From positions 15,929 to 79,928 of the forward strand of contig CAVVTR010000003.1 in NCBI GenBank assembly GCA_963751245.1: DNA of 64,000 bases, read 5' to 3'. This document shows positions 1 through 64,000 of the stretch, piece by piece; position 1 is the first letter of the stretch, and the number at the start of each line of letters is the position of its first letter. Source of the DNA: an uncultured Acidobacteriota bacterium (GTDB taxonomy: Bacteria; Acidobacteriota; Thermoanaerobaculia; Thermoanaerobaculales; Thermoanaerobaculaceae). A program made the translations under genes and the position numbers. The notes beneath the pieces were generated by a model, which saw only the letters and a program-made list of their open reading frames with translations, was not told where the DNA came from and did not search any database.

Positions 1-794
1 GCCGACTCCACGTCGGCGAAGTAGACGAGCTCGAAGGCGCAGGGGGACGGCTCGCGCTGCAGCAGGACGCGCGCGTCGACCTCCAGGCCGCCGTCGACGA
101 ACAGCGCGGCGCCGTGGGGCACCTCCTCGTCCACGGTGTAGCCGTTCTGCTCCAGCGCGATGCTCTCCGAGGCGACCATGAGGAACCGCCCCGAGGGGCC
201 GTCCTTGTGCCCGCGCACCATGGGGCGGAACCCATGGGGATCGCGGAAGGCGTAGAGGCCGTCCCGGGTCGCCGCCACCGCCGAGTAGGCGCCGGTCACC
301 CGCTCCTGGACCTCGCGGATGGCCATGAACATCACCTCGGGCTCGGGCGCCGTCGGGTTCGCCGCGCGGTAGTGGTCCCGCCACAGGCTGAGCACCCGGA
401 GCAGCGGCTCGGCGTCACAGTCGGAGCCGAGCACCTCGCCCCGCCCGGCGAGCTCGCCGGCGATCTGCGGGATGTTGGTGATGTGGCCGTTGTGCGCCAG
501 GCCGATGCCCGAGAAGGCGTCGTAGAACGGCTGGGCGTTGTCCCGGCCGCCCTTCCCCACCGTCTTGTAGCGGGTCTGCGCCACCCCGACGGAGCCGGGC
601 GTGCCGCCGAGCTGCTTGAAGACGTCGTCGGCGAGCCCCTCCTCCTTGACCAGGCGGAACGTGCGGCGGGCGTGGTCGATCACGAACAGCCCTGCGTAGG
701 CCTGCCCGCGATGCTGGAGGAAGTGGGCGCCGTTGGCGATCTCCTTGACGACCGGCGCGCTGTCCTTGGCGATGACTCCGACGATCCCGCACAT
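1..794 (-). CDS. purF: amidophosphoribosyltransferase, N-terminal part (gene continues beyond window start)
   Basis: Absent from the ORF track because it runs off the window edge. Reverse-strand translation from the ATG (complement of 792-794) reads MCGIVGVIAKDS..FLQHRGQAYAG..VAQTRYKTVGKGGRDNAQPFY..GLAHNGHITN..SDCDAEPLL. This is the N-terminal-Cys class-II glutamine amidotransferase signature in its PurF form. Confidence 0.8.
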   Translation of the reverse strand, partial: MCGIVGVIAKDSAPVVKEIANGAHFLQHRGQAYAGLFVIDHARRTFRLVKEEGLADDVFKQLGGTPGSVGVAQTRYKTVGKGGRDNAQPFYDAFSGIGLAHNGHITNIPQIAGELAGRGEVLGSDCDAEPLLRVLSLWRDHYRAANPTAPEPEVMFMAIREVQERVTGAYSAVAATRDGLYAFRDPHGFRPMVRGHKDGPSGRFLMVASESIALEQNGYTVDEEVPHGAALFVDGGLEVDARVLLQREPSPCAFELVYFADVES

Positions 795-843
795 CTCGAC
801 GGCGGCCACTCTACACCTTTTCGGGCCTCCGCCGAAACCGGCG

Positions 844-1899
844 TCAGACGCAACCGGCGCTCGGGTCGAGGCTGAGGGGTCCCAGCCTGGCGGGGTCCTT
901 GCGCAGGTGGGAGGCGAGGGTGCGGCCGAGCTGCTCCTGCACCGCCCGCGGGTCCGCGGCGCCTGCGCCGGTGAGGGGCACCCAGCCCCCGGCGGTCATG
1001 CCGTGGCCGCCCCCGCGCCCGTTCTTGCCGACCAGGACGCGCATGAGCCGGCCGGCCTCGCCGCGCGGGTTCGACGTCCGCATGGACAGGTAGATCCGCC
1101 CTTCGAAGCGCCCCGTGCACAGTGCCCAGCTCTTCCCCTCCATGCGCAGCAGGAGGTCGGCGACCTCGGGCACGATGTCGGGCTGCTCCACCTCCTCCAG
1201 GTGGCTCACCACCAGTGTGCCGACGGTCTGGACGTTCTCCAGGGCCTGGTGGAGACAGCGGAAGTAGGAGACCGGCAGCGACGCCTTCTGGATGCGGCCC
1301 AGGGCCCGCTTGTTCACCCGGGCCAGGAAGGCGTCGTAGGTGGCCCGGTCTTCGAGGGTGTACTCGCGCCCGAAGTCCTGGGTCTCGGAGCGGATGGCGT
1401 AGACGACGGCGGTGGCCTCCGCGACGGAGACGGCCACCCCGGCGGCGGCGAGGTAGCCCGAGAGGATCGTCACCGTCGCCCCGAAGGCGGGGCGCACGTC
1501 CACGAAGCCGGCCGAGCGCGTGCCGCGGCGCAGGGGGTGGTGGTCGAAGACGAGGTCGGGCACCGTCCCCTTCGGCAGGGCGTTGTTGCCCGTCCCCGGC
1601 TGGGTGTCGACCAGGGCGAAGCGGTGGAACCGCGCCAGGGAGAGGTGGTGCACGTCGCTCACCCGCAGCTTGAGGCTGCGCACCATCTCGCGGTTCTCGG
1701 CCCGCCCGATGAGGCCTCCGAACGCGGCGGTGGCATCGCGGCCGAACGCCTCGCGCAGCAGCCCGGCGAGGAGCACCGCCGAGGCCAGGGCGTCGGGGTC
1801 GGGGTTGTCGTGGGTGAGCACCAGCCACCGCCCGGGACGCGCCCGCACCACGGCCTCCAGCTGCCGGTACCGCCGTTCGCTCTCCGCCGCGTCGCTCAT
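844..1899 (-). CDS. DHH/DHHA1 family phosphoesterase (NrnA-like)
   Basis: Track ORF 844..1920. DHH motif (LVFDHHP) and DHHA1-type GGGH (RGGGHGMTAGG). Start moved to the ATG at 1899 (MSDAAE), which has GAGG 6 nt upstream. Confidence 0.8.
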   Translation of the reverse strand: MSDAAESERRYRQLEAVVRARPGRWLVLTHDNPDPDALASAVLLAGLLREAFGRDATAAFGGLIGRAENREMVRSLKLRVSDVHHLSLARFHRFALVDTQPGTGNNALPKGTVPDLVFDHHPLRRGTRSAGFVDVRPAFGATVTILSGYLAAAGVAVSVAEATAVVYAIRSETQDFGREYTLEDRATYDAFLARVNKRALGRIQKASLPVSYFRCLHQALENVQTVGTLVVSHLEEVEQPDIVPEVADLLLRMEGKSWALCTGRFEGRIYLSMRTSNPRGEAGRLMRVLVGKNGRGGGHGMTAGGWVPLTGAGAADPRAVQEQLGRTLASHLRKDPARLGPLSLDPSAGCV

Positions 1900-1958
1900 C
1901 GGTGCCTCGAGTGTACACACGCCGCCGGGCGTCCGGCCACCGGCCCCGGAAGCGGGGG

Positions 1959-3224
1959 TCAGAGCAGCAGGAGCAGCGGCAGCACGCCGGCCACCGCCAG
2001 CACCGCGAGCCCGGCGAAGCCCCGCACCCCGGTGGAGCGGTCGGCGAAGAGCATGGCGTAGACGCCCTTGACCAGGTTGTTGCTCGCCGTCGCCACCACG
2101 ATGGCGGCGGCCGCGGCCACCAGCGGTGTGACCGCCCCGGCGGTCTGGGTCAGGCTCAGGATGAAGGGGTCCACGTCGGTGAAGCCCATCAGCACCGCGA
2201 GGGCGTAGACACCCACGATGCCGAACGCGGAGACCACCAGGGTCGAGGCGATGAGCACGGCGATGAAGATGGCGGCGAACAGGAACGCCGACCGCAGCTC
2301 CAGGGGGTTCTTCGCCACGTACCGCCGCTCGGGATCGGGCACGCCGCCGTCGGGGAGCCGCGTCCAGGCGAACCCGGCAAGCATGGCGGCCGCGCCGAGG
2401 GCGAGGAACGGCGCGGCCAGCTTCTCCAGCAGCGCCTCGTTGAAGAAGAACAGCAGCACCAGCACGCGCAGGTACATCGCACCGGAGGCCACCACCATGC
2501 TGCCGGCGAAGAGGCTCGGGCGCGACTCCCCCCGGGCCCGCCGGGCCAGCACCACCGTCATCACGGTGGAGGAGTAGGCCCCGCCGAGCAGCGCCGCGAG
2601 CACCACCCCTCCCCTGGCGCGGGTGACCCGCTGCAGGACGTAGCTCGCGTACGAGATGCCGCTCACCGCGGCGACGATGAGCCAGGTGGTGAACGGGTTG
2701 ATGTGGAAGCGGGTGAGGTCGCGGTCCGGCACGATGGGCAGGATGACCGCGGTGAGCAGGAGGAACTTGGTGAAGGTGATGATCTCCTCGGAGGGGATCG
2801 TCTCGGTGAGGCTCTCGAGCCCCGCCTTGAGCTCGAGCAGCAGCATGCTGGCCACCACCACGGTCGTCGCCACCCAGTAGTGGCCGTGGTAGACCACGGC
2901 GCCGAGCACGTAGGTGAGCAGCCCCGAGACCTCGGTGGTGACGCCGGCGTCCCCGGCGGTAGCCAGCTTGTGGAGGTAGGACACCAGCAGGAACGCCCCC
3001 ACCACCACCAGCCCCGCGGCCACCGGCAGCAGCTGGTCGCCGGACAGCAGCGCCATCCCGTAACCGAGCAGCCCGATGAGCGGGAACGTCCTCACCCCGC
3101 CGAAGATGTAGTGGCCGGCCAGCGCCTTGCGACCCTCCCGTTCGAGACCGAGGAGGAACGAGAACGACAGCACGAGGAGGATCTTGAACGCCTCCGGCTG
3201 GCTGAGAGCGACTTCCGGCGTCAC
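1959..3224 (-). CDS. MgtC/SapB-family + DUF4010-type integral membrane protein
   Basis: 421-aa polytopic ORF. The N-terminus has the MgtC-type LGLEREGR motif. GTG start preceded by GGAGAGGGAGAGG. Very high GC3. Confidence 0.7.
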   Translation of the reverse strand: MTPEVALSQPEAFKILLVLSFSFLLGLEREGRKALAGHYIFGGVRTFPLIGLLGYGMALLSGDQLLPVAAGLVVVGAFLLVSYLHKLATAGDAGVTTEVSGLLTYVLGAVVYHGHYWVATTVVVASMLLLELKAGLESLTETIPSEEIITFTKFLLLTAVILPIVPDRDLTRFHINPFTTWLIVAAVSGISYASYVLQRVTRARGGVVLAALLGGAYSSTVMTVVLARRARGESRPSLFAGSMVVASGAMYLRVLVLLFFFNEALLEKLAAPFLALGAAAMLAGFAWTRLPDGGVPDPERRYVAKNPLELRSAFLFAAIFIAVLIASTLVVSAFGIVGVYALAVLMGFTDVDPFILSLTQTAGAVTPLVAAAAAIVVATASNNLVKGVYAMLFADRSTGVRGFAGLAVLAVAGVLPLLLLL

Positions 3225-3313
3225 CGGCCTCTCCCTCTCCGGCGCCGCCCGGCGCCGGCGTTCCCGCGTGAGTGACGCTCCATGCTACCCCACCCGCCCG
3301 GCCGCCGCGGAGC

Positions 3314-3772
3314 CTACCGGGTGCGCGCGGCCAGGAGCTCGCGCAGCGCCGCGGCGTGGCGCCGGTCGTCCCCGGACAGCGCCTCGAGGAGGCTCGCGAT
3401 CTCCGGGTTGGCGTGGGCCACGATCAGACGGTAGTGGCCCTCCGCCGCGCCCACCTCGATCTCGAGGGCGGCGCGCAGGGCGCCGGCGAGATCGGTGCCG
3501 CCGTCGGCCGCGCGCAGCCGGGCGGCCTCCTCCAGGGCCCGCTGCACCTCGGCGAGGTCGGCGTCCACCTCACCGAAAGCGTTTGGACCGGTACGGGCCA
3601 GCCGCCGGGCGTGCCGCACCATGCCCAGGTGGCGTCTCTCCTCCAGGGCGAGCCGGAAGAACACGCCGGAAGCCTCGGGGTCGCCGCCGAACACCGAGGA
3701 CAGGTGCTCGTACATCTCGGCCATGGCAGCTTCGAGGGCCTCCAGCGGGCGCAGCAGCGTCACCAGATCCAC
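3314..3772 (-). CDS. ferritin-like / rubrerythrin-like helical protein (putative di-metal site)
   Basis: This is the C-terminal real part of spurious track ORF 3314..5398. Sequence: VDLVTLLRPLEALEAAMAEMYEHL..LALEERRH..LEIEVGAAEGH..GDDRRHAAAL, giving an E / ExxH / E / DxxH spacing typical of four-helix-bundle di-iron proteins. GTG at 3772 is preceded by GGAGGA; an alternative ATG lies at 3724. It sits 71 nt downstream of the 774-aa fusion gene on the same strand. Confidence 0.5.
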   Translation of the reverse strand: MDLVTLLRPLEALEAAMAEMYEHLSSVFGGDPEASGVFFRLALEERRHLGMVRHARRLARTGPNAFGEVDADLAEVQRALEEAARLRAADGGTDLAGALRAALEIEVGAAEGHYRLIVAHANPEIASLLEALSGDDRRHAAALRELLAARTR

Positions 3773-3843
3773 AGATCCTCCATCGGTCGTTCCGCGGCGG
3801 GCGCGAGGTCCCCCACCGCTCCCGCGGCGCGCTCCGGTCCGTC

Positions 3844-6168
3844 TCAGCCGAGCTGCTGCAGCAGGCGGTCGGCGACGCTCTCGCGCGACGCCACGGCGGT
3901 GTTGAGCACCACGCAGCGGGCCGCGGCGAAGAGCCGCTCGTGCTGGCTGCGCAGCAGCTCCGCCCGCGCCACGTCCAGCCCGGCCAGGTGCGGGTTGAGG
4001 AACGGGAACGAGGTCCCGCGGCCGCCGGGCAGGAGGCCGCCGGCCAGGATCCGCGCCGCCTCGCGCGCCTCGATCTCCTGGACCAGCGGCAGCACGGGGT
4101 CCGCGGCCAGCAGGACGCACAGCCGCGGGGAGGTGCGCCGGACGTGCCGGCGGGCGCCGCCCAGCCAGTAGGGATCGATCATCGCCCGGCCGTCGCCGGA
4201 GGCCTCGAGGCACACGGCCGCGCCGCGGTCCAGCGGGCAGGTGTCGTCGGGGTGGCTGACGTGGCAGGCGTCGCGGCTGGTGACGAAGTTCTCCAGCTTC
4301 GACCGGTCCAGGAGCTTCTCGATCTCTCCCAGCGCGCGCGCCCACTTGGCCTTGAGGTAGAGCTTGCGCTCCGGGAGGTCGGCGACGGGCTCGTGGGCCC
4401 CCAGCCGCACCAGCAGCGTATCCGCGGAGACCAGCTTGACCCCGTCGCGGCCCAGCGCCGCGGCCAGCACACCGGTGCGCCCCGAGCCCGGACCGCCCCA
4501 GACCAGGACGCCGGCGCCGTCCACGTCCAGCGCCGCGCAGTGGGCCAGCAGGGCGCCCGAGGTACGCGCCGCCGCCTCCCCCGCGAGCTGCATGGCGAGA
4601 GAGCGGACCTGCCCGTAGAACGCCGTGTTGAAGGTGAAGGCGGTGGCCGTCTCCAGGCTCAACGCCGCGGAGGGCTCGCGGCCCGGCACGTCCTTGACGG
4701 CGTAGATCACCGCGTGCGGCTCCAGGTCCCCCTCCAGCGGCGCCGGGTAGAAGTTCTCCTGGAAGAAGTCGGCGAGGTGCGGCGAGGACGTCCGCAGCTG
4801 CACCACGATCCCGGCGATGGCCGCGTTCCACTCGAAGTAGCTGTCGGGGGCAAGGTGCGCCTCCGCCTCGGCCAGCAGGGTGTTGCGGCTCTCGAGGCCG
4901 GTCACGGCCCGGGTCTCGGCGTAGCGGGAGACCTTGGTGAGGACGTTGTTGAGGGCGCGGGGGCGGAGCCGGCGCGGCGCCTCGAGGCGTGCCAGGGCCT
5001 TCTCGATGCGCCGGGCACCCTCTTCCAGGCGGTCCATGGAGGTGGCGAAGGACAGGCGGATGTGCGCGTCGGTGCCGAACGCCTCGCCGGGCACCACGGC
5101 CACGTGGGCCTCCTTGAGCAGGTAGTACGCCAGGCCGTAGGTGTTGCGGACCGGCGCCCCGCCGAACTCCCGGTCCAGGTAGCGCGCCACGTTGGGCATG
5201 ACGTAGAACGCGCCGTGGGGCGAGTAGCAGGACACGCCGGGCAGGGAGCGCATCTTGTACACGATGAAGTTGCGCCGCCGCTCGAACTCCTGCCGCATGC
5301 GCTCCACCTCCATGGCGGTGGAGCGCAGCGCCTCGACCCCCGCCTTCTGCACGAAGGAGGTGGCATTGGAGGTGTTGTGGGACTGCACCTTGGAGCACGC
5401 GGCGATGAGCTCCCGCGGCCCCGCGGCGTAGCCCAGCCGCCAGCCCGTCATGGAGTACGCCTTGGAGAAGCCGTTGATGACGACGGTGAGCTTCCTGATC
5501 GGCTCACCCAGGGAGGCGATGGAGGTGAAACGCTGGCCGTCGTAGATGAGCTTCTCGTAGATCTCGTCGGAGATCACCCAGATCTGCTCGCGGACGCACA
5601 CCTTGGCGATCTCCTCGAGCTCCTCCCGGGAGTAGGTGGCGCCGGTGGGGTTGCAGGGGTAGTTCAGGATGAGCGCCTTGGTGTTGGGCGTGATCGCCGC
5701 GGCGAGGTCCTCGGCGCGGAGCTTGAAACCCTCCTCCTCCCGGGTGGGGATGAATACCGGGTTGGCGCCGCACAGCTTCACCTGGTCCGGGTAGGAGACC
5801 CAGTACGGCGAGGGGATGAGGATGTCGTCGCCGGGCTCGTAGAGGGACTGGGCCACGTTGAACAGGGAGTTCTTGGCGCCGACGGAGACGATGATCTCCT
5901 CCGGCGAGAAGCGGACGCCGTTGTCGCGCTCGAGCTTCTCGCAAATGGCCTTCTTGAGCTCGGGGATGCCGTCGTTGGCCACGTACTTGGTGAAGTTGGC
6001 GTCCAGCGCCGCCTTGGCGGCGCGCTTCACCGACTCCGGCGAGGGGAAGTCCGGCTCCCCCGCCGAGAAGTCCACGACGTCGATCCCCTGGGCGCGCATC
6101 TGCAGAGCCCGGGCGGAGATGCGCAGCGTCGGCGAGAGGGCGATGCGGTTGGCGCGTTCGGAGGGCAT
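3844..6168 (-). CDS. fusion protein: class I/II PLP aspartate aminotransferase (aa 1-~395) + HPr-kinase/PEPCK-fold P-loop-like domain (aa ~400-774)
   Basis: N-terminal half has AspC-type motifs (GEPDFPSP, NYPCNPTG, GFSKAYSMTGWRLGY). C-terminal half: LLAHCAALDVDGAGVLVWGGPGSGRTGVLAAALGRDGVKLVSADTLLV, which is the HprK C-terminal-domain pattern with Arg in the Walker-A Lys position. There is one continuous high-GC3 frame and no in-frame stop at the junction (~4960-5000). Confidence 0.8.
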   Translation of the reverse strand: MPSERANRIALSPTLRISARALQMRAQGIDVVDFSAGEPDFPSPESVKRAAKAALDANFTKYVANDGIPELKKAICEKLERDNGVRFSPEEIIVSVGAKNSLFNVAQSLYEPGDDILIPSPYWVSYPDQVKLCGANPVFIPTREEEGFKLRAEDLAAAITPNTKALILNYPCNPTGATYSREELEEIAKVCVREQIWVISDEIYEKLIYDGQRFTSIASLGEPIRKLTVVINGFSKAYSMTGWRLGYAAGPRELIAACSKVQSHNTSNATSFVQKAGVEALRSTAMEVERMRQEFERRRNFIVYKMRSLPGVSCYSPHGAFYVMPNVARYLDREFGGAPVRNTYGLAYYLLKEAHVAVVPGEAFGTDAHIRLSFATSMDRLEEGARRIEKALARLEAPRRLRPRALNNVLTKVSRYAETRAVTGLESRNTLLAEAEAHLAPDSYFEWNAAIAGIVVQLRTSSPHLADFFQENFYPAPLEGDLEPHAVIYAVKDVPGREPSAALSLETATAFTFNTAFYGQVRSLAMQLAGEAAARTSGALLAHCAALDVDGAGVLVWGGPGSGRTGVLAAALGRDGVKLVSADTLLVRLGAHEPVADLPERKLYLKAKWARALGEIEKLLDRSKLENFVTSRDACHVSHPDDTCPLDRGAAVCLEASGDGRAMIDPYWLGGARRHVRRTSPRLCVLLAADPVLPLVQEIEAREAARILAGGLLPGGRGTSFPFLNPHLAGLDVARAELLRSQHERLFAAARCVVLNTAVASRESVADRLLQQLG

Positions 6169-6259
6169 CGGTCGTCTACCTCACGGGCGGCGCCGACCCC
6201 GGGGGCCCGTGGCCGGCGATGCGTGCATCGGGGCGGGGAAACGGCCCGCTCCGAGGCGT

Positions 6260-7642
6260 CTACTCATTTTCCGGCTCGCGCTTCTTGGCGCGCTGCAGCA
6301 GGTCCTCGAGCTTGAGGCCGGTGAGGGAGTGCACCACGGTGGGCAGCTGGGCCAGCACCGACGCCACCTGTCCGGTGAGCCGGGGAGCGCCGTCGGCGTC
6401 CCCCACCATGATGATCTTGTCCACCTTGGACAGGGGCTCGGAGACGGCGCGGGCGAGCTCGGGAAGCTGGCGGATGACCATCTCGGCCAGCGCGGCGTCG
6501 GTGTAGTGCTCCCACGCGGCGGCCTTGGCCTGCATGGCCCCGGCGTCGGCCTTGCCCCTGGCCGCCGCCGCCTCGGCCTCGGAAGCGCCGATCAGACGGA
6601 TGCCGGCGGCCTTGCCCTTGGCGTCCAGCTCCTTCTTGTAGGCGTCGGCCTCGGCCTCGAGCTTCGCCTGGTAGCTCATCGCCTCGGCGGGACGCTTCAC
6701 CGTGGCCTCGAGCTCCTTCTCGCGGCGCTCGACCTCCAGCGTCTCGACACGGGCGGCGAGCTCCTTCTCGGCGATGCGCACCTGGTACTCCTGCCGCTTG
6801 AGCTCCTCCGACAGCTTGGAGCGGCTGAGCTCGTAGGAGATGTCGGCCTCGGCGCGCTTGGTGTTCACGGCGGACTGATACTCCGCCCTCTGCATCTCGA
6901 AGTCCCGCGTCGCCGCGGCCAGCTCGGCCTCCGCGGCAAGACGCGCCACGTCCCCCTCCTTGCGGTACTCGGCGGCACGGATGGCGGCGTCGCGCTCGGT
7001 CTCCGCCTCGGCGATGGTGGCGTCGCGCTTGACCTCGGCGATGCGGCGGGCGCCCAGCGCCTGCAGGTAGCCCTGCGCGTCGCTGATGTCCTTGAGCGAG
7101 AACGCCAGCAGCTCGAGCCCCAGACGGGAGAAGTCGTCGCTGGCCGTCTCGCGGACGCGGGAGGCGAACTCGTCCCGCTCGGTGTAGACCTGCTCCACGG
7201 CCATGGTGCCCAGGGCGGCGCGCATGCGGCCCTCGAGCACCTCCTGCGCCACCGAGCTGATCCCCGAGGCCCCCTTGGCCAGGAAGTTCTCGACGGCCCG
7301 GTGGAGGAGCGTCTCGTCGCTGGCCACCTTCACCTGCCCGTACGCCTCGGCGGAGATGATGATGCCCTGGGCGGTCATCACCTCGGGGCAGCGGATGGAG
7401 ATGGAGGCCACGTCCAGGGGCAGCACGTCCACGGTCTCCACGAGGGGCAACACGAAGGTGCCGCCTCCAACCTGCAGGCGGTAGCCGACCTTGCGCTTCC
7501 GCCCGTCGGGCTCGGTGACGGTCGAGGTCCGACCCGAGACGACCAGCACCTGGTTGGGCCCCACCTTGCGGTAGTTCAGGGCCCAGAGAACGAAGATCGC
7601 TACGATGACGACCGCGGCGATGATCCAGGGAAGATACGCCAT
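6260..7642 (-). CDS. flotillin / SPFH (band 7) family protein
   Basis: Real part of track ORF 6260..8014, starting at ATG 7642 (MAYLPWIIAAVVIVAIFVLW) with GGAGG upstream. N-terminal TM segment, SPFH domain, then a long Ala/Glu-rich coiled coil (EAEAxx repeats) typical of bacterial flotillins. Confidence 0.85.
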   Translation of the reverse strand: MAYLPWIIAAVVIVAIFVLWALNYRKVGPNQVLVVSGRTSTVTEPDGRKRKVGYRLQVGGGTFVLPLVETVDVLPLDVASISIRCPEVMTAQGIIISAEAYGQVKVASDETLLHRAVENFLAKGASGISSVAQEVLEGRMRAALGTMAVEQVYTERDEFASRVRETASDDFSRLGLELLAFSLKDISDAQGYLQALGARRIAEVKRDATIAEAETERDAAIRAAEYRKEGDVARLAAEAELAAATRDFEMQRAEYQSAVNTKRAEADISYELSRSKLSEELKRQEYQVRIAEKELAARVETLEVERREKELEATVKRPAEAMSYQAKLEAEADAYKKELDAKGKAAGIRLIGASEAEAAAARGKADAGAMQAKAAAWEHYTDAALAEMVIRQLPELARAVSEPLSKVDKIIMVGDADGAPRLTGQVASVLAQLPTVVHSLTGLKLEDLLQRAKKREPENE

Positions 7643-7839
7643 AGCTGCCTCCGCCGCCCGCCGGGCGGACGTCGGAACCTTACGACAAGTTCCCTCCGCG
7701 TACAAGGCCGCAACGCCCCGCACATCCCCGTCACGCGCGCGTCGGCCCGCCCGCTGTCGGCCGCCGTCCCCCCGCGGTAAGATGAGAGCAGTCGCACAAC
7801 GAGGACGCTGTCTGCTGGAGCGGCGCCGGAGGGCCGTCC

Positions 7840-10800
7840 ATGGACCGATCCGACACGCCCGGGACGCCGGGCACCGGTGGAGCCGGACCGCCGGACCGGG
7901 AGCCCGGCCGGGACTGGTTCCAGCGCAGCCTTGCCGGTCTGTACCGGGCGCGGACCGACGGCGTGCTCCTCGACTGCAACGACGCCTTCGCCGCCATCTT
8001 CGGACTCGCCTCACGGGCCGAGGCCGTCGCCTCCGGAGTGGAGGACCTGCGCGACCCGCCGCCCGAGCGCCGTGCCCTCCTGGACGAGCTCGCCGAGCGG
8101 GGCGCCGTGTCCGGGCGGGAGTGGCGGGGCCGCCGCCGCGACGGCGCCGGGATCTGGCTGCTCGAGAGCGCCGCGCTGGTCCGGGAAGCGCCGGGGGGAC
8201 CGGCGACGATCGAGGGCAGCATCATCGACGTCTCGGAGCGCCAGCGCGCGGAGGAGGCACTGCGGGACGCCGAGCGCCGCTCCCTCGAGATCATCGAGGC
8301 GGCGCCGGTAGGCATCCACGTCTACCGCCTCCGGGACGACGGAGCGCTCATCTTCTCCGGCGGCAACCCCGCCGCCGAGCGGATCCTCCGCCTCGACCAC
8401 CGCCCGCTGACGGGTCTCACCATCGAGGAGGCGTTCCCCGCCCTCGCGGGCACGGACATCCCCGACGCCTACCGGGAGGTGGCGAGGACCGGCAGCACGT
8501 GGCACGACGAGCAGCTGACCTACGAGGACGACCGGGTGACCGGCTGCTTCGACGTCCACGCCTTCCGCACGAGCCGCGACACGATGGTGGCGACGTTCAC
8601 GGACATCACCGAGCGGCGCGCCGCCGAGCGCGACCTCCACGACTCCCGGCAGATGCTCCGGCTGGTGCTCGACACCATCCCCCAGCGGGTGTTCTGGAAG
8701 GACCGCGACTTCACGTACCTCGGGTGCAACCGGCACTTCGCGCGGGACGCGGGCGTCGACGACCCGTCCCGGATCGTCGGCCGCAACGACTTCGACCTCG
8801 CGTGGCGGGAGAGCGCCGCGCGCTACCGCGCCGACGACCGCCTGATCATGCTCGCCGACCGGCCCAAGCTCGACTTCGAGGAGCCGCAGACGAGGCCCGA
8901 CGGCTCCACGGTGTGGCTGCGCACCTCCAAGGTGCCGCTCCACGACCCCACCGGCGCCGTCATCGGGCTCCTCGGCACCTACGAGGACATCACGGAGAGA
9001 AAGCGCGCGGAGCAGGCCCTCCGGGCCAGCGAAGAGCGCCTCGAGCGGGCCCTGTGGGGGGCGGACCTGGGCCTGTGGGACTGGCACGTCCAGACCGGCG
9101 AGGTTTTCTTCGACCAGCGCTGGGCCACCATGCTGGGCTACTCCATGGAGGAGCTGGAGCCCACCCTGGCCTCCTGGGAGCGCCTCGTCCACCCCGACGA
9201 CCTGCCGGCGGTGAGGCAGGCCCTGGAAGCCCACCTGCGCGGCGAGACCCCCGCCTACGAGACGGAGCACCGCGTGCGGACGCGGACCGGCGCCTGGAAG
9301 TGGATCCTCGACCGGGGCCGGGTGACCGAGCGCGACCCCTACGGCCGTCCGCTGCGCGCCACCGGCACGCACCTCGACGTCACCCAGCGCCGGGAGGCCG
9401 AGGAAGCGCTGCGGAGCTCCGAGGAGAAGTTCAGGGAGCTGGTGGAGAACGTCAGCGACGCCATCTACGTGTGCGACGCGCAGGGCCTGGTGACCTACAT
9501 GAGCCCGCGGGTGGCGCAGCTCACCGGACACGAGCCGGACGACCTGCTCGGCCACCCCCTCCTCGAGCTGGTCCATCCCGCCGACGCCGCCGTCGCGGCG
9601 TCCGCCCTCAACGGCGCCCTCGCCGGACAGGTGCTCCGGGTCGAGGTCCGCATGACCGACGCCGGGGGCGCCGTGCGCTGGGTGTCCCTGTCGTCGCGCC
9701 GGGTGGTCCGGAACGGGGAGCCGGCGGGCGTCCGCGGCGTGCTCTCCGACGTCACCGACCGCCGCCAGGTGGAGGAGCAGCTCCGGCAGGCCCAGAAGAT
9801 GGAGGCGGTGGGCCAGCTCGCCGGAGGCGTCGCCCACGACTTCAACAACCTGCTCCAGGCCATGCTCTCCCTGGTGGCGCTGGCTGGCGGCGTCGAGACC
9901 GCCGCCGCCAACGCCCGCGAGCTCGCCGAGCTCGACCACCTCATCCGGCGGGGCGCCCAGCTGGTCCGTCAGCTGCTGCTCTTCTCCCGCCGGGAGAGCG
10001 GCCGCCCGGAGCCGCTGGACCTCGGCGAGGCCGTGCGCGCCACCGTGACCCTGCTGCGCCGGCTTCTGAGGGAGAACATCGAGCTCGACCTCCGCCTCGC
10101 CGACGAGCCGCTCCCCCTGGAGGCGGACCGCACGCAGCTGGAGCAGGTCGTCGTCAACCTGGCCCTCAACGCGGCCGACGCCATGCCCGACGGCGGCCGG
10201 CTCACCATCGCCACCAGGCGGGGCCGCCGTGACGCCGTGGTGCTGGAGCTGACCGACACCGGGCACGGCATCTCCCCCGAGGTGCGGGAGCGCATCTTCG
10301 AGCCGTTCTTCTCCACCAAGACGGCGGGCGCGGGCAGCGGGCTGGGGCTGGCCGTGGTCGATGGCATCGTCACCGGGCACGGCGGGCGCGTGGAGGTGAC
10401 GAGCTCTCCCGGCCGGGGGAGCGCCTTCCGCGTGCACCTCCCGGGCGCTCCGGCGGCTCCGGCACCCGGGAACGGGGCGGCCGCGGACCTCGAGCCCACC
10501 CCCGCGGGGGCCGGCGAGCGGGTGCTCCTGGTGGAGGACGAAGAGGACGCGCGGAAGGCGCTCAGCGGCGTGCTCCGCATGCTCGGGTACGAGGTCGCCG
10601 CCGCGGGAACGGGCGAGGAGGCCCTCGCGCTCGCCGGCGATCCCGTCCCCGACCTCCTCCTCACCGACCTCGTCCTGCCGGGCATCCCCGGCAGCGAGCT
10701 GGCCGAGAGGCTCACCCGCCGCCACCCCTCCCTGCCCGTGATCTTCATGTCCGGGTACACCGACAACGACGTCTCGAGCCTGGACACCCGCCCCGGCGAC

Positions 10801-10875
10801 GTGCGGTTCCTGCAGAAGCCCTTCGACATGGAGACCCTGGCGCGGGAGCTCCGCGCCGCCCTGGCCGCCCGCTGA
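7840..10875 (+). CDS. hybrid sensor histidine kinase with multiple PAS domains and C-terminal receiver
   Basis: 1011-aa ORF with repeated PAS/PAC modules. HisKA H-box [14 protein letters not shown]; HATPase_c motifs ([23 protein letters not shown]). Receiver domain [25 protein letters not shown]. Confidence 0.9.
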
Positions 10876-10914
10876 CGGCCGGGCGCCCGGTATACTCCGG
10901 GCCTGGATCACACC

Positions 10915-11463
10915 GTGCCCGCGCCCCTCACCCTCTGGCTCGTCCGGCACGGCGAGACGCCCCGCAGCCGCGACGGGCGCCTCGCCGGGTGGGTGGACAC
11001 GCCGCTGACGGCGCGGGGGGAGGCGGAGGCGCGGCGCCTGCGGCCGTTCCTCGAGGGCGAGCGCTTCGACGGCGTGTGGTCCTCCGACCTTCGCCGCGCC
11101 GTGCGCACCGCCCGCCTCGCGTGGGGGGAGCCCCGCCGGGACGCCCTGCTGCGGGAGATCTCCTTCGGAGCGCTCGAAGGGCGCCTGTGGCAGGCCCTCG
11201 ACCCCGCCCTTGCCGACGCGCTGAGGCGCTTCGAGGGCTTCAGCGCTCCGGGCGGGGAGTCCCTCGCCGACCTCTCGCGCCGCGTGACGGGGTTCATCGG
11301 CTCCCTTCCCCCCGGACGGCACCTGCTCTTCACCCACGGCGGGGTGATCCGGTTCCTCACGCGTCGGGCGGGGCACGACGGCTTCCTCCCCACGGGGTCC
11401 GTGGCCGCCCTGGATTGGAACGCCCGCCGTCTGCTGTTCCTCCGCGAGGGAGGCGACGGATGA
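10915..11463 (+). CDS. histidine phosphatase family protein (phosphoglycerate mutase / CobC-like)
   Basis: LWLVRHGETPRSRDGRLAGWVDTPLTARGEAEA is the RHG catalytic motif. 182 aa, GTG start. Confidence 0.8.
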   Translation: MPAPLTLWLVRHGETPRSRDGRLAGWVDTPLTARGEAEARRLRPFLEGERFDGVWSSDLRRAVRTARLAWGEPRRDALLREISFGALEGRLWQALDPALADALRRFEGFSAPGGESLADLSRRVTGFIGSLPPGRHLLFTHGGVIRFLTRRAGHDGFLPTGSVAALDWNARRLLFLREGGDG

Positions 11464-11503
11464 GGACACCGTGCGGAGGCGGGGTGACGAGGAGCGGGGA
11501 GCC

Positions 11504-11887
11504 GTGCTGAGCCGCGTCCTCGCCGTGGCGGCCGGAGGCGCGGCGGGCGCGGTCCTGCGCTACGGCGTGTCCGGCTGGGTGTCGAGGCTCACCCAGGCCT
11601 CCTCGTTCCCCTTCGGCACGCTGGCGGTGAACCTGCTGGGCGCCTTCGTCCTCGGCGCCGTCCTGGGCAGCACCGCGACGGGGCGCTTCCTGCTCTCGCC
11701 GGGGCTGCGCACGCTGGTAACCGTGGGCGTGCTGGGCGCCTTCACCACCTTCTCGACGTTCACCTACGAGACGGTCGAAGCGTTGCGCGTGGGCGACCTC
11801 CGCGTGGCCCTCCTCAACGTGGCGGTGAGCCTCGCCGCCGGGCTTCTCGCTTGCTGGCTGGGGCTCGTGGCCGGAGAGAGGCTGTGA
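11504..11887 (+). CDS. crcB: fluoride ion channel CrcB/FluC
   Basis: AAGGAAGAVLRYG..FPFGTLAVNLLGAFVLG..GVLGAFTTFSTF are typical CrcB motifs. Start placed at GTG 11504 (GAGGAG 9 nt upstream); the track start is 11471. Confidence 0.85.
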   Translation: MLSRVLAVAAGGAAGAVLRYGVSGWVSRLTQASSFPFGTLAVNLLGAFVLGAVLGSTATGRFLLSPGLRTLVTVGVLGAFTTFSTFTYETVEALRVGDLRVALLNVAVSLAAGLLACWLGLVAGERL

Positions 11888-11903
11888 GACGGGAGGACAG
11901 GCC

Positions 11904-12260
11904 GTGACGCGACTGCAGGGTGAGGGCAAGCTGCTCCGCATCTTCATCGGCGAGGGCGACCGTCTCGGCGGCCGCCCGCTCCACGAGGCCATCGTGCAGG
12001 CCGCCCGGGAGATGGGCCTGGCCGGCGCCACGGTTCTGCGCGGCGTGTCAGGGTTCGGTGCCCGCTCGCTCCTCCACACCGCCAGGCTGCTGCGTCTCTC
12101 CGAGGACCTCCCCATCGTCATCGAGGTGGTCGAGACGCCCGATCGCATCGACACGTTCATCGCAAAGGTCGAGGCCATGCTCGACGAGGCCAACTGCGGC
12201 GGCCTGATCACCGTGGAGAGGGCCGAGGTGATCCGCTACAGCCCCGACGCCCGGCGCTGA
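11904..12260 (+). CDS. DUF190 (PII-like) protein, commonly paired with crcB
   Basis: GKLLRIFIGEGDRLGGRPLHEAIV..ARE.GLAGATVLRG.SGFG is the DUF190 pattern. GTG start with GGGAGG upstream, 16 nt after crcB. Confidence 0.8.
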   Translation: MTRLQGEGKLLRIFIGEGDRLGGRPLHEAIVQAAREMGLAGATVLRGVSGFGARSLLHTARLLRLSEDLPIVIEVVETPDRIDTFIAKVEAMLDEANCGGLITVERAEVIRYSPDARR

Positions 12261-12266
12261 TCCGCC

Positions 12267-12797
12267 TCACCCCTCCCGTTCCAGGGCGAACAGGATGGCG
12301 TCGCGGAACGAGCCGCGCTTGAAGTAGCGCCGCGGAACCCTGCCCACCTCGCGGTAGCCGCCGCGCTCGAGCATCCGCACCGAGGCGGTGTTGCCGTCGA
12401 TGACCTCCGACAGCAGCAACCGCAGCCCGAGCACCTCGAAGGCGTAGCGCGTGCGGACCCGGACCGTGTCGGTGGCGTAACCCTGACCCCAGAAGCCGGG
12501 CACCCCGATGATCATGCCGGTCCGCGCGCTGCCGTGCCGGTGATCGATGTCGTGGATGGCGGTGAAGCCGATGTGGTCGCCGGTGAGGGTCTCCACGGCG
12601 AAGCCCGCCTCGTGCTCCCCGCCCCGCTCCACGCGCTCGAAGTACGCGTCCTCGGCGAGCCGGGTGACCGGCCAGTCCCCCGTCAGCGTCCACGCGGTGA
12701 CCTCCGGGTCGTTGAGCCACAGCAGCGCGTTGGCCAGGTGCCGCTTCGCGTCCAGCGGCACCAGCCGCACCTTGTCGCCTTCCCAGCCGTGGGCCAT
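12267..12797 (-). CDS. GNAT family N-acetyltransferase (RimJ/RimL-like)
   Basis: Real part of track ORF 12267..12923, from ATG 12797 (MAHGWEGDKVRLVPL). GNAT core GFWGQGYATDTVRVRTRYAFEVLGLRLLLSEV..N..S..MLERGGY. Confidence 0.8.
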   Translation of the reverse strand: MAHGWEGDKVRLVPLDAKRHLANALLWLNDPEVTAWTLTGDWPVTRLAEDAYFERVERGGEHEAGFAVETLTGDHIGFTAIHDIDHRHGSARTGMIIGVPGFWGQGYATDTVRVRTRYAFEVLGLRLLLSEVIDGNTASVRMLERGGYREVGRVPRRYFKRGSFRDAILFALEREG

Positions 12798-12904
12798 GGT
12801 CGTCTCTCCCGTCGACTGCAACGCTACCCCGGCGGGCTGGAAATCCGGAAGCGCCGGCCGGCCGCCGCCCCTCGCGGCGCCACCGTCCCGGTACCGTCGC
12901 CGGC

Positions 12905-12933
12905 TTGCCCCGCGCCGGTACACCCTCTATGCT
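12905..12933 (+). promoter_or_regulatory. weak putative promoter of the PEPCK-like gene
   Basis: TTGCCC (12905-12910), 17 nt, TATGCT (12928-12933), about 34 nt upstream of ATG 12967. Confidence 0.25.
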
Positions 12934-12966
12934 CCTCACGGCGCGTCTGCGCCAGGTGAGGTACGC

Positions 12967-14847
12967 ATGGCCCAGGGCCCTTACGATCCCGACGTCTACC
13001 GGCGCTTCGCCGAGAACCTCCGGAGCGCCCTCGGCGGCGACAACATCGAGCACCCCTCGATGCGGATCCTGCGCCAGAAGGCGCTGGCCACCGCCTACCG
13101 CACCTCCAACGGCGCGCCGCTCTGGTGGTCGGCAATCTCCTCCCGCCAGGCGGCCAAGACCGTCTACCTCGGCAACGGCCCCGACATCGTGCTGCCGCGC
13201 CCCTCCGACGGGCAGCTGGCCATCGTCGCCAAGGCCCCGGACCAGCTCCACAAGGTGCTCCAGCTCGTGCGCACCATGCCTTTCGTGCACGTCCGCCGCC
13301 AGATGGGCGACAACGGGGAGTTCAACCCGGTCTGCAACCTCTACGTCTGCGTCGCCGACCCCAAGAACTACCGGCTGGCCTACCAGTGGGCGATGACCAT
13401 GGGGGACGTCAAGAAGCGCCGGCCCGGCCCCGAGCTCATCATGATCGACATCCCCATGGAGCACCAGCTGCGCATGCAGATCCTCGCCATCCCCGAGCAC
13501 GACGTCAACATCGCCATGGGGTCCGACTACACCGGCGAGTGCAAGAAGGGGTTCCTGCGCCAGGCCATGTTCCGCGCCGACCAGCGGGGCATGCTGGGGC
13601 TGCACGCCGGGACCAAGGTCGTCAAGGCCCGCGACGCCCGCAGCGGCAAGGTGAAGCAGTTCTCCGTCTTCATGTTCGGGCTCACCGCCACCGGCAAGTC
13701 GACCTGGAGCTGCCACCAGCTGGGGCTCGACGCCACCGCCGGCGAGGGCACCTGGGTGGCCCAGGACGACATCGTCTTCCTCAAGCGGGACGGCTCCTCC
13801 TACGGCTCGGAGCAGAACTACTACGTCAAGACCGACGTCACCCTCCAGATGCAGGAGGCCATGTACCGGGCCCTCGCCCACCCCACCGCCCTGCTCGAGA
13901 ACGTCATGGTCGACGGCTCCGGCCGCATCGACTTCACCGACGAGCGCATGGGAGAGAACGGCCGCGGCGTCCTCGACCGCCGCCAGCTCAAGGTCAGGCG
14001 CGGGCGGAAGTGGGAGTCGATCTGCTACGAGTCCCTCGACACCCCCCCCATCGACGAGCTCGACGGCATCGTCTTCGCGTTCATCACGCGGCGCAACACC
14101 ATCATGCCGTTCGCCCAGCGCCTCACCCCCGAGCAGGGCGTCATGGCCTACCTGTGGGGGGAGTCCAGCCACTCCTTCGCCACGGTGCCGGCCAAGGCCG
14201 GCGAGAGCGTGCGCATCGTCGGCATGGACGACTTCATCATCGGGAACCAGGGCCGCAAGGTGAACGCCTTCCACGACATCGTCATGGACCTGGTGGCCCG
14301 CCACCCCGGCAAGGTCCACTTCTTCCAGTACAACACCGGCGGCATGGGCGAGATCATCGACATCGACCGCGCCACCGGCAAGAAGACCCTGGTGCGCAAG
14401 GCCAAGCGCGTCCCCATCGACCTCATGGCCGCGCTGCAGCGCGGCGACCTGCGCGGCACCAACGAGTACGCCAGGGGGCGCCTGGGCACCGAGTACGTCG
14501 TCCGCTGCGACGGCTCGGAGCTCACCGAGTGGGACCCCCGGCACTTCTACTCCGACGAGCAGATCGAGGCCTACGTCGCCGACCTCGTCGACGGCCGCCG
14601 CGCCTTCACCGAGGAGATCGCCGCCCAGGGGCTGCGCAAGGACATCCGCGAGATCGCCCACCGCGAGCTCGATCGCCTCGACGCCAAGGTCGCCCGCCGC
14701 AAGGTCGAGCCCTGGTCCGAGGCCGACGAGGCCGCCCAGACCGCCGCCGAGGACCGCGACCCCCGCTCCCGCTTCATCGCCCCCTGGGACTCCCCCCGCT
14801 CCTCCGTGAGCTACTTCCCCCAGCCCTCCTCCCGCCGCCGCGGCTGA
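12967..14847 (+). CDS. divergent phosphoenolpyruvate carboxykinase (ATP)-like protein
   Basis: Real part of track ORF 12547..14847, from ATG 12967 (MAQGPYDPDVYRRF; GGTGAGG upstream). Kinase-1a-like FGLTATGKSTWS (PckA has GLSGTGKTT). Also VAQDDIVF, GSEQNYYVKT, RRNTIMPFAQRLTPEQGVMAYLWGES and FQYNTGGMGE, in PckA order. Charged, low-complexity C-terminal tail. Confidence 0.7.
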   Translation: MAQGPYDPDVYRRFAENLRSALGGDNIEHPSMRILRQKALATAYRTSNGAPLWWSAISSRQAAKTVYLGNGPDIVLPRPSDGQLAIVAKAPDQLHKVLQLVRTMPFVHVRRQMGDNGEFNPVCNLYVCVADPKNYRLAYQWAMTMGDVKKRRPGPELIMIDIPMEHQLRMQILAIPEHDVNIAMGSDYTGECKKGFLRQAMFRADQRGMLGLHAGTKVVKARDARSGKVKQFSVFMFGLTATGKSTWSCHQLGLDATAGEGTWVAQDDIVFLKRDGSSYGSEQNYYVKTDVTLQMQEAMYRALAHPTALLENVMVDGSGRIDFTDERMGENGRGVLDRRQLKVRRGRKWESICYESLDTPPIDELDGIVFAFITRRNTIMPFAQRLTPEQGVMAYLWGESSHSFATVPAKAGESVRIVGMDDFIIGNQGRKVNAFHDIVMDLVARHPGKVHFFQYNTGGMGEIIDIDRATGKKTLVRKAKRVPIDLMAALQRGDLRGTNEYARGRLGTEYVVRCDGSELTEWDPRHFYSDEQIEAYVADLVDGRRAFTEEIAAQGLRKDIREIAHRELDRLDAKVARRKVEPWSEADEAAQTAAEDRDPRSRFIAPWDSPRSSVSYFPQPSSRRRG

Positions 14848-14916
14848 CCGCGCCGGGCGCCCGCGAGCCCGCGCCGGGGCGGCTTCGAGACCGCGAGTCA
14901 GTGTCATAAACATCTC

Positions 14917-14945
14917 TTGACACGGCTCGTACCTGGGGGCACACT
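14917..14945 (+). promoter_or_regulatory. weak putative promoter of cstA
   Basis: TTGACA (14917-14922), 17 nt, CACACT (14940-14945), in a lower-GC patch. The ~100-nt leader is rich in GGA motifs. Confidence 0.2.
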
Positions 14946-15046
14946 TGGCGACAGTTCAATCACGTGCCACGGACCCGGGGGGGAACGTCGGAGGAGGGAG
15001 CCGCCGCTCCCGGGCAGCCGCAGGCGAGCACACGGAGGGAGGGACC

Positions 15047-16754
15047 ATGAAGGCCATCATCCTCGCCGTGGTCGGGCTCGGCATGTACCTCTTCGCCTAC
15101 CGCTTCTACGCGAAGCTCCTGGCGGAGAAGGTCTACCGGCTCGATCCAAACTTCGTCACGCCGGCCCACGAGTTCTCGGACGGCACCGACTACGTGCCCA
15201 CCAACAAGCACGTCCTCTGGGGGCACCACTTCACCTCGGTGGCCGGAGCGGCGCCCATCGTCGGCCCCGCCATCGCCGTCTACTGGGGGTGGCTGCCGGC
15301 CCTCGTCTGGGTGATCCTCGGCACCATCTTCTTCGCCGGCGCCCACGACTTCGGCACCCTGTGGATCTCCTCCCGGCACAAGGCCCGCTCGATGGGGTCG
15401 CTCTCCGAGGACGTCGTCTCCAAGCGGTCGCGCGCGCTGTTCATGGTGGTCATCTTCCTGCTGCTGCTCATGGTCAACGCGGTGTTCGCCATCGTCATCG
15501 CACGCCTGTTCGTGCGCTTCCCGGGCAGCGTCGTGCCCATCTGGTTCGAGATCCCGGTGGCCCTCCTCGTCGGCTGGCTGATCTACCGGCGCGGCGGCAA
15601 GCTGCTGTGGCCGTCCATCGGGGCGCTCGTCGCCCTGTACGTCATGGTGTGGTACGGCTACAAGATCCCGGTGGTCATCCCCGAGCACTTCCTCGGCCTC
15701 GGGCCGGCGGGGTTCTGGGTGGTGGCGCTGTTCATCTACGCCTGGGCCGCCTCGCGCCTGCCCGTGTGGCTGCTGCTGCAGCCCCGCGACTACATCAACT
15801 CGCACCAGCTCATCGTCGGCCTCGCGATCCTCTACGTCGGCATGGCGGTGGGCAACCCGACGGTCGTCGCCCCGGCGATCAACGCCGCCCCGGTCGGCGC
15901 GCCGCCGATCTTCCCCATCCTGTTCATCACCATCGCCTGCGGCGCCATCTCCGGCTTCCACGGCCTGGTCTCGTCGGGCACGTCGTCGAAGCAGCTCGAC
16001 AAGGAGACCGACGCCCGGTTCGTCGGCTACATGGGCGCGGTGGGCGAGGGCGCGCTGGCCCTCGGCGCCATCCTCGTGGTGACGGCGGGGCTCGCCTCCA
16101 CCCAGGCCGAGTGGCTCTCGGGCTTCTACACGAGCTGGACCGCGGCCTCGGGCGGCGCCGCCGGCTTCTTCGTCAACGGCCTCGCGGTCATGGCCGAGAA
16201 CCTCGGTATCCCCGTGGCGGTCGGACAGGTCTTCGCGGCGGTCATCGTGGTGAGCTTCGCCGCCACCACCATGGACACCGGGGTGCGGCTGCAGCGCTAC
16301 ATCATCTCCGAGATCGGCGACCACTACCGGATCCCGGCGTTCCGGGATCCCGACTCTCGCCACGACGCTGGCCGTGGGATCCTGCCTGCTGCTCGCGTTC
16401 GGCGCCCACGCCCCCGGCGGCGGGGTCGGCACGGGCGGCCTGGTGATCTGGCCGCTGTTTGGCACCACCAACCAGCTCCTGGCGGCGCTCTCGCTCATCG
16501 TCATCTCCGTCTACCTGCGCCGGCTCAAGCGCACCATCCTGCCCACCGCCATCCCCATGGTCTTCCTCCTGGTCATGACGGTCTGGGCGATGGTCGACAG
16601 CCTGCAGAACTGGCTGTTCGGGCCGAAGCCCAACTACCTGATGGGCGTGATGGGAACGATCGTCCTGTTCGCGGCGTTGTGGATGGCGCTGGAGGCGTAC
16701 CTGGCGCTGCGACGGCCTCCGCTGCCCGTGGCGGAGGAGCCGGCGCCGGAGTAG
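15047..16754 (+). pseudogene. cstA: carbon starvation protein CstA (peptide/pyruvate transporter family); frame broken by a 1-nt shift near 16349-16353
   Basis: ATG 15047 (MKAIILAVVG; GGAGGGAGGGA upstream). The CstA-like sequence runs to ..RYIISEIGDHYRIPAFRDP, after which that frame becomes Arg/Pro junk. The CstA C-terminus (TLATTLAVGSCLLLAFG..IWPLFGTTNQLLAALSL..) continues in the +1 frame (track ORF 16374..16754). This is either a real pseudogene or an assembly indel. Confidence 0.8.
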
Positions 16755-16760
16755 ACGACC

Positions 16761-17033
16761 ATGGCGCAGACCTGGCAGCGTGTCCGCGAGGCGTGGCGGC
16801 GCTTCAACGCGTTCTACGACGAGCTGTTCCTGGCGCCGTACCGCTCCGCCGTGGCGCGCGAGCGGCGCGACCGCGAGGACCTCTTCCTGCTGCTGTGCTT
16901 CTCGGACATGCTGGGCATCCCAAACCCCGTCAACTACTACACCCTCGAGCTGCTGCCCTACGTGATGGAGCGCTTCCACCAGTGGCACATCCGCCAGGGC
17001 ATGGAGCGCTCCCCCCTCGAGGGATTCCGCTGA
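16761..17033 (+). CDS. small conserved-looking hypothetical protein (90 aa)
   Basis: ATG lies 7 nt after the cstA stop, with GGAG upstream. GC3 is near-saturated, so it is probably real coding sequence. I recognise no motif (..LFLLLCFSDMLGIPNPVNYYTLELLPYVMERFHQWH..). Confidence 0.65.
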   Translation: MAQTWQRVREAWRRFNAFYDELFLAPYRSAVARERRDREDLFLLLCFSDMLGIPNPVNYYTLELLPYVMERFHQWHIRQGMERSPLEGFR

Positions 17034-17088
17034 TGCTGAGACCGGGGCCCCGGCGGGGCCCCGCGTCCTCAGCGCCGCAGGGACGCTG

Positions 17089-18054
17089 ATGCCGGTCTCC
17101 AGCTGGCTCGACCACCGGGTGGTGTTCTTCGGAGGCAAGGGCGGCGTGGGCAAGACCACCTGCGCCACCGCCTTCGCATTGCTGGCGGCGCGCTCGGGGC
17201 GCCGGACCCTGCTGGTCTCCACCGATCCCGCCCACTCCACCTCCGACATCCTCGAGACCCCGCTCGGGCCCGAGCCGTCCGCCGTCGCCGAGTCCCTGTG
17301 GGCCATGGAGATCGACTCGGAGCGGGAAGCCGCGGAGTACATCGAACGGGTCCGCGGCAACCTCATGAAGGTCACGGCACCGCACCTGCGCGCCGAGATG
17401 GAGCGGCAGGTCGAGATGGCGCGGGTGTCGCCGGGGACGGAGGAGGCGGCGCTCTTCGACCGCCTGGCCGACGTGCTCCACGAGGCCCACGGCCGCTACG
17501 ACCTGGTGGTCTTCGACACCGCGCCCATCGGCCACACCCTGCGCCTGCTCTCCCTGCCCGAGCTCCTCCAGGCCTGGGTCGACGGCCTTCTGCAACGGCG
17601 GCGGAGCGTCAACCGCATGAGCGCGATGTGGCGCCAGATGACGGTGGGGGGCGGACCCGACGACGAGGCCGAGGACCCGGTGGAGGCGATCCTCCTGGCC
17701 AGGCGCCGCAAGTTCTTCCAGACGAGGCAGATCCTGCTGGAGCCCGGAACCACGACCTTCGTCTTCGTCCTCATCGCGGAGCGCCTGCCCATCCTGGAGA
17801 CCAGCAAGGCGATCACCCTCCTCCGCCACCACGGCATCCCGGTGGGGGGGCTGGTGGTCAACCGGCTCCTCCCCGCCGAGGCCGCCGGGCACCCGTTCCT
17901 GGCCGCCCGCAAGCAGCGCGAGGCCGCCTACCTGGACGAGGTCGCCGCCACCTTCCACGACCTCCCGCGCATCCACCTGCCGCTCCTCCCCCACGACGTG
18001 GTCGGGATGGAGAGCCTGCAGCGCATCGCCTCCGAGCTGCGCGCCTCCGTGTGA
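17089..18054 (+). CDS. ArsA/GET3-family P-loop ATPase (single-domain)
   Basis: Deviant Walker A FFGGKGGVGKTT, LLVSTDPAHSTSDIL, and switch-II DTAPIGHTLRLLSLP. Confidence 0.85.
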   Translation: MPVSSWLDHRVVFFGGKGGVGKTTCATAFALLAARSGRRTLLVSTDPAHSTSDILETPLGPEPSAVAESLWAMEIDSEREAAEYIERVRGNLMKVTAPHLRAEMERQVEMARVSPGTEEAALFDRLADVLHEAHGRYDLVVFDTAPIGHTLRLLSLPELLQAWVDGLLQRRRSVNRMSAMWRQMTVGGGPDDEAEDPVEAILLARRRKFFQTRQILLEPGTTTFVFVLIAERLPILETSKAITLLRHHGIPVGGLVVNRLLPAEAAGHPFLAARKQREAAYLDEVAATFHDLPRIHLPLLPHDVVGMESLQRIASELRASV

Positions 18055-18145
18055 ACGCCCGCAACGACCCCGGGAGGGCGCCGTGCGGCCGCGTGGGCCC
18101 CGGGGTGTAGGATGGAAGGGTAGTCAGCCCCCCTTCGGAGGAACG

Positions 18146-18934
18146 ATGACGGCGAAGCTTCCCAGCAGCGGGCCCGGCCGGTTCGTCTGGCACGAGCTCC
18201 TCACCCCCGACCCGGAGCGCGCCCTGCGCTTCTACCGGGAGCTGCTGGGCTGGACCGTGCGCCCCATGGACCGGGGCCGCCTCGGCACCTGCCGCACCGT
18301 GAGCGCGTCCGGCGTCGAGCAGGGCGGGGTGCTTCCCCTCCCGCCAGGGCAGGCGCCCGACCCGCGGTGGCTCGCCTACGTCGCCGTGGACTCCCTCGAG
18401 TCCGCCCTCGTCCAGGCGCTGGAGCTCGGCGGCGAGGTGCGCCACCCCGCCGAGGACCTGCCCGGCATCGGGCGCGCCGCGGTGGTGACGTACGCCGGCG
18501 GCGCCGAGCTCGCCCTTGCCGAGACGCCGCTGACGGAGCGGCCCGGTCCCGGAGCGGGGCTGGCGCCGGGGACGTTCTGCTGGGACGAGCTGCTGGCCCG
18601 GGCCGCGCCCCACGCGGTCGCCTTCTTCTGCGGGCTCCTCGGCTGGGGGCTCGAGACCGTGGAGCTGCCCGGTGTGGGCCCCTACACCTTCTTCACCACG
18701 CCCGGAGGCGGCTCCGCCGCCGGCATGCTCCCCAGGCCCCCCGACGCCGCGGGGCCCTCGGCGTGGCTGCCCTACCTGGTGGCCGCCAGCGTGGACACGG
18801 CCGCCGGCCGTGCGGAGCAGCTCGGCGGCACCGCCGTCATGATGCCCACCGCGATTCCGGGCGTGGGGCGCTACGCGGTGATCGAGGACCCGCAAGGCGC
18901 CGTCTTCGCGCTGCTCCAGCCCATCGAGGAGTGA
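18146..18934 (+). CDS. VOC (glyoxalase/bleomycin-resistance/dioxygenase) family protein, two tandem modules
   Basis: Start at ATG 18146 (GGAGGAACG upstream). Two repeats of the VOC N-terminal pattern: GRFVWHELLTPDPERALRFYRELLGW and GTFCWDELLARAAPHAVAFFCGLLGW. Confidence 0.8.
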   Translation: MTAKLPSSGPGRFVWHELLTPDPERALRFYRELLGWTVRPMDRGRLGTCRTVSASGVEQGGVLPLPPGQAPDPRWLAYVAVDSLESALVQALELGGEVRHPAEDLPGIGRAAVVTYAGGAELALAETPLTERPGPGAGLAPGTFCWDELLARAAPHAVAFFCGLLGWGLETVELPGVGPYTFFTTPGGGSAAGMLPRPPDAAGPSAWLPYLVAASVDTAAGRAEQLGGTAVMMPTAIPGVGRYAVIEDPQGAVFALLQPIEE

Positions 18935-19103
18935 CCCGGAGCGGCGGAGGGCGGAACCTCGCGGCCCCGGCCGGCCCGTGCTCCCCCCGCGGCGCCGGCG
19001 CCCCGCGACGGGCGCATACTGAAGTGGCGGCTGCCGAGCCTCCGCGGGACGGCCCCTGGCCGGGCCGACAAAGCCCCGAGGCGGGCCGCAGAGGAGGCTT
19101 TCG

Positions 19104-20138
19104 ATGTCTCGCGCAGCGCTGCTCACCTCACTCGTTGCGATCACCCTGGGCCTGGGCGGGGTGGCGGCCGGGCAGGCCGCCGGCGGCTACCACGTCACCG
19201 GGACCATCGCCATCGGCGGCGAGGGCGGCTGGGACTACGTCACCGTGGACCCCTCCGCGCACCGCCTCTACGTCAGCCACGCCACCCGGGTCGAGGTCGT
19301 CGACACCAGGACCGGCACGGTGACCGGCGCCATCCCGGACACCCCCGGCGTCCACGGCATCGCCCTCGCGCCGGCGCTGGGCCGCGGCTACATCTCCGAC
19401 GGCCGCGCCGACGCCGTCACCGTCTTCGACCTCGACACGCTGAAGACCCTCGCGACGGTGAAGGTCACCGGCGCCAACCCCGACGCCATCGTCTTCGAGC
19501 CTCTCACCCGGCGCGTCTTCACCTTCAACGGGAGGGGGCGCAACGTCACCGCCATCGACACGGCCACCGACCAGGTCGTCGGCACCATCGACGTCGGCGC
19601 CAAGCCCGAGTTTGCCGTCGCCGACGGCCGCGGGACGGTGTTCGTCAACCTCGAGGACACGAGCATGCTCGCCGCCATCGACGCGAAGACCCTCGAGGTC
19701 AAGGCGCGCTGGCCCCTCGCGCCGGGGGAGGAGCCCACCGGGCTCGCCATGGACGTCGAGCACCGGCGGCTGTTCTCGGTGTGCGGAAACGGCCTCATGG
19801 TGATCAGCGACGCAGACGCCGGCCGCGTCGTGGCCACCGCGCCCATCGGCCGCGGCGTGGACGGCGCGGCGTTCGACCCGGCCACCGGGGACGCCTTCGC
19901 CTCCGCCGGGGAAGGCCTCCTCACCGTCGTCCACGAGGACACCCCCGGGACGTTCACGGTTGCCGGCACGGTGACCACCCGGCGCGGCGCCCGCACCGTG
20001 GCCCTCGACCCCGCGACCCACCGCCTCTACCTCCCGACCGCGCGCTTCGGACCGCCGCCGTCCCCCACGCCGGACCATCCCCGCCGGCGGCCGGCGATCC
20101 TCCCCGGCACCTTCGAGGTGCTCGTCGTGGGCCGGTAG
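19104..20138 (+). CDS. secreted YncE-like / YVTN-repeat beta-propeller protein
   Basis: Signal peptide (MSRAALLTSLVAITLGLGGVAAGQAAG). Repeated ~40-aa units with G..P.GIA/V.D....LYV-type pattern. Confidence 0.75.
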   Translation: MSRAALLTSLVAITLGLGGVAAGQAAGGYHVTGTIAIGGEGGWDYVTVDPSAHRLYVSHATRVEVVDTRTGTVTGAIPDTPGVHGIALAPALGRGYISDGRADAVTVFDLDTLKTLATVKVTGANPDAIVFEPLTRRVFTFNGRGRNVTAIDTATDQVVGTIDVGAKPEFAVADGRGTVFVNLEDTSMLAAIDAKTLEVKARWPLAPGEEPTGLAMDVEHRRLFSVCGNGLMVISDADAGRVVATAPIGRGVDGAAFDPATGDAFASAGEGLLTVVHEDTPGTFTVAGTVTTRRGARTVALDPATHRLYLPTARFGPPPSPTPDHPRRRPAILPGTFEVLVVGR

Positions 20139-23000
20139 TCAGGAACGACGCCCCACCGCCGGGGGACCCGGCGGCAGGGACGCGGCGAAGGCGTCGAGGA
20201 CCTCGAGGTACGGCCGGATGGAGGGGATGAAGTGGCGCTCGCTGCGGCTGTGGGGGCCGATTCCGCTCTGGCCCCACACCACCGCGTTGCCTCCCGGGGC
20301 GAAGCGCGCCGACGTGCCGGCCAGCTTGCGCCCCACTCCGGGGGGACACCCGCCGACCCGCTCCACCGCGGTCAGCAGCAGCGCCAGCAGGGGGTTGTCC
20401 GGCGGACAGGCCACGCCGCCCTCCACCACCTCCGCGACCAGCTCGACCCCGTGGCGCCCGGCGATCTCCCCGAGCGCGGCGACGAGGCGCTCGGCGTCGT
20501 CGGCGGGGATCGGGCGCACCTCCAGGCCGAGGTTGCCGGTCCCGGCGGAGATGTTGTAGACGCCGACCTCGCCGACGTTGAGGAAGGGGAACGTGGCCGT
20601 GCTCCGCCACCCGTCGGGTGCCTCCAGCGTGAGCAGCCCTCCGAGCCGCTCCTCGAGCTCGGCGCGCACGGCGACGAGACGCCCCACGAGGTCCACCGGC
20701 CGCCCGGCGAACCCCGTGTGGGTCCGCTCGCCGTGGGCCACGAAGCGGACCCGCACCACGCCGCGGTTGGCCACGCACACCTCGCCGAGACGCTCGTCGC
20801 CGCCTTCTCCGGTCCGCTCCCCCACCAGCATCAGCTCCGGCCTCCAGCCCCGTTCCGCGGCGAGGTCGCGGAGCAGGTGGGGGGTCCCGAACGGCTCCCG
20901 CTCCCCGTTCTCCTCGTTGCCCACGAGCATCATCGACACCGGCGGCCAGGGCGGGCCCGCCCGGCGGCGCCGCAGCATCCACTCCACGTTGGTGGCCACG
21001 ACGGTCTTCATGTCGGCGCTGCCGCGCCCCCACAGGTAGTCCCCCTCGACGTGCGGCTCGAACTGGCTGTCGTTGGGCTCGGGACGGACCACGTCGAAGT
21101 GCCCGGAAAGCACGACGGGAGCGAGCAACGCCCCGGGAAACCCCGCGACGAGGGCCGGGTAGCGGCCCGTCTCCCACAGGCGCACCTCGAGGCCCGCCTC
21201 CTGCAAGGTGCCGGCAAGGAAGCGGGCGCAGCGTTCCACCTCGCCGAGGCGCTCGTCGGCGCAGTTGGTCACCGACGGAATGCGGATCAGCTCCACCGCC
21301 AGACGGACCACGGACGCGACCTCGCCGTCCGCCACCGCCGTGACGTCCGCCGGCGCCGGCGCCGCCGCGCGGACCGGCAGCGCGGCGTTCTCCCGGGTCC
21401 AGGCCTCGAACGGCACGGTGAGCTCGCCGAGCTTCCCCGCCTCCTCTCCGAGCTCGTGGCGCGCCTCCACCACCGCCGCCGTCTCCCGCGCCACCCGCTC
21501 GCGCTCCCCGGCGATCCACTCGAGCACGAGCCCTGGGGCCACCACCGGATCCCCCAGCAGGGTGCGCCGGGACGCCCGCATGCGCTGCTCGAGCCAGAGG
21601 CGGAGGCGCTGGGCGGGGTTCGCCGCCCCCTCCGCCATGGCCCGGACCGGCTCCAGCGCCTCCTCCCAGCCCAGCGCGGCGGCGAGCTCCCGGAGGTCCT
21701 CGAGGACGGCCGCCAGCCACTCGCGCATGGGCACGACCTCCCCGCTCCAGGGGTGCTCGACCACCGCGTCGAGCCCCCGCCTGGCCGCCGCTTCCTCGTT
21801 CCGCCGCGCCCGCCCGATGTCCGCGGCGTCGTAACGGAAGCCCGCGCCGTAGGCGGGGTCCGCGTAGATGCGCAGGACGAGCAGCTGCTTGAGGACGGTC
21901 CTGGCGACGGCGAGCTCCAGCGAGCCCCCGCCCTCGTCGGTGCGCACCTCGACCCGGGTCATGGGCAGGTCCACCAGGGCGCACAGGTTCTCGATCACCA
22001 GCGCCTGCTCGGCGACGGCCAGGTCGGGGTGCTCGTCGCTGGCGTAGATGCCCCGACGGTACAGCTCGGCGAGCTGCTCGGAGGTGGTGCGGACGATGAG
22101 GTTGATGGGGTCCACGTCGGAGCGGGCGCGCACGGGCGTCCAGTTGTTCGCCCCGAAGCGGACGCCCCGGCGCACCAGGTCGGTGGAGAGGCGCAGGTAG
22201 TCCGGGTAGCTCGCGTACAGCCCCGGTACGTCGAGCTCCGGGGGGTTGGGGAAGGTGAGCAACCGGTTGGAGTCGTTGGCGGTCAGCACGATCTCGCTGC
22301 GCCCCCCGGAGGTGGCGGCGGCCAGCGGCGTCGACGCGGAGACCGCGATGAACAGGGGGCAGAACGGCCGCAGCAGGCGGGCGGCGCGGATCATGGCGTC
22401 GTTGCGGAAGTCGGCCACCCCGCGTCCCTCGCGCCGGCCCCGGGGGAGGTGGATGAAGTCCCAGGCCAGGAGCGGTTCGGGCAGCGAGTGGTTGGAGTGG
22501 ATGCCGGCGGTCGCCAGGCGCGATCCGAACAGCTCGACGCAGCGCGCCAGGTAGCGGCGCTTGGCCAGGCTCCACCCCGCCGGGATGCTGTCGCGGTCCA
22601 CGACGGTGCGGTGGGGGATGTTGCCGTGGAGGGCGAGGAGGCGGTGGCCGGCCGACAGGCCCAGCTCGAACAGGACGTCGGTGAGCACGCCCTCCAGGAC
22701 GGCGGCCTCGAACGCCGGTCCGCGCACGTCGTAGTAGGGGCGGGTGGCGAACTCGACCATCCAGTGGAACACCTCCCGCTGGACCCGGCTGCGCGCCCAG
22801 GCCGGAATGCGCTCCTCCACCAGCACGTCGGCCAGCGAGCGGCGTCCGGGGCCGAAGCCGACCAGGCCCACCGGCGCCAGGCGCTCGTCGAGGACGTTGA
22901 ACTCGACCTCGAGACCGCAGGTCCCCGCCTCGAAGCGGTCCTTGACCGCGACCTCGACGGCGAGCTGGAGCTTCTCGGCGAAGCGGCCCCAGTCAGCCAT
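20139..23000 (-). CDS. fusion protein: glutamate-cysteine-ligase-like (GshA type) domain + M20 family metallopeptidase/deacylase domain
   Basis: 953-aa ORF. N-terminal ~540 aa: CGLEVEFNVLD, HWMVEFAT, AGIHSNHSLP, RVEVRTDEGG (E. coli GshA-type metal/substrate motifs). C-terminal ~400 aa: SGHFDVV, RGSADMK, VGNEENGE, AHGERTHTG, GIGPHSRSERH (M20 ArgE/DapE/CPG2-type). The frame is continuous across the linker at ~21330-21400. Confidence 0.8.
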   Translation of the reverse strand: MADWGRFAEKLQLAVEVAVKDRFEAGTCGLEVEFNVLDERLAPVGLVGFGPGRRSLADVLVEERIPAWARSRVQREVFHWMVEFATRPYYDVRGPAFEAAVLEGVLTDVLFELGLSAGHRLLALHGNIPHRTVVDRDSIPAGWSLAKRRYLARCVELFGSRLATAGIHSNHSLPEPLLAWDFIHLPRGRREGRGVADFRNDAMIRAARLLRPFCPLFIAVSASTPLAAATSGGRSEIVLTANDSNRLLTFPNPPELDVPGLYASYPDYLRLSTDLVRRGVRFGANNWTPVRARSDVDPINLIVRTTSEQLAELYRRGIYASDEHPDLAVAEQALVIENLCALVDLPMTRVEVRTDEGGGSLELAVARTVLKQLLVLRIYADPAYGAGFRYDAADIGRARRNEEAAARRGLDAVVEHPWSGEVVPMREWLAAVLEDLRELAAALGWEEALEPVRAMAEGAANPAQRLRLWLEQRMRASRRTLLGDPVVAPGLVLEWIAGERERVARETAAVVEARHELGEEAGKLGELTVPFEAWTRENAALPVRAAAPAPADVTAVADGEVASVVRLAVELIRIPSVTNCADERLGEVERCARFLAGTLQEAGLEVRLWETGRYPALVAGFPGALLAPVVLSGHFDVVRPEPNDSQFEPHVEGDYLWGRGSADMKTVVATNVEWMLRRRRAGPPWPPVSMMLVGNEENGEREPFGTPHLLRDLAAERGWRPELMLVGERTGEGGDERLGEVCVANRGVVRVRFVAHGERTHTGFAGRPVDLVGRLVAVRAELEERLGGLLTLEAPDGWRSTATFPFLNVGEVGVYNISAGTGNLGLEVRPIPADDAERLVAALGEIAGRHGVELVAEVVEGGVACPPDNPLLALLLTAVERVGGCPPGVGRKLAGTSARFAPGGNAVVWGQSGIGPHSRSERHFIPSIRPYLEVLDAFAASLPPGPPAVGRRS

Positions 23001-23027
23001 CGCGCCCCCGCGCCGCGCCGCCCGGCC

Positions 23028-24335
23028 TCACAGCGCCTCCAGCGCCTGCCACAGGCGGTCGGCCGCCCGCGCCGTGACTTGCGGTTCCAAGGCGTAGGAG
23101 AAGCGGATCCAGCGCGCCCCCCACGCGCTGAAGTAGACGCCGGGGACGACGGCGAGGCCGTTCCGCTCCGCCAGGTAGGCGCCCATCTGGGCCGAGTCCG
23201 CCATGCCGGCGCGGTCCATCCAGCGCCCCACGTCGATGAACGCGTAGTATCCCTGTCCGGCCACGTGGGACACGCCCCAGCGGGCAAGCCGCTCGCGCAG
23301 CACCCGCCGGCTCTCGTTGGTGGGCGCCACGATGGGCCGGCACGCCTCCGCGAAGCCCATCCGGTACGCGGCGATGGCCACGGCCTGGCTGTGGAACGAC
23401 GGGATCACCCCGTGGGAGGCCCGGCTCTGCGCGAGCCGGACCACCCGCTCGGAGGCCAGCAGGTGCGCGTTGCGCACGTTGCTCGCCCCGAGGGACTTGG
23501 TGATGCCGTCGAGGACGATGCAGCGCTCACGCTCCTCGCCGCTGAGCTCGCGCAGCATGGCGTTGAGGTCGAAGGGGCGCTCGTCGGTCACCCAGTGGTA
23601 GATCCAGTCGAAGATCACGAACGGCACGCCCGCGGCGAAGGCGGCGCGGGCGAGGGCGATCTGCTCCGCCAGCGGCTGCAGGCGTCCGGTGGGGTTGTCG
23701 GGGCTGGTAACGACCAGCGCCGCCACCTTGCGGCCGTCCAGCCGCGCCGCGGCCTCCACGCACTCGCGCACGGCCCCAGGCGTGATCGCCCACCCCGCGC
23801 GCTCCTCCCCCGGCGCCAGCATCACGTTGGCGCCGACCTCGTAGGGACCCCAGTTGTACGAGATCCACGGTACCCGGCTGGTGACCACGAAGTCGCCACG
23901 CCGCCCGAAGCCGAGGATCTGGACCGCCTCGTAGGCCTTGAGGAGGGCGTCGCGCCCGCCCTGGGCGGCGAGGACGTTGGCGGGGCCCCAGCCGGAGGCG
24001 GCGTCCAGGCCCCAGTACGGTCCGGCCACCGCGGCGCGGAACGCCTGGCACCCGAACGGCTGGTCGTAGGCGGTGCCGTGCTCCTTCTGCAGCGCGTGGG
24101 CGGCGTCGAGGAGCGCCTCCGGGACTCCCGGGAGGCTGGCGCCGCCGTCGCCCTGGCTGGCGTCGAAGACCTCGCCGTCCGGCAGCGCACGCCGGTAGAC
24201 CGCGAGGGCGTCGCGGATCTCGAACATGCGGCTGCCGGGGATCGGCGCCATGGTGGCGAGGCTCGGGTCGAGACCCGCCAGGCGCTCGCGGTCCACCACC
24301 GCCACCGGTCCGGTGCTCAGGGCCTCGCTGGACAT
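23028..24335 (-). CDS. PLP-dependent aminotransferase, class I/II
   Basis: 435 aa. VTSPDNPTG, FDWIYHW, and the Schiff-base Lys context GITKSLGASNVRNAH. Ends 27 nt upstream of the fusion gene. Confidence 0.85.
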   Translation of the reverse strand: MSSEALSTGPVAVVDRERLAGLDPSLATMAPIPGSRMFEIRDALAVYRRALPDGEVFDASQGDGGASLPGVPEALLDAAHALQKEHGTAYDQPFGCQAFRAAVAGPYWGLDAASGWGPANVLAAQGGRDALLKAYEAVQILGFGRRGDFVVTSRVPWISYNWGPYEVGANVMLAPGEERAGWAITPGAVRECVEAAARLDGRKVAALVVTSPDNPTGRLQPLAEQIALARAAFAAGVPFVIFDWIYHWVTDERPFDLNAMLRELSGEERERCIVLDGITKSLGASNVRNAHLLASERVVRLAQSRASHGVIPSFHSQAVAIAAYRMGFAEACRPIVAPTNESRRVLRERLARWGVSHVAGQGYYAFIDVGRWMDRAGMADSAQMGAYLAERNGLAVVPGVYFSAWGARWIRFSYALEPQVTARAADRLWQALEAL

Positions 24336-24487
24336 CCCGTCCCCCCTTCGGGTCCCCCGGCGGCCGGAGATGGCCGCCGCTCTGCTCCCTTTGAAACGAT
24401 GAAGCCAGCGTACCGCCGCTTTGTTCCCCTCTCAAGGCGGAGCGCCGCCGCCGGGCGCCGCCGCGGCGGCCGGGATAGCATCGGGAG

Positions 24488-25759
24488 GTGCGCATCCTCT
24501 TCCTGGCCGACCGCCTCTCCCTGCGCGGCGGGGCGGACCACCACCTGCGGCAGGTCATCGCCGCGGCGGCGGCCGCCGGCCACCGGGTGACGCTGGCCTG
24601 CGGCCGCGCCGAGCCGGGCGTCGGGCCTCCGGCCGGGGTGTCCCTGGTGCGCCTGCGCGGACTGGCCGCGCGCGCCGCCTCCGCCGCCCGCCTGACCGGC
24701 CTCGACGCCCTCCTCGCCGGTCACGACGTGGTGCACGCGCAGAACGTGATGAACCCGGTGGCGCTGGCCGCCGCGACCGCCGCGGGCCGGGCGGTGGTCA
24801 CCGTGCAGGACCACCGGGTGCTGTGCCCCGGTCCGGGAAAGACGCTCCCGGACGGGTCGCGGTGCCGCGTGGCCATGGACGAGGCGGCGTGCGCCGCCTG
24901 CCTGCCCGGCGTCGCGTACCGCGAGGAAATGCTCGCCCTCACGCGGGCCCGGCTCGAGGCGCTGCGCGGCGCCCGGCTCGTGGTGCTGTCGGACTACATG
25001 GCCCGCGAGCTCGCCGCCGCGGACCTGCCGGGCGCCCGGGTGCTGCCGCCCTGGGTGACGCCGGGCCCTCCCCGCGCGAGGCCCGGGGACGGCCTCCTCC
25101 TCGCCGGCCGGATGGTGGCGCACAAGGGCGTCATCGTCGCCTGGCGCGCCTGGCGCCGGGCCGCGACGCCCCTGCCCCTGCGGGTCGCCGGCAGCGGCCC
25201 GCTGGCGGCCGCCATGGACGGCGCCGCGCGGCTGGGCTGGCTGGACCGGGCGGCGCTGCGGCGGGAGCTGCGCCGCGCCCGGGCGCTGCTGTTCCCCTCG
25301 AGGTGGCAGGAGCCGTTCGGCATCCTCGGGGTCGAGGCGCTGGCCGAGGGCACGCCGGTGATCGTCGCGGACACCGGAGGCACCCGGTCCTGGTCCGCCG
25401 CCGGCTGCCTGCGGGTCCCGGCGGGCGACGCCGGCGCCATGGCCGAGGCCGTCTCGCGGCTCGCGGCCGACCCGTCCCTCGCACTGCGCCTCGGCCGCGA
25501 GGGGCAGGCCGCCGTGGCCGTCGTCTTCTCCCGGCGGCTCATCGAGCCCCGCCTCCTCGCCCTCTACGAGGCCGCCGCCCGCGCGGAGCCTAGCCCCGCC
25601 GGCGGGGGCGTGGAGGCCGAACGCCGCCGCCGGCAGCAGCACCACGGGATTCAGCACGAGAGCTCCGGGGCCATTCGGCGGTGCGGGAGCGCAGAGACCT
25701 CGCGGGCCGTGAACCGGCATGGGAAGTTGAGGGGAACCCCCGCCCACCCCGCGGGCTGA
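24488..25759 (+). CDS. GT4-type (GT-B) glycosyltransferase
   Basis: VRILFLADRLSLRGGADHHL N-terminus. C-terminal GT1/GT4 core FPSRWQEPFGILGVEALAEGTPVIVADTGG. The last ~70 aa (after ..LLALYEAAARA) are low-complexity with lower GC3 and may not be genuine. Confidence 0.75.
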   Translation: MRILFLADRLSLRGGADHHLRQVIAAAAAAGHRVTLACGRAEPGVGPPAGVSLVRLRGLAARAASAARLTGLDALLAGHDVVHAQNVMNPVALAAATAAGRAVVTVQDHRVLCPGPGKTLPDGSRCRVAMDEAACAACLPGVAYREEMLALTRARLEALRGARLVVLSDYMARELAAADLPGARVLPPWVTPGPPRARPGDGLLLAGRMVAHKGVIVAWRAWRRAATPLPLRVAGSGPLAAAMDGAARLGWLDRAALRRELRRARALLFPSRWQEPFGILGVEALAEGTPVIVADTGGTRSWSAAGCLRVPAGDAGAMAEAVSRLAADPSLALRLGREGQAAVAVVFSRRLIEPRLLALYEAAARAEPSPAGGGVEAERRRRQQHHGIQHESSGAIRRCGSAETSRAVNRHGKLRGTPAHPAG

Positions 25760-25768
25760 AGCCCGCGG
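25749..25768 (+). terminator. GC hairpin CCGCGGGC-TGAA-GCCCGCGG spanning the GT4 stop codon (possible terminator; no U-tract)
   Basis: Perfect 8-bp stem. The loop TGAA contains the TGA stop (25757-25759). Confidence 0.3.
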
Positions 25769-25864
25769 CTACGTCTGTCGGCGCGTCTGCACCGTCTCCC
25801 AGCGCCCCGGTCGACCGGGCCTTGGCGTCCACTGGTTCAGCCCGTCGCAGATAGGAGAGCCGCT

Positions 25865-25972
25865 CGGTGCCACTGGTAACGATTTGAACCCCACCAAGCC
25901 TCCACGTCTCTCAGTGCCTCATTCTCCGAGGCGCTGGCAGCACGCTGGGCCACAAATCGTTAGCGGTGGCAC
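25865..25972. repeat. 21-bp imperfect inverted repeat (2 mismatches) flanking a 66-nt loop inside a lower-GC convergent intergenic spacer
   Basis: Left arm CGGTGCCACTGGTAACGATTTG (25865-25885). Right arm CAAATCGTTAGCGGTGGCACCG (25952-25972). The surrounding ~200 bp are visibly AT-richer than the rest of the window. Confidence 0.6.
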
Positions 25973-26165
25973 CGTACACCCTCCAAGTTTGCAGGGTTCT
26001 CCAGTACCACAGAAAGACCTTCATCACCCCGCTTCCTGCTCCGGCCCGCATTCGCTGTACCCACTGCGCCGTCGCCCGCACCGTACCGCCTCCCAGCGGC
26101 GCCCGCCCGCTCGCCCAGCTCCACCCCCCCGTCAATCTTGGCGCCAGCGACGGTGCCGCCGGGGG

Positions 26166-29100
26166 TCAGGAGGGCTGCGGTACGCCCTCGCCGAGGACAC
26201 CCTGCACCCACCGCAGCGTCACCTCCGCGACCAGGTAGTCGCGCCGGGCGCGGGCCAGGTTGCCGCGCGCCATTGTCAGGTTGAGCTGCGCGTCGTCCAC
26301 GTCGAGGCGGGTCTTCACGCCGTACTCGTACCCCTTCTCCGCCATGAACAGCAAGCGCTTCGCCTGCTCCGTGGTCCCCGAGAGCGCCGCCACGATCTCC
26401 TCCGACTGCCGCACCGCGTCCACGGCGTTGCGGACCTCCAGGGCGATGGAGTCCCGCAGCCTGGCCTCATCGAGGCGCAGGGAGGACAGGTCGCTCCTCG
26501 CCTGGACCACCTTGCCACGGGTGCGCAGCCCGTCGAAGATGGGGAAGCTCAGGTAGAGGCCCGCGTTCCACGTCCGCCCTGCGGAGTCGTCGAGACCGGT
26601 GTCGATGGTGCGCCGGCCGTACGCCGCCCGCAGGTCCACCCGGGGCTTGTCCCCGGTGCCGGCGATGGTCACCAGCTCCTGCGCGACCTGGCGCTGGTGG
26701 GTGAGCTCCGCGAGCTCCGGGCGGTTGGCCAGCGCCACCGCCAGCGCGACCTCGTAGGACACCGGCGGCGCCGGCTCCGCGCCCAGGTCGCCCCGCGCGT
26801 CCACGTCGCGGTCCGTCTCGGCGAGGAGGAACGCCAGGCCCTCCCGGGCGGTCCGTACCGCGTTGGCGGTGCGGATCACATCCGGGCGCGCGTTGGCCAC
26901 CGCCACCTCGGCGGCGAGCACGTCGTAGTCGGTGGCGGTGCCCGCCGAGTACCGGTTGCGGGCCTCCTCCAGGTGACGCTCCTTCTGCTGCAGGTTCTCC
27001 TCGGCGATGGCCGCCATCTCCTTGGCCAGCAGCACGTCGTAGAACGCCGCCGTCACGTCCCGGCGCACCGCCTGCCGGAAGCGGCGCAGGTTGTCATCGC
27101 CGGTGGCGAGACCCACCTTGGCGGCGCGGATGGCCGCGCCCACCTTTCCCCAGGTGAACACGGCCTGGGAGAGGCCGAGCTCGGCGGTGGTCACGTCCTG
27201 CTGGAAGGAGAAGATGGCGCCGAACTCCGCGGGGATGTCCTTGAAGAAGTCCTGCTGGCTGGCGTCGTACTGGCGCAGCCCGGCGGCGGTGAGGGTGAGC
27301 TGCGGCAGCGCCGCGGCGCGCTCCTCCACGTACTTGCCCGCGAGCCAGCGGCGGTACTCCTCGGCCTTCTGGATGTCGCGGTTGCGCTCCGCCGCCATCC
27401 TCAGCGCCTCGTCGAGCGTCAGCGTGACGGTGGTCGCAACCCCCGTCGCGGGGACGGCTGCGGGGGCGACCGGCTGCTGGGCGCGGGCCGGGGCCGCGGC
27501 CCCGGCGAGCAGCGCGAGGGCGATCCCGACGGCCGCGGCCCGGGAGGGCTTCGCCGCCCCGGCCACGCGGCGCTTCAGGCGGACAACGAGGTCGTCGAGG
27601 GCCGTGTAGACCACCGGAACCACGAGCAGGGTGAGCAGGGTCGAGGTGATGAGCCCGCCGATGACGGCGCGGGCCATGGGTGCGCGCATCTCGCCGCCGG
27701 ACCCCAGCGCGAGGGCCAGCGGGAGCATGCCGAAGATCATCGCGGTGGTGGTCATCATGATGGGCCGCAGCCGCGTCCGGCCGGCCTCGATGACCGCCGT
27801 CCGCCGGTCCATGCCGCGCCTTCGCAGGACCTTGGCGTAGTCCACCAGCAGGATGGCGTTCTTGGTCACCAGGCCCATGAGCATGATGAGGCCGATGAGG
27901 GACATGATGTTGATGGTGTCGCCGGTGAGCAGCAGCATCCCCGCCATGCCCACGATGGACAGGGGGAGGGACAGCATGATGGCCAGGGGGTCCATGAACG
28001 ACTCGAACTGGGCCGCCAGGATCAGATACACAAAGACGATGGCGAGGAGCAGCGCCTCTCCCATGTAGCGGAACGACTCCTCCATGGCCTCGTTCTCGCC
28101 GGCCAGGACGACGCTGTAGCCCGGCGGCAGGTGCATGCCGGCGGCGACCTCCCTCACCTTCTGCACCGCCGTGCCGAGGGGAAGCCCGTCCAGGTTGGCC
28201 GACACGACCACCTCACGGCTGAGGTCGCGGCGGACGATCTCCGAGGGGGTGGTGGCCGCCTCGTAGCGCGCCAGGGAACCCAGGGAGACCAGCGCCGGCG
28301 CCTGACCCGGCCGGTTGACCACGAGACGCAGCGCCGCCACCTGGGCGATGTCCCGGCGGGAGGCCTCGGGCAGCCGCAGGCGCACGTCGATGGCGTCGCC
28401 GTCCTCGTCCTCGAAGGTGGAGACGGCCTGACCGCCCACGAGCACCCCGAGGGTCCGGGCGACGGCGGCGGAGCTGAGGCCCGCGTCGGCGGCGCGCTCT
28501 CGGTCGATGACGAGGCGGTACTCGGGGCTCTCGTGCTCCAGGGACATCTCCAGGTCCACGATGCCGGGAACGCCGTAGAGCGCGCCCTTCATCTGCGCGG
28601 CGTAGGTCTTGAGCCGGGCCAGGTCCTCGCCCCGGATGCTCGCCTGCAGCGGCTTGCGGCTGTCGAGGTTGCCGGACTCGGCGAAGGAGGGCACGATCCC
28701 GGCGATCGCGACGAGCCGCTCACGCAGCTCCCTCTGGATCTCCTTCTGGGACCGGGCTCGCTCCGCGCGGTCCTTGAGCTTCACGTAGACGCTGGCGTCG
28801 CGCACCGTGCCGGTGTCCCCGGCGCCGATGGAGGCGTAGGTGTGGTCCACCTCGGGGAGGCTGCCGATCGCTGCCAGCACCACCCCCAGCCGGTTGGTGG
28901 TCTCCTCCAGGGAGGCGTCCGGCGCAGTGGAGAAGTTGACCTGGAACTCGCCCTGGTCGGAGGCGGGGAAGAACTCGTTCTCGAGCATCCCGAACGCCAC
29001 GATGCCGCCGAAGAACGCCACGGTGGCGGCGGCCAGCACCGTCTTGCGGTGGTCCAGGGCCCATCCGATGACCGCTCGGTAGCGGTCCGCGGTGCGGTCG

Positions 29101-30638
29101 AACCAGGCGTTGAACACGTCCAGCGCGTGCTTGACGAAACCGCGCCTGCCGCTGCGGGCGATGTCCGGGTCCACCCACCGCGACGACAGCATGGGGTCCA
29201 GGGTGAAGGAGACGAACAGCGACACCAGCACGGCGAAGGCCACGGTGATGCCGAACTGGAAGAAGAACCGCCCCACGATGCCCTTCATGAACGCCACCGG
29301 CACGAACACGGCGATCACCGACATGGTGGTCGCCAGCACCGCCAGGCCGATCTCGGCGGTGCCCTCGCGGGCCGCCTCGAAGTGGTCCTGCCCCATCTCC
29401 AGGTGGCGGACGATGTTCTCGCGGACCACGATGGCGTCGTCAATGAGCAGGCCGATGGCCAGGGAGAGCGCCATCAGGGTCATCATGTTGAGGGTCATGT
29501 GGAGGAAGTTCATGGCGATGAACGACGAGATCACCGAGATGGGCAGGGTGAGCCCGGTGATCACGGTGGAGCGCCAGGAGTTGAGAAAGAAGAAGACGAT
29601 GAGCACGGTGAGGATGCCGCCGATGACCATGGTCTCCTGCACGTCTCGCACGGAGTCCCGGATCATGATGGAGCCGTCGCGCACCATGTCGATGCCGACA
29701 CCGGACGGCAGCTCCGTGCCCAGGGTCGCGACCTCCCGCTTCACCGCGTCCACCACGTCCACGGTGTTCGCCCCGGACTGCTTGAGGACGTCCAGAGCCA
29801 CCGCCGGGGTGCCGTTGACCACCGCCAGGGAGCGCTGCTCCTCGACGCCGTCCACGATGGTGGCGATCTCGCCCAGGGTGACGGGACGGCCGCCGCGCTG
29901 GGCGACGACCATGCCGGCGAACCCGGACACGTGCTCGGGCTTGCCCGAGATGCGCAGGGTGGCCTCGGTGGCCGCCCGGTCGAGCCGCCCCACCGGGGTG
30001 TTGATGTTCTCGGCCTGCACCCCCGCCACCACGTCGTCCACGTTCAGGCCCAGCGCCTCGAGACGCGCCGGGTCCAGCTCCACCTGGACCTCGCGGGGCG
30101 CCGCGCCGACCAGGTCCACCTTGCCCACGCCCGAGATGTTCTCCAGGCGGCGCTTGATCTTCTTGTCCACCAGCGTGGTCAGGTCCCGGACGGACAGCGT
30201 GTCGGAGCGGATGGCCAGCGACGCCACCGGCATGGCGGCGATCTCCAGCTTCTGCACCACCGGCTCCTCGATGTCCCGGGGCAGGTCGCCGCGGATGGCC
30301 GCGATCTTGGCGCGGGCCTCCTGCGCGGCGTCGTTCACCGAAACGCCGAGCTCGAACTCCACCACCACCTGGGAGACGCCCTCACGGGACACGGAGGACA
30401 CGTGCTTGACGCCGGCGATGGGGTTCACCGCCTCCTCGAGGGGCTTGGTCACCTCGCGCTCGACGCTCTCCGGGGCCGCCCCCTGATAGACGGTGACGAT
30501 GGAGAGCACGGGGATCTCCACGTCGGGGTACATGTCCACCGCCAGCTGGCGGTACGAGAACACGCCCAGGGTCACCAGCGCCAGCATCATGACGGCGGCC
30601 AGGACGGGGCGCTTGATCGACAGGTTGGACAGGAACAT
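26166..30638 (-). CDS. RND efflux permease (aa 1-~1024) fused in frame to a TolC-like outer membrane factor (aa ~1025-1490)
   Basis: N-terminus MFLSNLSIKRPVLAAVMMLAL..YPDVEIPVLSI is AcrB-family, with 12-TM architecture ending ..LLVVPVVYTALDDLVVR. It is followed directly by LKRRVAGAAKPSRAAAVGIALALLAGAAAPARA|QQ (a signal-peptide-like segment) and then a complete OMF with two repeats (..LTLDEALRMAAERNRDIQ..). No stop lies between the two parts. Confidence 0.85.
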   Translation of the reverse strand: MFLSNLSIKRPVLAAVMMLALVTLGVFSYRQLAVDMYPDVEIPVLSIVTVYQGAAPESVEREVTKPLEEAVNPIAGVKHVSSVSREGVSQVVVEFELGVSVNDAAQEARAKIAAIRGDLPRDIEEPVVQKLEIAAMPVASLAIRSDTLSVRDLTTLVDKKIKRRLENISGVGKVDLVGAAPREVQVELDPARLEALGLNVDDVVAGVQAENINTPVGRLDRAATEATLRISGKPEHVSGFAGMVVAQRGGRPVTLGEIATIVDGVEEQRSLAVVNGTPAVALDVLKQSGANTVDVVDAVKREVATLGTELPSGVGIDMVRDGSIMIRDSVRDVQETMVIGGILTVLIVFFFLNSWRSTVITGLTLPISVISSFIAMNFLHMTLNMMTLMALSLAIGLLIDDAIVVRENIVRHLEMGQDHFEAAREGTAEIGLAVLATTMSVIAVFVPVAFMKGIVGRFFFQFGITVAFAVLVSLFVSFTLDPMLSSRWVDPDIARSGRRGFVKHALDVFNAWFDRTADRYRAVIGWALDHRKTVLAAATVAFFGGIVAFGMLENEFFPASDQGEFQVNFSTAPDASLEETTNRLGVVLAAIGSLPEVDHTYASIGAGDTGTVRDASVYVKLKDRAERARSQKEIQRELRERLVAIAGIVPSFAESGNLDSRKPLQASIRGEDLARLKTYAAQMKGALYGVPGIVDLEMSLEHESPEYRLVIDRERAADAGLSSAAVARTLGVLVGGQAVSTFEDEDGDAIDVRLRLPEASRRDIAQVAALRLVVNRPGQAPALVSLGSLARYEAATTPSEIVRRDLSREVVVSANLDGLPLGTAVQKVREVAAGMHLPPGYSVVLAGENEAMEESFRYMGEALLLAIVFVYLILAAQFESFMDPLAIMLSLPLSIVGMAGMLLLTGDTINIMSLIGLIMLMGLVTKNAILLVDYAKVLRRRGMDRRTAVIEAGRTRLRPIMMTTTAMIFGMLPLALALGSGGEMRAPMARAVIGGLITSTLLTLLVVPVVYTALDDLVVRLKRRVAGAAKPSRAAAVGIALALLAGAAAPARAQQPVAPAAVPATGVATTVTLTLDEALRMAAERNRDIQKAEEYRRWLAGKYVEERAAALPQLTLTAAGLRQYDASQQDFFKDIPAEFGAIFSFQQDVTTAELGLSQAVFTWGKVGAAIRAAKVGLATGDDNLRRFRQAVRRDVTAAFYDVLLAKEMAAIAEENLQQKERHLEEARNRYSAGTATDYDVLAAEVAVANARPDVIRTANAVRTAREGLAFLLAETDRDVDARGDLGAEPAPPVSYEVALAVALANRPELAELTHQRQVAQELVTIAGTGDKPRVDLRAAYGRRTIDTGLDDSAGRTWNAGLYLSFPIFDGLRTRGKVVQARSDLSSLRLDEARLRDSIALEVRNAVDAVRQSEEIVAALSGTTEQAKRLLFMAEKGYEYGVKTRLDVDDAQLNLTMARGNLARARRDYLVAEVTLRWVQGVLGEGVPQPS

Positions 30639-30751
30639 CGCCGACTCCTCCTCGCGGCGGCGCCACGGCTCCCGGGAACGGCGGCGCGGTCGGGTGTCCG
30701 CGTCCGTCTCGCCCGGGCCGTGCCGGCAGCCCCCGCGCCTCTCCCGGCGCC

Positions 30752-31870
30752 TCAGACGGCGCCGGCGCTCTCCACCACCTTCACCTGGTCGCCGTCCTTC
30801 AGGTTGAAACCGCCCCGCACGACCACCCGGTCGCCGGCGGCGAGCCCCTCCGAGACCTCGACGGTGTCGCCGGAGACGGTCCGGGCAGCCACCGGCCGCC
30901 GTCGCGCGACGTCGCCCGTGACCACGAACACCTCACCGCTGCCCTTCTCCACGTCCCAGCGGAGCAGCGCCCCGCGGGGGATGAGGAGCGCATCCTCGCG
31001 GGTCCCCGTGACGATACGGCCCTTGACGAACAGGCCGCCCCGCAGCGCGCCGTCATCGTTCCTCACCTCGGCCGTGACCTTCACCGCGCGGTCCAGCTCG
31101 CCCACCGCAGGGTTGATGTGGCGCACCGTCCCCTCGAACGTCTTCCCCGGCAGCGCGTCCACCGTGAAGAGGAGCGGCTGCCCCACCCGGACGGCCGCGC
31201 TGAAGGTGGAGGGCACCGACACCGTGAGGTCGAGGAGGCGGTTGTCCACGATGCGGAACATGGGCGCGCCGCTGCCCATGTTCTCCACGCGGTCTCCCAC
31301 GTTGACCCCGCGCTCAGCCACCACCCCGTCGATGGGCGCCCGGATCACCACCTTGTCCAGGCGGGTCTCCACCGCCGCCAGCTGGGCGCGGGCGGCGGCC
31401 GTCACCGCCTGGGCCGCGTCCCGGGCCGTGCGGGCGTCGTCGAGCTGCTGCTCGGTGACCAGTCCCACGTCCTTGAGCTTGAGGGCGCGCTCGAGCTCGC
31501 GGCGGGCCCGGGTCTCGGCCACCTCCGCCTGCTTCAGCGCGGCCCGCATCGTGTCCACGGCGTTCTCCGCCTCGCGGCTGTCGAGCCGGGCCAGGGGCTG
31601 CCCGCGGGTCACCGGCACCCACTCGGTGACGTAGACGTCCCTGACCACCGCTGTGAACTCCGACTTGACCTCCGCGGCGACCTTGGGGGCCAGCGTCCCC
31701 ACCACCCCGACGGCCTCGGTGACCCGTGCCGCGGAGACCTCCGCCACCTCCACCGCCACCGTCGGGCGCCCCGCCGACGCCCCCTCCTGCCCGGCGCCCT
31801 CGCGGGAGCACGCGCTCACCGCCACGCCGCAGACCGCCACCAGCACCACTGCCATCGCTCTTTGTCCCAT
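30752..31870 (-). CDS. efflux RND periplasmic adaptor (MFP, HlyD/AcrA family) lipoprotein
   Basis: Start at ATG 31870 (MGQRAMAVVLVAVCGVAVSAC lipobox). Coiled-coil hairpin and beta-barrel segments (..VIRAPIDGVVAERGVNVGD..). ATGA overlap with the tetR stop. Confidence 0.85.
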   Translation of the reverse strand: MGQRAMAVVLVAVCGVAVSACSREGAGQEGASAGRPTVAVEVAEVSAARVTEAVGVVGTLAPKVAAEVKSEFTAVVRDVYVTEWVPVTRGQPLARLDSREAENAVDTMRAALKQAEVAETRARRELERALKLKDVGLVTEQQLDDARTARDAAQAVTAAARAQLAAVETRLDKVVIRAPIDGVVAERGVNVGDRVENMGSGAPMFRIVDNRLLDLTVSVPSTFSAAVRVGQPLLFTVDALPGKTFEGTVRHINPAVGELDRAVKVTAEVRNDDGALRGGLFVKGRIVTGTREDALLIPRGALLRWDVEKGSGEVFVVTGDVARRRPVAARTVSGDTVEVSEGLAAGDRVVVRGGFNLKDGDQVKVVESAGAV

Positions 31871-32499
31871 CACGAAGACTCCTTCTCCCCCACCGGCGCC
31901 GCCAGGGCGCCGCGGAGCACCACGTCGAGCACCCGCGAGAGGGTGGTCCGGTCCACGCTCCACTCCGGGTGGCACAGGGCCAGGCCCTCCGCCGTGTCGA
32001 AGGCGCCGAGGACCGCCATCGCGACGATCTCGGGCTCCCCCTCGCGCAGCTCGCCGGAGGCCATGCCCTCGTTGACGAGTCCCAGCACCACCGCCTGCAG
32101 CCTCTCGTGAAAGGCGTCGAAGTCGAACAGCGGCGCGTCCTGCGGAGGTCCGAAGTAGAGGGCGTGGGCGACCCGCACCACGGAGAGGTTGCCGAGCACC
32201 AGTGCGAAGAGCTGGTCCATCAGCCGGTACAACCGCTCCGTGGCGGTACCTCCCGCGTCCAGGGCGGCGCCGATGGTCGCATCGAACAGCGCGAGCGCCC
32301 GGCTCATGATCTCGGCGAAGATCCCGTCCTTGCTGCCGAAGTAGTAGTACAGGACGGGCTTGGTGACCCCCGCGGCCTCGACGATCTCGCGCACGGTGGT
32401 GGCCGCGTAGCCCTTGCAGGCGAAGAGCTCCACCGCGGCGGCCATCAGCCGCTCCCGCGAGCTGTCGTCCTCCGCCGGACGGATCTCCCCTGCCTCCAC
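31870..32499 (-). CDS. TetR/AcrR family transcriptional regulator
   Basis: HTH RLMAAAVELFACKGYAATTVREIVEAAGVTKPVLYYYFGSKDGIF. Start set at GTG 32499 (GAAGGAGG 4 nt upstream); the track start is 32589. Confidence 0.85.
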   Translation of the reverse strand: MEAGEIRPAEDDSSRERLMAAAVELFACKGYAATTVREIVEAAGVTKPVLYYYFGSKDGIFAEIMSRALALFDATIGAALDAGGTATERLYRLMDQLFALVLGNLSVVRVAHALYFGPPQDAPLFDFDAFHERLQAVVLGLVNEGMASGELREGEPEIVAMAVLGAFDTAEGLALCHPEWSVDRTTLSRVLDVVLRGALAAPVGEKESS

Positions 32500-32517
32500 G
32501 CCGCCTCCTTCTGCCAC

Positions 32518-32543
32518 AAAAAAGCGGTCGTCTTGTGACGACC
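32518..32543 (-). promoter_or_regulatory. perfect 7-4-7 palindrome GGTCGTC-ACAA-GACGACC followed by T6: candidate TetR operator and/or intrinsic terminator
   Basis: Seen directly in the sequence. It lies between the putative -10 and the tetR SD (GAAGGAGG), and 100 nt downstream of the ALDH stop. Confidence 0.4.
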
Positions 32544-32561
32544 GGACACTACCTACCGATA

Positions 32562-32589
32562 AGTATAGGACACGACGCGCCGCCGTCAA
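32562..32589 (-). promoter_or_regulatory. putative promoter of the tetR-MFP-RND operon
   Basis: Minus strand TTGACG (32584-32589), 16 nt, TATACT (32562-32567), in a lower-GC spacer between the ALDH stop and the tetR start. Confidence 0.4.
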
Positions 32590-32643
32590 CCCCTCCCGGC
32601 GGTGCGCGGGCGGCGGGGGCGGCGGCGGCGCGCCCCTGCCGGG

Positions 32644-34059
32644 CTACCCGAGGTAGAAGCAGTACACCTTGGGCTCGGTCATCTCCTGCAGCGAGAACTT
32701 CACCCCCTCGCGCCCCAACCCCGAGTTCTTGATCCCCCCGAACGGCATGGAGTCCAGCCGGTAGTCGGTGGAGTCGTTGATCATGACGCCGCCGCACTCC
32801 AGCCGCGAGGCGATGTCGAACGCCACGTTGACGTCGCGGGCGAACACCGCCGCGTGCAGGCCGTAGGGGATGGCGTTGGCCTCGGCGATGGCCGTGTCGA
32901 GGTCGTCGAAGGGGTAGAGGTTCACCGTGGGGCCGAAAACCTCCTCGTGGTGGAGGGTGGCGGTCTCCGGGACCCCCTCGAGCACGGTGGGCGCCATCAG
33001 CGCCCCGGCCCTGGTCCCGCCGGAGAGCACCGCGGCGCCCGCCTCCCGGGCTTCCGCGACCCAGCGCTCCACCCGCTTCGCCTCCCCCTCGGTGATCATC
33101 GGCCCCATGTCGGTGCCCTCGTCCATCTTGTCGCCCACCCGGTACGCCCGGGTGCGGGCCGCGAAGGCGTCGCGGAAGACGTCGTAGACGTCGCGGTGGA
33201 CGTAGAGGCGCTGGACGCCGATGCAGTTCTGCCCGGCCGCCCAGAAGGCGCCGGAGACGCAGGTCTCCACGGCCCACTCGACGTCGGCGTCGCGCCACAC
33301 GATGACCGGTGAGTTGGAGCCCAGCTCCATGCCGATCTTCTTCAGCCCGGCCAGGGAGGCGATGCGCCGCCCCGCCTCGACGCCGCCGGTGAAGGAGACC
33401 ATCCGCGGACGCGGATCCGCCACCAGCGCGTCGCCGATCTCCGCCCCGTAGCCGGTGAGGGTCTGCAGGACGTCTCCGGGCAGCCCCGCCTCCAGCAGCG
33501 CCTCGGTGAGCTTGAGGGCGGACAGCGGGGTGACCGTGGCCGGCTTGAGGATCACCGAGTTGCCGGCGGCGATGGCGGGCCCGAGCTTGTGGGCGACCAG
33601 GTTGAGGGGATCGTTGAACGGCGTGATCGCCACCACGGGGCCGATGGGCACCCGCTCGAAGAAGCCGCGGCGGCGCTCGCCGCCGGGAAACGAGTCGAAG
33701 GGGATGGTCTCGCCGAGGACCCGCTTGGCCTCCTCGCCGGAGACCGTGAGGGTGTTGGTGCAGCGCCTCGCCTCCTTGCGCGCCTCGCGGATGGTCTTGG
33801 AGCCCTCCCTGGCGATGGTGCGCGCGAACTCCTCCAGGTTCTCCTCGACGATCCGGGCGGCCCTGAAGAGGACCTGGGCGCGGTCGTAGACGGTCATGGA
33901 GCGCGCCGTCGCGAAACCCCCGACGGCGGCGCGGAGCGCCTCGTCCACGTCGTCGCGGTCCGCCGCCGGGACCGTGTCGATGACGGCGTTGTCGAAGGGA
34001 TCGTGGACCTCGATCCGCCGCGGGCGGTCCACCCACTGGCCGCACAGGAACATCTTCAT
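32644..34059 (-). CDS. NAD(P)-dependent aldehyde dehydrogenase
   Basis: 471 aa. ALDH motifs FTGG, catalytic ELGSNSP (Glu) and GQNCIGVQR (Cys), and EEVFGP. Confidence 0.9.
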   Translation of the reverse strand: MKMFLCGQWVDRPRRIEVHDPFDNAVIDTVPAADRDDVDEALRAAVGGFATARSMTVYDRAQVLFRAARIVEENLEEFARTIAREGSKTIREARKEARRCTNTLTVSGEEAKRVLGETIPFDSFPGGERRRGFFERVPIGPVVAITPFNDPLNLVAHKLGPAIAAGNSVILKPATVTPLSALKLTEALLEAGLPGDVLQTLTGYGAEIGDALVADPRPRMVSFTGGVEAGRRIASLAGLKKIGMELGSNSPVIVWRDADVEWAVETCVSGAFWAAGQNCIGVQRLYVHRDVYDVFRDAFAARTRAYRVGDKMDEGTDMGPMITEGEAKRVERWVAEAREAGAAVLSGGTRAGALMAPTVLEGVPETATLHHEEVFGPTVNLYPFDDLDTAIAEANAIPYGLHAAVFARDVNVAFDIASRLECGGVMINDSTDYRLDSMPFGGIKNSGLGREGVKFSLQEMTEPKVYCFYLG

Positions 34060-35075
34060 GAGCGCCTCCCGATGTGCAGCAGGTCGTTGAGCATGGCGTA
34101 GCCGGTGGCCTTCTTCCCCGCGCCGGGGCCGACGACGGTCACGTCGCCCAGGGCCGCGGTGGTCACGGTGACGGCGTTGGTGGCGCCGGAGACCGCGGCC
34201 AGGGGGTCCGAGAGCGGCAGGAGCCGGGGCGCCACCTCCGCTCTCACCGCGTCACCCTCCCGGCGCACCGAGCCGATGAGCTTGTAGCGCTGGCCGCGGG
34301 CGGCCGCCTCGGCGACGTCCGCCGCCGTGATGGAGGTGATCCCCTCGCAGGGGCTGTCCGACGGCGAGAGGTGCGCCCCGAACACCACGTTGGCGAGGAT
34401 GGTCACCTTGGCCAGGGCGTCCCGGCCGAGCACGTCGGCGTCGGGCACCGCCTCGGCGTAGCCCAGCCTCTGGGCTTCGGCCAGGGCCGCCTCGTAGGAC
34501 AGCCCCTCCTCCATCCGCGTGAGGATGAAGTTGGTGGTGCCGTTGAGGATGCCCTGCACCGCGCTGATCCCGCTGCCGGCGAGGCACTCCCGCCGCAGAT
34601 TGAGCAGCGGCGTGCCGCTCATGACCGTGCCCTCGAACAAGAAGTGCCGGCCCCGGCTGCGGGCGAGCGCGGCGAGCTCGTGGTAGTGGAGCGCCAGCGG
34701 CCCCTTGTTCGTGGTCACCACGTGCATCCCCCGCTCGAGCGCCGCGCGGAGGTGCGAGGTGGCCGGCTCGCCCGTGGTGATGTCGGTGTACGTGGCCTCC
34801 AGCACCACGTCCGCCTGCGCCTCGCGGATCATGGCGAGGGCGTCCATCCCGACGCCATCGGGCAGCGACGACAGCGAGGACCCGCCGGACGCCGCCGCCA
34901 GCGCCCCGGCCAGGTCGATCCCCCGCCGGCTCAGGCAGCTCCCCTTGAGGGAGTCGGCGATTCCGGCCACCTCCCAGGTGAGGCCGTACTCGTCCGCGAG
35001 CTGCTCCCTGCGCTCCAGCAGCAGCTCCGCGAGCCCCTGCCCCACCGTTCCGAATCCTACGAACAGCAGTCGCAT
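34056..35075 (-). CDS. hom: homoserine dehydrogenase (short form)
   Basis: MRLLFVGFGTVGQG Rossmann N-terminus, VVTTNKGPLA, FEGTVMSGTPLL, GILNGTTNFILT. ATGA overlap with the ALDH start. Confidence 0.85.
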   Translation of the reverse strand: MRLLFVGFGTVGQGLAELLLERREQLADEYGLTWEVAGIADSLKGSCLSRRGIDLAGALAAASGGSSLSSLPDGVGMDALAMIREAQADVVLEATYTDITTGEPATSHLRAALERGMHVVTTNKGPLALHYHELAALARSRGRHFLFEGTVMSGTPLLNLRRECLAGSGISAVQGILNGTTNFILTRMEEGLSYEAALAEAQRLGYAEAVPDADVLGRDALAKVTILANVVFGAHLSPSDSPCEGITSITAADVAEAAARGQRYKLIGSVRREGDAVRAEVAPRLLPLSDPLAAVSGATNAVTVTTAALGDVTVVGPGAGKKATGYAMLNDLLHIGRRS

Positions 35076-35115
35076 CGATACCTCCAGTCCGGCCCGTCCG
35101 TGGGTGGCGCGCGGC

Positions 35116-36486
35116 TCAGATCCGCGCCAGCGCCTGGTCGAGGTCGGCGATGACGTCGTCCGGGTGCTCCGCGCCCACGCAGAGCCGGACCATGGTGGGG
35201 GTGATGCCGGCGAGCTCGCGCCCCTCCTCCCCCTGTTGCAGATGGGTCGAGATCGCGGGAATCGTGGCCACCGACTTGATCCTGCCCAGGTCCGTGGCGC
35301 GCACGACGAGGCGCAGGGCGTCGAAGAAGCGCCGCGTCCCTCCGGGGCCGCCGCGGGTGACGAACGACAGGAGGTGGCCGAACGCCGGCCGTTCCGAGTC
35401 CACGACGCGGAGGTAGCGCGAGGCCAGCTCGTGAAGGGGATGCTCCGGCAGCCCCAGGTAGTCCACCCGCTCCACCGCCGGGTGAGCGGCGAGGAACGCC
35501 GCCACCCGCTCCGTCCCCTCGGACAGCCGCTCCACCTTCCACCGCAGCGTGCGGAGCTCGTTGAGGAGCATGAACGCGGCGAAGGGGGACAGGCACGGCC
35601 CGGAGTCCCTGAACGGCCACAGCTTCAGCCAGGACGCGTAGTCGGCGCGCTCCTCCTCCCCCAGGTGCCGGCTGGTGATGCCGTGCCTGGCGACGATCGC
35701 CCCGGCGATGGCGAAACCGCCCGCCCCCGCCGTCTTGGTGAGGGAGTGGACGACGATGTCGGCGCCGTGGGCCAGTGGGCGCAGCAGAGCCGGGGTGGCG
35801 ATGGTGGCGTCGACGACGAGGGGGATGCCGTGCTCGTGGGCCACCGCCGCGACGCCCGCGACGTCGAAGCACGCCTGCTGTGGATTCGACGGCATCTCCG
35901 CGTAGAGAAAGCGGGTGTCCCCGTCGACGGCCTCCCGCCAGGCCTCCGTGTCCCAGGGCCGGGTCACCCACCGCACCTCGGCGCCGCGCTCCCGCATGCG
36001 GACGCTGAACAGCTGGAAGGTGCCGCCGTAGACCTGCGACGCCGACACGAAGCTCACGCGCCCGCCCCCTTCCGGGAGGGCCAGCAGCGGCTCCACCGCC
36101 TGCTTGATGGCGGCCATCCCCGAGGACGTGGCCAGCGCCGAGGCGTCGGCGTCGCACCCGTAGCTCTCCAGCAGGGCGAGCGTCTCCTCCAGGTAGAAGA
36201 CCGTGGGGTTGTGGATGCGGGAGTAGCACCAGGTGGGGATGAGGTAGGCGAGGGCCGCCTCCATCTCGTCGCTGTCCCGGTAGATCTGGGACGTCGCGGG
36301 GAACACCGGCTCCACGATGCCACCCTGCCCGCCCCGCAGCGCCTCCTCGACGCCGTAGACGCCGTGCACGGCGATGGTGTCGAAGCGCAGCCGGCGGACC
36401 TCGTCGCGGAACGCTCTGCGCGCCTCGGCGAGCTTCCGTGCCTCGCCGACGACCCGCTGGATACCGGGGGACACGGACCCGGTCAT
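35116..36486 (-). CDS. metY: O-acetylhomoserine sulfhydrylase-like Cys/Met-metabolism PLP enzyme
   Basis: Start ATG 36486 (GAGAGGAGG upstream). FDTIAVHGV.., YSRIHNPT, and PLP-Lys context VVHSLTKTAGAGG. The C-terminus ..RLCVGAEHPDDVIADLDQAL is typical of the family. Confidence 0.85.
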   Translation of the reverse strand: MTGSVSPGIQRVVGEARKLAEARRAFRDEVRRLRFDTIAVHGVYGVEEALRGGQGGIVEPVFPATSQIYRDSDEMEAALAYLIPTWCYSRIHNPTVFYLEETLALLESYGCDADASALATSSGMAAIKQAVEPLLALPEGGGRVSFVSASQVYGGTFQLFSVRMRERGAEVRWVTRPWDTEAWREAVDGDTRFLYAEMPSNPQQACFDVAGVAAVAHEHGIPLVVDATIATPALLRPLAHGADIVVHSLTKTAGAGGFAIAGAIVARHGITSRHLGEEERADYASWLKLWPFRDSGPCLSPFAAFMLLNELRTLRWKVERLSEGTERVAAFLAAHPAVERVDYLGLPEHPLHELASRYLRVVDSERPAFGHLLSFVTRGGPGGTRRFFDALRLVVRATDLGRIKSVATIPAISTHLQQGEEGRELAGITPTMVRLCVGAEHPDDVIADLDQALARI

Positions 36487-36509
36487 GACGGCCTCCTCTC
36501 CTCGGCGCC

Positions 36510-36578
36510 GTGGAGCGGCCGGCACCGTCCCGGGCGGGACGAACCCTCCCCCGGGGAGGCTTGCGCGCGGCCGCTCAC
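36510..36578 (-). promoter_or_regulatory. structured 5' leader (three-way junction) upstream of metY-hom-ALDH; possible riboswitch or translational control element
   Basis: Minus-strand RNA. P1: GUGAGCGGCCG (36568-36578) pairs with CGGCCGCUC(C)AC (36510-36521). P2 hairpin CCUCCC-cgg-GGGAGG (36545-36559). P3 hairpin GUCCC-gccc-GGGAC (36527-36540). The CCUCC of P2 is complementary to the SD GGAGAGGAGG. Confidence 0.35.
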
Positions 36579-36639
36579 GTTGGTGACCAGTGTTGCACGA
36601 GCGGACCGCCACCGACAACGGGCCGGCCGGAGCTCCGGC

Positions 36640-37128
36640 TCAGCGGCCGGGAGCGCCCTGGGAATCCGGTGCGGCCGGCTCCTGCACCCGGTGCCAGACG
36701 TCGGTCCGCCCGAACAGGGGGATGCCGACGTAACCCCGCAACTTGAGGGTGCCGTCGTCGACCAGGGTGACCTTGACGTGGTAGGTCTTGCCGGACTTGG
36801 GATCGTAGATGGTCCCGCCCTCCCAGAGGCTGTCGCCGTCCCAGGTGAGGTCCTTGAGGATCTGCAGCCCCTTGAGCGGCTGCGAGCGCAGCGCCGGGTC
36901 CGGGTTGTTCTTGTCCAGGGGCACCTTCACGTCCTTCTCCGGCTTCACCCAGACCAGCTTGCCGCAGAAGGCGTCGCCGCAAGGCTCGATCTGGACGTGG
37001 CCGTCCTTGTCCCCGGTGAGCCAGATCCCCGCGATGGCGCCGGCGCTCTCCCCGCCCGCCACAGCGACGAGGGGGAGGACGAGGAGGATGGCCGCCCCGA
37101 GGGCAGCGGGAAGTAGAGAGCGTCTCAT
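36640..37128 (-). CDS. DUF2147 domain secreted protein
   Basis: Signal peptide MRRSLLPAALGAAILLVLPLVAVAG. GIWLTGDKDGHVQIEPCGDAFCGKLVW..NNPDPALRSQPLKGLQIL..GGTIYDPKSGKTYHVKVTL..LKLRGY matches the DUF2147 pattern. Confidence 0.75.
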   Translation of the reverse strand: MRRSLLPAALGAAILLVLPLVAVAGGESAGAIAGIWLTGDKDGHVQIEPCGDAFCGKLVWVKPEKDVKVPLDKNNPDPALRSQPLKGLQILKDLTWDGDSLWEGGTIYDPKSGKTYHVKVTLVDDGTLKLRGYVGIPLFGRTDVWHRVQEPAAPDSQGAPGR

Positions 37129-37222
37129 GGTCGTGGTCCTTTCCGCCGGGCGGCGGGACCGCCGTCCGGGCGCGCTTTCGTGCTGTGGCAACACCGCCGC
37201 GGGTCCGCCGATTCTCGCCCGC

Positions 37223-38374
37223 TCACCTCAGCTCCACGTGGAGTCGCACCGTACCCACCACCGCCGAGGGGGTGGAGCCGCCCCCCGGACGCGTGATCAC
37301 CTGGAGGTCGGGCTGCACGTGGATCCCGCCGGCCAGGTGGACCAGGTAGGTGAGCTCCCAGGCCGTCTCGGGCCCGAGACCGGGCCCCTGGATCCAGGCC
37401 CGGGCGATCCCGGCCTCGAGCCGGTCGCGGGGCCGTCCCCGGAGCGGACCGTCCAGCGCCGCTCCGATCCCGACGAAACGGGGCGAGACGCTCTCCCGGC
37501 CGGGGGTGGAGCCAAGCTCGGCGAAGCCGCTCAGCCGGCCCGGGCCGAGCCTCCCGAGGAGGCTCTGGACGACGGCGTACGTCCCGCCGCTGCTCCCCGG
37601 CCCCGGCCCGTCGCCCTGGCGCCGCCACGTCCATCCTCCCACCTTGAGCGCGGGGAGGGCGCCGCCCCCGAGGGCGACCTCGGCGATCCCCATCCCTCCC
37701 CCGTCCAGGGCGGTGGAGCGCTGGGCGGGATTGCTCTGGAACACCCCCACCCGCCCCCTCCACCCCGCGGCGCCTCCCGAGACCATGACGCCGAGGCCGG
37801 GCTTGGGGAAGATCGGGGCGGGCGCGTTGAGCGAGATGGACGGCGTGATGCCGAAGGAGGCGTTGAGCAGCACGGCGGCGGTCTCGACCACGGCGAAGTG
37901 GGCGTTGAGGTCGATGACGCCGGCGCGGAGCTCGGTCCCCGGGCCGCCGAGGCGCTGGCGCACCCACAGCTCGTACATCCTCGCCGCCGACGGCGCCGCG
38001 ATGTTGCTCATCACCTGGATGTCGCCGACGTCGTGGAGGCTGGGCTGGCCGCTGGAGATCCCCACGAAGGACGCCGCGACGCGCCCTCCCCGCCACAGCC
38101 CCAGCCGTCCCGTATTCACAGCCACCGACGCCATCGCGACGGTGTCGGACAGGGTGCCGCGGCGCAGGCCCCCGTGCAGCACCGAGACCGTCTCCGTGTC
38201 GAGGTGGAGCTTCCACTGGACCGGGAGATCCTCCTCCCCGAACGGGACGATGCGGGCGGCCAGCCGCCGCTGCGGCGGTCGTTCCTGTCCGGCCGCGGCG
38301 GCCGCACAGGTCCCCAGAGCGAGGAGCACGGACGCCGCAGCGGCTCCCGGCCACCGTGGGCCCGGCCACGCCAC
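37223..38374 (-). CDS. OprB-like carbohydrate-selective porin family protein
   Basis: Signal peptide. MYELWVRQRLGGPGTELRAGVIDLNAHF resembles the OprB core. C-terminal beta-strand ending (VRLHVELR). The GTG start lies 3 nt after the mscL stop. Confidence 0.6.
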   Translation of the reverse strand: MAWPGPRWPGAAAASVLLALGTCAAAAAGQERPPQRRLAARIVPFGEEDLPVQWKLHLDTETVSVLHGGLRRGTLSDTVAMASVAVNTGRLGLWRGGRVAASFVGISSGQPSLHDVGDIQVMSNIAAPSAARMYELWVRQRLGGPGTELRAGVIDLNAHFAVVETAAVLLNASFGITPSISLNAPAPIFPKPGLGVMVSGGAAGWRGRVGVFQSNPAQRSTALDGGGMGIAEVALGGGALPALKVGGWTWRRQGDGPGPGSSGGTYAVVQSLLGRLGPGRLSGFAELGSTPGRESVSPRFVGIGAALDGPLRGRPRDRLEAGIARAWIQGPGLGPETAWELTYLVHLAGGIHVQPDLQVITRPGGGSTPSAVVGTVRLHVELR

Positions 38375-38377
38375 GGA

Positions 38378-38821
38378 TCAGGGGGTTCCCAGCTGGGAGG
38401 TGCAGAAGCCGCAGCGGGTCGCCTTGACCGGGACGGTCGACAGGCAGTACGGGCAGGCCTTGGTGGTGGGCTCGGCGGGCGCGGGCGCCGGCTCGGCCTG
38501 CCACCGGTTCACCTGCTTGACGAGCAGGAAGACGGCGAACGCCACGATGAGGAAGCTGATCACGGCGGTGATGAAGATCCCGTAGTTGAGGGTCACCGCT
38601 CCCGCCTTCTGCGCGTCGGCCAGGGTGGCGTACTCACCCCCCTTGAGCATCACGAAATAGTTGGTGAAGTCGACGCTCCCGAGCAGCAGCCCGATCGGCG
38701 GCATCAGCACGTCGTTGACGAGGGAGGTCACGATCCTCCCGAACGCGGCGCCGATGACGATGCCCACGGCCATGTCCATGACGTTACCCCGCATGGCGAA
38801 CTTCTTGAACTCCGCGAACAT
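38378..38821 (-). CDS. mscL: large-conductance mechanosensitive channel MscL with C-terminal CxxC..CxxC zinc-ribbon tail
   Basis: MFAEFKKFAMRGNVMDMAVGIVIGAAFGRIVTSLVNDVLMPPIG is the canonical MscL N-terminus. The tail is KACPYCLSTVPVKATRCGFCTSQL. Confidence 0.9.
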   Translation of the reverse strand: MFAEFKKFAMRGNVMDMAVGIVIGAAFGRIVTSLVNDVLMPPIGLLLGSVDFTNYFVMLKGGEYATLADAQKAGAVTLNYGIFITAVISFLIVAFAVFLLVKQVNRWQAEPAPAPAEPTTKACPYCLSTVPVKATRCGFCTSQLGTP

Positions 38822-38934
38822 GGAGCCCTCCCTCTTCGTCCTGAGACGTTGTCCAAGCCTAGTGCCGAACGCTCGCGCAGGTCAAGACCGCGGCGCCCGG
38901 GGAGCCGTCCCCGCTATGGGTATACTTGCGCGAC

Positions 38935-40146
38935 ATGCGTGAGGCGTGGATCACCGGAGTGGGGTTGGTGACGGCTCTGGGCCCGGGGCGGGAACCCACG
39001 TGGCGGCGGCTGGTCGCCGGCGAGAGCGGCGTGGCGCCGCTCACGGTGTTCGACACCACCGCGTACCGGACGCACCTCGCCGCCCAGGTCGACGCCTTCG
39101 ACCTGCCCCCGATGCCCCGCCCGCTGCCGCGGCACTGCGGCCGCGCCAGCCGCTTCGCCCTCGCGGCGACGGCCGAGGCGCTGGCCGACGCGGCCCTGGC
39201 GCCTCCTCTCGCCCTCGACCCGCCGGTGGCGGCAGTGTTCGGAGGCGGCGCTGCCGGCCTCATCGAGGCCGAGCCCTTCGTCGAGCGCCGCCTCAGCGGC
39301 GGCCGCCGGGCGCGCGGCCTCGCGGAGTTCGTGGAGATCCCGCAGGACGCCGCCATGGACCGTGTGGCCGAGGTCTTCGGCCTCACCGGCGCGCGGATCT
39401 GCGTCAGCACGGCCTGCTCCTCGTCCGCGGTGGCGGCGGGGCTGGGCGCCGAGATGATCCGCGACGGCGAGGCGGACGTGGTGCTCGCCGGGGGCGCCGA
39501 CGCCCTGTGCCGGCTCACCTATGCCGGGTTCAACTCGCTGCGGGCCGTGGACACCGCGCCGTGTCGCCCCTTCGACCGCAACCGGCACGGCCTCAACCTC
39601 GGCGAGGGCGCCGGCGTGGTCGTCCTGGAGGAAGCCGGCCGCGCCCGCCGGCGGGGAGCGCACCCCTACGCCCGCGTGCTGGGGTACGGCGTGACCAACG
39701 ACGCCTTCCACATGACCCAGCCCGAGCCCTCCGGGGCGGCGTGGGAGCGCACCGTGCGGGCGGCGCTCGAGGATGCCGGAGTCGACCCGGCCGAGGTCGG
39801 CTACGTCAACGCCCACGGCACCGCCACCGAGCTCAACGACGTCGCCGAGGCCGCCGCCTACCGGCGCGTCTTCGGCGAGCGCCTCGCCGCGGTGCCGGTG
39901 TCCTCGGTGAAGGGCGCCCTGGGCCACTGTCTGTGCGCCGCCGGGGGCATCGAGGTCGCCGTCACGGCGCTGGCGGTGGCCCGCGGCACGGTGCCGCCCA
40001 CCGCGGGCTTCGCCGACGCCGACCCCGACTGCCCGCTGGACGTGGTGCCGGGAACGGGACGGGCTCACGACACGGCGGTGGCCCTGTCCTGCTCCTTCGC
40101 CTTCGGGGGCAACTCCGCCGCCGTCGTCCTGGGGAGGGCGCGGTGA
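38935..40146 (+). CDS. beta-ketoacyl-ACP synthase II-like (KS, active Cys-His-His)
   Basis: Active-site VSTACSSS, NAHGTATELND, KGALGHCLCAAG. Start placed at ATG 38935; the track uses TTG 38926. Confidence 0.85.
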   Translation: MREAWITGVGLVTALGPGREPTWRRLVAGESGVAPLTVFDTTAYRTHLAAQVDAFDLPPMPRPLPRHCGRASRFALAATAEALADAALAPPLALDPPVAAVFGGGAAGLIEAEPFVERRLSGGRRARGLAEFVEIPQDAAMDRVAEVFGLTGARICVSTACSSSAVAAGLGAEMIRDGEADVVLAGGADALCRLTYAGFNSLRAVDTAPCRPFDRNRHGLNLGEGAGVVVLEEAGRARRRGAHPYARVLGYGVTNDAFHMTQPEPSGAAWERTVRAALEDAGVDPAEVGYVNAHGTATELNDVAEAAAYRRVFGERLAAVPVSSVKGALGHCLCAAGGIEVAVTALAVARGTVPPTAGFADADPDCPLDVVPGTGRAHDTAVALSCSFAFGGNSAAVVLGRAR

Positions 40147-41288
40147 GCGGCCGCGACGCCTTCATCCGCGCCACCGGCGTGGTGGGCCCGACCGGCGTCG
40201 GCACTGCGGCGCTGTGCGCCGCGCTGGAGGATGCCCGGTGGACGGCGGAGGCGGGCCTGGAGCGCCCCGACGGCCCGCCGCTGCCGGTCGCCACCTGCCG
40301 GGACTTCACGACCCAGGGCCACCTCCCGCCCCTGGTTGCCCGCCGGCTGGACCGGCCCGCCAGGCTGCTGGTCGTGGCGGCCAGGGAGGCCCTGGCGGGC
40401 GCCGGAGACGAGACGCGGTTCGCCCCGGAGCGGACCGGCGTGACCGCCGGGACGTGGAACGCGGGGACCGGCGCCCTCGTGGAGGTGCTGACCGCGGTCT
40501 TCCTCGCCTCGCCGGGGGAGGCCTCGCCCCTGCAGTTCCCCTCCACCGTGGCCAACGCCCCGGCCAGCCAGCTGGGGCTTCTCGAGCGCTTCGCCGGGCC
40601 CAACGTCACCTTCTTCGAGAAGCAGGTGGGAGGGCTGCGCGCTGCCAGCGAGGCCCGCAGGCTCCTGGCCCGCCGGCGCGCCGAGGCGATCCTGGCCTGC
40701 GGCGTGGACGAGGCGCACTGGCTCAACGCCGAGGGGTACGCCCGTCTCGGCGTGCTCCGCGGCCCCGGCGGCGACGGCATGCTCCTCGCCGAGGGCGCCA
40801 CCGTCCTCCTCATGACGGCGGCGCCGGGCCCCGGCGTCCTGGCCCGGCTGGCCGGCGCCGGCTCGGCCTCCTCCCCGGGGCCGCCGTGGCGCTACCCTGA
40901 CGGTCCCGGCGCCCTGGTGGCGGCGGCGCGGCAGGCGCTGCGAGACGCGGGCCTGGCACCCCGCGACGTCGGCCTCGTGGTGGGCCTCGCCAACGGCGTC
41001 CCTGCCGCCGAGCGCCTGGAGCTCGCCGCCCTCCCGCTGCTGCTTGAGGACCACCGGCCCGCCGTCACGACCCCGGCCGTCCGCCTCGGCGAGGGCGCCT
41101 TCTCGGCGGCGGCCCGCCTGGCCGTCGCGGCGCTCACCGTCGGCGGGCGCGTGCTGCCTCGCTGGGAGGCCCCGGCCCCCTACCGCCGCGCGGGATACGC
41201 TCCCCCCTCGGCCCGCCCCGCCCACGCGCTCATCTGGGCCCTCGCCGGGGGCGGCTCGGCCCACGCCGTGGTGCTCTCAGCTCCGTGA
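40143..41288 (+). CDS. KS-like protein lacking the catalytic Cys (Cys->Gln), chain-length-factor-like
   Basis: Second half of track ORF 38946..41288. GTG 40143 overlaps the KS stop (GTGA). Gap-free alignment of TFFEKQVGGLRAA to the neighbour's VSTACSSSAVAAG puts Gln at the Cys position. The His motifs are replaced (ANGVPAAE, RLGEGAFS). Confidence 0.7.
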   Translation: MSGRDAFIRATGVVGPTGVGTAALCAALEDARWTAEAGLERPDGPPLPVATCRDFTTQGHLPPLVARRLDRPARLLVVAAREALAGAGDETRFAPERTGVTAGTWNAGTGALVEVLTAVFLASPGEASPLQFPSTVANAPASQLGLLERFAGPNVTFFEKQVGGLRAASEARRLLARRRAEAILACGVDEAHWLNAEGYARLGVLRGPGGDGMLLAEGATVLLMTAAPGPGVLARLAGAGSASSPGPPWRYPDGPGALVAAARQALRDAGLAPRDVGLVVGLANGVPAAERLELAALPLLLEDHRPAVTTPAVRLGEGAFSAAARLAVAALTVGGRVLPRWEAPAPYRRAGYAPPSARPAHALIWALAGGGSAHAVVLSAP

Positions 41289-41745
41289 CGAAGAGCTCGT
41301 CGAGCCGGGCGGCGATGCACCCGGCGTGGGACCCCGGCCAGTAGATCCGTCCGCACGAGGCGCAGCGCTTGAAGGCGGGGGCGTGGACCGCCACGAAGGG
41401 GGGCACGAGGGTCTCCACCTCGTCCCTGGGTGCCGGGCGCAGGAGACCGTTGCACTCGGAGCACCGGGTAAAGAAGCGCTCCGGCTCGACCGGCAGGACG
41501 AGGCGGGAGCGCACCTCCGAGACCTGCCCGTCCAGGGAGCCGGTGCGCAGCAGCAGGACCCGGGGCCCGGCGCGGGCCGCCAGCAGCCGGTCCCGGGTGA
41601 GCAGCCAGCGGCCCTCGGCCCGTGCCGTGTCGGCGAGCCAGTCGTCGGGGGCGCCGGCCGCGAAGAGGACGTCGAAGCCGGCGAAGCGCAGCCACCGGGC
41701 CAGCCGGCCGAGCATCGCGTCGCAGACGAACCGGGGTGCGTCCAC
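41230..41745 (-). CDS. Mut7-C (DUF82) PIN-like RNase domain protein with C-terminal zinc ribbon
   Basis: FVCDAMLGRLARWLRFAGFDV..LLTRD..RCSECNG..CASCGRIYWPGSH is the Mut7-C pattern. Its 3' end overlaps the convergent KS-like gene by 59 nt. Confidence 0.75.
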   Translation of the reverse strand: MDAPRFVCDAMLGRLARWLRFAGFDVLFAAGAPDDWLADTARAEGRWLLTRDRLLAARAGPRVLLLRTGSLDGQVSEVRSRLVLPVEPERFFTRCSECNGLLRPAPRDEVETLVPPFVAVHAPAFKRCASCGRIYWPGSHAGCIAARLDELFVTELRAPRRGPSRPRRGPR

Positions 41746-41944
41746 GTCTCGATTCTACCCGGGAGGGCGGCGCCGCGCCGGCGCGGCCCGTCACGGGATG
41801 ACTCAGACAAGATTTTCAATGTGAATGGTTTACACAGAGTCGACCGAAGTGGGGACGCCTCACGCCCGCCCTCTTCGGAGCCCACGGATGTGGTAGCATG
41901 AATTCGGGAAAATGGCCTTTCCTCGAACCCCTACGGAGGTGTCG

Positions 41945-42163
41945 ATGAGTTCGCACCACGACGTGCGCCAGGAACTGGCGGATCGGGACCCTGAGTTTCG
42001 TCGGCTTCTGGAAGAGCACCGGTCGCGGGAACGGCGTCTATCCGAGCTGAAGCACAAGGGCTGGCTGACCACCGACGAGGAGCAGGAAGAGAAGCTCCTC
42101 AAGAAGGAGAAGCTGCAGCTCAAGGACCAGATGGAGCTGCTCCTGCGCCAGCGCTCCGCCTGA
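41945..42163 (+). CDS. DUF465 (YdcH-like) small coiled-coil protein
   Basis: Start ATG 41945 (GGAGG 6 nt upstream). ..DPEFRRLLEEHRSRERRLSEL..LTTDEEQEEKLLKKEKLQLKDQM is the DUF465 signature. Confidence 0.7.
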   Translation: MSSHHDVRQELADRDPEFRRLLEEHRSRERRLSELKHKGWLTTDEEQEEKLLKKEKLQLKDQMELLLRQRSA

Positions 42164-42181
42164 GCGCCGCGCCCCCTCGCC

Positions 42182-42829
42182 ATGGTGCCTCTGGCCCCTG
42201 AAGGGTATCCGTTTATCTTGTTCCCGGCGCTCGCCGGGGTGCTGGCGTGGGTCTTCGGCGTGCCGTCGCTGGCCGTGGCGCTGTGGGTGGTGGCGCTGGC
42301 CTGCGTGGCGTTCTTCCGGGACCCCGCCCGCTCGTCCGACGCGCCCCCTGACGCTCTCCTCGCCCCCGCCGACGGCAAGGTCCTCTCCGTGGGCGAGGCG
42401 CCCGCAGCGCTGGCCGCCCGCGGCCTGCCCGTCCAGGTCTCCATCTTCATGTCTCCGGCCAACGTCCACGTCAACCGCGCGCCCCTGTCCGGGACCGTGA
42501 GGGAGGCCACCCACAGCCCCGGCCGGAACTTCCCGGCGTTCCGGGACAAGGCCTCCGAGCTCAACGAGCACAGCTTCGTCGTCATCGGGTCGCCGCACGC
42601 CAGCGTCGCCTACAAGCAGATCGCCGGCTCGCTGGCGCGGCGGGTGGTGTGCGACCTCACTCCCGGCGACGTGGTGGAGCGCGGCCAGCGGGTGGGCATC
42701 ATCAAGTTCTCGTCCCGCGTGGATCTCTTCCTGCCGGCCTCCGTCGCCGTCGCGGTGCAGCCGGGACAGCGGACCCGCGCCGGCGTCACCGTGGTGGCCA
42801 CGCTCCCGTCCCCGGAGCCGCACCCTTGA
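42182..42829 (+). CDS. psd: phosphatidylserine decarboxylase proenzyme (short, archaetidylserine-decarboxylase-like type)
   Basis: 215 aa. FFRDP.R, APADGKV, SIFMSPANVHVNRAP, and the processing region GIIKFSSRVDLFLP. Note Ser-Ser where Gly-Ser is usual. Confidence 0.85.
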   Translation: MVPLAPEGYPFILFPALAGVLAWVFGVPSLAVALWVVALACVAFFRDPARSSDAPPDALLAPADGKVLSVGEAPAALAARGLPVQVSIFMSPANVHVNRAPLSGTVREATHSPGRNFPAFRDKASELNEHSFVVIGSPHASVAYKQIAGSLARRVVCDLTPGDVVERGQRVGIIKFSSRVDLFLPASVAVAVQPGQRTRAGVTVVATLPSPEPHP

Positions 42830-42831
42830 GA

Positions 42832-43641
42832 GTGCGCCGGAGGGAACCCTCGCGACTGCCGCGCCGGCCGCGCCGCCGCCCGCGGGAAGGCCTGCGCCGC
42901 GGCATCTTCCTGCTCCCCTCCCTGTTCACCGTGGGCAACATGCTGGCCGGCTTCGCCGCCGTCCTCCACAGCTTCCACGGGCGCCTGGTGCTGGCCAGCT
43001 GGCTCATCATCCTGGCCGGGGTCCTCGACGGCCTCGACGGCCGCGTCGCCCGCCTCACCGGCGCCACCTCGGAGTTCGGCAAGGAGTACGACTCCCTCGC
43101 CGACGTCATCAGCTTCGGCGTGGCGCCCGCCGTGCTCGCCTACCAGTGGGGCCTGCAGGAGCTCGGCCGCTGGGGGTGGGCGGTGGCGTTCCTGTTCCTG
43201 GTGGCGGGCTCGGTGCGGCTGGCCCGCTTCAACGTCCGCGTCGCTCACGAGGACCGCCGCTTCTTCACCGGCCTGCCCATCCCGGGCGGCGCGGGCTCCA
43301 TCGCCCTGCTGGTCCTGCTGAGCCCCGAGCCCGTCCGCGGCTCCCTGCTGTCCATGGCGGCCTGGATGTTCGTCCTCCTCGTGGCGCTGCTCATGGTGTC
43401 CACGGTGCCCTATCGGTCGTACAAGGACTTCAACCCAAGCGAGCGGCTGCCGGCGACGGCGTTCTTCGTCATCGCCATCGTCATCGCGGTGATCGTGGTC
43501 TCGCCGGTGCCCGTGATGGCGATCATGGCGGGAACGTACCTCGTCTCGGGCCCCGCGGAGGTGGTGCTGCGCTGGTTCCGCCACACCTCCCTGCCGCGCC
43601 CCGAGACGTCCGCGGGACCCCACACCGATGCCGATGATTAG
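42832..43641 (+). CDS. pssA: CDP-diacylglycerol--serine O-phosphatidyltransferase
   Basis: Real part of track ORF 42649..43641. CDP-alcohol phosphatidyltransferase motif DGLDGRVARLTGATSEFGKEYDSLADVISFG. Start is either GTG 42832 or TTG 42826, the latter overlapping the psd stop. Confidence 0.85.
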   Translation: MRRREPSRLPRRPRRRPREGLRRGIFLLPSLFTVGNMLAGFAAVLHSFHGRLVLASWLIILAGVLDGLDGRVARLTGATSEFGKEYDSLADVISFGVAPAVLAYQWGLQELGRWGWAVAFLFLVAGSVRLARFNVRVAHEDRRFFTGLPIPGGAGSIALLVLLSPEPVRGSLLSMAAWMFVLLVALLMVSTVPYRSYKDFNPSERLPATAFFVIAIVIAVIVVSPVPVMAIMAGTYLVSGPAEVVLRWFRHTSLPRPETSAGPHTDADD

Positions 43642-44587
43642 CATCCTCAACCCCACGACCCTCCTGGGAAGGGAGATCGCCGAGCACGTGGCGGCGGCGT
43701 TCCCCGGCGTCCAGCGCCGCTACTTCCACACCGGCGACAGCGAGGAGCACCTCATCCTGGAGCTGGCGGAGGCTCCGGCACTGGTGCCGCCGCTGACCTC
43801 CTGCGACGAGCTGGACGGCAGCGCCGCCGTGGTGGTGCCCGGAGGCCTCCCCGAGGCCGCGGCCCTCGACCTCCTCTCCTGGCTCAACCGTCACCCGGAA
43901 ACGGCCCTCGTGGACGCCTCGCAGCCGGGGCTCGCGGGGGACGTGGCCGTCACGGTGCTGGACTCCGCCCCCCTGGGAGCCACCCCACGCTGGTACCACG
44001 TCGCCGATCCGGGGCTTTTCGGCCCGGCGCGCCTGGTGCGCGCCCTGGAGCCGCTGCGCCCGGCGGCGCTGCACGTGGTCCTGCTGCGGCCGGTCTCCGA
44101 CCGCGGCGAGGAGGCCGTGCAGGAGCTCGTGGCCCAGGCCGCGGCCAGGCTGTCAGGGTCCTCCCCGGGGTCGCCGCATCATCTGCCCGCGGTCCTCGCC
44201 TTCGATCTCGCGCCCTCGGGCGAGGCGGCCGGCGCCGCCCTCTCCGGGCAGCTCGCCGCCCTGCTCCCGGGACTCCCGGCCACCCTCCAGGCCGTGGAGA
44301 CCGGCGTCTTCCACGGCCACGTCGCGGTGACGATGGTGACCGTCACGGAGACCGCGACCCCCACCGCGCTCCGCGCCCTGGTCCGAAAGGTACCGGGGCT
44401 GCACCTGGCCCGCGCCGGGCAGGGTCTGCGCCCCAGCGACATCGCCGGCCGGGACGACGTGCTCTGCGGAGAGCTCCGCATCGAGGGCACCGAGGTCACG
44501 GCGTGGCTGGCGGCCGACGGCCTCCGCATCGCCGGCGCTCAGGCCGTGGTGGAGATTCTCACCGACGTCGGCGGTCTCAGCGGCTGA
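43628..44587 (+). CDS. aspartate-semialdehyde-dehydrogenase-like protein, apparently non-catalytic
   Basis: Overall ASADH/USG-1-like layout (..VETGVFHGHVAVTMV.. resembles the ASADH His region). However, the N-terminal GxxGxxG is degenerate (ISILNPTTLLGREI), and the nucleophile-Cys region reads VADPGLFGP with no Cys. Confidence 0.55.
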   Translation: MPMISILNPTTLLGREIAEHVAAAFPGVQRRYFHTGDSEEHLILELAEAPALVPPLTSCDELDGSAAVVVPGGLPEAAALDLLSWLNRHPETALVDASQPGLAGDVAVTVLDSAPLGATPRWYHVADPGLFGPARLVRALEPLRPAALHVVLLRPVSDRGEEAVQELVAQAAARLSGSSPGSPHHLPAVLAFDLAPSGEAAGAALSGQLAALLPGLPATLQAVETGVFHGHVAVTMVTVTETATPTALRALVRKVPGLHLARAGQGLRPSDIAGRDDVLCGELRIEGTEVTAWLAADGLRIAGAQAVVEILTDVGGLSG

Positions 44588-45770
44588 AGTCCTGCCACTG
44601 CGAGACGACCGCCGTGCCGTCGCCCGCCACCACCGCCCACCGCGCCTGCACGGAGCGTAGCCGCGAGACGAAGGAGAGGGTGGCGCCGGAGATCACCGTG
44701 TTCTGGCCCAGGTAGGTGTAGTGAAGCCGCACCGCGTTGGCCTCGCGGGCGGCCGTCACGCGGCGCCACCCCCGTGCCCCGCTCACCCCGTACTCGAGGC
44801 CGGCGAAGTCGCCGAGCTGCGCGTCGAGCACCTCGTTGCCGCCGAAGCGCACCTCGACCCAGTTGGAGGTCGTGGCGAAGGTGCCGGAGAACGGTGAGGG
44901 GTTGCGCAGCGCCACCTCCAGTCGGCCGCTGGCCAGCCACCGGACCTGCACCTGCGCCATGGGGTAGGGCCCGGCGCCGCGCATGTAGTCCAGGAACGCC
45001 TGCCGGCACATCCCCGCGGCGGGGGCCGGCGGCGGCAGCGACACCACGTCCCAGCCCGTGAGCCCCTGGCGGACGGGGCGCAGCAGGAAACCGAGGTCGC
45101 GGTTGTAGCGGGCCGCGTTGGTCGCCTCCACCTCCACGACCGTGCCGCCGGCCAGCATCCGTCCCCCCCACGAGAGGGCGCCGCGGAGGTCGAAGAGGTC
45201 GCTGTGGTCGCCGCGCCGGAACGCGGCCTGGGAGGGGCTGGCGAGGGACATCAGGTCGACGGGGTCGTCCCCGGGTTCGGGCCGGAGCAGCGGCTGCACC
45301 ACGATGGCCACCCGGTACCCGACGCCACGGGCGTCCAGGGCATCGAGGGCGGCGAGGTCGTCGTCGGTGGTCGAAGCGGGGAACCCCGCCGCGGCCGGCG
45401 TGCCCAGCGCCACGGCGATGAGACCGACGCCGGGCCAGCCCTCCGGCGGAAGCGCCTGCGCGATCTGGCCCGCGGGCGCCATGAGCTCGACGCGGACGCC
45501 GCTCGCGGCCGCGAGGTCCGCCGCGAAGCGGGGAAGGCCCGGCCACAGGGCGCGGGCGACGAGAATCAGCGAGCCCCGCGAGGGCAGGAGCTTGGCCGCG
45601 GGCTGGAGCTGGTTCCAGAAGGCGGCGGCGTCCCCGCTCGCCTCCCCCTCGCCGCTCACGTCCACCGCGAGGGAGACGTTCAACGGCGCCAGGGGCGCCA
45701 GGCCGGCGAAGGGCTGCAGCACGAACGAGGCCGTCCCGTCTCCGATGGCACCCCGCCCCACCTGCACCAC
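44577..45770 (-). CDS. hypothetical protein (no motif recognised); N-terminus possibly truncated by a frame break
   Basis: 397-aa high-GC3 ORF with a GTG start. An upstream ATG at 45939 opens a TM-like peptide (MLEWVGWHAGDLIVTVLLAAFGGGG) in the -1 frame. That peptide would join this ORF across a (GGC)n run at ~45864-45878. Confidence 0.55.
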   Translation of the reverse strand: MVQVGRGAIGDGTASFVLQPFAGLAPLAPLNVSLAVDVSGEGEASGDAAAFWNQLQPAAKLLPSRGSLILVARALWPGLPRFAADLAAASGVRVELMAPAGQIAQALPPEGWPGVGLIAVALGTPAAAGFPASTTDDDLAALDALDARGVGYRVAIVVQPLLRPEPGDDPVDLMSLASPSQAAFRRGDHSDLFDLRGALSWGGRMLAGGTVVEVEATNAARYNRDLGFLLRPVRQGLTGWDVVSLPPPAPAAGMCRQAFLDYMRGAGPYPMAQVQVRWLASGRLEVALRNPSPFSGTFATTSNWVEVRFGGNEVLDAQLGDFAGLEYGVSGARGWRRVTAAREANAVRLHYTYLGQNTVISGATLSFVSRLRSVQARWAVVAGDGTAVVSQWQDFSR

Positions 45771-45951
45771 CGCCCTGTCGATCCCGCCGGCGCGCAGCGC
45801 CGTGGTGGTCGCCGCGTCGACGGCGCCGCGGACCCAGACCCGCTGATCCAGCTCGCGCCCCTCGCCCGCCGCCGCCGAAGGCTGCGAGCAACACCGTGAC
45901 GATCAAATCCCCAGCGTGCCAGCCGACCCATTCCAGCATCGTAGCAGAGGG

Positions 45952-48900
45952 TCATCCGCCCTCCCCCTCCTCGAGCCGGAGCGGCAGCGTCATCCGCACC
46001 TCCAGCCCGTTGCCCGTGTTGCGGGCCTCGACGCGCCCGCCGCCCCGCACCGCCACCCCGCGAACCACCGCGAGGCCCAGCCCCGAGCCCTCGCTGGTGG
46101 TCGAGAAGTGCGGCTCGAAGAGCCTGCTGAGGTGCTCGTCGGGGACCCCGCCACCGGTGTCGCGCACGGTGAGGTCCACCTCCGCGCCGCGCTCGGCCAC
46201 CACGATCTCGATGGCCCCGCCCCGGGGCGCCAGCGCGCGGGCGCTGTTCTCCAGCAGGTGGCGCAACGCCCGCCGCAGCCACGTGTCGTCCGCCATCACC
46301 CGCCCGGCGCCGTCGGCCCGCACGGAGAGGGCGATGCCGCGCTGGTCGAGCACCGAGTACTCCGCGGCAACCTCGGCGGCGAGCCGGGCCATCTCCACCG
46401 GCACCGGATCCCAGCGCTCCAGCGCCACGAGGTTCGAGAAGCCCTGGGCGACCTCGCGGAGGTGCTCCGTGCGCTCGAGGATCTGCTCCGCCGCCATGCG
46501 GGCGACCGCCACCAGGTCCTCGGGGGTCCGTCCCAGCGCGGCCTGGAGCTCCTCCGCCCACAACCGGATCGGCGTCAGCGGGTTCTTCACCTCGTGAGCC
46601 ACGATGCGGGCCAGGTTCGCCAGCGATGCGAGGCGCTCGGCCCGCGCCACCTCGGACACGTCCTCCATCACCATGAGCAGCCGGTCCGGCATCGCCGCCA
46701 GCGGCAGGACCGTCACCTGCCACACCGACTCGGGGGCGTGCGCGGGACGCATGGCATCCGCCGCGCCGGCACCTCCCCTCGCCCGCTCCATGAGGCTCTC
46801 CAGGGGCTCCCCGAAGGCGGCCCTCAGCCCCTCCAACCCCTCTCCCCCGCCCAGGAGCCGGCGGGCCGCCGGGTTCGCGAGCTCCGCCGTCCCCCCCCGG
46901 TGTCGGTGACCACCACCGCGGCGGACAGCGTTCCCAGCACCGTCTCCAGCAGGTCGCGCTCGCGGCGCAGCTCCTCCTCGCGGCGCTGCACCGTCCGGGC
47001 CATGGTGGCGAACCCCCGCGTCAGCACGGCGATGTCCTCGTCGGCGGAGGACGGCAGCGCCTCCTCCACCGGCTCGCCCCGCTCCAGCCGGCGGGCGGCG
47101 GCGACCAGGTCGCGCAGGGGCCGTCCCATGCGCCGCCCCAACCGCTCGGCGGCGGCGACGGCGACCAGCAGGCCGAGCAGGCCGGTGACCACGAACCACT
47201 CGGCGGGCGACGCGCTTCCCGCCAGTGCCCCGAGGCGCAGCCCCGTGATGCCGGCCACCGTGGGATCCTCGGTGTGGGGCACCGGGGCGTACACGCTGGC
47301 CACGTCGTCGCCGCGCACCACCGGCTCGTACCAGCCCCGGACCGCGCGCACGTAGGACTGCTCGGGCGGCATCCAGGGGACCACGCCGCGGACGACCAGG
47401 TCGGGCCGGGTCGAGCTGACCACGGCGCCGGCCCGGTAGACGCTGAGCACGCCCCCCATCTCGCGCACCCGCCAGATCAGCTCGTCCTGCCAGCTCGGAC
47501 GCGCCACCGGCTCGCTCAGCACCCGGGCCAGCTCGAGACGGCTCCCCTGCTGCTGTCGCGACCACTGCACCGGCAGCAGGTAGGCCAGGAGGAGCACCGG
47601 CGTGACGGTGGTGGCGACCAGGAGCAACCGGAGCCTGCCGGTGAAAGTGCGCCGCTGGCGCCACCAGTCCTGCCACAGGCGGCGGTTCGCCCATCCCCCT
47701 ACCGGCAACGCCGCCCACAGGGCCAGCGCCGCCAGGAGCAGGGCGACCTCGGGGACCGGCAGCACCACCCAGGGCACCGCAACCACCGTGTCGCCCCACG
47801 CCCTCAGGTAGGCCGGCAGGATGCGCTCGCCCACGGCCACGCGGCCCCAACTCCTCCCCGCCGCCAGCGCGCGCCCGACGCGGTCCGGCGACAGCGGCCG
47901 GAAGGTGCCGCCGCGGCTCACCGGAGCGCCGGACCGGTTGAACACCGCCACGGGGCCGGCGAAGCGCTCGGCGCCCATGGCGGCGAGCACGTCCTCCGGC
48001 GGCGGCCGGACCAGCACGGCGATGCGCCACCCCCCGGAGAGCGTCCTCGACGCCAGCTCCTGCAGCGAGTCCGAGGGGCCGGCCGCCTCGCCCCAGGTGG
48101 TGGACGTCTGCCCGGCCGGATCCACGAGCACCAGCGAGCACCCCGGGAGGGCCGCGGAGAAGCCCACCCACGAGGCGAGGCGGCCGAGCACCACGAGCTG
48201 CTCGGTAGGCTGGAGCTGGACCAGGTCCTCGAGCGCTCCGTCGGGCAGCGAGGCGAGGAGCGTGCGGGCCGGCGCCCCCATCCCCTCCAGGCTGGTCAGG
48301 GTGGCGTCGGTGGTCGCGACCAGGGTGCTGCGCGCCAGGGCGCCGTCGCTGCCCACGAGCACCGCCGCCGCCGCCACGGCGGCCAGGGCTGCCCGCCCCC
48401 GCCGGGGCAGCCCCCACAGGACGACCAGCGCCGTGCCGGCGCCCAGCACCGCCGGCTCCGCCCGCAGCACCCCCGCGGCGAGGACCAGCCAGCCGAGCGC
48501 GGCCAGCGGCCACGGCGGCCGCGACGCCGGCGGTGCCAGCCGGCCGAGGAGCAGGGCGAGGGTGAAGACCAGCGCCCAGGTGAGCAGCCCGGGCCACAGC
48601 AGGTTGGCGGGCATGCCCGGCAGCCCGAGCCGGGCCGACACCCCGGGCAGCAGCCACGCGGCGGTGCCCGCCGCGGCCGCTGCGGGCGCGCGCAGGAGCC
48701 AGGCGGCGGGGGCGCGCTCCGCCAGCCACGACAGCACCGCGAAGGCGAGCGCCACCAGCCAGCCGCGGGAGAGCCACGGCCCGGCGAGCAGCGCGGCGGG
48801 CGCCGCGCCCAGCAGGGCGGCGCCCCAGGGCACCGCCCCGGTCACGGCCAGCAACGCGGCCATCAGCGCCAGCGCGGCGGCCGGGGTGCTCCAGGGCACC

Positions 48901-49601
48901 GGTGTGGCCGGCCGGACCTCGAGGCCGAGGACGCGGCGGCCGGAGGGGCCGGCGAGGTCGCTCCCGCCGGTGAGGAGGGGCGCGATCACGGCGGCCCGTC
49001 CGGCGAAGGCGCCCAGCACCTGCCGGGCCCCTTCCTCGGGGATCTCGACGCCGGCCAGGAGCGCGCCGCGCGGCCTTCCCGCCTCGAAGACCGGCTCCCT
49101 CCACCAGATCCAGGTGGCGTCGAGGCCCGGCTCACTGCTCAGGGCGCGCCCGCCCAGGGAGCGGAGGCGCAGGGGAAGGCGGGCCCGGTCCCCCGTCCAC
49201 GCCACCGGGCGGCCGCGCTCGTCCACCAGGATCAGCGAGTCCAGCCGGGCCGGGAGGGTGCGGGCGAGGCGCCGCAGCAGCTCGAAGGGGCGCTCCGGCC
49301 TGGCCTCACCGCCGCCGGTGGCGAGCAGCCGGCGCACCTCCGCGGGGATCGCCGCCAGCCCCTGCTGGACGGCGTCCAGGGTGGCGCTGGCACGCCCGGC
49401 CACCGCCGTCCCTGCCCGGGCCGCCGGCACGACGAGCTCCACGACCAGAACCGCCGCGACCACCGCCGCGGCGGCCGCGGCGAGGGCGCGTCGGCCGCGC
49501 CACGCCAACGCCAGGGCCACCGCCGCCAGGGGCGCGCGCCAGAGCACGGAGGACGGCCCCAGCGCCGGCCAGGGCCCGGCGGCCGCCGCGGCCACCAGCA
49601 C
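45952..49601 (-). pseudogene. NtrY-like sensor histidine kinase (large polytopic N-terminus, HAMP, PAS, HisKA, HATPase_c); frame broken at a C8/G8 homopolymer
   Basis: The N-terminal 900 aa lie in track ORF 46824..49601 (..HAMP..LETVLGTLSAAVVVTDTGG). The C-terminal part lies in the other frame, at the tail of ORF 45952..49104 (TAELANPAARRLLG..IVAHEVKNPLTPI..DTGGGV..GSGLGLA). The switch occurs at the run 46891-46898. This is either a real pseudogene or an assembly error. Confidence 0.8.
46891..46898. repeat. C8 (G8 on coding strand) homopolymer at the frame break of the NtrY-like kinase
   Basis: Sequence ..gctccgccgtCCCCCCCCggtgtcgg... A run of nine (or six) residues would restore VVVTDTGGGTAELANPAARRLLG. 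Confidence 0.9.
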
Positions 49602-49633
49602 CGCGGCGGGGGCCCACCGCGCCGGCCGCGACG

Positions 49634-51343
<1,710 letters not shown>

Positions 51344-51373
51344 CGTAACCCGGCCCAGGGCCCGGGGAAACCC

Positions 51374-52375
51374 TCAGGAGCGCCGCGTCGGGCGCGCCGT
51401 GGCTCCGCGGGCGGCGATGCCGGAAGGGAGGACCCGCGCCCCGGGAGGGGCCGCCGCCACCGCGGCGGTGGCCACCGCCTCCGCGCCGCCGGGCTCGACC
51501 CAGAACAGGACGCTGCCCCCGCCACCCGCCCCGCACGCCTTCCCCGCGAGAGCGCCGGCGGCGCGCCCGGCCTCGAGGATCGATTCGAGCTGCGGGTTGG
51601 ACACCTCGGGAGCCAGCGTCCTTCGGGCGCTCCACTCCGCGGCCACGGCCCGGCCGACGCCCGCCGCGTCGGCGTCGAGGAGCGCGGCCCGGCACCGCCG
51701 CGCCGCGGCGGAGATGGCGTCCAGGGCGGCGGCGGTCCGCGCCTCCCCGTCGACGCGCGCCCGCACCACCTCCCAGTTGACCATGCCCGAATGGTGGGAC
51801 ACACCGGTGTAGACGACCAGGAGCCTCGCCCCGAGCCAGCTCCGGGACACCGCCAGGCGCTCCAGGACCTCGCCCCCGGGCCGGTAGTGGATGCCGAGGA
51901 CGCCCCCCGCCAGCGCCGCCCAGTAGTCCTGGGTGCCCGTGGGCGTGCCCAGCACGCGCGCTTCGAGGTCGCGGAGGAGCGCCACCAGGGCGGCGGGGCG
52001 CAGGCGCCGCCCCACGACGGCGAGGCAGGCCCGGGCCAGCGCCACGGCGAACGCCGACGAGGCGCCCAGGCCGGACCCCACCGGCGGCTGCTCCAGCACC
52101 TCGCAGGCGAGGCCGCCTCCGGGAACGAGGTGGAACCCCACCGCCGCCGCCAGGTGCGTGCCGGCGTCGGCGGGCCCGAGGCGGGCCGGGGCGGAGCCGG
52201 GGGCGGAGAACAGGATTCCGCCGGGCGCCGCGCCACCGGGGGTCACCCGCAGGCGGACGCCGGTCTCGATCGCCGCGTTGACCGTGATGGAGGCGTCGTG
52301 GAAGCAGTACAGCGGCCACAGGTCCAGGGTGCCCCCGGCCAGGTCGACGCGGGCGGGGGCAAAGACCTCAACCAT
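51374..52375 (-). CDS. GHMP-family sugar kinase (HddA/fucokinase-like)
   Basis: Real part of track ORF 51374..52735, from ATG 52375 (MVEVFAPARVDLAGGTLDLWP). GHMP motif II PPVGSGLGASSAFAVALA and motif III KACGAGGGGSVLF. Confidence 0.8.
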   Translation of the reverse strand: MVEVFAPARVDLAGGTLDLWPLYCFHDASITVNAAIETGVRLRVTPGGAAPGGILFSAPGSAPARLGPADAGTHLAAAVGFHLVPGGGLACEVLEQPPVGSGLGASSAFAVALARACLAVVGRRLRPAALVALLRDLEARVLGTPTGTQDYWAALAGGVLGIHYRPGGEVLERLAVSRSWLGARLLVVYTGVSHHSGMVNWEVVRARVDGEARTAAALDAISAAARRCRAALLDADAAGVGRAVAAEWSARRTLAPEVSNPQLESILEAGRAAGALAGKACGAGGGGSVLFWVEPGGAEAVATAAVAAAPPGARVLPSGIAARGATARPTRRS

Positions 52376-53633
52376 CGAACCGGACGGGTGCGCCCTTCTG
52401 CAGCGCGCCGGCCGCTCCGGCGGACAGCGCGCCGGGTGTCTCCAGCAGCGGCAGGACCTCGCCGGCCCAGGCCGCGAAGCGCGGCATCTCCGACCGGGCC
52501 AGGGGAGGCGCCGGATCGTGCGCCAGCGTGAGGGGGTTGACGTGCCGGCCGTCGTGGGTGACCCGGTAATCGAGGTGAGGCCCCGTCGCCAGCCCGGTGG
52601 CGCCCACGTAGCCGACCACCTCGCCCTGCGACACGCGGCTCCCGACCCGCAGGCCGCGCGCGAAGCGGGACAGGTGCAGGTAGCCGGTGACGTAGCCGTT
52701 GGGGTGGCGAAGCTCCACCGTGTTGCCGCCACCACCCTTGCGCCCCCTGAAGACGACCACGCCGTCCGCGGTGGCCATCACCGGTGTCCCCACCGGAGCG
52801 CCGTAGTCGACCCCCCAGTGCGGCATGCGCCGGCCCAGGACCGGGTGCAGGCGGCTCAGCGAGAACCTCGAGGTGATGCGCGTGAAGCGCACCGGCGCGC
52901 GCAGGAACTGCTTGCGCAGCGGGTGCCCCTGGGCGTCGTAGTAGCCCGGTCTGGCGCCTTCCGGGCTGTAGCGCACGGCGGTGAGGCGGCGCCCCGCGTT
53001 GGTGTAGGTGGCCGCCAGGATGGGCCCGTGGTCCACCACCCGGCCGTCGGACAGCACGCGCTCCACCACCAGCTGGAAGGTGTCCCCCTCCCGCACCTCT
53101 CGGTGGAAGTCGATGTCCCACTGGAACAGGTCGGCGAGATCGACGGCCAGCGTCTCGTCCTCGCCGGCCGCGGCCACGGCCTCGAAGAGGCTGGAGCGCA
53201 CCGTGCCCTGCACGACCCAGAGCTCACGCTGGACCGGCCGGGCCTCGCGCCGGGCGGAGACGCCCCCGGGCCCGCTCTGCAGCACCACGGTCTCGCGCCA
53301 GTCCGGCGTCAGCCGCACGGCATCGAGGTTGCCGTGATGGTCGAGGTCGGCCTCCACGCTCAGCCCCACCGGCAGCGAGCGAAGGTCGAGCTGGCTGCGC
53401 GCCGCCCCGACCCACTCCGGCACCTCGGACGCCGCGGCGCCCAGGTGCTCCAGCAACTGGCTCAGGGTCTCCCCCGCGATCAGGGTCGCGTGGCGCATCA
53501 CGCGGGGCAGCGTGAGGGGCTCCACCACCAGGACCGGTGGCCTCTGCTCGCTGCCCGAGGGGCGCGAGACCTGCCACGCGAAGACCAGGATGGCGCAGGC
53601 AAGCAGGACGAACGCACGGTCCGACAGTCTCAT
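52368..53633 (-). CDS. M23 family metallopeptidase (N-terminal anchor, Csd3/OapA-like architecture)
   Basis: HWGVDYGAPVGTPVMATADGVV..GGGNTVELRH.NGY.TGYLHLS..V.QGEVVGYVGATGLATGPHLDY is the LytM/M23 HxxxD and HxH signature. Confidence 0.85.
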   Translation of the reverse strand: MRLSDRAFVLLACAILVFAWQVSRPSGSEQRPPVLVVEPLTLPRVMRHATLIAGETLSQLLEHLGAAASEVPEWVGAARSQLDLRSLPVGLSVEADLDHHGNLDAVRLTPDWRETVVLQSGPGGVSARREARPVQRELWVVQGTVRSSLFEAVAAAGEDETLAVDLADLFQWDIDFHREVREGDTFQLVVERVLSDGRVVDHGPILAATYTNAGRRLTAVRYSPEGARPGYYDAQGHPLRKQFLRAPVRFTRITSRFSLSRLHPVLGRRMPHWGVDYGAPVGTPVMATADGVVVFRGRKGGGGNTVELRHPNGYVTGYLHLSRFARGLRVGSRVSQGEVVGYVGATGLATGPHLDYRVTHDGRHVNPLTLAHDPAPPLARSEMPRFAAWAGEVLPLLETPGALSAGAAGALQKGAPVRFDG

Positions 53634-53682
53634 CGGTCCGCCGCAGGGATGACGTGACCGCAGTTCACGCGGTCATGGTAGC

Positions 53683-53722
53683 AGAAGAAAGGCCCCCCTT
53701 CCCGTACCTCGGGTCGGGGGGC
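53683..53722 (-). terminator. intrinsic terminator downstream of the ECF sigma gene
   Basis: On the minus strand: GGCCCCCCGACCCGAGGUACGGGAAGGGGGGCC (8-bp outer GC stem with a nested CCCG/CGGG stem) followed by UUUCUUCU. It begins 23 nt after the stop at 53745. Confidence 0.6.
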
Positions 53723-53744
53723 CGAGCGCAGCGGGCTGCGCCCG

Positions 53745-54413
53745 TCAGTGGATGTGGTGGGACCCGTGCCGCCGCCCCGCGGCCACCTGCTCCCGGCGCT
53801 CCGCGAAGACGCGGTCCACGTCGAGGTTCTCGGAGCGAAGGCGATTCGGGCGGTGGTGGAGGTAGTTGTACCGAACGCCGAACGACAGAAGCGCCCGTTC
53901 CAGGAGCCGCCGGCCGCGGTAGAGGCGCGACATCACCGTGCCCACGGGGATCGTCAGGATCTCCGCGATCTCCTTGTAGGAGTAGCCCTCGATGTCGGCC
54001 AGGAGCACCACGACCTTGTAGTTGTGCGGCAGCCCCACCAGCGCCCGCCGCACCTCGCTGTCCAGGGAGCTCTCGAGGAGCTCGTCCTCCGGCGTACGCG
54101 CCGCCGAGCTGTTCTTGTTGGCCAGGACGGACTCGAACGTCTCTTCGAGGTCGGCAAAGTCGACTTGCGGGGGGACCTGCTTCCGGCGACGGTACTCGTT
54201 GATGAACGTGTTCTTCAGGATCTTGAAGAGCCACGCCTTCAGGTTCGTGCCGGGTTGAAAGCTCGTGTAGTGGCGGTAGGCCTTCAGGTAGGTCTCCTGG
54301 AGAAGGTCCTCCGCGTCCTCCGCGTTCCTGGTCAGGCGAAGCGCCGTCTTGAACAGCTGGTCACGGTAGGGGAGCTCGCTGGTTTCGAAGTTCCATGACC
54401 CGTTCTCACTCAT
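53745..54413 (-). CDS. ECF-type RNA polymerase sigma factor with ~45-aa C-terminal His-rich extension
   Basis: Start ATG 54413 (MSENGSW). Sigma-2 region [39 protein letters not shown]. Sigma-4 region [38 protein letters not shown]. Tail ..[41 protein letters not shown]. Confidence 0.85.
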
Positions 54414-54430
54414 GCTCGCCTCCGAAATCA

Positions 54431-54459
54431 AACGTAGCGCACACGAGACAGCGTGTCAA
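54431..54459 (-). promoter_or_regulatory. putative sigma70-type promoter of the ECF sigma gene
   Basis: Minus strand TTGACA (54454-54459), 17 nt, TACGTT (54431-54436). The -10 ends about 17 nt upstream of the ATG at 54413. This is one of the few lower-GC patches. Confidence 0.4.
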
Positions 54460-54715
54460 TAGCCCGTGAGAAGATTTCTCCATCGCGTTCTGAGAACGTC
54501 CCCCGGAGCGAACCCGCGCGATGAAGACAACCGGTTGTGGCGTCAGAGCTTGAGACGCAGGAAGTGGCGTCGCCGGGCCCACGCGGCGCCCGCGGCCGGG
54601 CTTCCGCGAGGTGAGACGGATCACTCCCTCACCGGCGCCGGGCGCAGACGGACGACGGCCCGGGCCGCCGATTCCTCGACGGTCCGGGCCGCTGAGCTCC
54701 GGGACGCTACCGCGT

Positions 54716-55045
54716 CTACTTTCCGAGAATGATGAACGCGATGAGCAGGGCGTAGATCACCAGCGACTCGATGAACGCCACGCCGATGATCATGGTGATC
54801 CGCACGGGGCCCGCAGCGCCGGGGTTGCGGCCCATGCTGGTGCAGGCGGCGGCGATGGCCTTGGACTGGCCGAAGGCGCCGGCGAAGGCGGCCACGCCCA
54901 GCACGAACGCGGCGCCGATGAACTTCCAGATGTCCCGCATCACGGGGTTCGCCATGACGTCGCCGCCCTGTTCCGCCGCCAGGGCCGGGCCGGCCACCGA
55001 GAGCACCACGAGACCGAGCAGTACGAGCATCAACCTTTTCCTCAT
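54716..55045 (-). CDS. atpE: F-type ATP synthase F0 subunit c, with signal-peptide-like N-terminal extension
   Basis: Hairpin core GAFGQSKAIAAACTSMGRNPGAAGPVRITMIIGVAFIESLVIYALLIAF. The N-terminus MRKRLMLVLLGLVVLSVAGPALA|AEQ looks like a Sec signal. Confidence 0.9.
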   Translation of the reverse strand: MRKRLMLVLLGLVVLSVAGPALAAEQGGDVMANPVMRDIWKFIGAAFVLGVAAFAGAFGQSKAIAAACTSMGRNPGAAGPVRITMIIGVAFIESLVIYALLIAFIILGK

Positions 55046-55076
55046 CGAGCATTCCTCCTTCGAAAGTCTCTGCGTT

Positions 55077-55826
55077 TCAGTGTTCCTCAGCCACGGCCCC
55101 CGCGATGTACACCGCGGTGAGCATGATGAAGATGAACGTCTGGATGGCCGCCCCGAGGATGCCCATGCCCATCATTCCCCAGGGGACGACGAACGGGACC
55201 ATGGCCATGAAGATCCCGGTCGCCGTGTGCTCCGCGAAGATGTTGCCGAAGAGACGGAGGGCCAGGGAGAGCACCCGCGCCAGGTGCGAGATGATCTCCA
55301 GCGGCACCATGAGCGGGAAGAGCCACCACACCGGACCCGCGAAGTGCTTGGCGTAGCGGATCACCCCCTGCCGCTTGATGCCCACCGCGTTGTAGAACAG
55401 GAACGCCGTGATGGAGAGGGCGAACGTGGTGTTGGTGTTGGCCGTCGGGGGCGCAAGGAAGAAGAGCAGGCCGAAGATGTTCGCGAGGAAGATGAAGAAC
55501 GCCAGGGCGGCGATGAACGGGACGAAGTCCCGGCCGCGCCCGTGGCCGACCACGTCCTCGGTCATGCTCCGCAGGCCCGACACCAGCAGCTCGAGGATCT
55601 GCTGCAGCGTCGACGGGCGCTCGATGGAGTAGCGCCGGCGGGCCGCGATGAGCACCACGGCGACCAGGACCACCACGAGGATGGACATGATCACGTGGTC
55701 AGGGAGCCAGGCGGCTTCCTCGAGGGGGAGACCCATGGCCGTCCGCCAGCGCGCCGAGGGCTCTCCGAGGAGCGCGATCAGGAGCGCGTTGACCGGGTGA
55801 AAGAGGAACGAGAACTCGTGTTGCAC
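55077..55826 (-). CDS. atpB: F-type ATP synthase F0 subunit a
   Basis: Conserved LSLALRLFGNIFAEH (essential Arg) and ..QTFIFIMLTAVYI. GTG 55826 is preceded by GGAGGAG. Confidence 0.9.
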   Translation of the reverse strand: MQHEFSFLFHPVNALLIALLGEPSARWRTAMGLPLEEAAWLPDHVIMSILVVVLVAVVLIAARRRYSIERPSTLQQILELLVSGLRSMTEDVVGHGRGRDFVPFIAALAFFIFLANIFGLLFFLAPPTANTNTTFALSITAFLFYNAVGIKRQGVIRYAKHFAGPVWWLFPLMVPLEIISHLARVLSLALRLFGNIFAEHTATGIFMAMVPFVVPWGMMGMGILGAAIQTFIFIMLTAVYIAGAVAEEH

Positions 55827-55833
55827 GTCGCTT

Positions 55834-56202
55834 TCACTCCTCCCCTGCGCGGTCCGGCCGCCCACTGACCCCGGCAGCGGCCAGGGCGACCAGGAAGCAT
55901 CCCAGTCCCCCGACCACAGCCCAGATGCTCACGTGCCTCCGGAGCAGGTAGAGCACCCCGAACAGCAGTGCCCACAGTCCGAATCGCCCCAACAGGATGA
56001 ACACGGCAGCTCGCGAGAACCGGGGCTTCGCGGGCTGGAGGACGCGCAGCAGAAGTCCCTCCAGCCAAAGTGCGTTGATGATACCGACCGCCGCCGTGCC
56101 GGTCAAGACGACCGCGTCCCACCGGTACCCCCCGGCGGCGAGGACGAAACCGGCGAGGCCGGCGAGGGCGAAGCCGATCCCGGCGGCGCGGCGGGCCACC
56201 AC
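55834..56202 (-). CDS. atpI: ATP synthase protein I-like small membrane protein
   Basis: 122-aa, 4-TM ORF immediately upstream of atpB. Its GTG start abuts the preceding stop. The call rests on position and topology; sequence evidence is weak. Confidence 0.55.
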   Translation of the reverse strand: MVARRAAGIGFALAGLAGFVLAAGGYRWDAVVLTGTAAVGIINALWLEGLLLRVLQPAKPRFSRAAVFILLGRFGLWALLFGVLYLLRRHVSIWAVVGGLGCFLVALAAAGVSGRPDRAGEE

Positions 56203-56466
56203 TCAGCGTCCTCCCCCGCGCCGGCTCCCGGCCTCGTCCTCTTCCTTCCCCACCCGCAGGGCCACGCGGATGGCGTTGAGGAAGCCCGCGGCCACGCCGA
56301 TCACCGTCAGGATGTAGGTGAGCCAGGGGCCGCTCCCGAACGCGTCGTCCAGGAGCTTCCCGGCGAAGTAGCCCAGCAGGATGGCGATGGGGAAGGCCAG
56401 ACCCACCGCGGAGGCGTCCGCGAGGCGACGGGCCGAATCCGCCTGCTCCCGCCGCCGGCCCTTCAC
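56203..56466 (-). CDS. AtpZ/ATPase_gene1-like small membrane protein
   Basis: ADASAVGLAFPIAILLGYFAGKLLDDAFGSGPWLTYILTVIGVAAGFLNAI matches the AtpZ two-TM pattern. GTG 56466 overlaps the nuoN stop (GTGA). Confidence 0.6.
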   Translation of the reverse strand: MKGRRREQADSARRLADASAVGLAFPIAILLGYFAGKLLDDAFGSGPWLTYILTVIGVAAGFLNAIRVALRVGKEEDEAGSRRGGGR

Positions 56467-57914
56467 CCGACCCCCAACGCCCCCAGAGTGACCTTCGCCG
56501 CGGCGGCGAAGGGCGCCGGGTAGAGCCCGATCACCAGCACGGCCACGGCGCACATCGCCACGACGGCGTCGGTCCACGGCGCCACGACCAGCGTGGCCGG
56601 CTCGACGCCCTCCCCGTCCCGGAGGTACATCTGCAGCACGATGCGGAAGTAGTAGTACAGGGAGACCGCCGACATCAGCACGCCCACCACCGCGAGCCAG
56701 ATATAGCCCGCGTGCACCGCCGCGGCGAACAGGTAGAGCTTACCCATGAACCCCGCCGTGGGCGGGATGCCTCCAAGGGACAGCAGGAACACCAGCATGC
56801 CGAAGGCGGCCAGGGGATGGGAGCGGGCGAGCCCGGCGTAGTCCTCCACCTTCTCCCCCGCGTAGCCCCTGGACTCGAGCAGCACCACGAAGCCGAAGGC
56901 GCCCACGTTGGTGATGGTGTAGACCAGCATGTAGAACAGGACGCTCTGCAGCCCCAGCGCACCTCCGGCCACCAGCCCGAGGAGCGCGTAGCCGGCGTGG
57001 GCGATGGAGGAGTAGGCCAGCATGCGCTTCACGTTGCTCTGCGTGAGCGCCGCCACGTTGCCCCAGATCATGGTCAGCGCGGCGGCAACGCCGATGAACC
57101 AGATCCACGAGGACGCCAGCGGGGCGAACGCCACCAGGAACACCCTGAGGAAGATGGCGAACGCGGCCGCCTTCGGACCCACCGACATGAACGCGGTGAT
57201 GGGGGTGGGAGCACCCTCGTAGACGTCCGGGGTCCACATGTGGAACGGCACCGCGGCCACCTTGAACAGGAAGCCGCAGGCCATGAGCGCGACCCCGACC
57301 AGCGCCGGCGTGGGGGCGCCGCCCGCGGCGAGGCGCGACGCGATGGTCGCCAGGTCCAGCGAGCCCGTCGCGCCGTAGACCAGCGAGAGACCGTACAGGA
57401 GCACGCCCGACGACAGCGCTCCGAGCACGAAGTACTTGGCGGCGGCCTCGTTGGACTTGACCTCGCGGCGGAAGTAGCCGGCCAGGATGTAGGTCGACAG
57501 CGCCATGAGCTCCAGCCCCACGTAGATCGGGGCGAGGTTGTCCCCCGACGCCATCACCATCATGCCCACGGTGGCGAAGAGCACCAGGGAGTGGTACTCC
57601 CCGGGACGGTAGTCGTAGCGCTTCAGGTAGGCGAGCGACAGCAGGAGCGCCAGCGCCGACGAGAGCAGGAAGAGCGCCTTGAAGAAGACGGCGAAGTGGT
57701 CGAGGACGAACATCCCCGAGAAGAAGGTGGCGCCCGCCGGGGAGCGGCCGGCCACCGCGGCCAGGACCACTCCGGTCACGGCCAGCGAGGCGACGGCCAG
57801 CGCCCCCAGGGCCCGGTGCGTGCTGCGGCCGGTGGCGAGGCCGGCGACCAGCACCACCATGGCCAGCGTGGTGAGCACCAGCTCCGGTGCGAGGGCGACG
57901 AGATCGGCAACCAT
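56463..57914 (-). CDS. nuoN: NADH-quinone oxidoreductase subunit N
   Basis: 483-aa antiporter-like subunit (..HMWTPDVYEGAPTPITAF..MLAYSSIAHAGY..), last in nuoH-N order. Confidence 0.9.
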   Translation of the reverse strand: MVADLVALAPELVLTTLAMVVLVAGLATGRSTHRALGALAVASLAVTGVVLAAVAGRSPAGATFFSGMFVLDHFAVFFKALFLLSSALALLLSLAYLKRYDYRPGEYHSLVLFATVGMMVMASGDNLAPIYVGLELMALSTYILAGYFRREVKSNEAAAKYFVLGALSSGVLLYGLSLVYGATGSLDLATIASRLAAGGAPTPALVGVALMACGFLFKVAAVPFHMWTPDVYEGAPTPITAFMSVGPKAAAFAIFLRVFLVAFAPLASSWIWFIGVAAALTMIWGNVAALTQSNVKRMLAYSSIAHAGYALLGLVAGGALGLQSVLFYMLVYTITNVGAFGFVVLLESRGYAGEKVEDYAGLARSHPLAAFGMLVFLLSLGGIPPTAGFMGKLYLFAAAVHAGYIWLAVVGVLMSAVSLYYYFRIVLQMYLRDGEGVEPATLVVAPWTDAVVAMCAVAVLVIGLYPAPFAAAAKVTLGALGVG

Positions 57915-57924
57915 CGGCGGCTCC

Positions 57925-59523
57925 TCACTGCTCCGCGTGATCGCCCGCGGCGGCCGGGGCGGGTGCGGTGGGCAGCTGCGCCATGGGCCGGTTCAGGTAG
58001 CCGGGCTCCACGGCCTGCACCACCCGCTGGATGGAGGGCTCCATGATGCGGAAGAACGGCTTGGGGTACAGGCCGATCCAGAAGCACAGGATGATCAGCG
58101 GGATCAGCGTCCACTGCTCGCGCAGCGAGGCGTCCTTGAGCTTGGTGTTCTCCTCGTGGGTGATCTCCCCGAAGAAGACGCGCTGGTAAAGCCACAGCAT
58201 GTAGCCGGCCCCCAGCACGATACCGGTGGCCGCCAGCACCGCCCACAGGGCGGAGCGGTTGAACGCGCCCACCAGGATGGTGAACTCGCCGATGAAGCCG
58301 TTGAGGGTCGGCAGGCCGATCGAGGCCATGGTGATGATCATGAACAGCATGGCGTACACCGGCATCACCTTCGCGATGCCCCCGTACTCGGAGATCATCC
58401 TCGTGTGCCGGCGCTCGTAGACGATGCCGACGAGGAGGAAGAGCCCGCCGGTGGAAAGGCCGTGGTTGATCATCTGCAGCACCGAGCCCGACAGCCCCTG
58501 CGGGTTGAGGGCGAACATGCCCAGCATGACGAAGCCCAGGTGGGACACCGACGAGTAGGCCACCAGCTTCTTCATGTCCTTCTGGGCCATGGCCACCAGC
58601 GCCCCGTAGATGATGCCGGTGATCGCCAGCGCGACGACCCACGGCACCGCCTTGCGCGTCGCCTCGGGCAGCAGCGGCAGCGAGAACCGGATGAAGCCGT
58701 ACGTGCCCATCTTCAGCAGGACGCCGGCGAGGATCACCGATCCGGCGGTGGGTGCTTCGACGTGGGCGTCGGGAAGCCAGGTGTGGAACGGGAACATGGG
58801 GACCTTGATGGCGAAGCCGATGAAGAACGCCAGGAAGATCCACATCTGCAGCCCGCCCGGGATGTGCGGCGCGATGGTGTACAGGTGCGTCAGGTCGAAG
58901 GAGGGCGCGTTGCCCAGGCCCGGCAGCCCCACCGCGGTGAGGCCGGTGGAGTTGTAGAAGTACAGCGCCAGGATGCCGACCAGCATGAGCACCGAGCCGA
59001 ACAGGGTGTACAGGAAGAACTTGATCGCCGCGTACAGCTTGCGGGGACCGCCCCAGACCCCGATGAGGAAGTACATGGGGACGAGCATGACCTCCCAGAA
59101 CACGTAGAAGAGCACGAAGTCCAGGGACATGAAGACCCCGAGCATGCCCGTCTGCAGGACCAGGAGGAAGACGTAGTACTCCTTCTGGCGCTCCTTGATG
59201 GCCGAGTACGAGGAGTACACGGCGATCAGGCCCAGCAGCGTCGTGAGCAGGATGAGCAGGACGGAGATGCCGTCGACGCCGAAGAAGTACCTCGCCCCGA
59301 TGGAGGGGATCCAGTCATGGCTGTAGGTGAACTGGAACGCGGCTCCCTGTGGGTCGTAGAGGAACCACAGCGGGAGCGAGACCAGGAAGTCCAGCCCGGC
59401 GACGACCGTCGCCGCCACCTTGATCGCCCTCGCCTGATCGCGCTTGAGGAAGAAGACGATGAAGAGCGCGCCCAGGAGCGGCACGTAACAGATGATGTTC
59501 AGCAGGTTGGTTGCAAACCCCAT
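57925..59523 (-). CDS. nuoM: NADH-quinone oxidoreductase subunit M
   Basis: 532 aa. FHTWLPDAHVEAPTAGSVILAGVLLKMG and KKLVAYSSVSHLGF. Confidence 0.9.
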   Translation of the reverse strand: MGFATNLLNIICYVPLLGALFIVFFLKRDQARAIKVAATVVAGLDFLVSLPLWFLYDPQGAAFQFTYSHDWIPSIGARYFFGVDGISVLLILLTTLLGLIAVYSSYSAIKERQKEYYVFLLVLQTGMLGVFMSLDFVLFYVFWEVMLVPMYFLIGVWGGPRKLYAAIKFFLYTLFGSVLMLVGILALYFYNSTGLTAVGLPGLGNAPSFDLTHLYTIAPHIPGGLQMWIFLAFFIGFAIKVPMFPFHTWLPDAHVEAPTAGSVILAGVLLKMGTYGFIRFSLPLLPEATRKAVPWVVALAITGIIYGALVAMAQKDMKKLVAYSSVSHLGFVMLGMFALNPQGLSGSVLQMINHGLSTGGLFLLVGIVYERRHTRMISEYGGIAKVMPVYAMLFMIITMASIGLPTLNGFIGEFTILVGAFNRSALWAVLAATGIVLGAGYMLWLYQRVFFGEITHEENTKLKDASLREQWTLIPLIILCFWIGLYPKPFFRIMEPSIQRVVQAVEPGYLNRPMAQLPTAPAPAAAGDHAEQ

Positions 59524-59533
59524 TGCATCCCCC

Positions 59534-61627
59534 TCAGAAGGCGCGGCTCAGAAGGAGCGCCGCAGCGACCATCAGCAAGAAGCCCACGGCCATGATCAGC
59601 GCGTAGCCCTGCACCACGCCGCGCTGGAGGCGGCGGAGCCCCCGGCTCCCCGCGTCGTACACCTTGGCCACCAGGTTGACCAGGCCGTCGACCACGTTGA
59701 GGTCGAACAACCCCGACAGGAAGGACGCCCCCACCGTCACGTGGCGCGAGCCGTTGACGGCGCCGTCCACCACACGGGCGTCGAAGTCCCACGACGCCCG
59801 GGCCAGCTTCATCGTGCCGGCCACGGCGGTGGCGTTGTAGAGCTCGTCCACGTAGTACTTGTTGAGGAGCACCCGGTAGCCGAACGGGAAGCGCTCGGCG
59901 AGGGTGTGCGGGATCTCGAACGCCCGCTTCCCCAGGTAGAACTTCCACGCCAGGAACACTCCCGTGAGCGCCACGCCCAGCGAGATCACCATCAGGAGCA
60001 TCTCGGTCCCGAACCCCAGGGCCACGTGCTCGGCGGCTGCGGCGGCGTGGGTGTCCACGCCGACCCGGACCACCACGCTGCTCAGGAAGTGGTCGAAGAA
60101 GTTCCACTCCTCCTTGGGGAAGCCCAGGAAACCCACCACCACCGACCCCACGCCCAGGACGACGAGGGGCAGCGTCATGGTCCACGGCGACTCGTGGAGG
60201 TGGTGCTTCTGCTCCTCCGTGCCGCGGAAGGAGCCGTGGAACGTCATGTACACGGCGCGGAACATGTACAGCGCCGTGAGCAGGGCGCCCGCCACGGCCA
60301 GGAACCACAGCACGTAGTGCACGTTCCCGAAGTGGTGCAGGTCGCCGTGGCCGGCCTCGAAGGTCTTCTCGAGGATGGCGTCCTTGGAGAAGAACCCGGC
60401 GAACGGCACGATCCCGGCGATGGCCAGCGTCGCCGCCAGGAACGTCCAGTAGGTCTTCGGCATGACCTTCTTGAGCCCGCCCATCTTCCGCATGTCCTGC
60501 TCGCCGCCCATGGCGTGGATCACCGAGCCCGAGCCGAGGAACAGGCAGGCCTTGAAGAAGGCGTGGGTGAAGACGTGGAAGATGGCGGCGGCGAACGCCC
60601 CCACCCCGGCGCCCAGGAACATGTAGCCGAGCTGGGACACCGTGGAGTACGCCAGGACCTTCTTGATGTCGTTCTGGGCCAGGCCGATGGTGGCGGCGAA
60701 CACGGCCGTGAGGCCGCCGATGATGGCCACCACCAGCATGGCCTTGGGCGCCAGGGCGTAGATGAAGTTGGTGCGCACCACCATGTACACGCCGGCGGTC
60801 ACCATGGTGGCCGCGTGGATGAGGGCGGACACCGGCGTGGGACCCGCCATGGCGTCGGGCAGCCAGACGTACAGCGGAAGCTGCGCCGACTTGCCCACCG
60901 CGCCCACGAACAGGAGCAGCGCGATGGGGGTGGCGTAGGCCACGTAGCGGGCCGGGTCGGCGGTGATGGCGCCCTGCATGGCGGCGAAGTCCACCGTGCC
61001 GAACACCTTCACGACCAGGAAGATGGCGAGGAGGAAGCCGAAGTCGCCGATGCGATTGACGATGAACGCCTTCTTGCCCGCGGCGGCGCACCAGTCCTTC
61101 TCGAAGTAGAACCCGATGAGCAGGTACGAGCACAGCCCCACGCCCTCCCAGCCCACGAACAGCACCAGCAGGTTGGCGCCGAGGACCAGCGTGAGCATGG
61201 CGAACATGAACAGGTTCAGGTAGGCGAAGTAGCGCGAGTACGCCCGGTCGCTCTCCCCGTGCATGTACCCCACGGAGTAGAGGTGGATCAAAAAGCCCAC
61301 GAAGGTGACGAAGAACAGCATCACCGCCGACAGCGAGTCGATGCGCAGGGCGAAGTCGACCTGCAGGTTGGCGAGGAGCCCGTCGGTGGTGAGCCCGAGC
61401 CCCGCCGGGATCCAGGTGAACAGGCGCAGCACGTGGACGCCGTGCATACCCACCGAGAGCCACCAGTCGGCGATGGCGCCGAAGGCGGCGAGCATGGCGA
61501 GCCCCGAGCCCAGCATGCCCACGATGGTGGTGGCGTGCTTGGACCAGCCGCGGCGGTTGCCCACCAGGCCGTTGACCATCGCGCCGAGCAGGGGGATGAC
61601 AGGGATCAGCCAGAGAAGATCTTTCAT
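59534..61627 (-). CDS. nuoL: NADH-quinone oxidoreductase subunit L
   Basis: 697 aa. GWEGVGLCSYLLIGF, WLPDAMAGPTPVSALIHAATMVTAGVY, and a long C-terminal lateral-helix region. Confidence 0.9.
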   Translation of the reverse strand: MKDLLWLIPVIPLLGAMVNGLVGNRRGWSKHATTIVGMLGSGLAMLAAFGAIADWWLSVGMHGVHVLRLFTWIPAGLGLTTDGLLANLQVDFALRIDSLSAVMLFFVTFVGFLIHLYSVGYMHGESDRAYSRYFAYLNLFMFAMLTLVLGANLLVLFVGWEGVGLCSYLLIGFYFEKDWCAAAGKKAFIVNRIGDFGFLLAIFLVVKVFGTVDFAAMQGAITADPARYVAYATPIALLLFVGAVGKSAQLPLYVWLPDAMAGPTPVSALIHAATMVTAGVYMVVRTNFIYALAPKAMLVVAIIGGLTAVFAATIGLAQNDIKKVLAYSTVSQLGYMFLGAGVGAFAAAIFHVFTHAFFKACLFLGSGSVIHAMGGEQDMRKMGGLKKVMPKTYWTFLAATLAIAGIVPFAGFFSKDAILEKTFEAGHGDLHHFGNVHYVLWFLAVAGALLTALYMFRAVYMTFHGSFRGTEEQKHHLHESPWTMTLPLVVLGVGSVVVGFLGFPKEEWNFFDHFLSSVVVRVGVDTHAAAAAEHVALGFGTEMLLMVISLGVALTGVFLAWKFYLGKRAFEIPHTLAERFPFGYRVLLNKYYVDELYNATAVAGTMKLARASWDFDARVVDGAVNGSRHVTVGASFLSGLFDLNVVDGLVNLVAKVYDAGSRGLRRLQRGVVQGYALIMAVGFLLMVAAALLLSRAF

Positions 61628-61636
61628 CGCGTCACC

Positions 61637-61939
61637 TCAACCCTGCATGACGTCGGCCTGGTCCACGTACACCGTCTGCTTGAGGCGGACGAGCGCGAGC
61701 AGGATGCCCAGGCCGATGGCGGCCTCCGCGGCCGCGATGGTGATCACGAAGACGGCGAACACCTGCCCCGTGAGGTTCCCGAGCTGGCCGGAAAAGGCGA
61801 TGAAGTTGATGTTGGCCGCGTTGAGGATGAGCTCCACGCACATCAGGACGGTGATGAAGTTGCGGCGCACCACCATGCCGATCACGCCGACGCCGAAGAG
61901 GATGAGCGAGAGCACGAGGTAGTGGGAGGTGGTGATCAT
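61637..61939 (-). CDS. nuoK: NADH-quinone oxidoreductase subunit K
   Basis: Real part of track ORF 61637..62149, from ATG 61939. MITTSHYLVLSLILFGVGVIG..CVELILNAANINF..AAAEAAIGL. 100 aa. Confidence 0.9.
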   Translation of the reverse strand: MITTSHYLVLSLILFGVGVIGMVVRRNFITVLMCVELILNAANINFIAFSGQLGNLTGQVFAVFVITIAAAEAAIGLGILLALVRLKQTVYVDQADVMQG

Positions 61940-62496
61940 GCGTCCTCCTTCGGGGCGTGGCCGAGCTCCCTGCGGCCCATGACGATGGCGCCGATCATGG
62001 CGACCAGGAGCACCACGGAGACCACCTCGAAGGGCAGCAGGTACTGGCGGTACAGGCTCCAGCCCACGGCCTCGGTGTTCCCCATGACCTGCCCGTTGAC
62101 CTCCACCAGCGCAGTGGTGTTGGCGATGCCGTGCTGCGCCACCGACCACACCCCCGAGCCGACCATCACCGCGAGGACCGCGGCCACGACCACGGCCGCG
62201 GGGACGAGGCGGCGGAGGTACTGCGGCTCCTCCGGGAGCCGGCCCACGTTGACGAGCATGATCACGAACAGAAACAGCACCATCACGCCGCCGGCGTAGA
62301 CGAGGATCTGCACGGCGGCGAGGAACTCCGCGTGCTGCACCACGAACAGCGCGGCCACGGCGAGGAAGGTGGCCAGGAGCGAGAGCGCCGCGTGTACCGG
62401 GTTGCGGAGGGCGACGACGCCCACCGCCCCGGCGACGGAGACCGCGCCGACGGCGTAAAAGACGATGAGGGCGAAGTGGGCTGCCAGCCAGTCCAT
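61936..62496 (-). CDS. nuoJ: NADH-quinone oxidoreductase subunit J
   Basis: Real part of track ORF 61936..62874, from ATG 62496 (MDWLAAHFALIVFY..NPVHAALSLL..QILVYAGGVMVLFLFVIML). ATGA overlap with nuoK. Confidence 0.9.
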   Translation of the reverse strand: MDWLAAHFALIVFYAVGAVSVAGAVGVVALRNPVHAALSLLATFLAVAALFVVQHAEFLAAVQILVYAGGVMVLFLFVIMLVNVGRLPEEPQYLRRLVPAAVVVAAVLAVMVGSGVWSVAQHGIANTTALVEVNGQVMGNTEAVGWSLYRQYLLPFEVVSVVLLVAMIGAIVMGRRELGHAPKEDA

Positions 62497-62501
62497 CGCT
62501 G

Positions 62502-63041
62502 CTACTCCCCCTTCTTCGACGGCGCGGCTCCGGTCGGATCCTTGGGGAGCATGCCGGCGTTGGGCCGCAGCACCCCGGGGAAGGGGCTGACCCCGTCCCA
62601 GCTCTGCAGCCGCTCCTTGGTGAAGTAGAGCCGCTCGTTCCGCTCGTACGCAGCGGTCTCGTAGCTCCTGGTGGTGAGCCAGATGGCCACCGGGTCCGTG
62701 GGGCAGGCTTCCTCGCACAGCCCGCAGAACATGCACCGCTTGACGTCGATGTCGTAGCGGTCGAGGACCTTCTTCTTGCGCTTCTTGCCCTCGACCTCGT
62801 ACTCCTCGAAGTGGTCGGTGATGTGGATGATGTCGATGGGGCAGGCCTTGGCGCAGGCGTGGCAGACGATGCACCGCTCCTCCGAGAAGCCGAACATCCC
62901 CCGGAACCGGTCGGTGGGCGTCAGCTTGACCTCGGGGTACTGCACCGTGGCCTTCTTGCGGAACAGGTACTTGCCGGTGATTCCCAGACCCTTGACCAGG
63001 TCGAAGGGCACCACCGACGCGATGAGTCCCCAGAGGCTCAT
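62502..63041 (-). CDS. nuoI: NADH-quinone oxidoreductase subunit I (2x[4Fe-4S])
   Basis: Real part of track ORF 62502..63899, from ATG 63041. CIVCHACAKACP and CMFCGLCEEACP ferredoxin motifs. Confidence 0.9.
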   Translation of the reverse strand: MSLWGLIASVVPFDLVKGLGITGKYLFRKKATVQYPEVKLTPTDRFRGMFGFSEERCIVCHACAKACPIDIIHITDHFEEYEVEGKKRKKKVLDRYDIDVKRCMFCGLCEEACPTDPVAIWLTTRSYETAAYERNERLYFTKERLQSWDGVSPFPGVLRPNAGMLPKDPTGAAPSKKGE

Positions 63042-64000
63042 CGTGGACCTCCCAGCAGGAGCACGCCCAGCGCGACCGCGACCAGGTTGACGAGGCTGAC
63101 AGGGATCAGCACCTTCCAGCCCAGCCGCATGAGCTGGTCGAAGCGGTAGCGCGGGAACGTCCCCCGGAACCAGATGTAGAGGAACAGGAACACCCCCACC
63201 TTCAGGGCGAACCAGATGAACGGCGGTACCACGTCGAGGAACGCGAGGGCGTGGACGTTGGGGAACGGCCGCAGCCATCCGCCGAAGAACAGCACCGTCG
63301 CCACCGACGAGATCACCACCATGTTGGCGTACTCGGCGAGGAAGAAGAAGGCGAACTTCATCCCCGAGTACTCGGTGTGGAAGCCGGCCACCAGCTCCGA
63401 CTCGGCCTCGGGCAGGTCGAAGGGGTTGCGGTTGGTCTCCGCCACGCCGCACACGAAGTAGATGAACAGCGCGACGATGCCGGGCACGAAGTACCACACC
63501 CCCGCCGCCTGCTGCGCCTCGACGATCTTGACGAGGGACAGCGAGTTGGCCATGAGCACCACCGACACCACCGCGAACCCCATGGGGATCTCGTAGGAGA
63601 TGAGCTGCGCCGCGGAGCGCAGGCCGCCCATGAGGGAGAACTTGTTGTCCGAGGACCAGCCGCCGAGGATGACTCCGTACACGCCCACCGAGGACACCCC
63701 GAGGATGAACAGGATGCCGACGTTGATGTCGGTGAGGCGCAGGATGTCGGTGGGGCCGAAGGGGATCACCGAGAAGACCACCAGGGCCGGCACGATGATG
63801 AGCCCCGGCGCGATGTAGAAGACCAGCTTGCGCGCGCGGGCCGGGACCACGTCCTCCTTGACGAACAGCTTCAGCGAGTCGGCGATGGGCTGCAGCCACC
63901 CCTTGGGCCCGACGCGGTTGGGGCCGAGGCGGATCTGCAGGTAGGCGAGGATCTTGCGCTCGGCGAAGGTGAGGTAGGCCGCGAGCAGGATGAGAACCGC
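63038..64000 (-). CDS. nuoH: NADH-quinone oxidoreductase subunit H (5' end beyond window)
   Basis: The frame stays open to the window end. Reverse translation of 63851-64000 gives ..LTFAERKILAYLQIRLGPNRVGPKGWLQPIADSLKLFVKEDVVP, the canonical NuoH N-terminal region. ATGA overlap with nuoI. Confidence 0.9.
   Translation of the reverse strand, partial: AVLILLAAYLTFAERKILAYLQIRLGPNRVGPKGWLQPIADSLKLFVKEDVVPARARKLVFYIAPGLIIVPALVVFSVIPFGPTDILRLTDINVGILFILGVSSVGVYGVILGGWSSDNKFSLMGGLRSAAQLISYEIPMGFAVVSVVLMANSLSLVKIVEAQQAAGVWYFVPGIVALFIYFVCGVAETNRNPFDLPEAESELVAGFHTEYSGMKFAFFFLAEYANMVVISSVATVLFFGGWLRPFPNVHALAFLDVVPPFIWFALKVGVFLFLYIWFRGTFPRYRFDQLMRLGWKVLIPVSLVNLVAVALGVLLLGGPR

Follow-up and report, generated by a model that had tools for sequence, protein, structure and literature searches.

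An aspartate aminotransferase fused to a degenerate PEPCK-like domain beside flotillin and PEPCK genes

Genes at the locus and the aminotransferase half

The window analysed here, a stretch of 64,000 nucleotides from an uncultured Thermoanaerobaculaceae bacterium (Acidobacteriota), encodes a protein that joins an aspartate aminotransferase (AspAT) to a PEPCK-like domain. As shown in Table 1, a flotillin gene lies 91 nt upstream of the fusion gene and a ferritin-like gene 71 nt downstream, both on the same strand, and an ATP-type PEPCK is encoded 5.3 kb away, with four genes intervening. The ATG of the fusion gene is preceded by a GAGG Shine-Dalgarno sequence.

Table 1. Features of the fusion locus, in window coordinates
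Feature	Position	Strand	Details
Rubrerythrin/ferritin-like gene, 152 aa	3314..3772	-	PF02915, 28.4 bits (cut-off 22.8)
AspAT-PEPCK-like fusion gene, 774 aa	3844..6168	-	ORF call
C-terminal domain, aa 396-774: trimmed, PEPCK-like, degenerate catalytic residues	3847..4983	-	Foldseek, hhalign
Cys cluster C635-x3-H-x4-C644-x8-C653 (CHVSHPDDTCPLDRGAAVC), aa 635-653	4210..4266	-	conserved in fused members
Degenerate P-loop GGPGSGRTG, aa 558-566	4471..4497	-	Arg564 at the PckA Lys254 position
N-terminal class I aspartate aminotransferase domain, aa 1-395	4984..6168	-	PF00155
Flotillin gene (SPFH/Band_7 + Flot)	6260..7642	-	Pfam Band_7 2.9e-27, Flot 8.9e-07
Bona fide ATP-type PEPCK, 626 aa	12967..14847	+	KK, His, GK[ST] and DD motifs intact

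Residues 30–388 of the AspAT half match positions 2–361 of the 361-position PF00155 model (E 2.4e-79, 267.6 bits; cut-off 19.7), and NCBIfam AspAT models match at E ~1e-121. The motifs CNPTG, SDEIY (aa 200–204), FSKAYSMTGWRLGY (aa 234–247) and HIRLSFA (aa 369–375) supply the PLP-Lys motif SKxxxxTGWR, the NPTG Asn, the Asp-x-x-Tyr of DEIY and the C-terminal substrate Arg, whose roles are established for AspATs. By sequence, the N-terminal module is an intact class I aspartate aminotransferase, in agreement with the preliminary description, which had reported a complete AspC-type enzyme running without a stop into a C-terminal part. Class I AspATs of the subgroup I-beta type, such as those of Thermus, Bacillus and archaea (NF041091, NF004769), match over their full length and share all PLP and substrate motifs; the fusion protein differs from them in its 379-aa C-terminal extension, which is in frame, and in scoring under the equivalog cut-offs (405 versus 550 bits for NF041091; 400 versus 617 bits for NF004769). 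Because of these scores the amino-acid substrate specificity is uncertain, and aspartate is most likely the substrate, in the reaction aspartate + 2-oxoglutarate <-> oxaloacetate + glutamate.

The ExxH-containing ferritin-like gene reported earlier is real. A GGAGGA Shine-Dalgarno sequence lies ahead of its GTG start, and its product shows the paired E/D-x-x-H motifs EERRH and DDRRH. Just seven homologues were found, which carry PF02915 too. None occurs in 60 loci related to the fusion locus; among relatives the gene adjoins the fusion solely in L142, and in L144, likewise in the window, it precedes an MgtC/DUF4010 gene. It is a lineage-specific neighbour outside the conserved system, with the MgtC/DUF4010 gene as its conserved partner.

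Spread of the fusion and its neighbours

About 50 species-level genomes encode the AspAT and the C-terminal domain contiguously in a single frame; most are Thermoanaerobaculia, and the others include Aminicenantes, Myxococcales, Calditrichia, Eisenbacteria and unclassified bacteria (at least four lineages beyond Thermoanaerobaculia). Stop-to-stop ORFs of at least 774 codons containing both halves were found in about 45 related genomes. The possibility had been raised that two separate genes were joined here by an assembly or annotation indel at the junction (4950–5010), and some metagenomic homologues are indeed frameshifted or truncated (P0009, P0013, P0022-24, L001). However, those frameshifts lie elsewhere, at varying positions, and about 50 independent assemblies, drawn from different phyla and studies, read through the junction itself (...ALARLE(A/E)PRRLRPRALNN...) without a break or change of frame. 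The artefact reading, whose probability we put close to nil, is already refuted for practical purposes, and the fusion is real. The dN/dS ratio was about 0.1 (0.05–0.27) for the C-terminal domain and 0.03–0.12 for the AspAT half; the C-terminal domain is under purifying selection.

In nearly every fused locus with upstream sequence, including those of Myxococcales and Calditrichia, the gene immediately preceding the fusion on the same strand is a flotillin orthologue. To our knowledge, flotillin has no link to AspAT or PEPCK. The PEPCK of the window scored 85.6 bits against Pfam PEPCK_ATP (cut-off 26.5) and matched NF006821 at E 1.6e-82 with 278 bits, under the 369-bit cut-off. In 31 loci from several phyla, orthologues of this PEPCK (55–82% identity) are encoded within ~0.02–5.5 kb of the flotillin and fusion genes; they are mostly divergent from flotillin, and in the Calditrichia locus L049 the gene comes next downstream, on the same strand. 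For about 10 fused loci whose upstream sequence exceeds 4 kb, no PEPCK was found in the fetched flank. Neither the conserved flotillin nor the nearby bona fide PEPCK had been mentioned in the preliminary description.

The C-terminal domain and its relatives

Curated models recognised the C-terminal domain poorly. The window domain gave no PEPCK match in Pfam or NCBIfam (PF01293, TIGR00224, NF006821), and as a single sequence it was not significant against Pfam Hpr_kinase_C (E 0.19, 11.7 bits versus 33.3). It scored 14.4 bits against TIGR00679 for HprK (cut-off 240) and 21.4 and 19.4 bits against the HprK-related kinase A/B models TIGR04352 and TIGR04355 (cut-off 200), the TIGR04352 match to the P-loop core having an E of 1.2e-4. 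Profile search and structure prediction followed by Foldseek gave significant similarity to PEPCK: the top 35 matches of an AF2 model of moderate quality (pLDDT 63) were all ATP-PEPCK, with 1ayl as the best (E 2.9e-12, TMq 0.63), and hhalign aligned the domain family profile with PEPCK across 367 columns, corresponding to PckA residues 56–480 (98.9%, E 2.9e-16). Fused members alone matched a 29-sequence PEPCK profile at 92% and 6e-7. Against the PDB, the family profile reached HprK/P 1ko7 at E 0.0017, and a broader family profile matched HprK at 2.3e-5 and T. cruzi PEPCK at 4.6e-5. Both subdomains of the PEPCK fold were recovered by Foldseek and hhalign, within the limits of the model's confidence. 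Judged by these profiles and this model, the C-terminal domain is a minimal ATP-PEPCK-fold core, equivalent to about residues 56–480 of PckA with deletions, and is nearer to PEPCK than to HprK, with homology spanning all 379 aa. The earlier assignment to an HprK/PEPCK fold stands at the level of the superfamily, with PEPCK as the nearer and full-length match. Nothing was found for the domain in the literature or in curated families.

Compared with ATP-PEPCK (E. coli PckA; 1AYL/1AQ2, PF01293, NF006821), the fold is common over both subdomains (~395 aligned columns in Foldseek) and the motifs are collinear: GGTxYGGEMKK corresponds to NTAFYGQVRS, MHCSA to AHCAA, GLSGTGKTT to GGPGSGRTG, LIGDDEH to LVSADTL, FEGGCYAK to PERKLYLK, LENV to LENF, ENTRVSYP to GDGRAMIDP, and LVNTG to VLNTA. 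The domain is nevertheless shorter (~380 aa versus 525–540), lacking 55 residues at the N-terminus and 60 at the C-terminus as well as several loops and the adenine-binding segment; K254, K212, K213 and D268 are replaced, a Cys cluster is inserted, an aminotransferase is fused, and Pfam/NCBIfam thresholds are unmet. HprK and the HprK-related kinases (PF07475, TIGR00679, TIGR04352, TIGR04355) belong to the same superfamily, but the aligned segment covers about 50–55 residues, namely the P-loop after a beta-strand ending in Asp/Val, followed by LVxDD. The domain scores some 10-fold under their cut-offs, lacks the Lys and the HprK C-terminal signature, and has a PEPCK-type N-terminal subdomain that HprK lacks.

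In PckA, K213, H232 and D269 are the Mn ligands, T255 the Mg ligand and K254 the catalytic Lys of the P-loop, and Y207, D269 and R333 contact substrate or metal. The P-loop with Arg in place of the Walker-A Lys had been located exactly in the preliminary description. This position is Arg in 40/40 Thermoanaerobaculia and varies among R, K, M and G in the remaining fused clades; 10 of 11 stand-alone homologues have Lys there. In one fused member (P0031) the loop is unrecognisable (HAPNVKKERH). The K212 equivalent is Arg in 52/53 fused members, and the equivalents of K213 and D268 are lost, with Asp at the latter position in just 1/53 and Ala, Ser or Asn in its place; in the window protein D268 has become Ala and K213 Ser, with H232 and D269 kept. 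Outside Thermoanaerobaculia the H232 position is R, Y, V or A in most fused members, and the PckA adenine-binding segment (R449, I452, T455) is deleted or unconserved in the domain. Other active-site positions persist. The equivalents of Y207 (Y518, invariant), D269 (D/E), E282 and E311/N312 are invariant or nearly so in fused members, that of R333 (R661) is Arg in 49/53, and the glycine-rich anion loop is retained; R65 could not be mapped reliably by alignment. Thermoanaerobaculia keep the H232, D269, T255, Y207 and R333 equivalents in 38–40 of 40 sequences, together with the invariant Arg564. None of the 15 representatives in which an AspAT tail is visible has the canonical His/GK[ST]/DD set, which 56 representatives lacking such a tail retain. 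In these alignments, loss of the catalytic residues is specific to the AspAT-fused form.

The downstream Cys cluster, also noted earlier, is conserved: its three Cys are present in 40/40 Thermoanaerobaculia and 11–13 of 13 other fused members. Relative to PEPCK it has been inserted after the LENV motif, ahead of the Arg333 equivalent; its ancestral pattern is CX4CXnCX8C, and it lies where confidence of the AF2 model is low. We regard it as a putative structural metal site.

A family search returned 487 cluster representatives at E <= 1e-3. Stand-alone homologues of ~350–410 aa, here called 'mini-PEPCK', include MBI4354900.1 (Candidatus Omnitrophota) and the Bathyarchaeia loci L057/L058. They share the whole domain with the fused form at 24–35% identity, including the motifs W/YxAxIxG, QLxTNSxH, ENW, NTxYYGQ, ERxxYxxT, NSRA and NPYL, and differ from it in being unfused and in keeping the canonical motifs. 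Because the His, GxGK[ST] and DD motifs are kept, these homologues are probably active P-loop enzymes; against NF006821 they score just 44–54 bits (cut-off 369). Stand-alone genes thus exist, but not beside aspC: none of 80 metagenomic loci with stand-alone canonical homologues had AspAT, flotillin or PEPCK neighbours. Two Bathyarchaeia loci do have an AspAT homologue, ~1.7 kb from the stand-alone gene and on the opposite strand. In an archaeal protein of 899 aa (P0055), identical on three independent contigs, a degenerate version of the domain (GSSENDIAT, ND) is joined to a complete PEPCK scoring above the cut-off of NF006821.

Candidate roles of the fused domain

The reading that we favour, and to which we give about an even chance, is that the C-terminal domain would be a non-phosphotransferring pseudo-PEPCK that binds a ligand or docks PEPCK, and so couples aspartate transamination to PEPCK. 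With K254 and K212 replaced by Arg, K213 by Ser and D268 by Ala, Ser or Asn, the domain would no longer be a kinase. Such a pseudoenzyme module could bind an anion of the oxaloacetate, PEP or phosphate type, or dock the PEPCK encoded nearby; oxaloacetate formed from aspartate would then be coupled, physically or allosterically, to PEP formation, that is, to gluconeogenesis from amino acids. Coupling to PEPCK is suggested by the PEPCK genes near the fusion in 31 loci and by the P0055 fusion, a Rosetta stone case. The upstream flotillin suggests co-expression and possibly, more speculatively, assembly on a flotillin scaffold. A more specific version, which we offer tentatively, makes the degenerate domain an adaptor that recognises the neighbouring PEPCK in an oxaloacetate-channelling AspAT-PEPCK complex, possibly on a membrane flotillin scaffold, the same adaptor having been recruited independently onto PEPCK in the archaeon.

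The preliminary description had suggested phosphorylation-linked amino-acid chemistry or a regulatory (sensor) domain. The former is disfavoured because the catalytic Lys/Asp set, retained by stand-alone relatives, has been lost from every AspAT-fused member; the latter, a candidate role, fits better. It is likewise very improbable that the domain is an HprK-like kinase/phosphorylase acting on AspAT or another protein. The P-loop core and LVSxD do match weakly (Pfam, TIGR04352 and 1ko7, above), but scores fall far under the family cut-offs, the resemblance covers the entire PEPCK core, with an N-terminal subdomain absent from HprK, the essential Lys is missing, no HprK signature follows the P-loop, and the neighbourhood showed no HPr or PTS genes.

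Residual or altered catalysis by the domain may occur, since Arg at the P-loop Lys position keeps the positive charge and Thermoanaerobaculia also keep the H232, T255 and D269 equivalents. We nonetheless consider it unlikely that the fusion is a true bifunctional enzyme converting aspartate to PEP or pyruvate, with the C-terminal domain as an unusual-donor PEPCK or a nucleotide-independent oxaloacetate decarboxylase. PEPCKs can decarboxylate oxaloacetate without nucleotide, purifying selection is strong, and Thermoanaerobaculia retain two of three Mn ligands (H232, D269) along with T255, Y207, R333 and Arg564. Against this, the variable or lost P-loop Lys, H232, D268 and K213 leave no single catalytic constellation common to the fusion family, the adenine-binding segment is not maintained, and a second catalytic PEPCK would be redundant beside the complete one encoded nearby. 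Variation of catalytic residues among clades, together with flotillin as the most consistently conserved neighbour, would also suit a solely structural module for oligomerisation or localisation that binds neither metabolites nor PEPCK, for example one anchoring AspAT at flotillin microdomains. This we find doubtful: the Y207, D269, E282-R, E311-N312 and R333 equivalents and the glycine-rich loop are near-invariant in fused and stand-alone proteins, retention of former active-site residues that a pure scaffold would not be expected to show, and the PEPCK neighbourhood and P0055 point to PEPCK over flotillin.

The pseudo-PEPCK reading has a possible parallel in HisZ, which regulates HisG and is itself an inactive paralogue of HisRS. 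By analogy, the fused domain would be a degenerate paralogue kept by selection and genetically linked to an active pathway; unlike HisZ, it shares a polypeptide with the enzyme of the metabolic step that comes before.

Fusion proteins of this type are currently annotated merely as 'pyridoxal phosphate-dependent aminotransferase', and neither branch of the 'mini-PEPCK' family, one apparently active and stand-alone and the other a pseudoenzyme branch, has a model or name in Pfam or NCBIfam; the family as a whole had no earlier model or name. Oxaloacetate is labile and held at very low concentration in cells, and how transaminases pass it on to PEPCK is a long-standing question of channelling, studied so far mainly in mitochondria. 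The set conserved in several phyla, an AspAT-degenerate PEPCK fusion with flotillin nearly always and a real PEPCK usually, is a genetically encoded, directly testable candidate for oxaloacetate coupling and points to an undescribed coupling of two steps of central metabolism. If the adaptor reading is true, it would represent a pseudoenzyme-built metabolon running from aspartate through oxaloacetate to PEP across several bacterial phyla.

The fusion gene and its two halves

The fusion gene encodes an aspartate aminotransferase (AspAT) half (aa 1–395) and a C-terminal domain (C-domain, aa 396–774). The preliminary description read it as an AspAT ORF running on without a stop into a second domain, and domain searches bore this out (feature table). 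The top NCBIfam models for the AspAT half were aspartate aminotransferases, NF041091 (405 bits) and NF004769 (400 bits), with both scores under the equivalog cut-offs. All AspAT motifs were found, namely the PLP-Lys motif FSKAYSMTGWRLGY, CNPTG, SDEIY and HIRLSFA. Judged from these matches, the N-terminal half is an intact aminotransferase.

Coordinates of features in the window
Feature	Position	Strand	Description
MgtC/DUF4010 membrane-protein gene	1959-3224	-	Partner of ferritin-like gene
Rubrerythrin/ferritin-like gene	3314-3772	-	152 aa; PF02915, 28.4 bits vs 22.8
Fusion gene	3844-6168	-	ORF, 774 aa
Class I/II aminotransferase domain	aa 30-388	-	PF00155 end to end, E 2.4e-79
C-terminal half	3847-4983	-	Same frame continues 379 residues
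P-loop-like GGPGSGRTG	4471-4497	-	In C-domain
Cys cluster C635, C644, C653	4210-4266	-	In C-domain
Flotillin	6260-7642	-	Band_7 + Flot; directly upstream of fusion gene, same strand
CrcB-like and DUF190-like ORFs	11471-12260	+	Identified by eye
ATP-type PEPCK	12967-14847	+	PEPCK_ATP, 85.6 bits; NF006821, E 1.6e-82
CstA carbon-starvation (peptide/pyruvate transporter) gene	14945-17089	+	After PEPCK; PF02554, E 1e-124

Scanning the GTDB species, each represented by one genome, yielded 57 loci. The majority came from Acidobacteriota of the class Thermoanaerobaculia (65–77% identity), which places the window's organism; remoter members were in Aminicenantes, Myxococcales, Calditrichia, Eisenbacteria and unclassified bacteria. 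When only the C-terminal part was used as query, 28 close homologues were found, and in several of them a shared linker (...ALARLE(A/E)PRRLRPRALNN...) joins the aminotransferase tail.

An assembly artefact as the source of the fusion, such as a junction indel uniting genes that are separate in relatives, is ruled out, and we give it a negligible chance. The halves are contiguous and in a single frame in ∼50 of the 57 loci, and stop-to-stop ORFs of at least 774 codons span both in related loci. Frameshifted copies do occur in long-read-like metagenome contigs (L001, P0009, P0013), but their breaks vary in position and none lies at the junction. Moreover, purifying selection acts on both halves, since pairwise dN/dS among close relatives was 0.03–0.12 for the AspAT half and 0.05–0.27 for the C-domain.

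Fold and residues of the C-domain

No model in Pfam or NCBIfam covers the C-domain. As a single sequence it matched Hpr_kinase_C below threshold (E 0.19), scored 21 and 19 bits against HprK-related kinases A and B (cut-off 200), and gave no significant direct BLASTP match to the window's own PEPCK (E 0.43); its homology to PEPCK shows up only through profiles or structure. Searched against PDB sequences, the family profile placed HprK/P at the top (E 0.0017), and a broader profile matched HprK (2.3e-5) and, in two collinear stretches, T. cruzi PEPCK (4.6e-5). In profile–profile comparisons, the whole family matched E. coli ATP-PEPCK (PckA) plus a second PEPCK with 98.9% probability (E 2.9e-16; 367 columns, PckA 56–480) and a 29-sequence PEPCK profile with 98–99% (6e-13 to 4e-16; 256–380 columns). 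Fused members by themselves matched the latter with 92% (6e-7; 240 columns), and their match to a single PckA sequence was weak (E 0.027). Stand-alone family members gave E-values of 1e-11 to 1e-14 with NF006821, a PEPCK subfamily.

An AlphaFold2 model of the C-domain (pLDDT 63, pTM 0.63) was compared with the PDB. The top 35 matches were all ATP-dependent PEPCKs, followed by GTP-PEPCKs, and the best was 1AYL (E 2.9e-12, TMq 0.63), with ∼395 aligned columns covering the entire domain. Because the structure matches of this Foldseek type and the profile–profile comparisons agree, we assign the C-domain as a trimmed PEPCK core of the PEPCK/HprK superfamily, nearer PEPCK than HprK, a fold assignment supported by two independent lines. 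Thus, of the HprK/PEPCK fold initially proposed, the superfamily held and the HprK identity did not, PEPCK being closer and the HprK matches sub-threshold; that the C-domain is an HprK-like protein kinase seems to us highly improbable. In our view it is like PEPCK in descent and in its way of working, but it falls short of PEPCK membership on threshold, P-loop Lys, DD pair and Mn ligands, and is therefore classed neither as PEPCK nor as HprK. The motif QLRTNSPH was considered as the counterpart of PckA Arg65 (GRSPKDK) and rejected, as hhalign places it at PckA 134–152 (VRFITEVAWQAHFVKNMF).

An exhaustive profile search gave 487 cluster representatives at E ≤ 1e-3, including full-length fusions (781 and 785 aa), many stand-alone proteins of ∼350–410 aa and a longer group of 450–566 aa. 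Residues were mapped onto PckA, with numbering verified on the MG1655 sequence, for 11 stand-alone and 53 AspAT-fused proteins, 40 of the latter from Thermoanaerobaculia (residue table). The equivalents of Y207, D269, E282 and E311-N312 and the glycine-rich loop showed little or no variation in either branch, and that of R333 was mostly kept in both. Among 111 representatives, the canonical motifs (His, GxGK[ST], DD) were present in 0 of 15 with a visible aminotransferase tail; 56 without the tail were canonical. As aligned and modelled, the C-domain is a PEPCK fold under selection without the phosphotransfer residues.

Residues of the two branches at PckA-equivalent positions
PckA residue	Stand-alone	AspAT-fused
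K212	Lys 10/11	Arg 52/53
K213	Ser 11/11	Mostly Ser/Thr
H232	His 10/11	His 40/40 Thermoanaerobaculia; variable elsewhere
K254	Lys 10/11	Arg 40/40 Thermoanaerobaculia; R/K/M/G in other clades
T255	Ser/Thr 10/11	Thr 40/40 Thermoanaerobaculia; variable in other clades
D268 (DD pair with D269)	Asp 10/11	Asp 1/53

The Arg-bearing P-loop and the downstream Cys cluster lie where the preliminary description had placed them. The three Cys residues are kept in 40/40 Thermoanaerobaculia and in 11–13 of the 13 other fused members. The pattern CX4CXnCX8C is ancestral; the window has a nearby His in place of its second Cys. The cluster looks like a putative structural metal site, a reading kept tentative because the AlphaFold2 model is poor in this region.

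Several variants of the domain were seen. Members of the 450–566-aa stand-alone branch (P0077–P0079, P0094, P0103, P0118–P0120, P0125, P0130), to which NCBIfam assigns no family, are extended at the N-terminus and have ∼100 residues inserted after the DD motif, and the P-loop is canonical in most. The stand-alone protein P0117 (754 aa) carries an intein close to its P-loop region, inserted past residue ∼200 (TIGR01445/TIGR01443 matches), which hints that this region is functionally important in stand-alone proteins. One Thermoanaerobaculaceae genome (contig JBGQAK010000004.1; L014 12446–13282, L052) has three extra partial copies of the P-loop half (aa ∼143–376, 65–68% identical to the window), one of them an intact 278-aa ORF. 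The fusion gene is a few kb upstream of these copies, which alternate with large secreted repeat proteins. The 220-aa proteins P0016 and P0024, which begin at MLVWGGPGSGRTG, may be of the same kind.

Genomic neighborhoods

The linkage of the fusion to flotillin and PEPCK is conserved. A flotillin orthologue occupies the same upstream position in nearly all fused loci having upstream sequence, even where C-domain identity falls to 37%. The window's PEPCK has KK, His, GK[ST] and DD all intact, and orthologues (55–82% identity) lie ∼0.02–5.5 kb from the flotillin–fusion pair in 31 related loci. PEPCK is divergent from flotillin, ∼170–340 nt apart, in Myxococcales, several unclassified lineages and many Thermoanaerobaculia, and in a Calditrichia genome it lies ∼20 nt downstream of the fusion gene, on the same strand. 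In the window, PAS histidine kinase, histidine phosphatase, crcB, DUF190-like and GNAT genes are inserted between the pair and PEPCK.

The CrcB-like and DUF190-like ORFs are flanked by the histidine phosphatase gene on one side and by the GNAT and PEPCK genes on the other; an Rfam search of the whole 64-kb window found no family, the fluoride riboswitch included. Scans for promoters and terminators covered 700–8000 and gave no informative signal. The final ∼330 residues of the CstA ORF appear out of frame, and a frameshift is possible.

A second fusion came from another lineage. P0055 (899 aa) was recovered in identical form from three sequencing runs, on one contig each, and is set in an archaeal-looking neighborhood. 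It has a PEPCK scoring above the NF006821 cut-off, preceded on the N-terminal side by a degenerate version of the domain (GSSENDIAT, ND, without the Cys insert). Taken together, the AspAT fusion, the P0055 fusion and the conserved PEPCK neighborhood link the degenerate domain to AspAT and PEPCK.

Stand-alone homologues beside aspC had been suggested as a check; in 80 metagenomic loci with canonical stand-alone homologues, none had a PEPCK, AspAT or flotillin neighbor. In two Bathyarchaeia loci AspAT lies ∼1.7 kb from the stand-alone gene on the opposite strand, with an M3 peptidase gene between, which is weak evidence. In the Bathyarchaeia locus L058, the 3' end of the AspAT homologue overlaps a small rubrerythrin-like ORF (4849–5232, + strand; PF02915, 23.3 bits), which probably parallels the window's ferritin-like neighbor by coincidence. 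Among 40 long archaeal-looking metagenome loci (from L061–L140), 18 have an arginase/agmatinase-family gene ∼130 nt upstream of the stand-alone homologue on the same strand (for example, L133 1142–2035). This is probably lineage synteny, because conserved housekeeping genes (primase, ligase, topoisomerase) surround it, and we left it out of the functional reading. A carbamate-kinase-like gene lies ∼2.9 kb off in the arginase-bearing loci.

The ferritin-like gene noted earlier does follow the fusion gene by 71 nt on the same strand, preceded by a GGAGGA ribosome-binding site. Its family is small and rare: among 5.8 billion proteins there are only 7 homologues (46–100% identity), 4 of which, counting the window's own, match PF02915. 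It was rejected as a system partner because tblastn found no homologue in 60 related loci; the window and L142 (78% identical) are the only places where it follows the fusion. In L144 a ferritin-like gene (52% identity) precedes MgtC/DUF4010, as in the window, and the pair is probably also present in L142, where the contig ends at the following gene. The ferritin-like gene is a real, lineage-specific insertion with its own partner, outside the conserved system.

Possible function and significance

The C-domain would be a pseudoenzyme that keeps a basic anion pocket (Arg522, Arg564, Arg661 and the glycine loop). It may bind a ligand of the oxaloacetate, PEP or phosphate type, dock active PEPCK, or do both, and would thereby couple the conversion of Asp to oxaloacetate with that of oxaloacetate to PEP. 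We give this reading about an even chance. Residual or altered catalysis, whether as a PEPCK that uses a different donor or through decarboxylation of oxaloacetate, is unlikely. A purely structural or flotillin-targeting role, which the constancy of the flotillin position favors, is slightly less likely still.

In public annotation these proteins appear as "pyridoxal phosphate-dependent aminotransferase" or "hypothetical," and a full-text literature search turned up no account of the fusion, its domain family or the cluster. What is new here is a branch of the PEPCK superfamily that lacks a model and is apparently pseudoenzymatic in part, with a novel architecture and a conserved gene cluster.

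What the first reader, a model, noticed from the sequence alone, without database searches (positions are those of the whole stretch)
20139..25759. Divergent GT4 glycosyltransferase / aminotransferase + GshA-like::M20 unit: candidate undescribed small-molecule pathway
Three genes share a 152-bp divergent control region (24336-24487).
- Minus strand: a class I/II PLP aminotransferase (23028-24335), followed 27 nt later by a 953-aa protein. That protein joins an E. coli-type glutamate-cysteine-ligase-like domain to an M20 (ArgE/DapE/CPG2-type) metallo-amidohydrolase.
- Plus strand: a GT4-type glycosyltransferase.

The combination of glycosyltransferase, deacylase and ATP-dependent carboxylate-amine (Cys) ligase is the logic of mycothiol (MshA/MshB/MshC) and bacillithiol (BshA/BshB/BshC) synthesis. 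The first enzyme in both of those pathways is also a GT4. Here the deacylase and ligase would come from non-homologous families: M20 instead of LmbE-type, and GshA-like instead of CysRS-like/BshC. They are also fused.

An alternative reading is gamma-glutamyl protect / transaminate / deprotect chemistry. I know of no characterised pathway with this composition. The functional link between the genes is inferred from adjacency only.
Basis: partly seen in the sequence, partly recalled or inferred. Interest (0 to 1): 0.75.

Follow-up and report, generated by a model that had tools for sequence, protein, structure and literature searches.

The report
Conserved aminotransferase–ligase–amidase module, function unknown
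Two of the three flagged genes form a strongly conserved, uncharacterised three-enzyme module (aminotransferase, ATP-dependent ligase, metal amidase) in uncultured Acidobacteriota and Chloroflexota that probably attaches, uses and removes a temporary amide handle on an amino-acid-type metabolite, while the neighbouring glycosyltransferase is an unrelated bystander.

Summary
The three genes, the 152-bp spacer and the 27-nt gap are exactly as described.

The real unit is the minus-strand operon: a class I PLP aminotransferase plus a 953-aa protein. That protein joins a ligase with the glutamate-cysteine-ligase/YbdK fold (11-18% identity to any solved member; not E. coli-type by sequence) to a DapE-like M20 amidohydrolase. 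Catalytic residues are intact in the aminotransferase and the M20 domain; the ligase keeps the superfamily's invariant acidic/His/Arg pattern.

The aminotransferase accompanies the fusion in 52 of 52 loci with full upstream sequence, is fused in-frame in two species, and all three occur as separate adjacent genes in three deeply diverged lineages.

Best explanation (about 0.5): an ATP-driven ligate / transaminate / hydrolyse cycle, analogous to DapD/DapC/DapE. The substrate is unknown; tetrahydrodipicolinate to LL-diaminopimelate is the leading guess, and aspartate-family links are weak. No literature describes it.

The parts
23028..24335 (-). Class I (fold-type I) PLP aminotransferase, 435 aa; first gene of the conserved operon
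   Evidence: PF00155, 76.6 bits. Invariant in the family alignment: NPTG N214, D243, Y246, Schiff-base K280, R288, alpha-carboxylate R411, plus the family-specific motif FDASQGDGG. An orthologue (49-75% identity) lies upstream on the same strand in 73 of 82 loci and in 52 of 52 with the full 8 kb upstream. No NCBIfam equivalog is reached; the best is GntC, 82 bits against a cut-off of 415.
21393..23000 (-). Residues 1-536 of the 953-aa protein: ATP-dependent carboxylate-amine ligase domain of the GCL/YbdK/GS fold, ending in a long helix (488-536)
   Evidence: AF2 pLDDT 88.4, pTM 0.91. Foldseek hits: YbdK-type 1tt4/1r8g, GshF, GshA, plant GCL, PafA/Dop and GS. PF04107 at 20.5 bits against a cut-off of 21. 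Invariant E31, E33, E76, E83, H168, N170, E351, R353, including in the unfused clade. Only 121 hits at E<=1e-3 among 1.84 billion representative proteins.
21327..21392 (-). Residues 537-558: flexible interdomain linker
   Evidence: Low pLDDT and no secondary structure in the full-length model; poorly conserved columns in the alignment.
20139..21326 (-). Residues 559-953 plus the stop codon: M20 (ArgE/DapE/CPG2-type) di-metal amidohydrolase domain with dimerisation lid
   Evidence: PF01546, 62.7 bits. Metal and catalytic residues H633/D635, D662, E695-E696, E727, H760 and H916 align with DapE and are invariant. Nearest solved relatives: uncharacterised 2rb7, then DapE structures (profile E~1e-14; Foldseek E 3e-20, TM 0.77, 13 of the top 15). 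Below every NCBIfam equivalog cut-off (DapE PRK13009, 76 vs 284 bits).
24336..24487 (.). 152-bp spacer upstream of the aminotransferase; presumed promoter region of the operon, shared divergently with the GT4 (inferred)
   Evidence: Sequence read directly. No sigma-70-like promoter or terminator, only GC-rich low-complexity inverted repeats, and no Rfam family. Its regulatory role is inferred from position only.
24488..25759 (+). GT4 glycosyltransferase, 423 aa: examined and excluded from the unit; an independent, conserved Acidobacteriota gene that happens to lie next to the operon in this genome
   Evidence: GT4 Pfam domains. Found in 0 of 82 fusion loci, even at E<=1. Orthologues at 57-67% identity, usually ~366 aa, are single genes in unrelated contexts. 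In the window it is flanked downstream by a convergent RND efflux gene.

Best explanation
The functional unit is the minus-strand two-gene operon (aminotransferase 23028-24335; ligase::M20 protein 20139-23000). The GT4 is not part of it. The operon is one form of a conserved three-activity module that most likely runs a ligate / transaminate / hydrolyse cycle on a small amino-acid-type metabolite. Step 1 (inferred): the GCL-fold domain uses ATP to activate a carboxylate and forms an amide. By analogy with its superfamily this is the gamma-carboxylate of glutamate joined to the alpha-amino group of the substrate. Step 2 (inferred): the PLP enzyme transaminates a carbonyl or amine elsewhere on that conjugate. 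Step 3 (inferred): the DapE-like M20 domain hydrolyses the N-acyl-amino-acid bond, releasing the product and recycling the handle. The net effect is an ATP-driven transamination of a substrate that cyclises or is otherwise hard to transaminate directly. This is the logic of DapD/DapC/DapE, with an ATP-dependent ligase replacing the acyl-CoA transferase. The substrate is unknown. The leading candidate is tetrahydrodipicolinate (as 2-amino-6-oxopimelate) to LL-diaminopimelate; others are P5C to ornithine, or an aspartate-family step. What is shown: the three activities are co-inherited and repeatedly fused, the aminotransferase and M20 domain keep their catalytic residues, and the ligase keeps the superfamily's invariant acidic/His/Arg pattern. 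What is inferred: the order of steps, the identity of the handle, the substrate and the direction (biosynthetic or catabolic).
For: Co-inheritance: the aminotransferase orthologue lies upstream on the same strand in 73 of 82 loci (57 within 350 nt). The other 9 have under 2 kb of upstream sequence. All 52 loci with 8 kb upstream have it. Nothing else is conserved beyond 23 of 80 loci, and the genes occasionally inserted between the pair are unrelated, so the module is self-contained. Fusion evidence: in-frame aminotransferase::ligase::M20 proteins of 1391 and 1380 aa occur in two species. Deep conservation: unfused adjacent triads occur in the P0255 clade (ligase-aminotransferase-M20, 4 loci), in L097/L099 and in L098 (aminotransferase-ligase-M20). 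A distant aminotransferase | ligase::M20 pair occurs in L087. Ligase identity between these lineages is only 23-30%. Competence: ligase fold and invariant acidic/His/Arg residues; M20 metal ligands aligned to DapE; aminotransferase PLP residues. Chemistry fit: DapE, which cleaves N-succinyl-LL-DAP, is the nearest characterised relative of the M20 domain by profile and by structure. Succinyl and gamma-glutamyl acyl groups are near-isosteric (established chemistry). Precedent for ATP-dependent gamma-glutamylation as a transient handle: BesA (bioRxiv 10.1101/2025.10.10.681649).
Against: There is no biochemical or genetic evidence of any kind. No dap, lys, arg or other pathway genes are conserved near the 82 loci, none are in the window, and no riboswitch or T-box names an end product. 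Host genomes could not be inventoried for canonical DapD/E/L, so complementarity is untested. GCL-like fold does not prove that glutamate is the acyl donor. The PLP enzyme could be a lyase or something else rather than a transaminase (its best NCBIfam hit is the cyclodehydratase GntC, far below cut-off). Glutathionylspermidine synthetase/amidase shows that a fused ligase and amidase can act on the same bond with no intervening step. In two close relatives (L097/L099, neighbouring genes ~90% identical) the ligase and aminotransferase are only 34% and ~30% identical, which argues against an essential housekeeping role in that clade.
Confidence: 0.5

Rival explanations
1. Low-molecular-weight thiol pathway: the GT4 makes a glycoside, the M20 deacylates it and the GCL-like ligase attaches cysteine, as in mycothiol or bacillithiol synthesis.
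For: The three gene types are adjacent in this window and share a 152-bp divergent spacer. The ligase belongs to the superfamily that includes gamma-Glu-Cys ligases.
Against: GT4 relatives are absent from 82 of 82 fusion loci, even at E<=1. GT4 orthologues are stand-alone genes elsewhere. The GT4 scores 33 bits against the MshA cut-off of 462 and 25 bits against the BshA cut-off of 274. This scheme has no role for the universally linked, sometimes fused aminotransferase.
Confidence: 0.03
2. Ordinary gamma-glutamylcysteine/glutathione synthesis: the N-terminal domain is simply the organism's GshA, fused to a peptidase that trims gamma-glutamyl or Cys-Gly peptides.
For: GCL fold. Weak NCBIfam hits to cyanobacterial GshA and YbdK-type ligases. 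Some M20 enzymes are Cys-Gly dipeptidases (established knowledge, e.g. Dug1).
Against: No GshA model is reached: TIGR02048 at 40 bits against a cut-off of 249, and 8.5% hhalign probability against E. coli GshA. The family is isolated in sequence space. The obligate aminotransferase partner and triple fusions are unexplained. There is no gshB in the 64-kb window. The M20 domain is closest to DapE/ArgE-type N-acyl-amino-acid deacylases, not to dipeptidases.
Confidence: 0.06
3. Bifunctional synthetase/amidase 'homeostat': ligase and M20 make and break the same amide (as glutathionylspermidine synthetase/amidase does) to buffer the level of a gamma-glutamyl or similar conjugate. The aminotransferase only supplies or removes one of the building blocks.
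For: Two opposing activities are fused in one polypeptide, joined by a flexible linker with no confident interdomain packing (pTM 0.61). A known precedent has the same architecture logic (GspSA, established knowledge). The module is self-contained.
Against: The aminotransferase is as tightly linked as the two fused domains, is sometimes fused N-terminally, and in one clade is encoded between the ligase and the M20. That placement is more natural for a middle step than for a supplier. No redox- or stress-related partners are conserved nearby.
Confidence: 0.15
4. Catabolic gamma-glutamylation route (Puu-like): an amine, diamine or diamino acid is gamma-glutamylated, its free amino group is transaminated to a carbonyl, and the M20 releases the product. 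This is the same three steps run in the degradative direction, in peptide- and amino-acid-fermenting bacteria.
For: The enzyme logic is the same as in the best explanation. GS-like gamma-glutamyl-amine ligases appear among the fold hits (1-naphthylamine GS, 8x6z). Rapid divergence of the ligase and aminotransferase between close relatives fits a shifting substrate range better than core biosynthesis. No biosynthetic genes are linked in the main family.
Against: Known Puu-type routes need an aldehyde dehydrogenase between transamination or oxidation and hydrolysis, and none is conserved nearby. There are no linked transporters or regulators typical of catabolic operons. One clade places the module in an operon with asparagine synthetase A, which is a biosynthetic context.
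Confidence: 0.12

Closest known systems
Succinylase branch of diaminopimelate synthesis (DapD / DapC / DapE)
   Same: Three consecutive steps: N-acylate a cyclising amino-keto acid, transaminate, deacylate. The deacylase is an M20 enzyme, and DapE is the nearest characterised relative of the M20 domain here by profile and by structure. The transaminase is a PLP enzyme (class I in actinobacteria).
   Different: The acylating enzyme here is an ATP-dependent GCL-fold ligase, not a succinyl-CoA-dependent left-handed beta-helix transferase. The M20 and the aminotransferase fall far below the DapE, DapC and DapL equivalog cut-offs. No dapA, dapB, dapF or lysA linkage was seen. The substrate is unproven.
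Amino-group carrier protein pathways (LysX / LysJ / LysK with LysW; ArgX)
   Same: An ATP-dependent ligase attaches the substrate's alpha-amino group to a glutamate gamma-carboxylate, an aminotransferase acts on the conjugate, and an M20 hydrolase (LysK) releases the product.
   Different: There the ligase is an ATP-grasp enzyme and the glutamate is the C-terminus of a carrier protein. No conserved small ORF or carrier lies next to this operon. Kinase and reductase steps intervene in Lys/Arg synthesis. The [LysW]-lysine hydrolase model scores only 30 bits against a cut-off of 363.
Glutamate-cysteine ligases and YbdK-type carboxylate-amine ligases (PF04262, PF04107; EgtA, GshA, GshF)
   Same: Same fold (Foldseek probability 1.00), a conserved acidic/His/Arg active-site pattern and the GxHxNxSLP motif shared with E. 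coli GshA.
   Different: Identity to every solved member is 11-18%. The window protein is below the Pfam cut-off. The family is isolated: 121 hits among 1.84 billion representatives. It is always linked to an aminotransferase and an M20, which GshA, YbdK and EgtA are not.
BesA in beta-ethynylserine biosynthesis (cryptic gamma-glutamylation)
   Same: An ATP-dependent ligase gamma-glutamylates a free amino acid so that a downstream enzyme can modify it.
   Different: That is a specialised Streptomyces natural-product cluster with halogenase and hydroxylase partners. It has no dedicated fused M20 and no aminotransferase step on the conjugate. Homology between BesA and this ligase was not tested.
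Glutathionylspermidine synthetase/amidase (GspSA)
   Same: A single polypeptide that joins an ATP-dependent amide-forming domain to an amide-hydrolysing domain.
   Different: Both domains are non-homologous to those here (ATP-grasp synthetase and CHAP amidase). GspSA has no obligate aminotransferase partner.
Mycothiol / bacillithiol synthesis (MshA-C, BshA-C)
   Different: The GT4 is not linked to the other two outside this genome (0 of 82 loci). The deacylase and ligase are from unrelated families. The conserved third partner is an aminotransferase, not a glycosyltransferase.

Membership tests
Mycothiol/bacillithiol-type thiol pathway | GT4 orthologous to MshA or BshA | tested here: not met
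   NCBIfam TIGR03449 MshA: 33.3 bits against a cut-off of 462.5. TIGR03999 BshA: 25.3 bits against 273.7.
Mycothiol/bacillithiol-type thiol pathway | Glycosyltransferase co-occurs with the deacylase and ligase across genomes | tested here: not met
   0 of 82 fusion loci contain a GT4 relative within 8 kb, even at E<=1. Three GT4 orthologue loci have no fusion and no orthologous aminotransferase next to the GT4; one has an unrelated PF00155 gene about 3 kb away on the opposite strand.
Mycothiol/bacillithiol-type thiol pathway | LmbE-type deacetylase and a CysRS-like (MshC) or BshC ligase | tested here: not met
   The domains are M20 and GCL-fold instead. No LmbE, MshC or BshC family was found in the scanned window genes.
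Mycothiol/bacillithiol-type thiol pathway | Production of a cysteine-containing glycoside thiol | not testable with these tools
   Needs thiol profiling or LC-MS.
Glutamate-cysteine ligase (GshA, E. coli type PF04262; or GCS2 PF04107) | GCL/GS-like ligase fold | tested here: met
   AF2 model pLDDT 88.4; Foldseek probability 1.00 to 1tt4, 1r8g, 3ln7, 3nzt, 1v4g and 2gwc.
Glutamate-cysteine ligase (GshA, E. coli type PF04262; or GCS2 PF04107) | Sequence membership (family HMM above its curated cut-off) | tested here: not met
   PF04107: 20.5 bits against 21; no PF04262 hit. TIGR02048 gshA_cyano: 40.5 bits against 249. hhalign against E. coli GshA: 8.5% probability. Many homologues do carry a precomputed PF04107 hit, so the family is a borderline outlier of GCS2.
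Glutamate-cysteine ligase (GshA, E. coli type PF04262; or GCS2 PF04107) | Conserved metal/ATP-binding residues | tested here: inconclusive
   E31, E33, E76, E83, H168, N170, E351 and R353 are invariant, including in the unfused clade. H168 aligns with GshA H150. Assigning the other residues to GshA E27/E29/E67/E328/R330 rests on my memory of the GshA structure papers, not on a residue-level superposition.
Glutamate-cysteine ligase (GshA, E. coli type PF04262; or GCS2 PF04107) | Glu + Cys ligase activity, and a gshB partner in the genome | not testable with these tools
   No gshB in the 64-kb window.
M20 ArgE/DapE/CPG2-type amidohydrolases | Peptidase_M20 domain above cut-off, with dimerisation lid | tested here: met
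   PF01546: 62.7 bits against 24.6. Full-length alignment to DapE including the lid and GH760 motif. Foldseek TM 0.77 to DapE.
M20 ArgE/DapE/CPG2-type amidohydrolases | Di-metal ligands and general base (DapE H67, D100, E134/E135, E163, H349 equivalents) | tested here: met
   H633, D662, E695/E696, E727 and H916 align to the DapE motifs and are invariant in 21 sequences.
DapE (succinyl-diaminopimelate desuccinylase) orthologue | Equivalog-level sequence score | tested here: not met
   PRK13009: 75.9 bits against 284. TIGR01246: 41.4 bits against 361.8. It is DapE-like but not a DapE orthologue.
Class I/II PLP aminotransferases | PF00155 above cut-off and the PLP-binding residues | tested here: met
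   76.6 bits against 19.7. N214, D243, Y246, K280, R288 and R411 are invariant.
DapC / DapL / AspC orthologue | Equivalog-level score to a characterised transaminase | tested here: not met
   DapC_actino: 33.7 bits against 355.7. DAPAT_plant: 26.3 bits against 364.7. Archaeal AspAT: 56.4 bits against 550.
Acylate-transaminate-deacylate DAP branch (functional analogy) | Linkage to dapA, dapB, dapF or lysA, or a lysine-responsive regulator | tested here: not met
   No such genes appear among the neighbour clusters present in at least 6 of 82 loci. No L-box or T-box. This lowers the DAP guess but does not exclude it.
Acylate-transaminate-deacylate DAP branch (functional analogy) | Host genomes lack DapD/C/E, DapL and Ddh | not testable with these tools

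The most novel reading that the evidence does not exclude
The module is a previously unrecognised, ATP-dependent (gamma-glutamyl-handle) route from tetrahydrodipicolinate to LL-diaminopimelate. That would be a fifth variant of the DAP/lysine pathway, replacing DapD/DapC/DapE or DapL in uncultured Thermoanaerobaculia, Aminicenantes, Holophagae-related Acidobacteriota and Anaerolineales. More generally, it could be a new class of ATP-driven transamination machine.
Probability: 0.17. Interest if true: 0.85.

Novelty: new variant of a known kind. Interest (0 to 1): 0.6.

Why it matters
If the inferred cycle is right, this is a new enzymatic way to run the classic protect / transaminate / deprotect strategy, using a glutamate-cysteine-ligase-fold enzyme as the protecting step. 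It is packaged as a self-contained two-gene or even single-polypeptide unit. The module is present in at least 150 species-level genomes of abundant but uncultured sediment, groundwater and digester bacteria, where automatic annotation labels it only 'M20 metallo-hydrolase' or 'succinyl-diaminopimelate desuccinylase'. Identifying its substrate would correct those metabolic reconstructions. It could fill a gap in amino-acid (possibly lysine/peptidoglycan) biosynthesis and would give a compact ATP-driven transamination cassette for biocatalysis. The function is directly testable by complementation and in vitro assays.

Tried and rejected
- GT4 as part of the unit: rejected. 0 of 82 loci have it, and its orthologues have contexts of their own.
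- Extra conserved pathway genes: neighbour clustering over 82 loci found only lineage synteny (RecG, LdcA, PMM, SRAP and others in at most 23 loci). Genes inserted between the aminotransferase and the fusion are unrelated: GSDH, WD40/glyoxalase and a cytochrome c.
- LysW-like carrier or other small ORF next to the operon: none conserved.
- Riboswitch or T-box that would name the end product: none at Rfam gathering thresholds in the window plus 4 loci. Only sub-threshold Phe_leader hits in the low-GC loci.
- Leader RNA: a covariance model of the leader found in L093-L095 hit nothing else in 1.06 Mb.
- pyr or car linkage in the main family: 0 of 82 loci.
- Purine-gene linkage: L097 and L099 are close relatives, so it counts as a single observation.
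- E. coli-type GshA membership: rejected by hhalign.
- More relatives of the distant fusion P0317: it is a singleton.
- Phage relatives of the phage-like ligase P0265: none in INPHARED.
- Literature: no description of the fusion or the triad. The GapMind 2026 preprint covers a different alternative DapE.
- Promoter, terminator and operator scans of the 152-bp spacer: nothing above background.
- Whole-genome inventory of gshB, dap, arg and msh genes: not possible with the caps; only the 64-kb window could be checked.

Full report
**Observation.**
- 20139-23000 (-), 953 aa
- 23028-24335 (-), 435 aa, 27 nt upstream of the first
- 24488-25759 (+), 423 aa, across a 152-bp spacer

The window has about 73% G+C, and all three ORFs have GC3 of 0.96, typical of real genes here. 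Pfam confirms Aminotran_1_2, Peptidase_M20 (residues 631-939 of the large protein) and GT4 domains.

The N-terminal ~540 residues of the large protein gave no significant Pfam hit at first. On their own they reach only GCS2 (PF04107) at 20.5 bits against a cut-off of 21, and YbdK (1r8g) at E = 0.1. With a family profile YbdK reaches E = 7e-5. An AlphaFold model built on 31 sequences is confident (pLDDT 88.4, pTM 0.91). It matches YbdK-type proteins, GshF, Francisella and E. coli GshA, plant GCL, then PafA/Dop and glutamine synthetases, at Foldseek probability 1.00 but only 11-18% identity. hhalign against E. coli GshA aligns just one motif, AGIH168SNHSLP against SGVH150YNFSLP, at 8.5% probability. 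So 'GshA-like' is right at the level of fold. 'E. coli-type' is not supported by sequence.

**What is conserved.** The ligase::M20 fusion has more than 1,500 homologues. The top 120 are full-length at 55-70% identity, mostly from Acidobacteriota MAGs. A scan of GTDB species representatives found 150 loci, of which 80 were kept. They come from Thermoanaerobaculia, Sulfomarinibacteraceae, Holophagae-labelled MAGs, Aminicenantes and Anaerolineales, and all are MAGs.

tblastn of the window's proteins against 82 loci gave the following:
- The aminotransferase orthologue (49-75% identity) lies upstream on the same strand in 73 loci, and within 350 nt in 57 of those.
- The remaining 9 loci have under 2 kb of upstream sequence.
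- All 52 loci with the full 8 kb upstream have it.

A relative of the GT4 is present in none, even at E <= 1. All-against-all clustering of neighbouring ORFs found nothing else in more than 23 of 80 loci: RecG, LD-carboxypeptidase, phosphomannomutase, an SRAP peptidase and similar, which is lineage synteny. Genes occasionally inserted between the pair are unrelated. No conserved small ORF or carrier protein is adjacent.

Two species encode one continuous aminotransferase::ligase::M20 protein of 1391 and 1380 aa.

**The GT4.** It belongs to its own conserved Acidobacteriota family (57-67% identity, usually about 366 aa; the window copy has a C-terminal extension of about 57 aa). In three long contigs its orthologues are single genes in unrelated contexts, with no fusion and no orthologous aminotransferase next to them. 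In the window it is monocistronic, lying between the divergent operon and a convergent RND efflux gene. It scores far below the MshA and BshA cut-offs.

**Depth of the triad.** An exhaustive search with the ligase domain against 1.84 billion representative proteins returned only 121 hits at E <= 1e-3, mostly fragments of the same family. The family is isolated in sequence space. The few distant full-length relatives are informative:

| Relative | Locus | Arrangement |
|---|---|---|
| P0255 (29% identity) | L090, L093-L095 | operon ligase → aminotransferase → M20, kept in all four loci |
| P0310 / P0355 | L097 / L099 | divergent aminotransferase → ligase → M20 (hhalign 96.7% for the L097 aminotransferase; only its C-terminal fragment is available in L099) |
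| P0358 | L098 | aminotransferase → ligase → M20-like gene, cut by the contig end |
| P0317 (997 aa, 26% identity) | L087-L089 | ligase::M20 fusion with a divergent aminotransferase 9 nt upstream |

The three activities are therefore co-inherited across five lineages whose ligases share only 23-30% identity. They occur in four arrangements: aminotransferase | ligase::M20; aminotransferase::ligase::M20; ligase | aminotransferase | M20; and aminotransferase | ligase | M20.

**Catalytic competence.**
- M20 domain: H633/D635, D662, E695-E696, E727, the lid GH760 motif and H916 align with the DapE metal ligands and general base and are invariant.
- Aminotransferase: the NPTG asparagine (N214), D243, Y246, the Schiff-base lysine K280, R288 and the alpha-carboxylate arginine R411 are invariant, including in the unfused clade. 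There is also an unusual family motif, FDASQGDGG. Assigning these to AspAT roles rests on my general knowledge of class I aminotransferases.
- Ligase: E31, E33, E76, E83, H168, N170, E351 and R353 are invariant.
- Full-length model: both domains are confident, but their relative orientation is not (pLDDT 82.6, pTM 0.61). They are joined by a long helix (488-536) and a flexible linker.

By profile and by structure, the nearest characterised relatives of the M20 domain are DapE desuccinylases. These give E ~1e-14 in the profile search, and in Foldseek they take 13 of the top 15 hits at E 3e-20 and TM 0.77. The uncharacterised 2rb7 ranks alongside them, and ArgE and carboxypeptidase G2 follow. 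All NCBIfam equivalog cut-offs are missed by wide margins for both proteins of the operon.

**Mechanism.** M20 enzymes of this clade hydrolyse N-acyl-L-amino acids, and GCL-type ligases join a side-chain carboxylate, via an acyl phosphate, to the alpha-amino group of an amino acid. Both statements are established family knowledge. A ligase and a hydrolase acting on the same kind of bond, always accompanied by a transaminase and sometimes fused to it, is most simply explained by a ligate / transaminate / hydrolyse cycle. That is the logic of DapD/DapC/DapE, of LysX/LysJ/LysK and of N-acetylornithine metabolism. ATP-dependent gamma-glutamylation as a transient handle has a documented precedent in BesA. 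I put about 0.5 on this general mechanism.

The substrate is not established. Tetrahydrodipicolinate to LL-DAP is the leading guess for three reasons: it needs exactly three consecutive steps, the M20 is DapE-like, and succinyl and gamma-glutamyl groups are nearly isosteric.

**Evidence on the substrate is thin.** No dap, lys or arg genes are linked in the main family or in the window. No riboswitch or T-box was found. Host genomes could not be inventoried.

Three distant lineages place the module near aspartate-using enzymes:
- an archaeal-type asparagine synthetase A, 22 nt upstream in the same operon in L094
- PyrB and the pyr cluster around the L087 pair
- purC, purE and purB next to the L097/L099 triad

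Only the asnA case is on the same strand. The pyr and pur genes are in opposite orientation. L097 and L099 are close relatives, so they count as one observation. pyr and car genes are absent from all 82 main-family loci. This is a weak hint of an aspartate-family connection, and lysine/DAP is itself an aspartate-family product.

One observation cuts against a core housekeeping role. Between L097 and L099 the flanking dcd, purB and purC are about 90% identical. The M20 is 71% identical, the ligase 34.5% and the aminotransferase about 30%.

**Rivals.** These are an ordinary GshA (0.06), a GspSA-like synthetase/amidase homeostat (0.15), a Puu-like catabolic gamma-glutamylation route (0.12) and the thiol pathway including the GT4 (0.03). 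Evidence for and against each is given in the rival section.

**Novelty.** Library searches (Pfam, NCBIfam), PDB sequence and fold searches, and five literature searches found no description of this fusion or triad. Public annotations call it 'M20/M25/M40 family metallo-hydrolase' or 'succinyl-diaminopimelate desuccinylase'. All component folds are known and the proposed logic is known. What is new is the combination, with a GCL-fold ligase as the protecting enzyme fused to its own deprotecting M20. I therefore class it as a new variant of a known kind and rate interest at 0.6. It is a robust, widely distributed module that can be tested directly, but its substrate and physiological role remain inferred.

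Noticed in passing
L094:2111-2226, L095:1177-1292, L093:123-238: A ~116-nt conserved leader lies immediately upstream of the first gene of the unfused triad operon. It has a 5' CCCACCAGA box, the stretch AAUGAGAGAUAAUAAGAA, a GGGCUUUCUGC/GCAGAAAGCCC hairpin and a GCCCACCA/UGGUGGGC+U6 terminator whose 3' arm can instead pair with the 5' box, which is attenuator or riboswitch anatomy. It may encode a leader peptide, M-R-D-N-K-N-x-x-x-G-F-L-L-L, rich in Asp/Asn/Lys codons, but there is no obvious Shine-Dalgarno sequence. It is not in Rfam (only sub-threshold Phe_leader hits). A covariance model finds it only in these three loci, which are too few for covariation.
   Followed up: partly
L094:2243-3181 (+): An archaeal-type (AsnRS-like) asparagine synthetase A (NCBIfam NF005054, 386 bits against a cut-off of 309; closest structures 1nnh and 3p8t) sits 22 nt upstream of the ligase in the same operon and downstream of the conserved leader. 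It is absent from the equivalent position in L095.
   Followed up: partly
L087:148-12767 (also L088, L089): The most distant aminotransferase | ligase::M20 pair (P0317, 997 aa) is inserted in inverse orientation inside a pyrimidine cluster: pyrF, pyrE, pyrK, pyrD, pyrC, then the pair, then pyrB, then carA. The OTCase-family gene is a true PyrB (350 bits against a cut-off of 237). P0317 has no other relatives in the word-indexed database.
   Followed up: partly
L097:6443-14573 and L099:2-6935: Two close relatives (dcd, purB and purC ~90% identical) carry the unfused triad next to dcd-purB-purE-purC. Their M20 proteins are 71% identical, their ligases 34.5% and their aminotransferases ~30%. This means either cassette replacement or very fast evolution of two of the three enzymes.
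   Followed up: partly
L091:3961-5337: The ligase domain's closest relative for which no aminotransferase or M20 partner was found (P0265, 458 aa, 30% identity, E 1e-35) lies in a 26%-GC contig packed with about 30 tiny same-strand ORFs plus a macro-domain protein. This looks like a phage. There is no match in the INPHARED phage collection.
   Followed up: partly
window:26166-30638 (-): A single 1490-aa ORF joins a complete AcrB-type RND transporter (PF00873, residues 4-1014, 884 bits) to a complete outer-membrane-factor module (two OEP repeats in the last 484 aa). An HlyD-type membrane-fusion gene (30752-31975) and a TetR regulator (31870-32589) lie upstream. An RND::OMF fusion is an unusual architecture. 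It also shows that the host is diderm.
   Followed up: partly
window:3844-6168 (-): A 774-aa protein has a strong class I/II aminotransferase domain (268 bits, residues 30-388) followed by ~385 residues with no Pfam match.
   Followed up: partly
window:24488-25759 (+); L086:7130-7510: The GT4 belongs to a well conserved, uncharacterised single-gene family of Acidobacteriota (57-67% identity, including Vicinamibacterales). The window copy carries a ~57-aa C-terminal extension, one homologue (P0131, 629 aa) is fused to a GT2 domain, and in L086 a gamma-glutamylcyclotransferase-like (GGACT) gene follows it.
   Followed up: no
window:12547-14847 (+): A 766-aa protein has only a partial PEPCK_ATP match (residues 314-543, 85 bits). 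It looks like an atypical, extended PEP-carboxykinase-like protein.
   Followed up: no
window:32644-36618 (-): A run of aldehyde dehydrogenase, homoserine dehydrogenase and a 500-aa Cys/Met-metabolism PLP enzyme lies 7-12 kb from the operon. These are aspartate-family or sulfur amino-acid genes, but they are not linked to the module in other genomes.
   Followed up: no

Follow-up and report, generated by a model that had tools for sequence, protein, structure and literature searches.

The ligase-M20 fusion gene and its locus

The window, a stretch of 64,000 nucleotides from an uncultured bacterium of the Thermoanaerobaculaceae (Acidobacteriota; contig CAVVTR010000003.1), contains a two-gene operon for an aminotransferase and a ligase-M20 fusion protein, with the following features:

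20139..23000, minus strand: ligase-M20 fusion gene, a single unbroken ORF of 953 aa
20166..21326, minus strand: M20 metallo-deacylase domain of the ArgE/DapE/LysK type, about residues 559-945, including the lid/dimerisation sub-domain
21327..21389, minus strand: Ala/Pro-rich flexible linker, residues 538-558, in frame and with no stop
21390..21536, minus strand: long helix bridging the ligase and M20 halves, residues 489-537, one 49-residue helix in both AF2 models
21576..23000, minus strand: ligase domain with the GCL / carboxylate-amine-ligase fold, about residues 1-475
23001..23027, minus strand: intergenic spacer between aminotransferase and fusion gene, 27 nt, read from the sequence
23028..24335, minus strand: 435-aa aminotransferase of class I/II (fold type I), which opens the two-gene operon
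24336..24487: intergenic region separating the aminotransferase gene from the divergent GT4 gene, presumed promoter site
24488..25759, plus strand: divergent GT4 glycosyltransferase gene

The aminotransferase stop codon lies 27 nt ahead of the fusion-gene start, and the spacer carries a G-rich, Shine-Dalgarno-like run (gggggcg) directly 5' of the ATG. No terminator-like site was found in 19900-24700, with which co-transcription of both genes is consistent. The presumed promoter region 24336..24487 gave no Rfam match, no Thr/Asn-rich small ORF and no match to the sigma-70 consensus, and the window locus is devoid of a leader peptide or attenuator. Rfam searches detected no riboswitch upstream of the module in the window or in 10 loci. 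There is also no conserved small ORF and no zinc-ribbon or LysW-like ORF near the module; thus, the substrates are probably small molecules that require no carrier protein.

A sequence-only reading of this DNA had proposed that an amide-forming and an amide-cleaving M20 domain occur in one polypeptide, and the polypeptide is genuine, with one ORF and collinear homologues. The linker string AALPVRAAAPAPADVTAV (residues 539-556, 21333-21386) is free of in-frame stops, as had been stated, and GC3 is high, reaching 0.96 over the whole frame. That an assembly or frameshift artefact joined two separate genes is a negligible prospect: the contigs at the junction are short, of low depth and none of them spans 21376-21715, which leaves some room for such an error, but they do not contradict the assembly, the frame keeps its GC3 of 0.96 throughout, and the same collinear ORF recurs in over 100 assemblies made independently, by different studies and from different phyla. 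The earlier argument against a single indel therefore stands, as the fusion is collinear in at least 120 full-length homologues and at least 121 species genomes, and the linker junction is collinear in all orthologues. Structure prediction of the interdomain region, which had been suggested as a check, returned the 49-residue connector helix and a full-length pTM of 0.82, with lower pLDDT (66-72) in the linker.

Domain families and active sites

All the catalytic motifs quoted earlier are present, namely CGLEVEFNVLD (28-38), HWMVEFAT (79-86), AGIHSNHSLP (165-174) and RVEVRTDEGG (349-358) in the ligase half and SGHFDVV (632-638), RGSADMK (659-665), VGNEENGE (693-700), AHGERTHTG (755-763) and GIGPHSRSERH (913-923) in the M20 half. 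The catalytic hallmarks are kept in both halves, each centre being intact and invariant across two phyla.

The identification of the ligase half as GshA, in turn, is not supported. In profile searches, this half scores 18.2 bits against Pfam GCS2 (PF04107), with residues 197-283 only being matched, and does not reach the gathering threshold of 21 for membership of the GCS2/YbdK family. Its scores against the NCBIfam YbdK/GshA equivalogs are 27-40 bits, for cut-offs of 249-425. No equivalog threshold of GshA proper is reached, and the conserved association is with an aminotransferase and an M20 enzyme, not with GshB. Sequence search of the PDB with this half matched only the C-terminal helices of YbdK, and identity to solved GCL-fold structures is 12-18%. 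The AF2 model of the ligase half (pLDDT 89.3, pTM 0.91) matched in Foldseek, at a probability of 1.00 and TM values of at most 0.74, YbdK (1r8g, TM 0.74, and 1tt4), GshA (3nzt, 1v4g and 1va6), GshAB (3ln7) and plant GCL (2gwc), followed by PafA/Dop and GS. Among 33 sequences from two phyla, E31, E33, E76, H168, N170, R246, R349, E351 and R353 are invariant and E83 is almost invariant; the invariant residues line up with the motifs that bind metal and ATP in GshA (SGVHYNFSLP) and YbdK, H168 being aligned to the SGVHYN motif in a weak profile alignment to GshA. The protein has both the fold and the conserved Glu/His/Arg metal/ATP residues of the GCL/GS-fold ligase superfamily, within which it is a separate deep branch and probably not a GshA. 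It shares the common fold and the Mg/ATP-binding Glu/His/Arg constellation of E. coli GshA, YbdK/GCS2 and plant GCL, but is only 12-18% identical to them, falls below Pfam and NCBIfam cut-offs, and has about 100 extra residues, a 49-residue connector helix and a different partner domain. As in GshF/GshAB, represented among the fold matches by 3ln7, a GCL-fold domain is joined at its C-terminus to a second enzyme, here one that would belong to the same pathway; however, the partner is an M20 hydrolase and not a second ligase, no GshF-type C-terminal ATP-grasp domain being present in the fusion.

The M20 half scores 62.7 bits against Pfam Peptidase_M20 (PF01546; cut-off 24.6, 6e-17, residues 631-939), and its best PDB matches are 2rb7, DapE, ArgE, CPG2 and LysK. 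H634, D636, D663, E696, E697, E728 and H917, which form the di-zinc site and general base, are invariant, as is the lid residue H761. With the Pfam threshold passed and a complete set of di-zinc ligands and general-base Glu, this half belongs to PF01546, in the ArgE/DapE/LysK clade. It reaches none of the equivalog cut-offs for DapE (PRK13009, 75.9 versus 284), ArgE (TIGR01892, 39.8 versus 297.7) or LysK/ArgE (TIGR01902, 25.9 versus 163.1).

The aminotransferase matches Pfam Aminotran_1_2 at 2.7e-21, and its nearest solved structures are aspartate aminotransferases. Across 53 orthologues, conservation of 95% or more is seen, among other residues, at the PLP lysine K280, D243, N214 and R411 and in the family-specific motifs D58-ASQGDGG-65 and W157-x-SY-x-WGPY-165. 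Judged by invariant residues, AF2 models and fold matches, the ligase, the M20 enzyme and the aminotransferase are all predicted to be catalytically competent.

Co-inheritance and regulation of the three activities

The search returned 1,618 homologues, and all 120 that were listed are full-length, with 55-70% identity. Species genomes with a collinear fusion orthologue number at least 121 and belong to Acidobacteriota, Chloroflexota Anaerolineales and, in one case, Methylomirabilota. The earlier remark that no GshA-M20 fusion was known to have been described holds insofar as no publication describing the ligase-M20 architecture was found in the literature, but the architecture is not rare, with at least 1,400 database proteins. 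The domain-architecture check likewise gave a divided answer: the fusion is widespread (at least 121 species genomes), but database names for it are only generic, the machine-made labels being 'M20/M25/M40 family metallo-hydrolase' or 'succinyl-diaminopimelate desuccinylase'. Among close relatives of the window genome, the module is patchy (16 of 31), so it must be dispensable or replaceable.

The aminotransferase gene is the sole universal neighbour of the fusion gene across 86 loci; beyond it, synteny is clade-specific and involves genes that, judged by eye, look like housekeeping genes. The association of the three activities is obligate. In a distant fused form of about 25% identity, the aminotransferase still lies 8 nt upstream; in two proteins (P0017 and P0026), ligase, aminotransferase and M20 form triple fusions; and, in two divergent lineages (loci L021 and L121), split operons have the order ligase, aminotransferase, M20. 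At locus L020, the aminotransferase is followed by the M20 gene, whose stop codon is overlapped by an aspartokinase gene. Aspartokinase adjoins the module in only 1 of the 86 loci and was rejected as a regular operon member. Another copy (locus L016) lies among genes of the carbamoyltransferase (OTCace-family) and carA types inside a pyrimidine operon. As for stand-alone relatives, one (P0128) ends at a contig edge, and two (P0175 and P0147), located on phage-like contigs, offer no information. The earlier framing of a bond-maker fused to a bond-breaker was incomplete, since the aminotransferase 27 nt upstream had been missed. With this partner, the paradox would turn into a three-step pathway.

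In Anaerolineales, the operon is preceded at 25 loci by a leader ORF whose core contains 24.6% Thr and 16.6% Asn, compared with backgrounds of 5.2% and 4.0%, a mild enrichment in Arg (9.6% versus 5.7%) and 1.6% Lys; these statistics come from related sequences, and their p-values are inflated. A terminator lies 3' of the leader ORF (100% of cells paired, with CG/UA covariation), and a 12-bp antiterminator, mutually exclusive with it, is 95% paired and covaries (GC/AU) in the same column. The Anaerolineales operons, with a biased leader and exclusive helices, carry a ribosome-mediated leader-peptide attenuator. It has no Rfam family, and it was found in Anaerolineales copies only; the Acidobacteriota loci, that of the window included, lack it. 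The arrangement resembles that of E. coli thrL: the antiterminator, which competes with an intrinsic terminator, is overlapped by a short ORF containing runs of regulatory codons. In the Anaerolineales leader, these codons are those for Thr and Asn, with some for Arg. Ribosome stalling at Thr and Asn codons, and less so at Arg codons, would induce the module, which we infer to be switched on in Anaerolineales by shortage of Thr and Asn and, to a lesser degree, of Arg. The leader codons would also tie the module to aspartate-family biosynthesis.

Gene arrangement and regulation both bear on the possibility that the protein is a synthetase/amidase homeostat, in which ligase and M20 would make and break the same amide to buffer a pool and the aminotransferase would supply a building block. 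Opposing activities in one chain with both sites intact would suit such a role, and E. coli glutathionylspermidine synthetase/amidase (Gss) and trypanothione synthetase-amidase provide precedents for opposing activities in one enzyme. Nevertheless, the aminotransferase is part of the same chain in some organisms and lies between the ligase and M20 genes in split operons, and attenuation by amino-acid starvation is typical of a biosynthetic flux pathway rather than of a pool buffer. Moreover, although Gss and trypanothione synthetase-amidase also combine amide-forming and amide-cleaving activities in one polypeptide, their folds are unrelated (CHAP amidase and Gss-type synthetase), their two activities are directed at the same bond, and no aminotransferase accompanies them. 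We consider the homeostat quite improbable.

A candidate pathway and its relation to known systems

We hold with moderate confidence that the trio constitutes a self-contained route that would ligate, transaminate and hydrolyse via a transient amide intermediate. In the first step, an ATP-dependent ligation by the GCL-fold domain would link the amino group of a small-molecule partner to a carboxylate. The gamma-carboxyl of glutamate is the most likely one, but is named by analogy with the family, as the ligase is only remotely related to characterised GCLs. The dedicated PLP aminotransferase would then transaminate the amide intermediate, and hydrolysis of the amide by the M20 domain would set the product free and return the partner to the ligase. 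Since the first and last enzymes would share a recycled component and yet act on different molecules, their fusion would be sensible and no futile cycle would arise. Two sub-variants fit the evidence equally well. The first would be a sequence of protection, transamination and deprotection, on the pattern of the routes that use acetyl (Arg), succinyl (DAP) and LysW (Lys) groups. In the second, the alpha-amino group of a gamma-glutamyl amide would be transferred to a keto acid, e.g., oxaloacetate, and the M20 domain would cleave the resulting 2-oxoglutaryl amide, the net reaction being an ATP-driven, irreversible transamination.

The connection of the pathway with aspartate is drawn from the proximity of the aminotransferase to AspATs, the aspartokinase overlap at L020 and the pyrimidine operon at L016; we infer this link, as well as the step order and the gamma-glutamyl chemistry. 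A more specific proposal, which we put forward tentatively and with considerable doubt, is that the trio could represent an unrecognised ATP-dependent step of primary metabolism, in the aspartate family of amino acids, that uses a transient gamma-glutamyl-type handle. In its boldest form this would be a cycle, with a gamma-glutamyl amide donating its amino group to oxaloacetate, M20 cleavage following, and the amine partner returning to the fused ligase. Against the pathway reading, gene order is weak evidence for reaction order, and the window genome already has a canonical AspAT-like gene. Moreover, this genome lacks Asd, ThrC and AsnB, which makes a role upstream of threonine impossible in this organism.

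Those absences, together with those of DapB and LysA, give the window organism the appearance of an amino-acid auxotroph and scavenger, and a homoserine-to-aspartate-like salvage operon lies near the module. Both points would favour a loose, co-expressed amino-acid salvage set with no shared intermediate, in which the fusion would only set stoichiometry: for instance, the M20 domain could act on N-acyl amino acids or dipeptides to free an amino acid for interconversion by the aminotransferase, and the ligase could make an amide such as asparagine, a formation that the Asn codons of the leader would also suit. We judge this set unlikely, given that three-way co-inheritance remains strict at identities as low as about 25%, whether the genes are fused or split, and that the full-length AF2 pTM of 0.82 with a rigid helical connector points to a functional unit.

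The three-step pathway has its closest logical parallels in ArgA/J-ArgD-ArgE, DapD-DapC-DapE and LysX-LysJ-LysK (with the carrier LysW), where N-acylation, an aminotransferase and an M20 deacylase act in series and to whose ArgE/DapE/LysK-family deacylases the M20 half is structurally closest. Unlike these routes, the module employs a GCL-fold ATP-dependent ligase instead of a CoA-dependent acyltransferase or the ATP-grasp LysX, has the ligase fused to the deacylase and a class I, AspAT-like aminotransferase, contains neither a kinase/reductase pair nor a carrier protein, and misses all equivalog thresholds. Genomic tests exclude DAP as the product and make Lys and Orn unlikely.

In the diaminopimelate/lysine case, the N-protecting group, otherwise supplied by succinyl-CoA (DapD) or LysW, would come from free glutamate with ATP, the acceptor would be tetrahydrodipicolinate or aminoadipate, and the aminotransferase and M20 enzymes would correspond to DapC/LysJ and DapE/LysK. 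The parallel with DapD-DapC-DapE, the best sub-threshold M20 matches (DapE and LysK) and the lack of any known lysine route in the window genome speak for it, but such a variant is exceedingly improbable. DapB is missing throughout 31 genomes from the window's order, and only 1 of 25 bearers outside it has the gene; the DapA-like protein of the window genome is below cut-off, in a catabolic context and not a true DapA, so that no tetrahydrodipicolinate would be made; and E. coli DapB and DapD queries found no match in that genome, with DapL, DapD, Ddh and DapB each absent from all 31 relatives. DapF is found in 30 of the 31 relatives regardless of the module and in none of 16 Anaerolineales bearers, and LysX accompanies the module in 13 of those 16 and in 4 of 5 LysX-bearing close relatives. 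Both DapF and LysX thus follow lineage, not module. The DAP variant was rejected because DapB is nearly absent among bearers and DapF does not track the module, and a substitute for LysX/LysK in the aminoadipate route because LysX co-occurs with it and no LysW-like gene is near; in addition, the leader senses Thr and Asn, with Lys at 1.6%. For the upstream half of the AAA pathway, the evidence is ambiguous, the window genome having a single LeuA-like and a single LeuCD-like set.

An alternative ornithine route, in which N-acylation would trap glutamate semialdehyde/P5C ahead of transamination and deacylation, is very improbable too. Its logic parallels ArgA-D-E and would fit the mild Arg enrichment of the leader; however, the leader is dominated by Thr and Asn, and the window genome possesses an arginine operon (argG, argC, class-III argD, carbamoyltransferase, argB, argH and an M20 deacylase of its own), although an enzyme for the initial N-acylation was not identified.

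For the second sub-variant of the three-step pathway, the model is the 'glutaminase II' combination of glutamine synthetase, glutamine transaminase and omega-amidase, where ligation, transamination and keto-amide hydrolysis achieve an irreversible amino transfer. The transaminase and amidase families differ from those of the module, and the ligases share only the broad GS/GCL fold.

If the pathway reading is correct, Anaerolineales and Thermoanaerobaculia-type Acidobacteriota, abundant but almost uncultured bacteria of sediment, soil and sludge, carry an amino-acid pathway that is missing from metabolic maps, and annotation pipelines and genome-scale models mislabel its protein as 'succinyl-diaminopimelate desuccinylase'. 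The module would then represent a fourth solution to the chemistry of attaching a handle, transaminating and removing the handle, based on a GCL-fold enzyme, and would explain why a bond-maker and a bond-breaker are fused. With only two genes for three activities, the system is compact and should lend itself to expression in E. coli, and its Thr/Asn attenuator provides a built-in regulatory clue.

A ligase and an M20 hydrolase in one polypeptide

A single unbroken ORF encodes the ligase-M20 fusion protein, and every motif that the sequence-only reading had cited for the two halves was found in it. Its claim of one polypeptide across the Ala/Pro linker also holds, the ORF being uninterrupted with a GC3 that is high (0.96) over its full length.

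20139..23000, minus strand: ORF of the fusion protein (953 aa)
21333-21386, minus strand: Ala/Pro linker of the fusion protein (residues 539-556)
23028..24335, minus strand: class-I aminotransferase (435 aa), ending 27 nt upstream of the fusion gene

A word-indexed search gave 1,618 homologues, and the 120 listed, which come from many independent assemblies, are all full-length (931-1391 aa, 55-70% identity, at least 97% query coverage) and carry no database name other than 'M20/M25/M40 family metallo-hydrolase' or 'succinyl-diaminopimelate desuccinylase'. When 1.8 billion cluster representatives were scanned exhaustively with HMMER, 1,423 matched, and a scan with one genome per species gave 121 fusion loci, every one in a MAG, distributed among Acidobacteriota (Thermoanaerobaculia, Holophagae, Aminicenantes), Chloroflexota (many Anaerolineales) and one Methylomirabilota. 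Public-run contigs over the fusion junction, too short and shallow to decide the matter, contained nothing contradicting the assembly. The comparative evidence makes it very unlikely that the fusion originated as an assembly artefact; the sequence-only reading, too, had seen no obvious explanation in a single indel.

Peptidase_M20 is clear at residues 631-939 (Pfam, 6e-17), whereas the GCS2 match, at 18.2 bits, does not reach the cut-off of 21. Among NCBIfam models, the C-terminal half is nearest to DapE, ArgE and LysK and the N-terminal half to cyanobacterial GshA and YbdK-type carboxylate-amine ligases, all far under their curated cut-offs. In an alignment of 33 fusion sequences (~25-70% identity range), the ligase residues E31, E33, E76, H168, N170, R246, R349, E351 and R353 are invariant, and so are the complete di-zinc site of the M20 half (H634, D663, E697, E728, H917), D636, the general base E696 and the lid histidine H761. 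The full-length AlphaFold2 model is confident (pLDDT 85.9, pTM 0.82) and connects the halves by a 49-residue helix (489-537) and a short flexible linker; its M20 half matches 2rb7, DapE, ArgE, CPG2 and LysK. The ligase half modelled alone (pLDDT 89.3, pTM 0.91) matches YbdK (TM 0.74), Salmonella 1tt4, E. coli and Francisella GshA, GshAB and plant GCL, followed by PafA/Dop and glutamine synthetases, and profile alignments place H168 in the 'SGVHYNFSLP' motif of GshA, with E83 and S244-x-R246 aligned to the corresponding motifs of YbdK. Identity to the matched structures is only 12-18%. The N-terminal half thus forms a deep branch of its own within the GCL-fold ligase superfamily, and its earlier identification as GshA is not borne out.

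Both domains also have distant relatives that stand alone (P0175 for the ligase, P0147 for the M20 domain), encoded on contigs (L019 and L122/L123) that are phage-like and crowded with small unannotated ORFs. Another fusion in the window, the RND::OMF case of the sequence-only reading (26166..30932, minus strand), is a 1588-aa ORF in which residues 102-1112 form an AcrB-type RND transporter and residues ~1396-1573 an outer-membrane efflux protein domain (OEP).

The aminotransferase partner and its leader

The neighbours of the aminotransferase and fusion genes are divergent and convergent, thus the operon, here called the module, consists of these two genes. Across 86 loci, the aminotransferase is the only universal neighbour of the fusion gene, the remaining recurrent ones being housekeeping-looking genes in clade-specific synteny, and neither a conserved small ORF nor a carrier resembling LysW was found near the module. 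The association persists through deep divergence and rearrangement: the aminotransferase lies 8 nt upstream of a fused homologue at ~25% identity, all three domains share one chain in P0017 (1391 aa) and P0026 (1380 aa), two divergent metagenomic operons encode ligase, aminotransferase and M20 as three separate genes in this order, and the L020 operon runs from aminotransferase to M20 to an overlapping aspartokinase-like gene. The aminotransferase family conserves the PLP lysine K280, D243, N214 and R411, together with unusual motifs of its own, and its closest solved relatives are aspartate aminotransferases.

In 25 Anaerolineales loci, a homologous short leader ORF lies 100-250 nt upstream of the aminotransferase (leader or attenuator named in L062, L063, L064, L066, L067, L070-L072, L077, L078, L083, L085, L087, L088 and L100, ~100-250 nt before its start). 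The leader core is rich in Thr (24.6% vs a background of 5.2%), Asn (16.6% vs 4.0%) and Arg (9.6% vs 5.7%), and no enrichment of Asp, Lys, Met or Ile was found in it. The ORF traverses the segment CGGGRCRTTGGT, a potential pairing partner for the 5' arm of the intrinsic terminator, which is invariant (GCCCCG-loop-CGGGGC and a T-run). Pairing of the terminator extends to 100% of cells and includes one compensatory pair (CG/UA); for the 12-bp antiterminator it is 95%, with a GC/AU compensatory change at a column shared with the terminator. The leader region is thus a classical ribosome-mediated attenuator, in which stalling at Thr or Asn codons would free the antiterminator strand and complete translation would mask it. 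It matches no Rfam family and is absent from the window and from the Acidobacteriota loci examined. In L064, a Moco (molybdenum cofactor) riboswitch (11748..11894, minus strand), unrelated to the module, lies ~3 kb downstream of it.

The enzyme families of the module are already known, and databases list the fusion protein, though with names that are generic or misleading. In the literature searched, no description was found of the ligase-M20 architecture, of its obligate aminotransferase partner or of the Thr/Asn attenuator, and all three therefore appear new to it.

A proposed transient amide and known amino-acid pathways

The module is most economically explained by three successive steps on a transient amide, in which the ligase half would form the amide at the expense of ATP, the aminotransferase would transaminate it, and the M20 half would hydrolyse it in a zinc-dependent reaction, giving back the ligation partner. 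Under this scheme, maker and breaker can share a chain without a futile cycle, the aminotransferase is inseparable from both, and no further pathway gene is required. A homeostat of the Gss synthetase/amidase type, formed by ligase and M20, or a looser salvage trio of the three activities would each fit less well, both with the tight three-way linkage and with attenuation control. The three-step sequence could take two forms, which the in silico evidence supports equally: ligation might protect the amino group of the acceptor, resembling the logic of the Arg, DAP and Lys pathways, or activate the donor and make amination irreversible at ATP cost, resembling glutamine-transaminase/omega-amidase logic.

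Among 31 genomes of the window's order, 16 bear the module, with one genus split. DapB, DapD, DapL, Ddh and LysK over cut-off are found in 0/31, the control search detecting DapB in 11/14 reference genomes; DapF is found in 30, with or without the module, and exceeds its cut-off in 29; LysX exceeds its own in five, four of them bearers. Among 25 bearers from other lineages, two of which appear to duplicate genomes of the first sample, DapB occurs in one, DapF in 8/8 Acidobacteriota vs 0/16 Anaerolineales, and LysX in 13/16 Anaerolineales vs 1/9 of the remainder; both DapF and LysX thus go with lineage, and the module is confined almost only to DapB-less lineages. In the window's genome, E. coli queries for DapB, DapD and LysA gave no match, and the sole DapA-like gene is under its curated cut-off in a catabolic-looking cluster.

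Two roles were rejected: a tetrahydrodipicolinate-to-DAP bypass, on the DapB counts and the lineage-bound DapF; and a replacement of LysX/LysK, as LysX follows lineage and occurs alongside the module. A requirement for ornithine is unlikely, as the window's genome has an arginine operon of the ordinary kind, which includes an M20 deacylase.

DapF thus occurs in the window's order although DapB, DapD, DapL and Ddh are lacking there, and E. coli LysA and Asd are unmatched in the window's genome. At L012, in a relative (G002), positions 1..3822 contain part of a cluster for the aminoadipate pathway: homocitrate synthase, a gap big enough for lysW, lysX and lysY. The next gene is class-II glutamine-amidotransferase-like, its product has an N-terminal Cys (MCRLLAV...), and it is unusual company for this cluster.

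Probable ties to aspartate metabolism

Biosynthesis of Thr, Asn and Arg, the residues enriched in the leader, draws on aspartate; lysine in DapB-less bearers presumably does not. Three further points lead the same way: the partner aminotransferase is AspAT-like, an aspartokinase-like gene follows the L020 copy, and the L016 copy is embedded in an operon for pyrimidines that also has carbamoyltransferase (OTCace-family) and carA-type genes. Taken together, they place the module in the biosynthetic part of aspartate-family metabolism, as an inference. Adjacency of an aspartokinase to the module is rare, at 1/86 loci.

At 31870..36618 (minus strand), a small operon encodes a PLP enzyme of Cys/Met metabolism (500 aa), homoserine dehydrogenase (339 aa), aldehyde dehydrogenase (471 aa) and a TetR regulator; with no Asd, ThrC or aspartokinase in the genome, it looks like salvage from homoserine/methionine through aspartate-semialdehyde to aspartate rather than biosynthesis. 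A 774-aa protein (3844..6168, minus strand) begins with ~395 aa of near-canonical aspartate aminotransferase (405 bits vs the archaeal AspAT model, not DapL), and its C-terminal ~380-aa domain, of unassigned function, has a P-loop-like GGPGSGRTG motif.

Asd, ThrC, ThrB, AsnB and a full aspartokinase were not recognisable in the window's genome, where the same method detected arg genes. The module product there is therefore not a de novo threonine precursor; aspartate, or a compound at the aspartate level, is compatible as the product.
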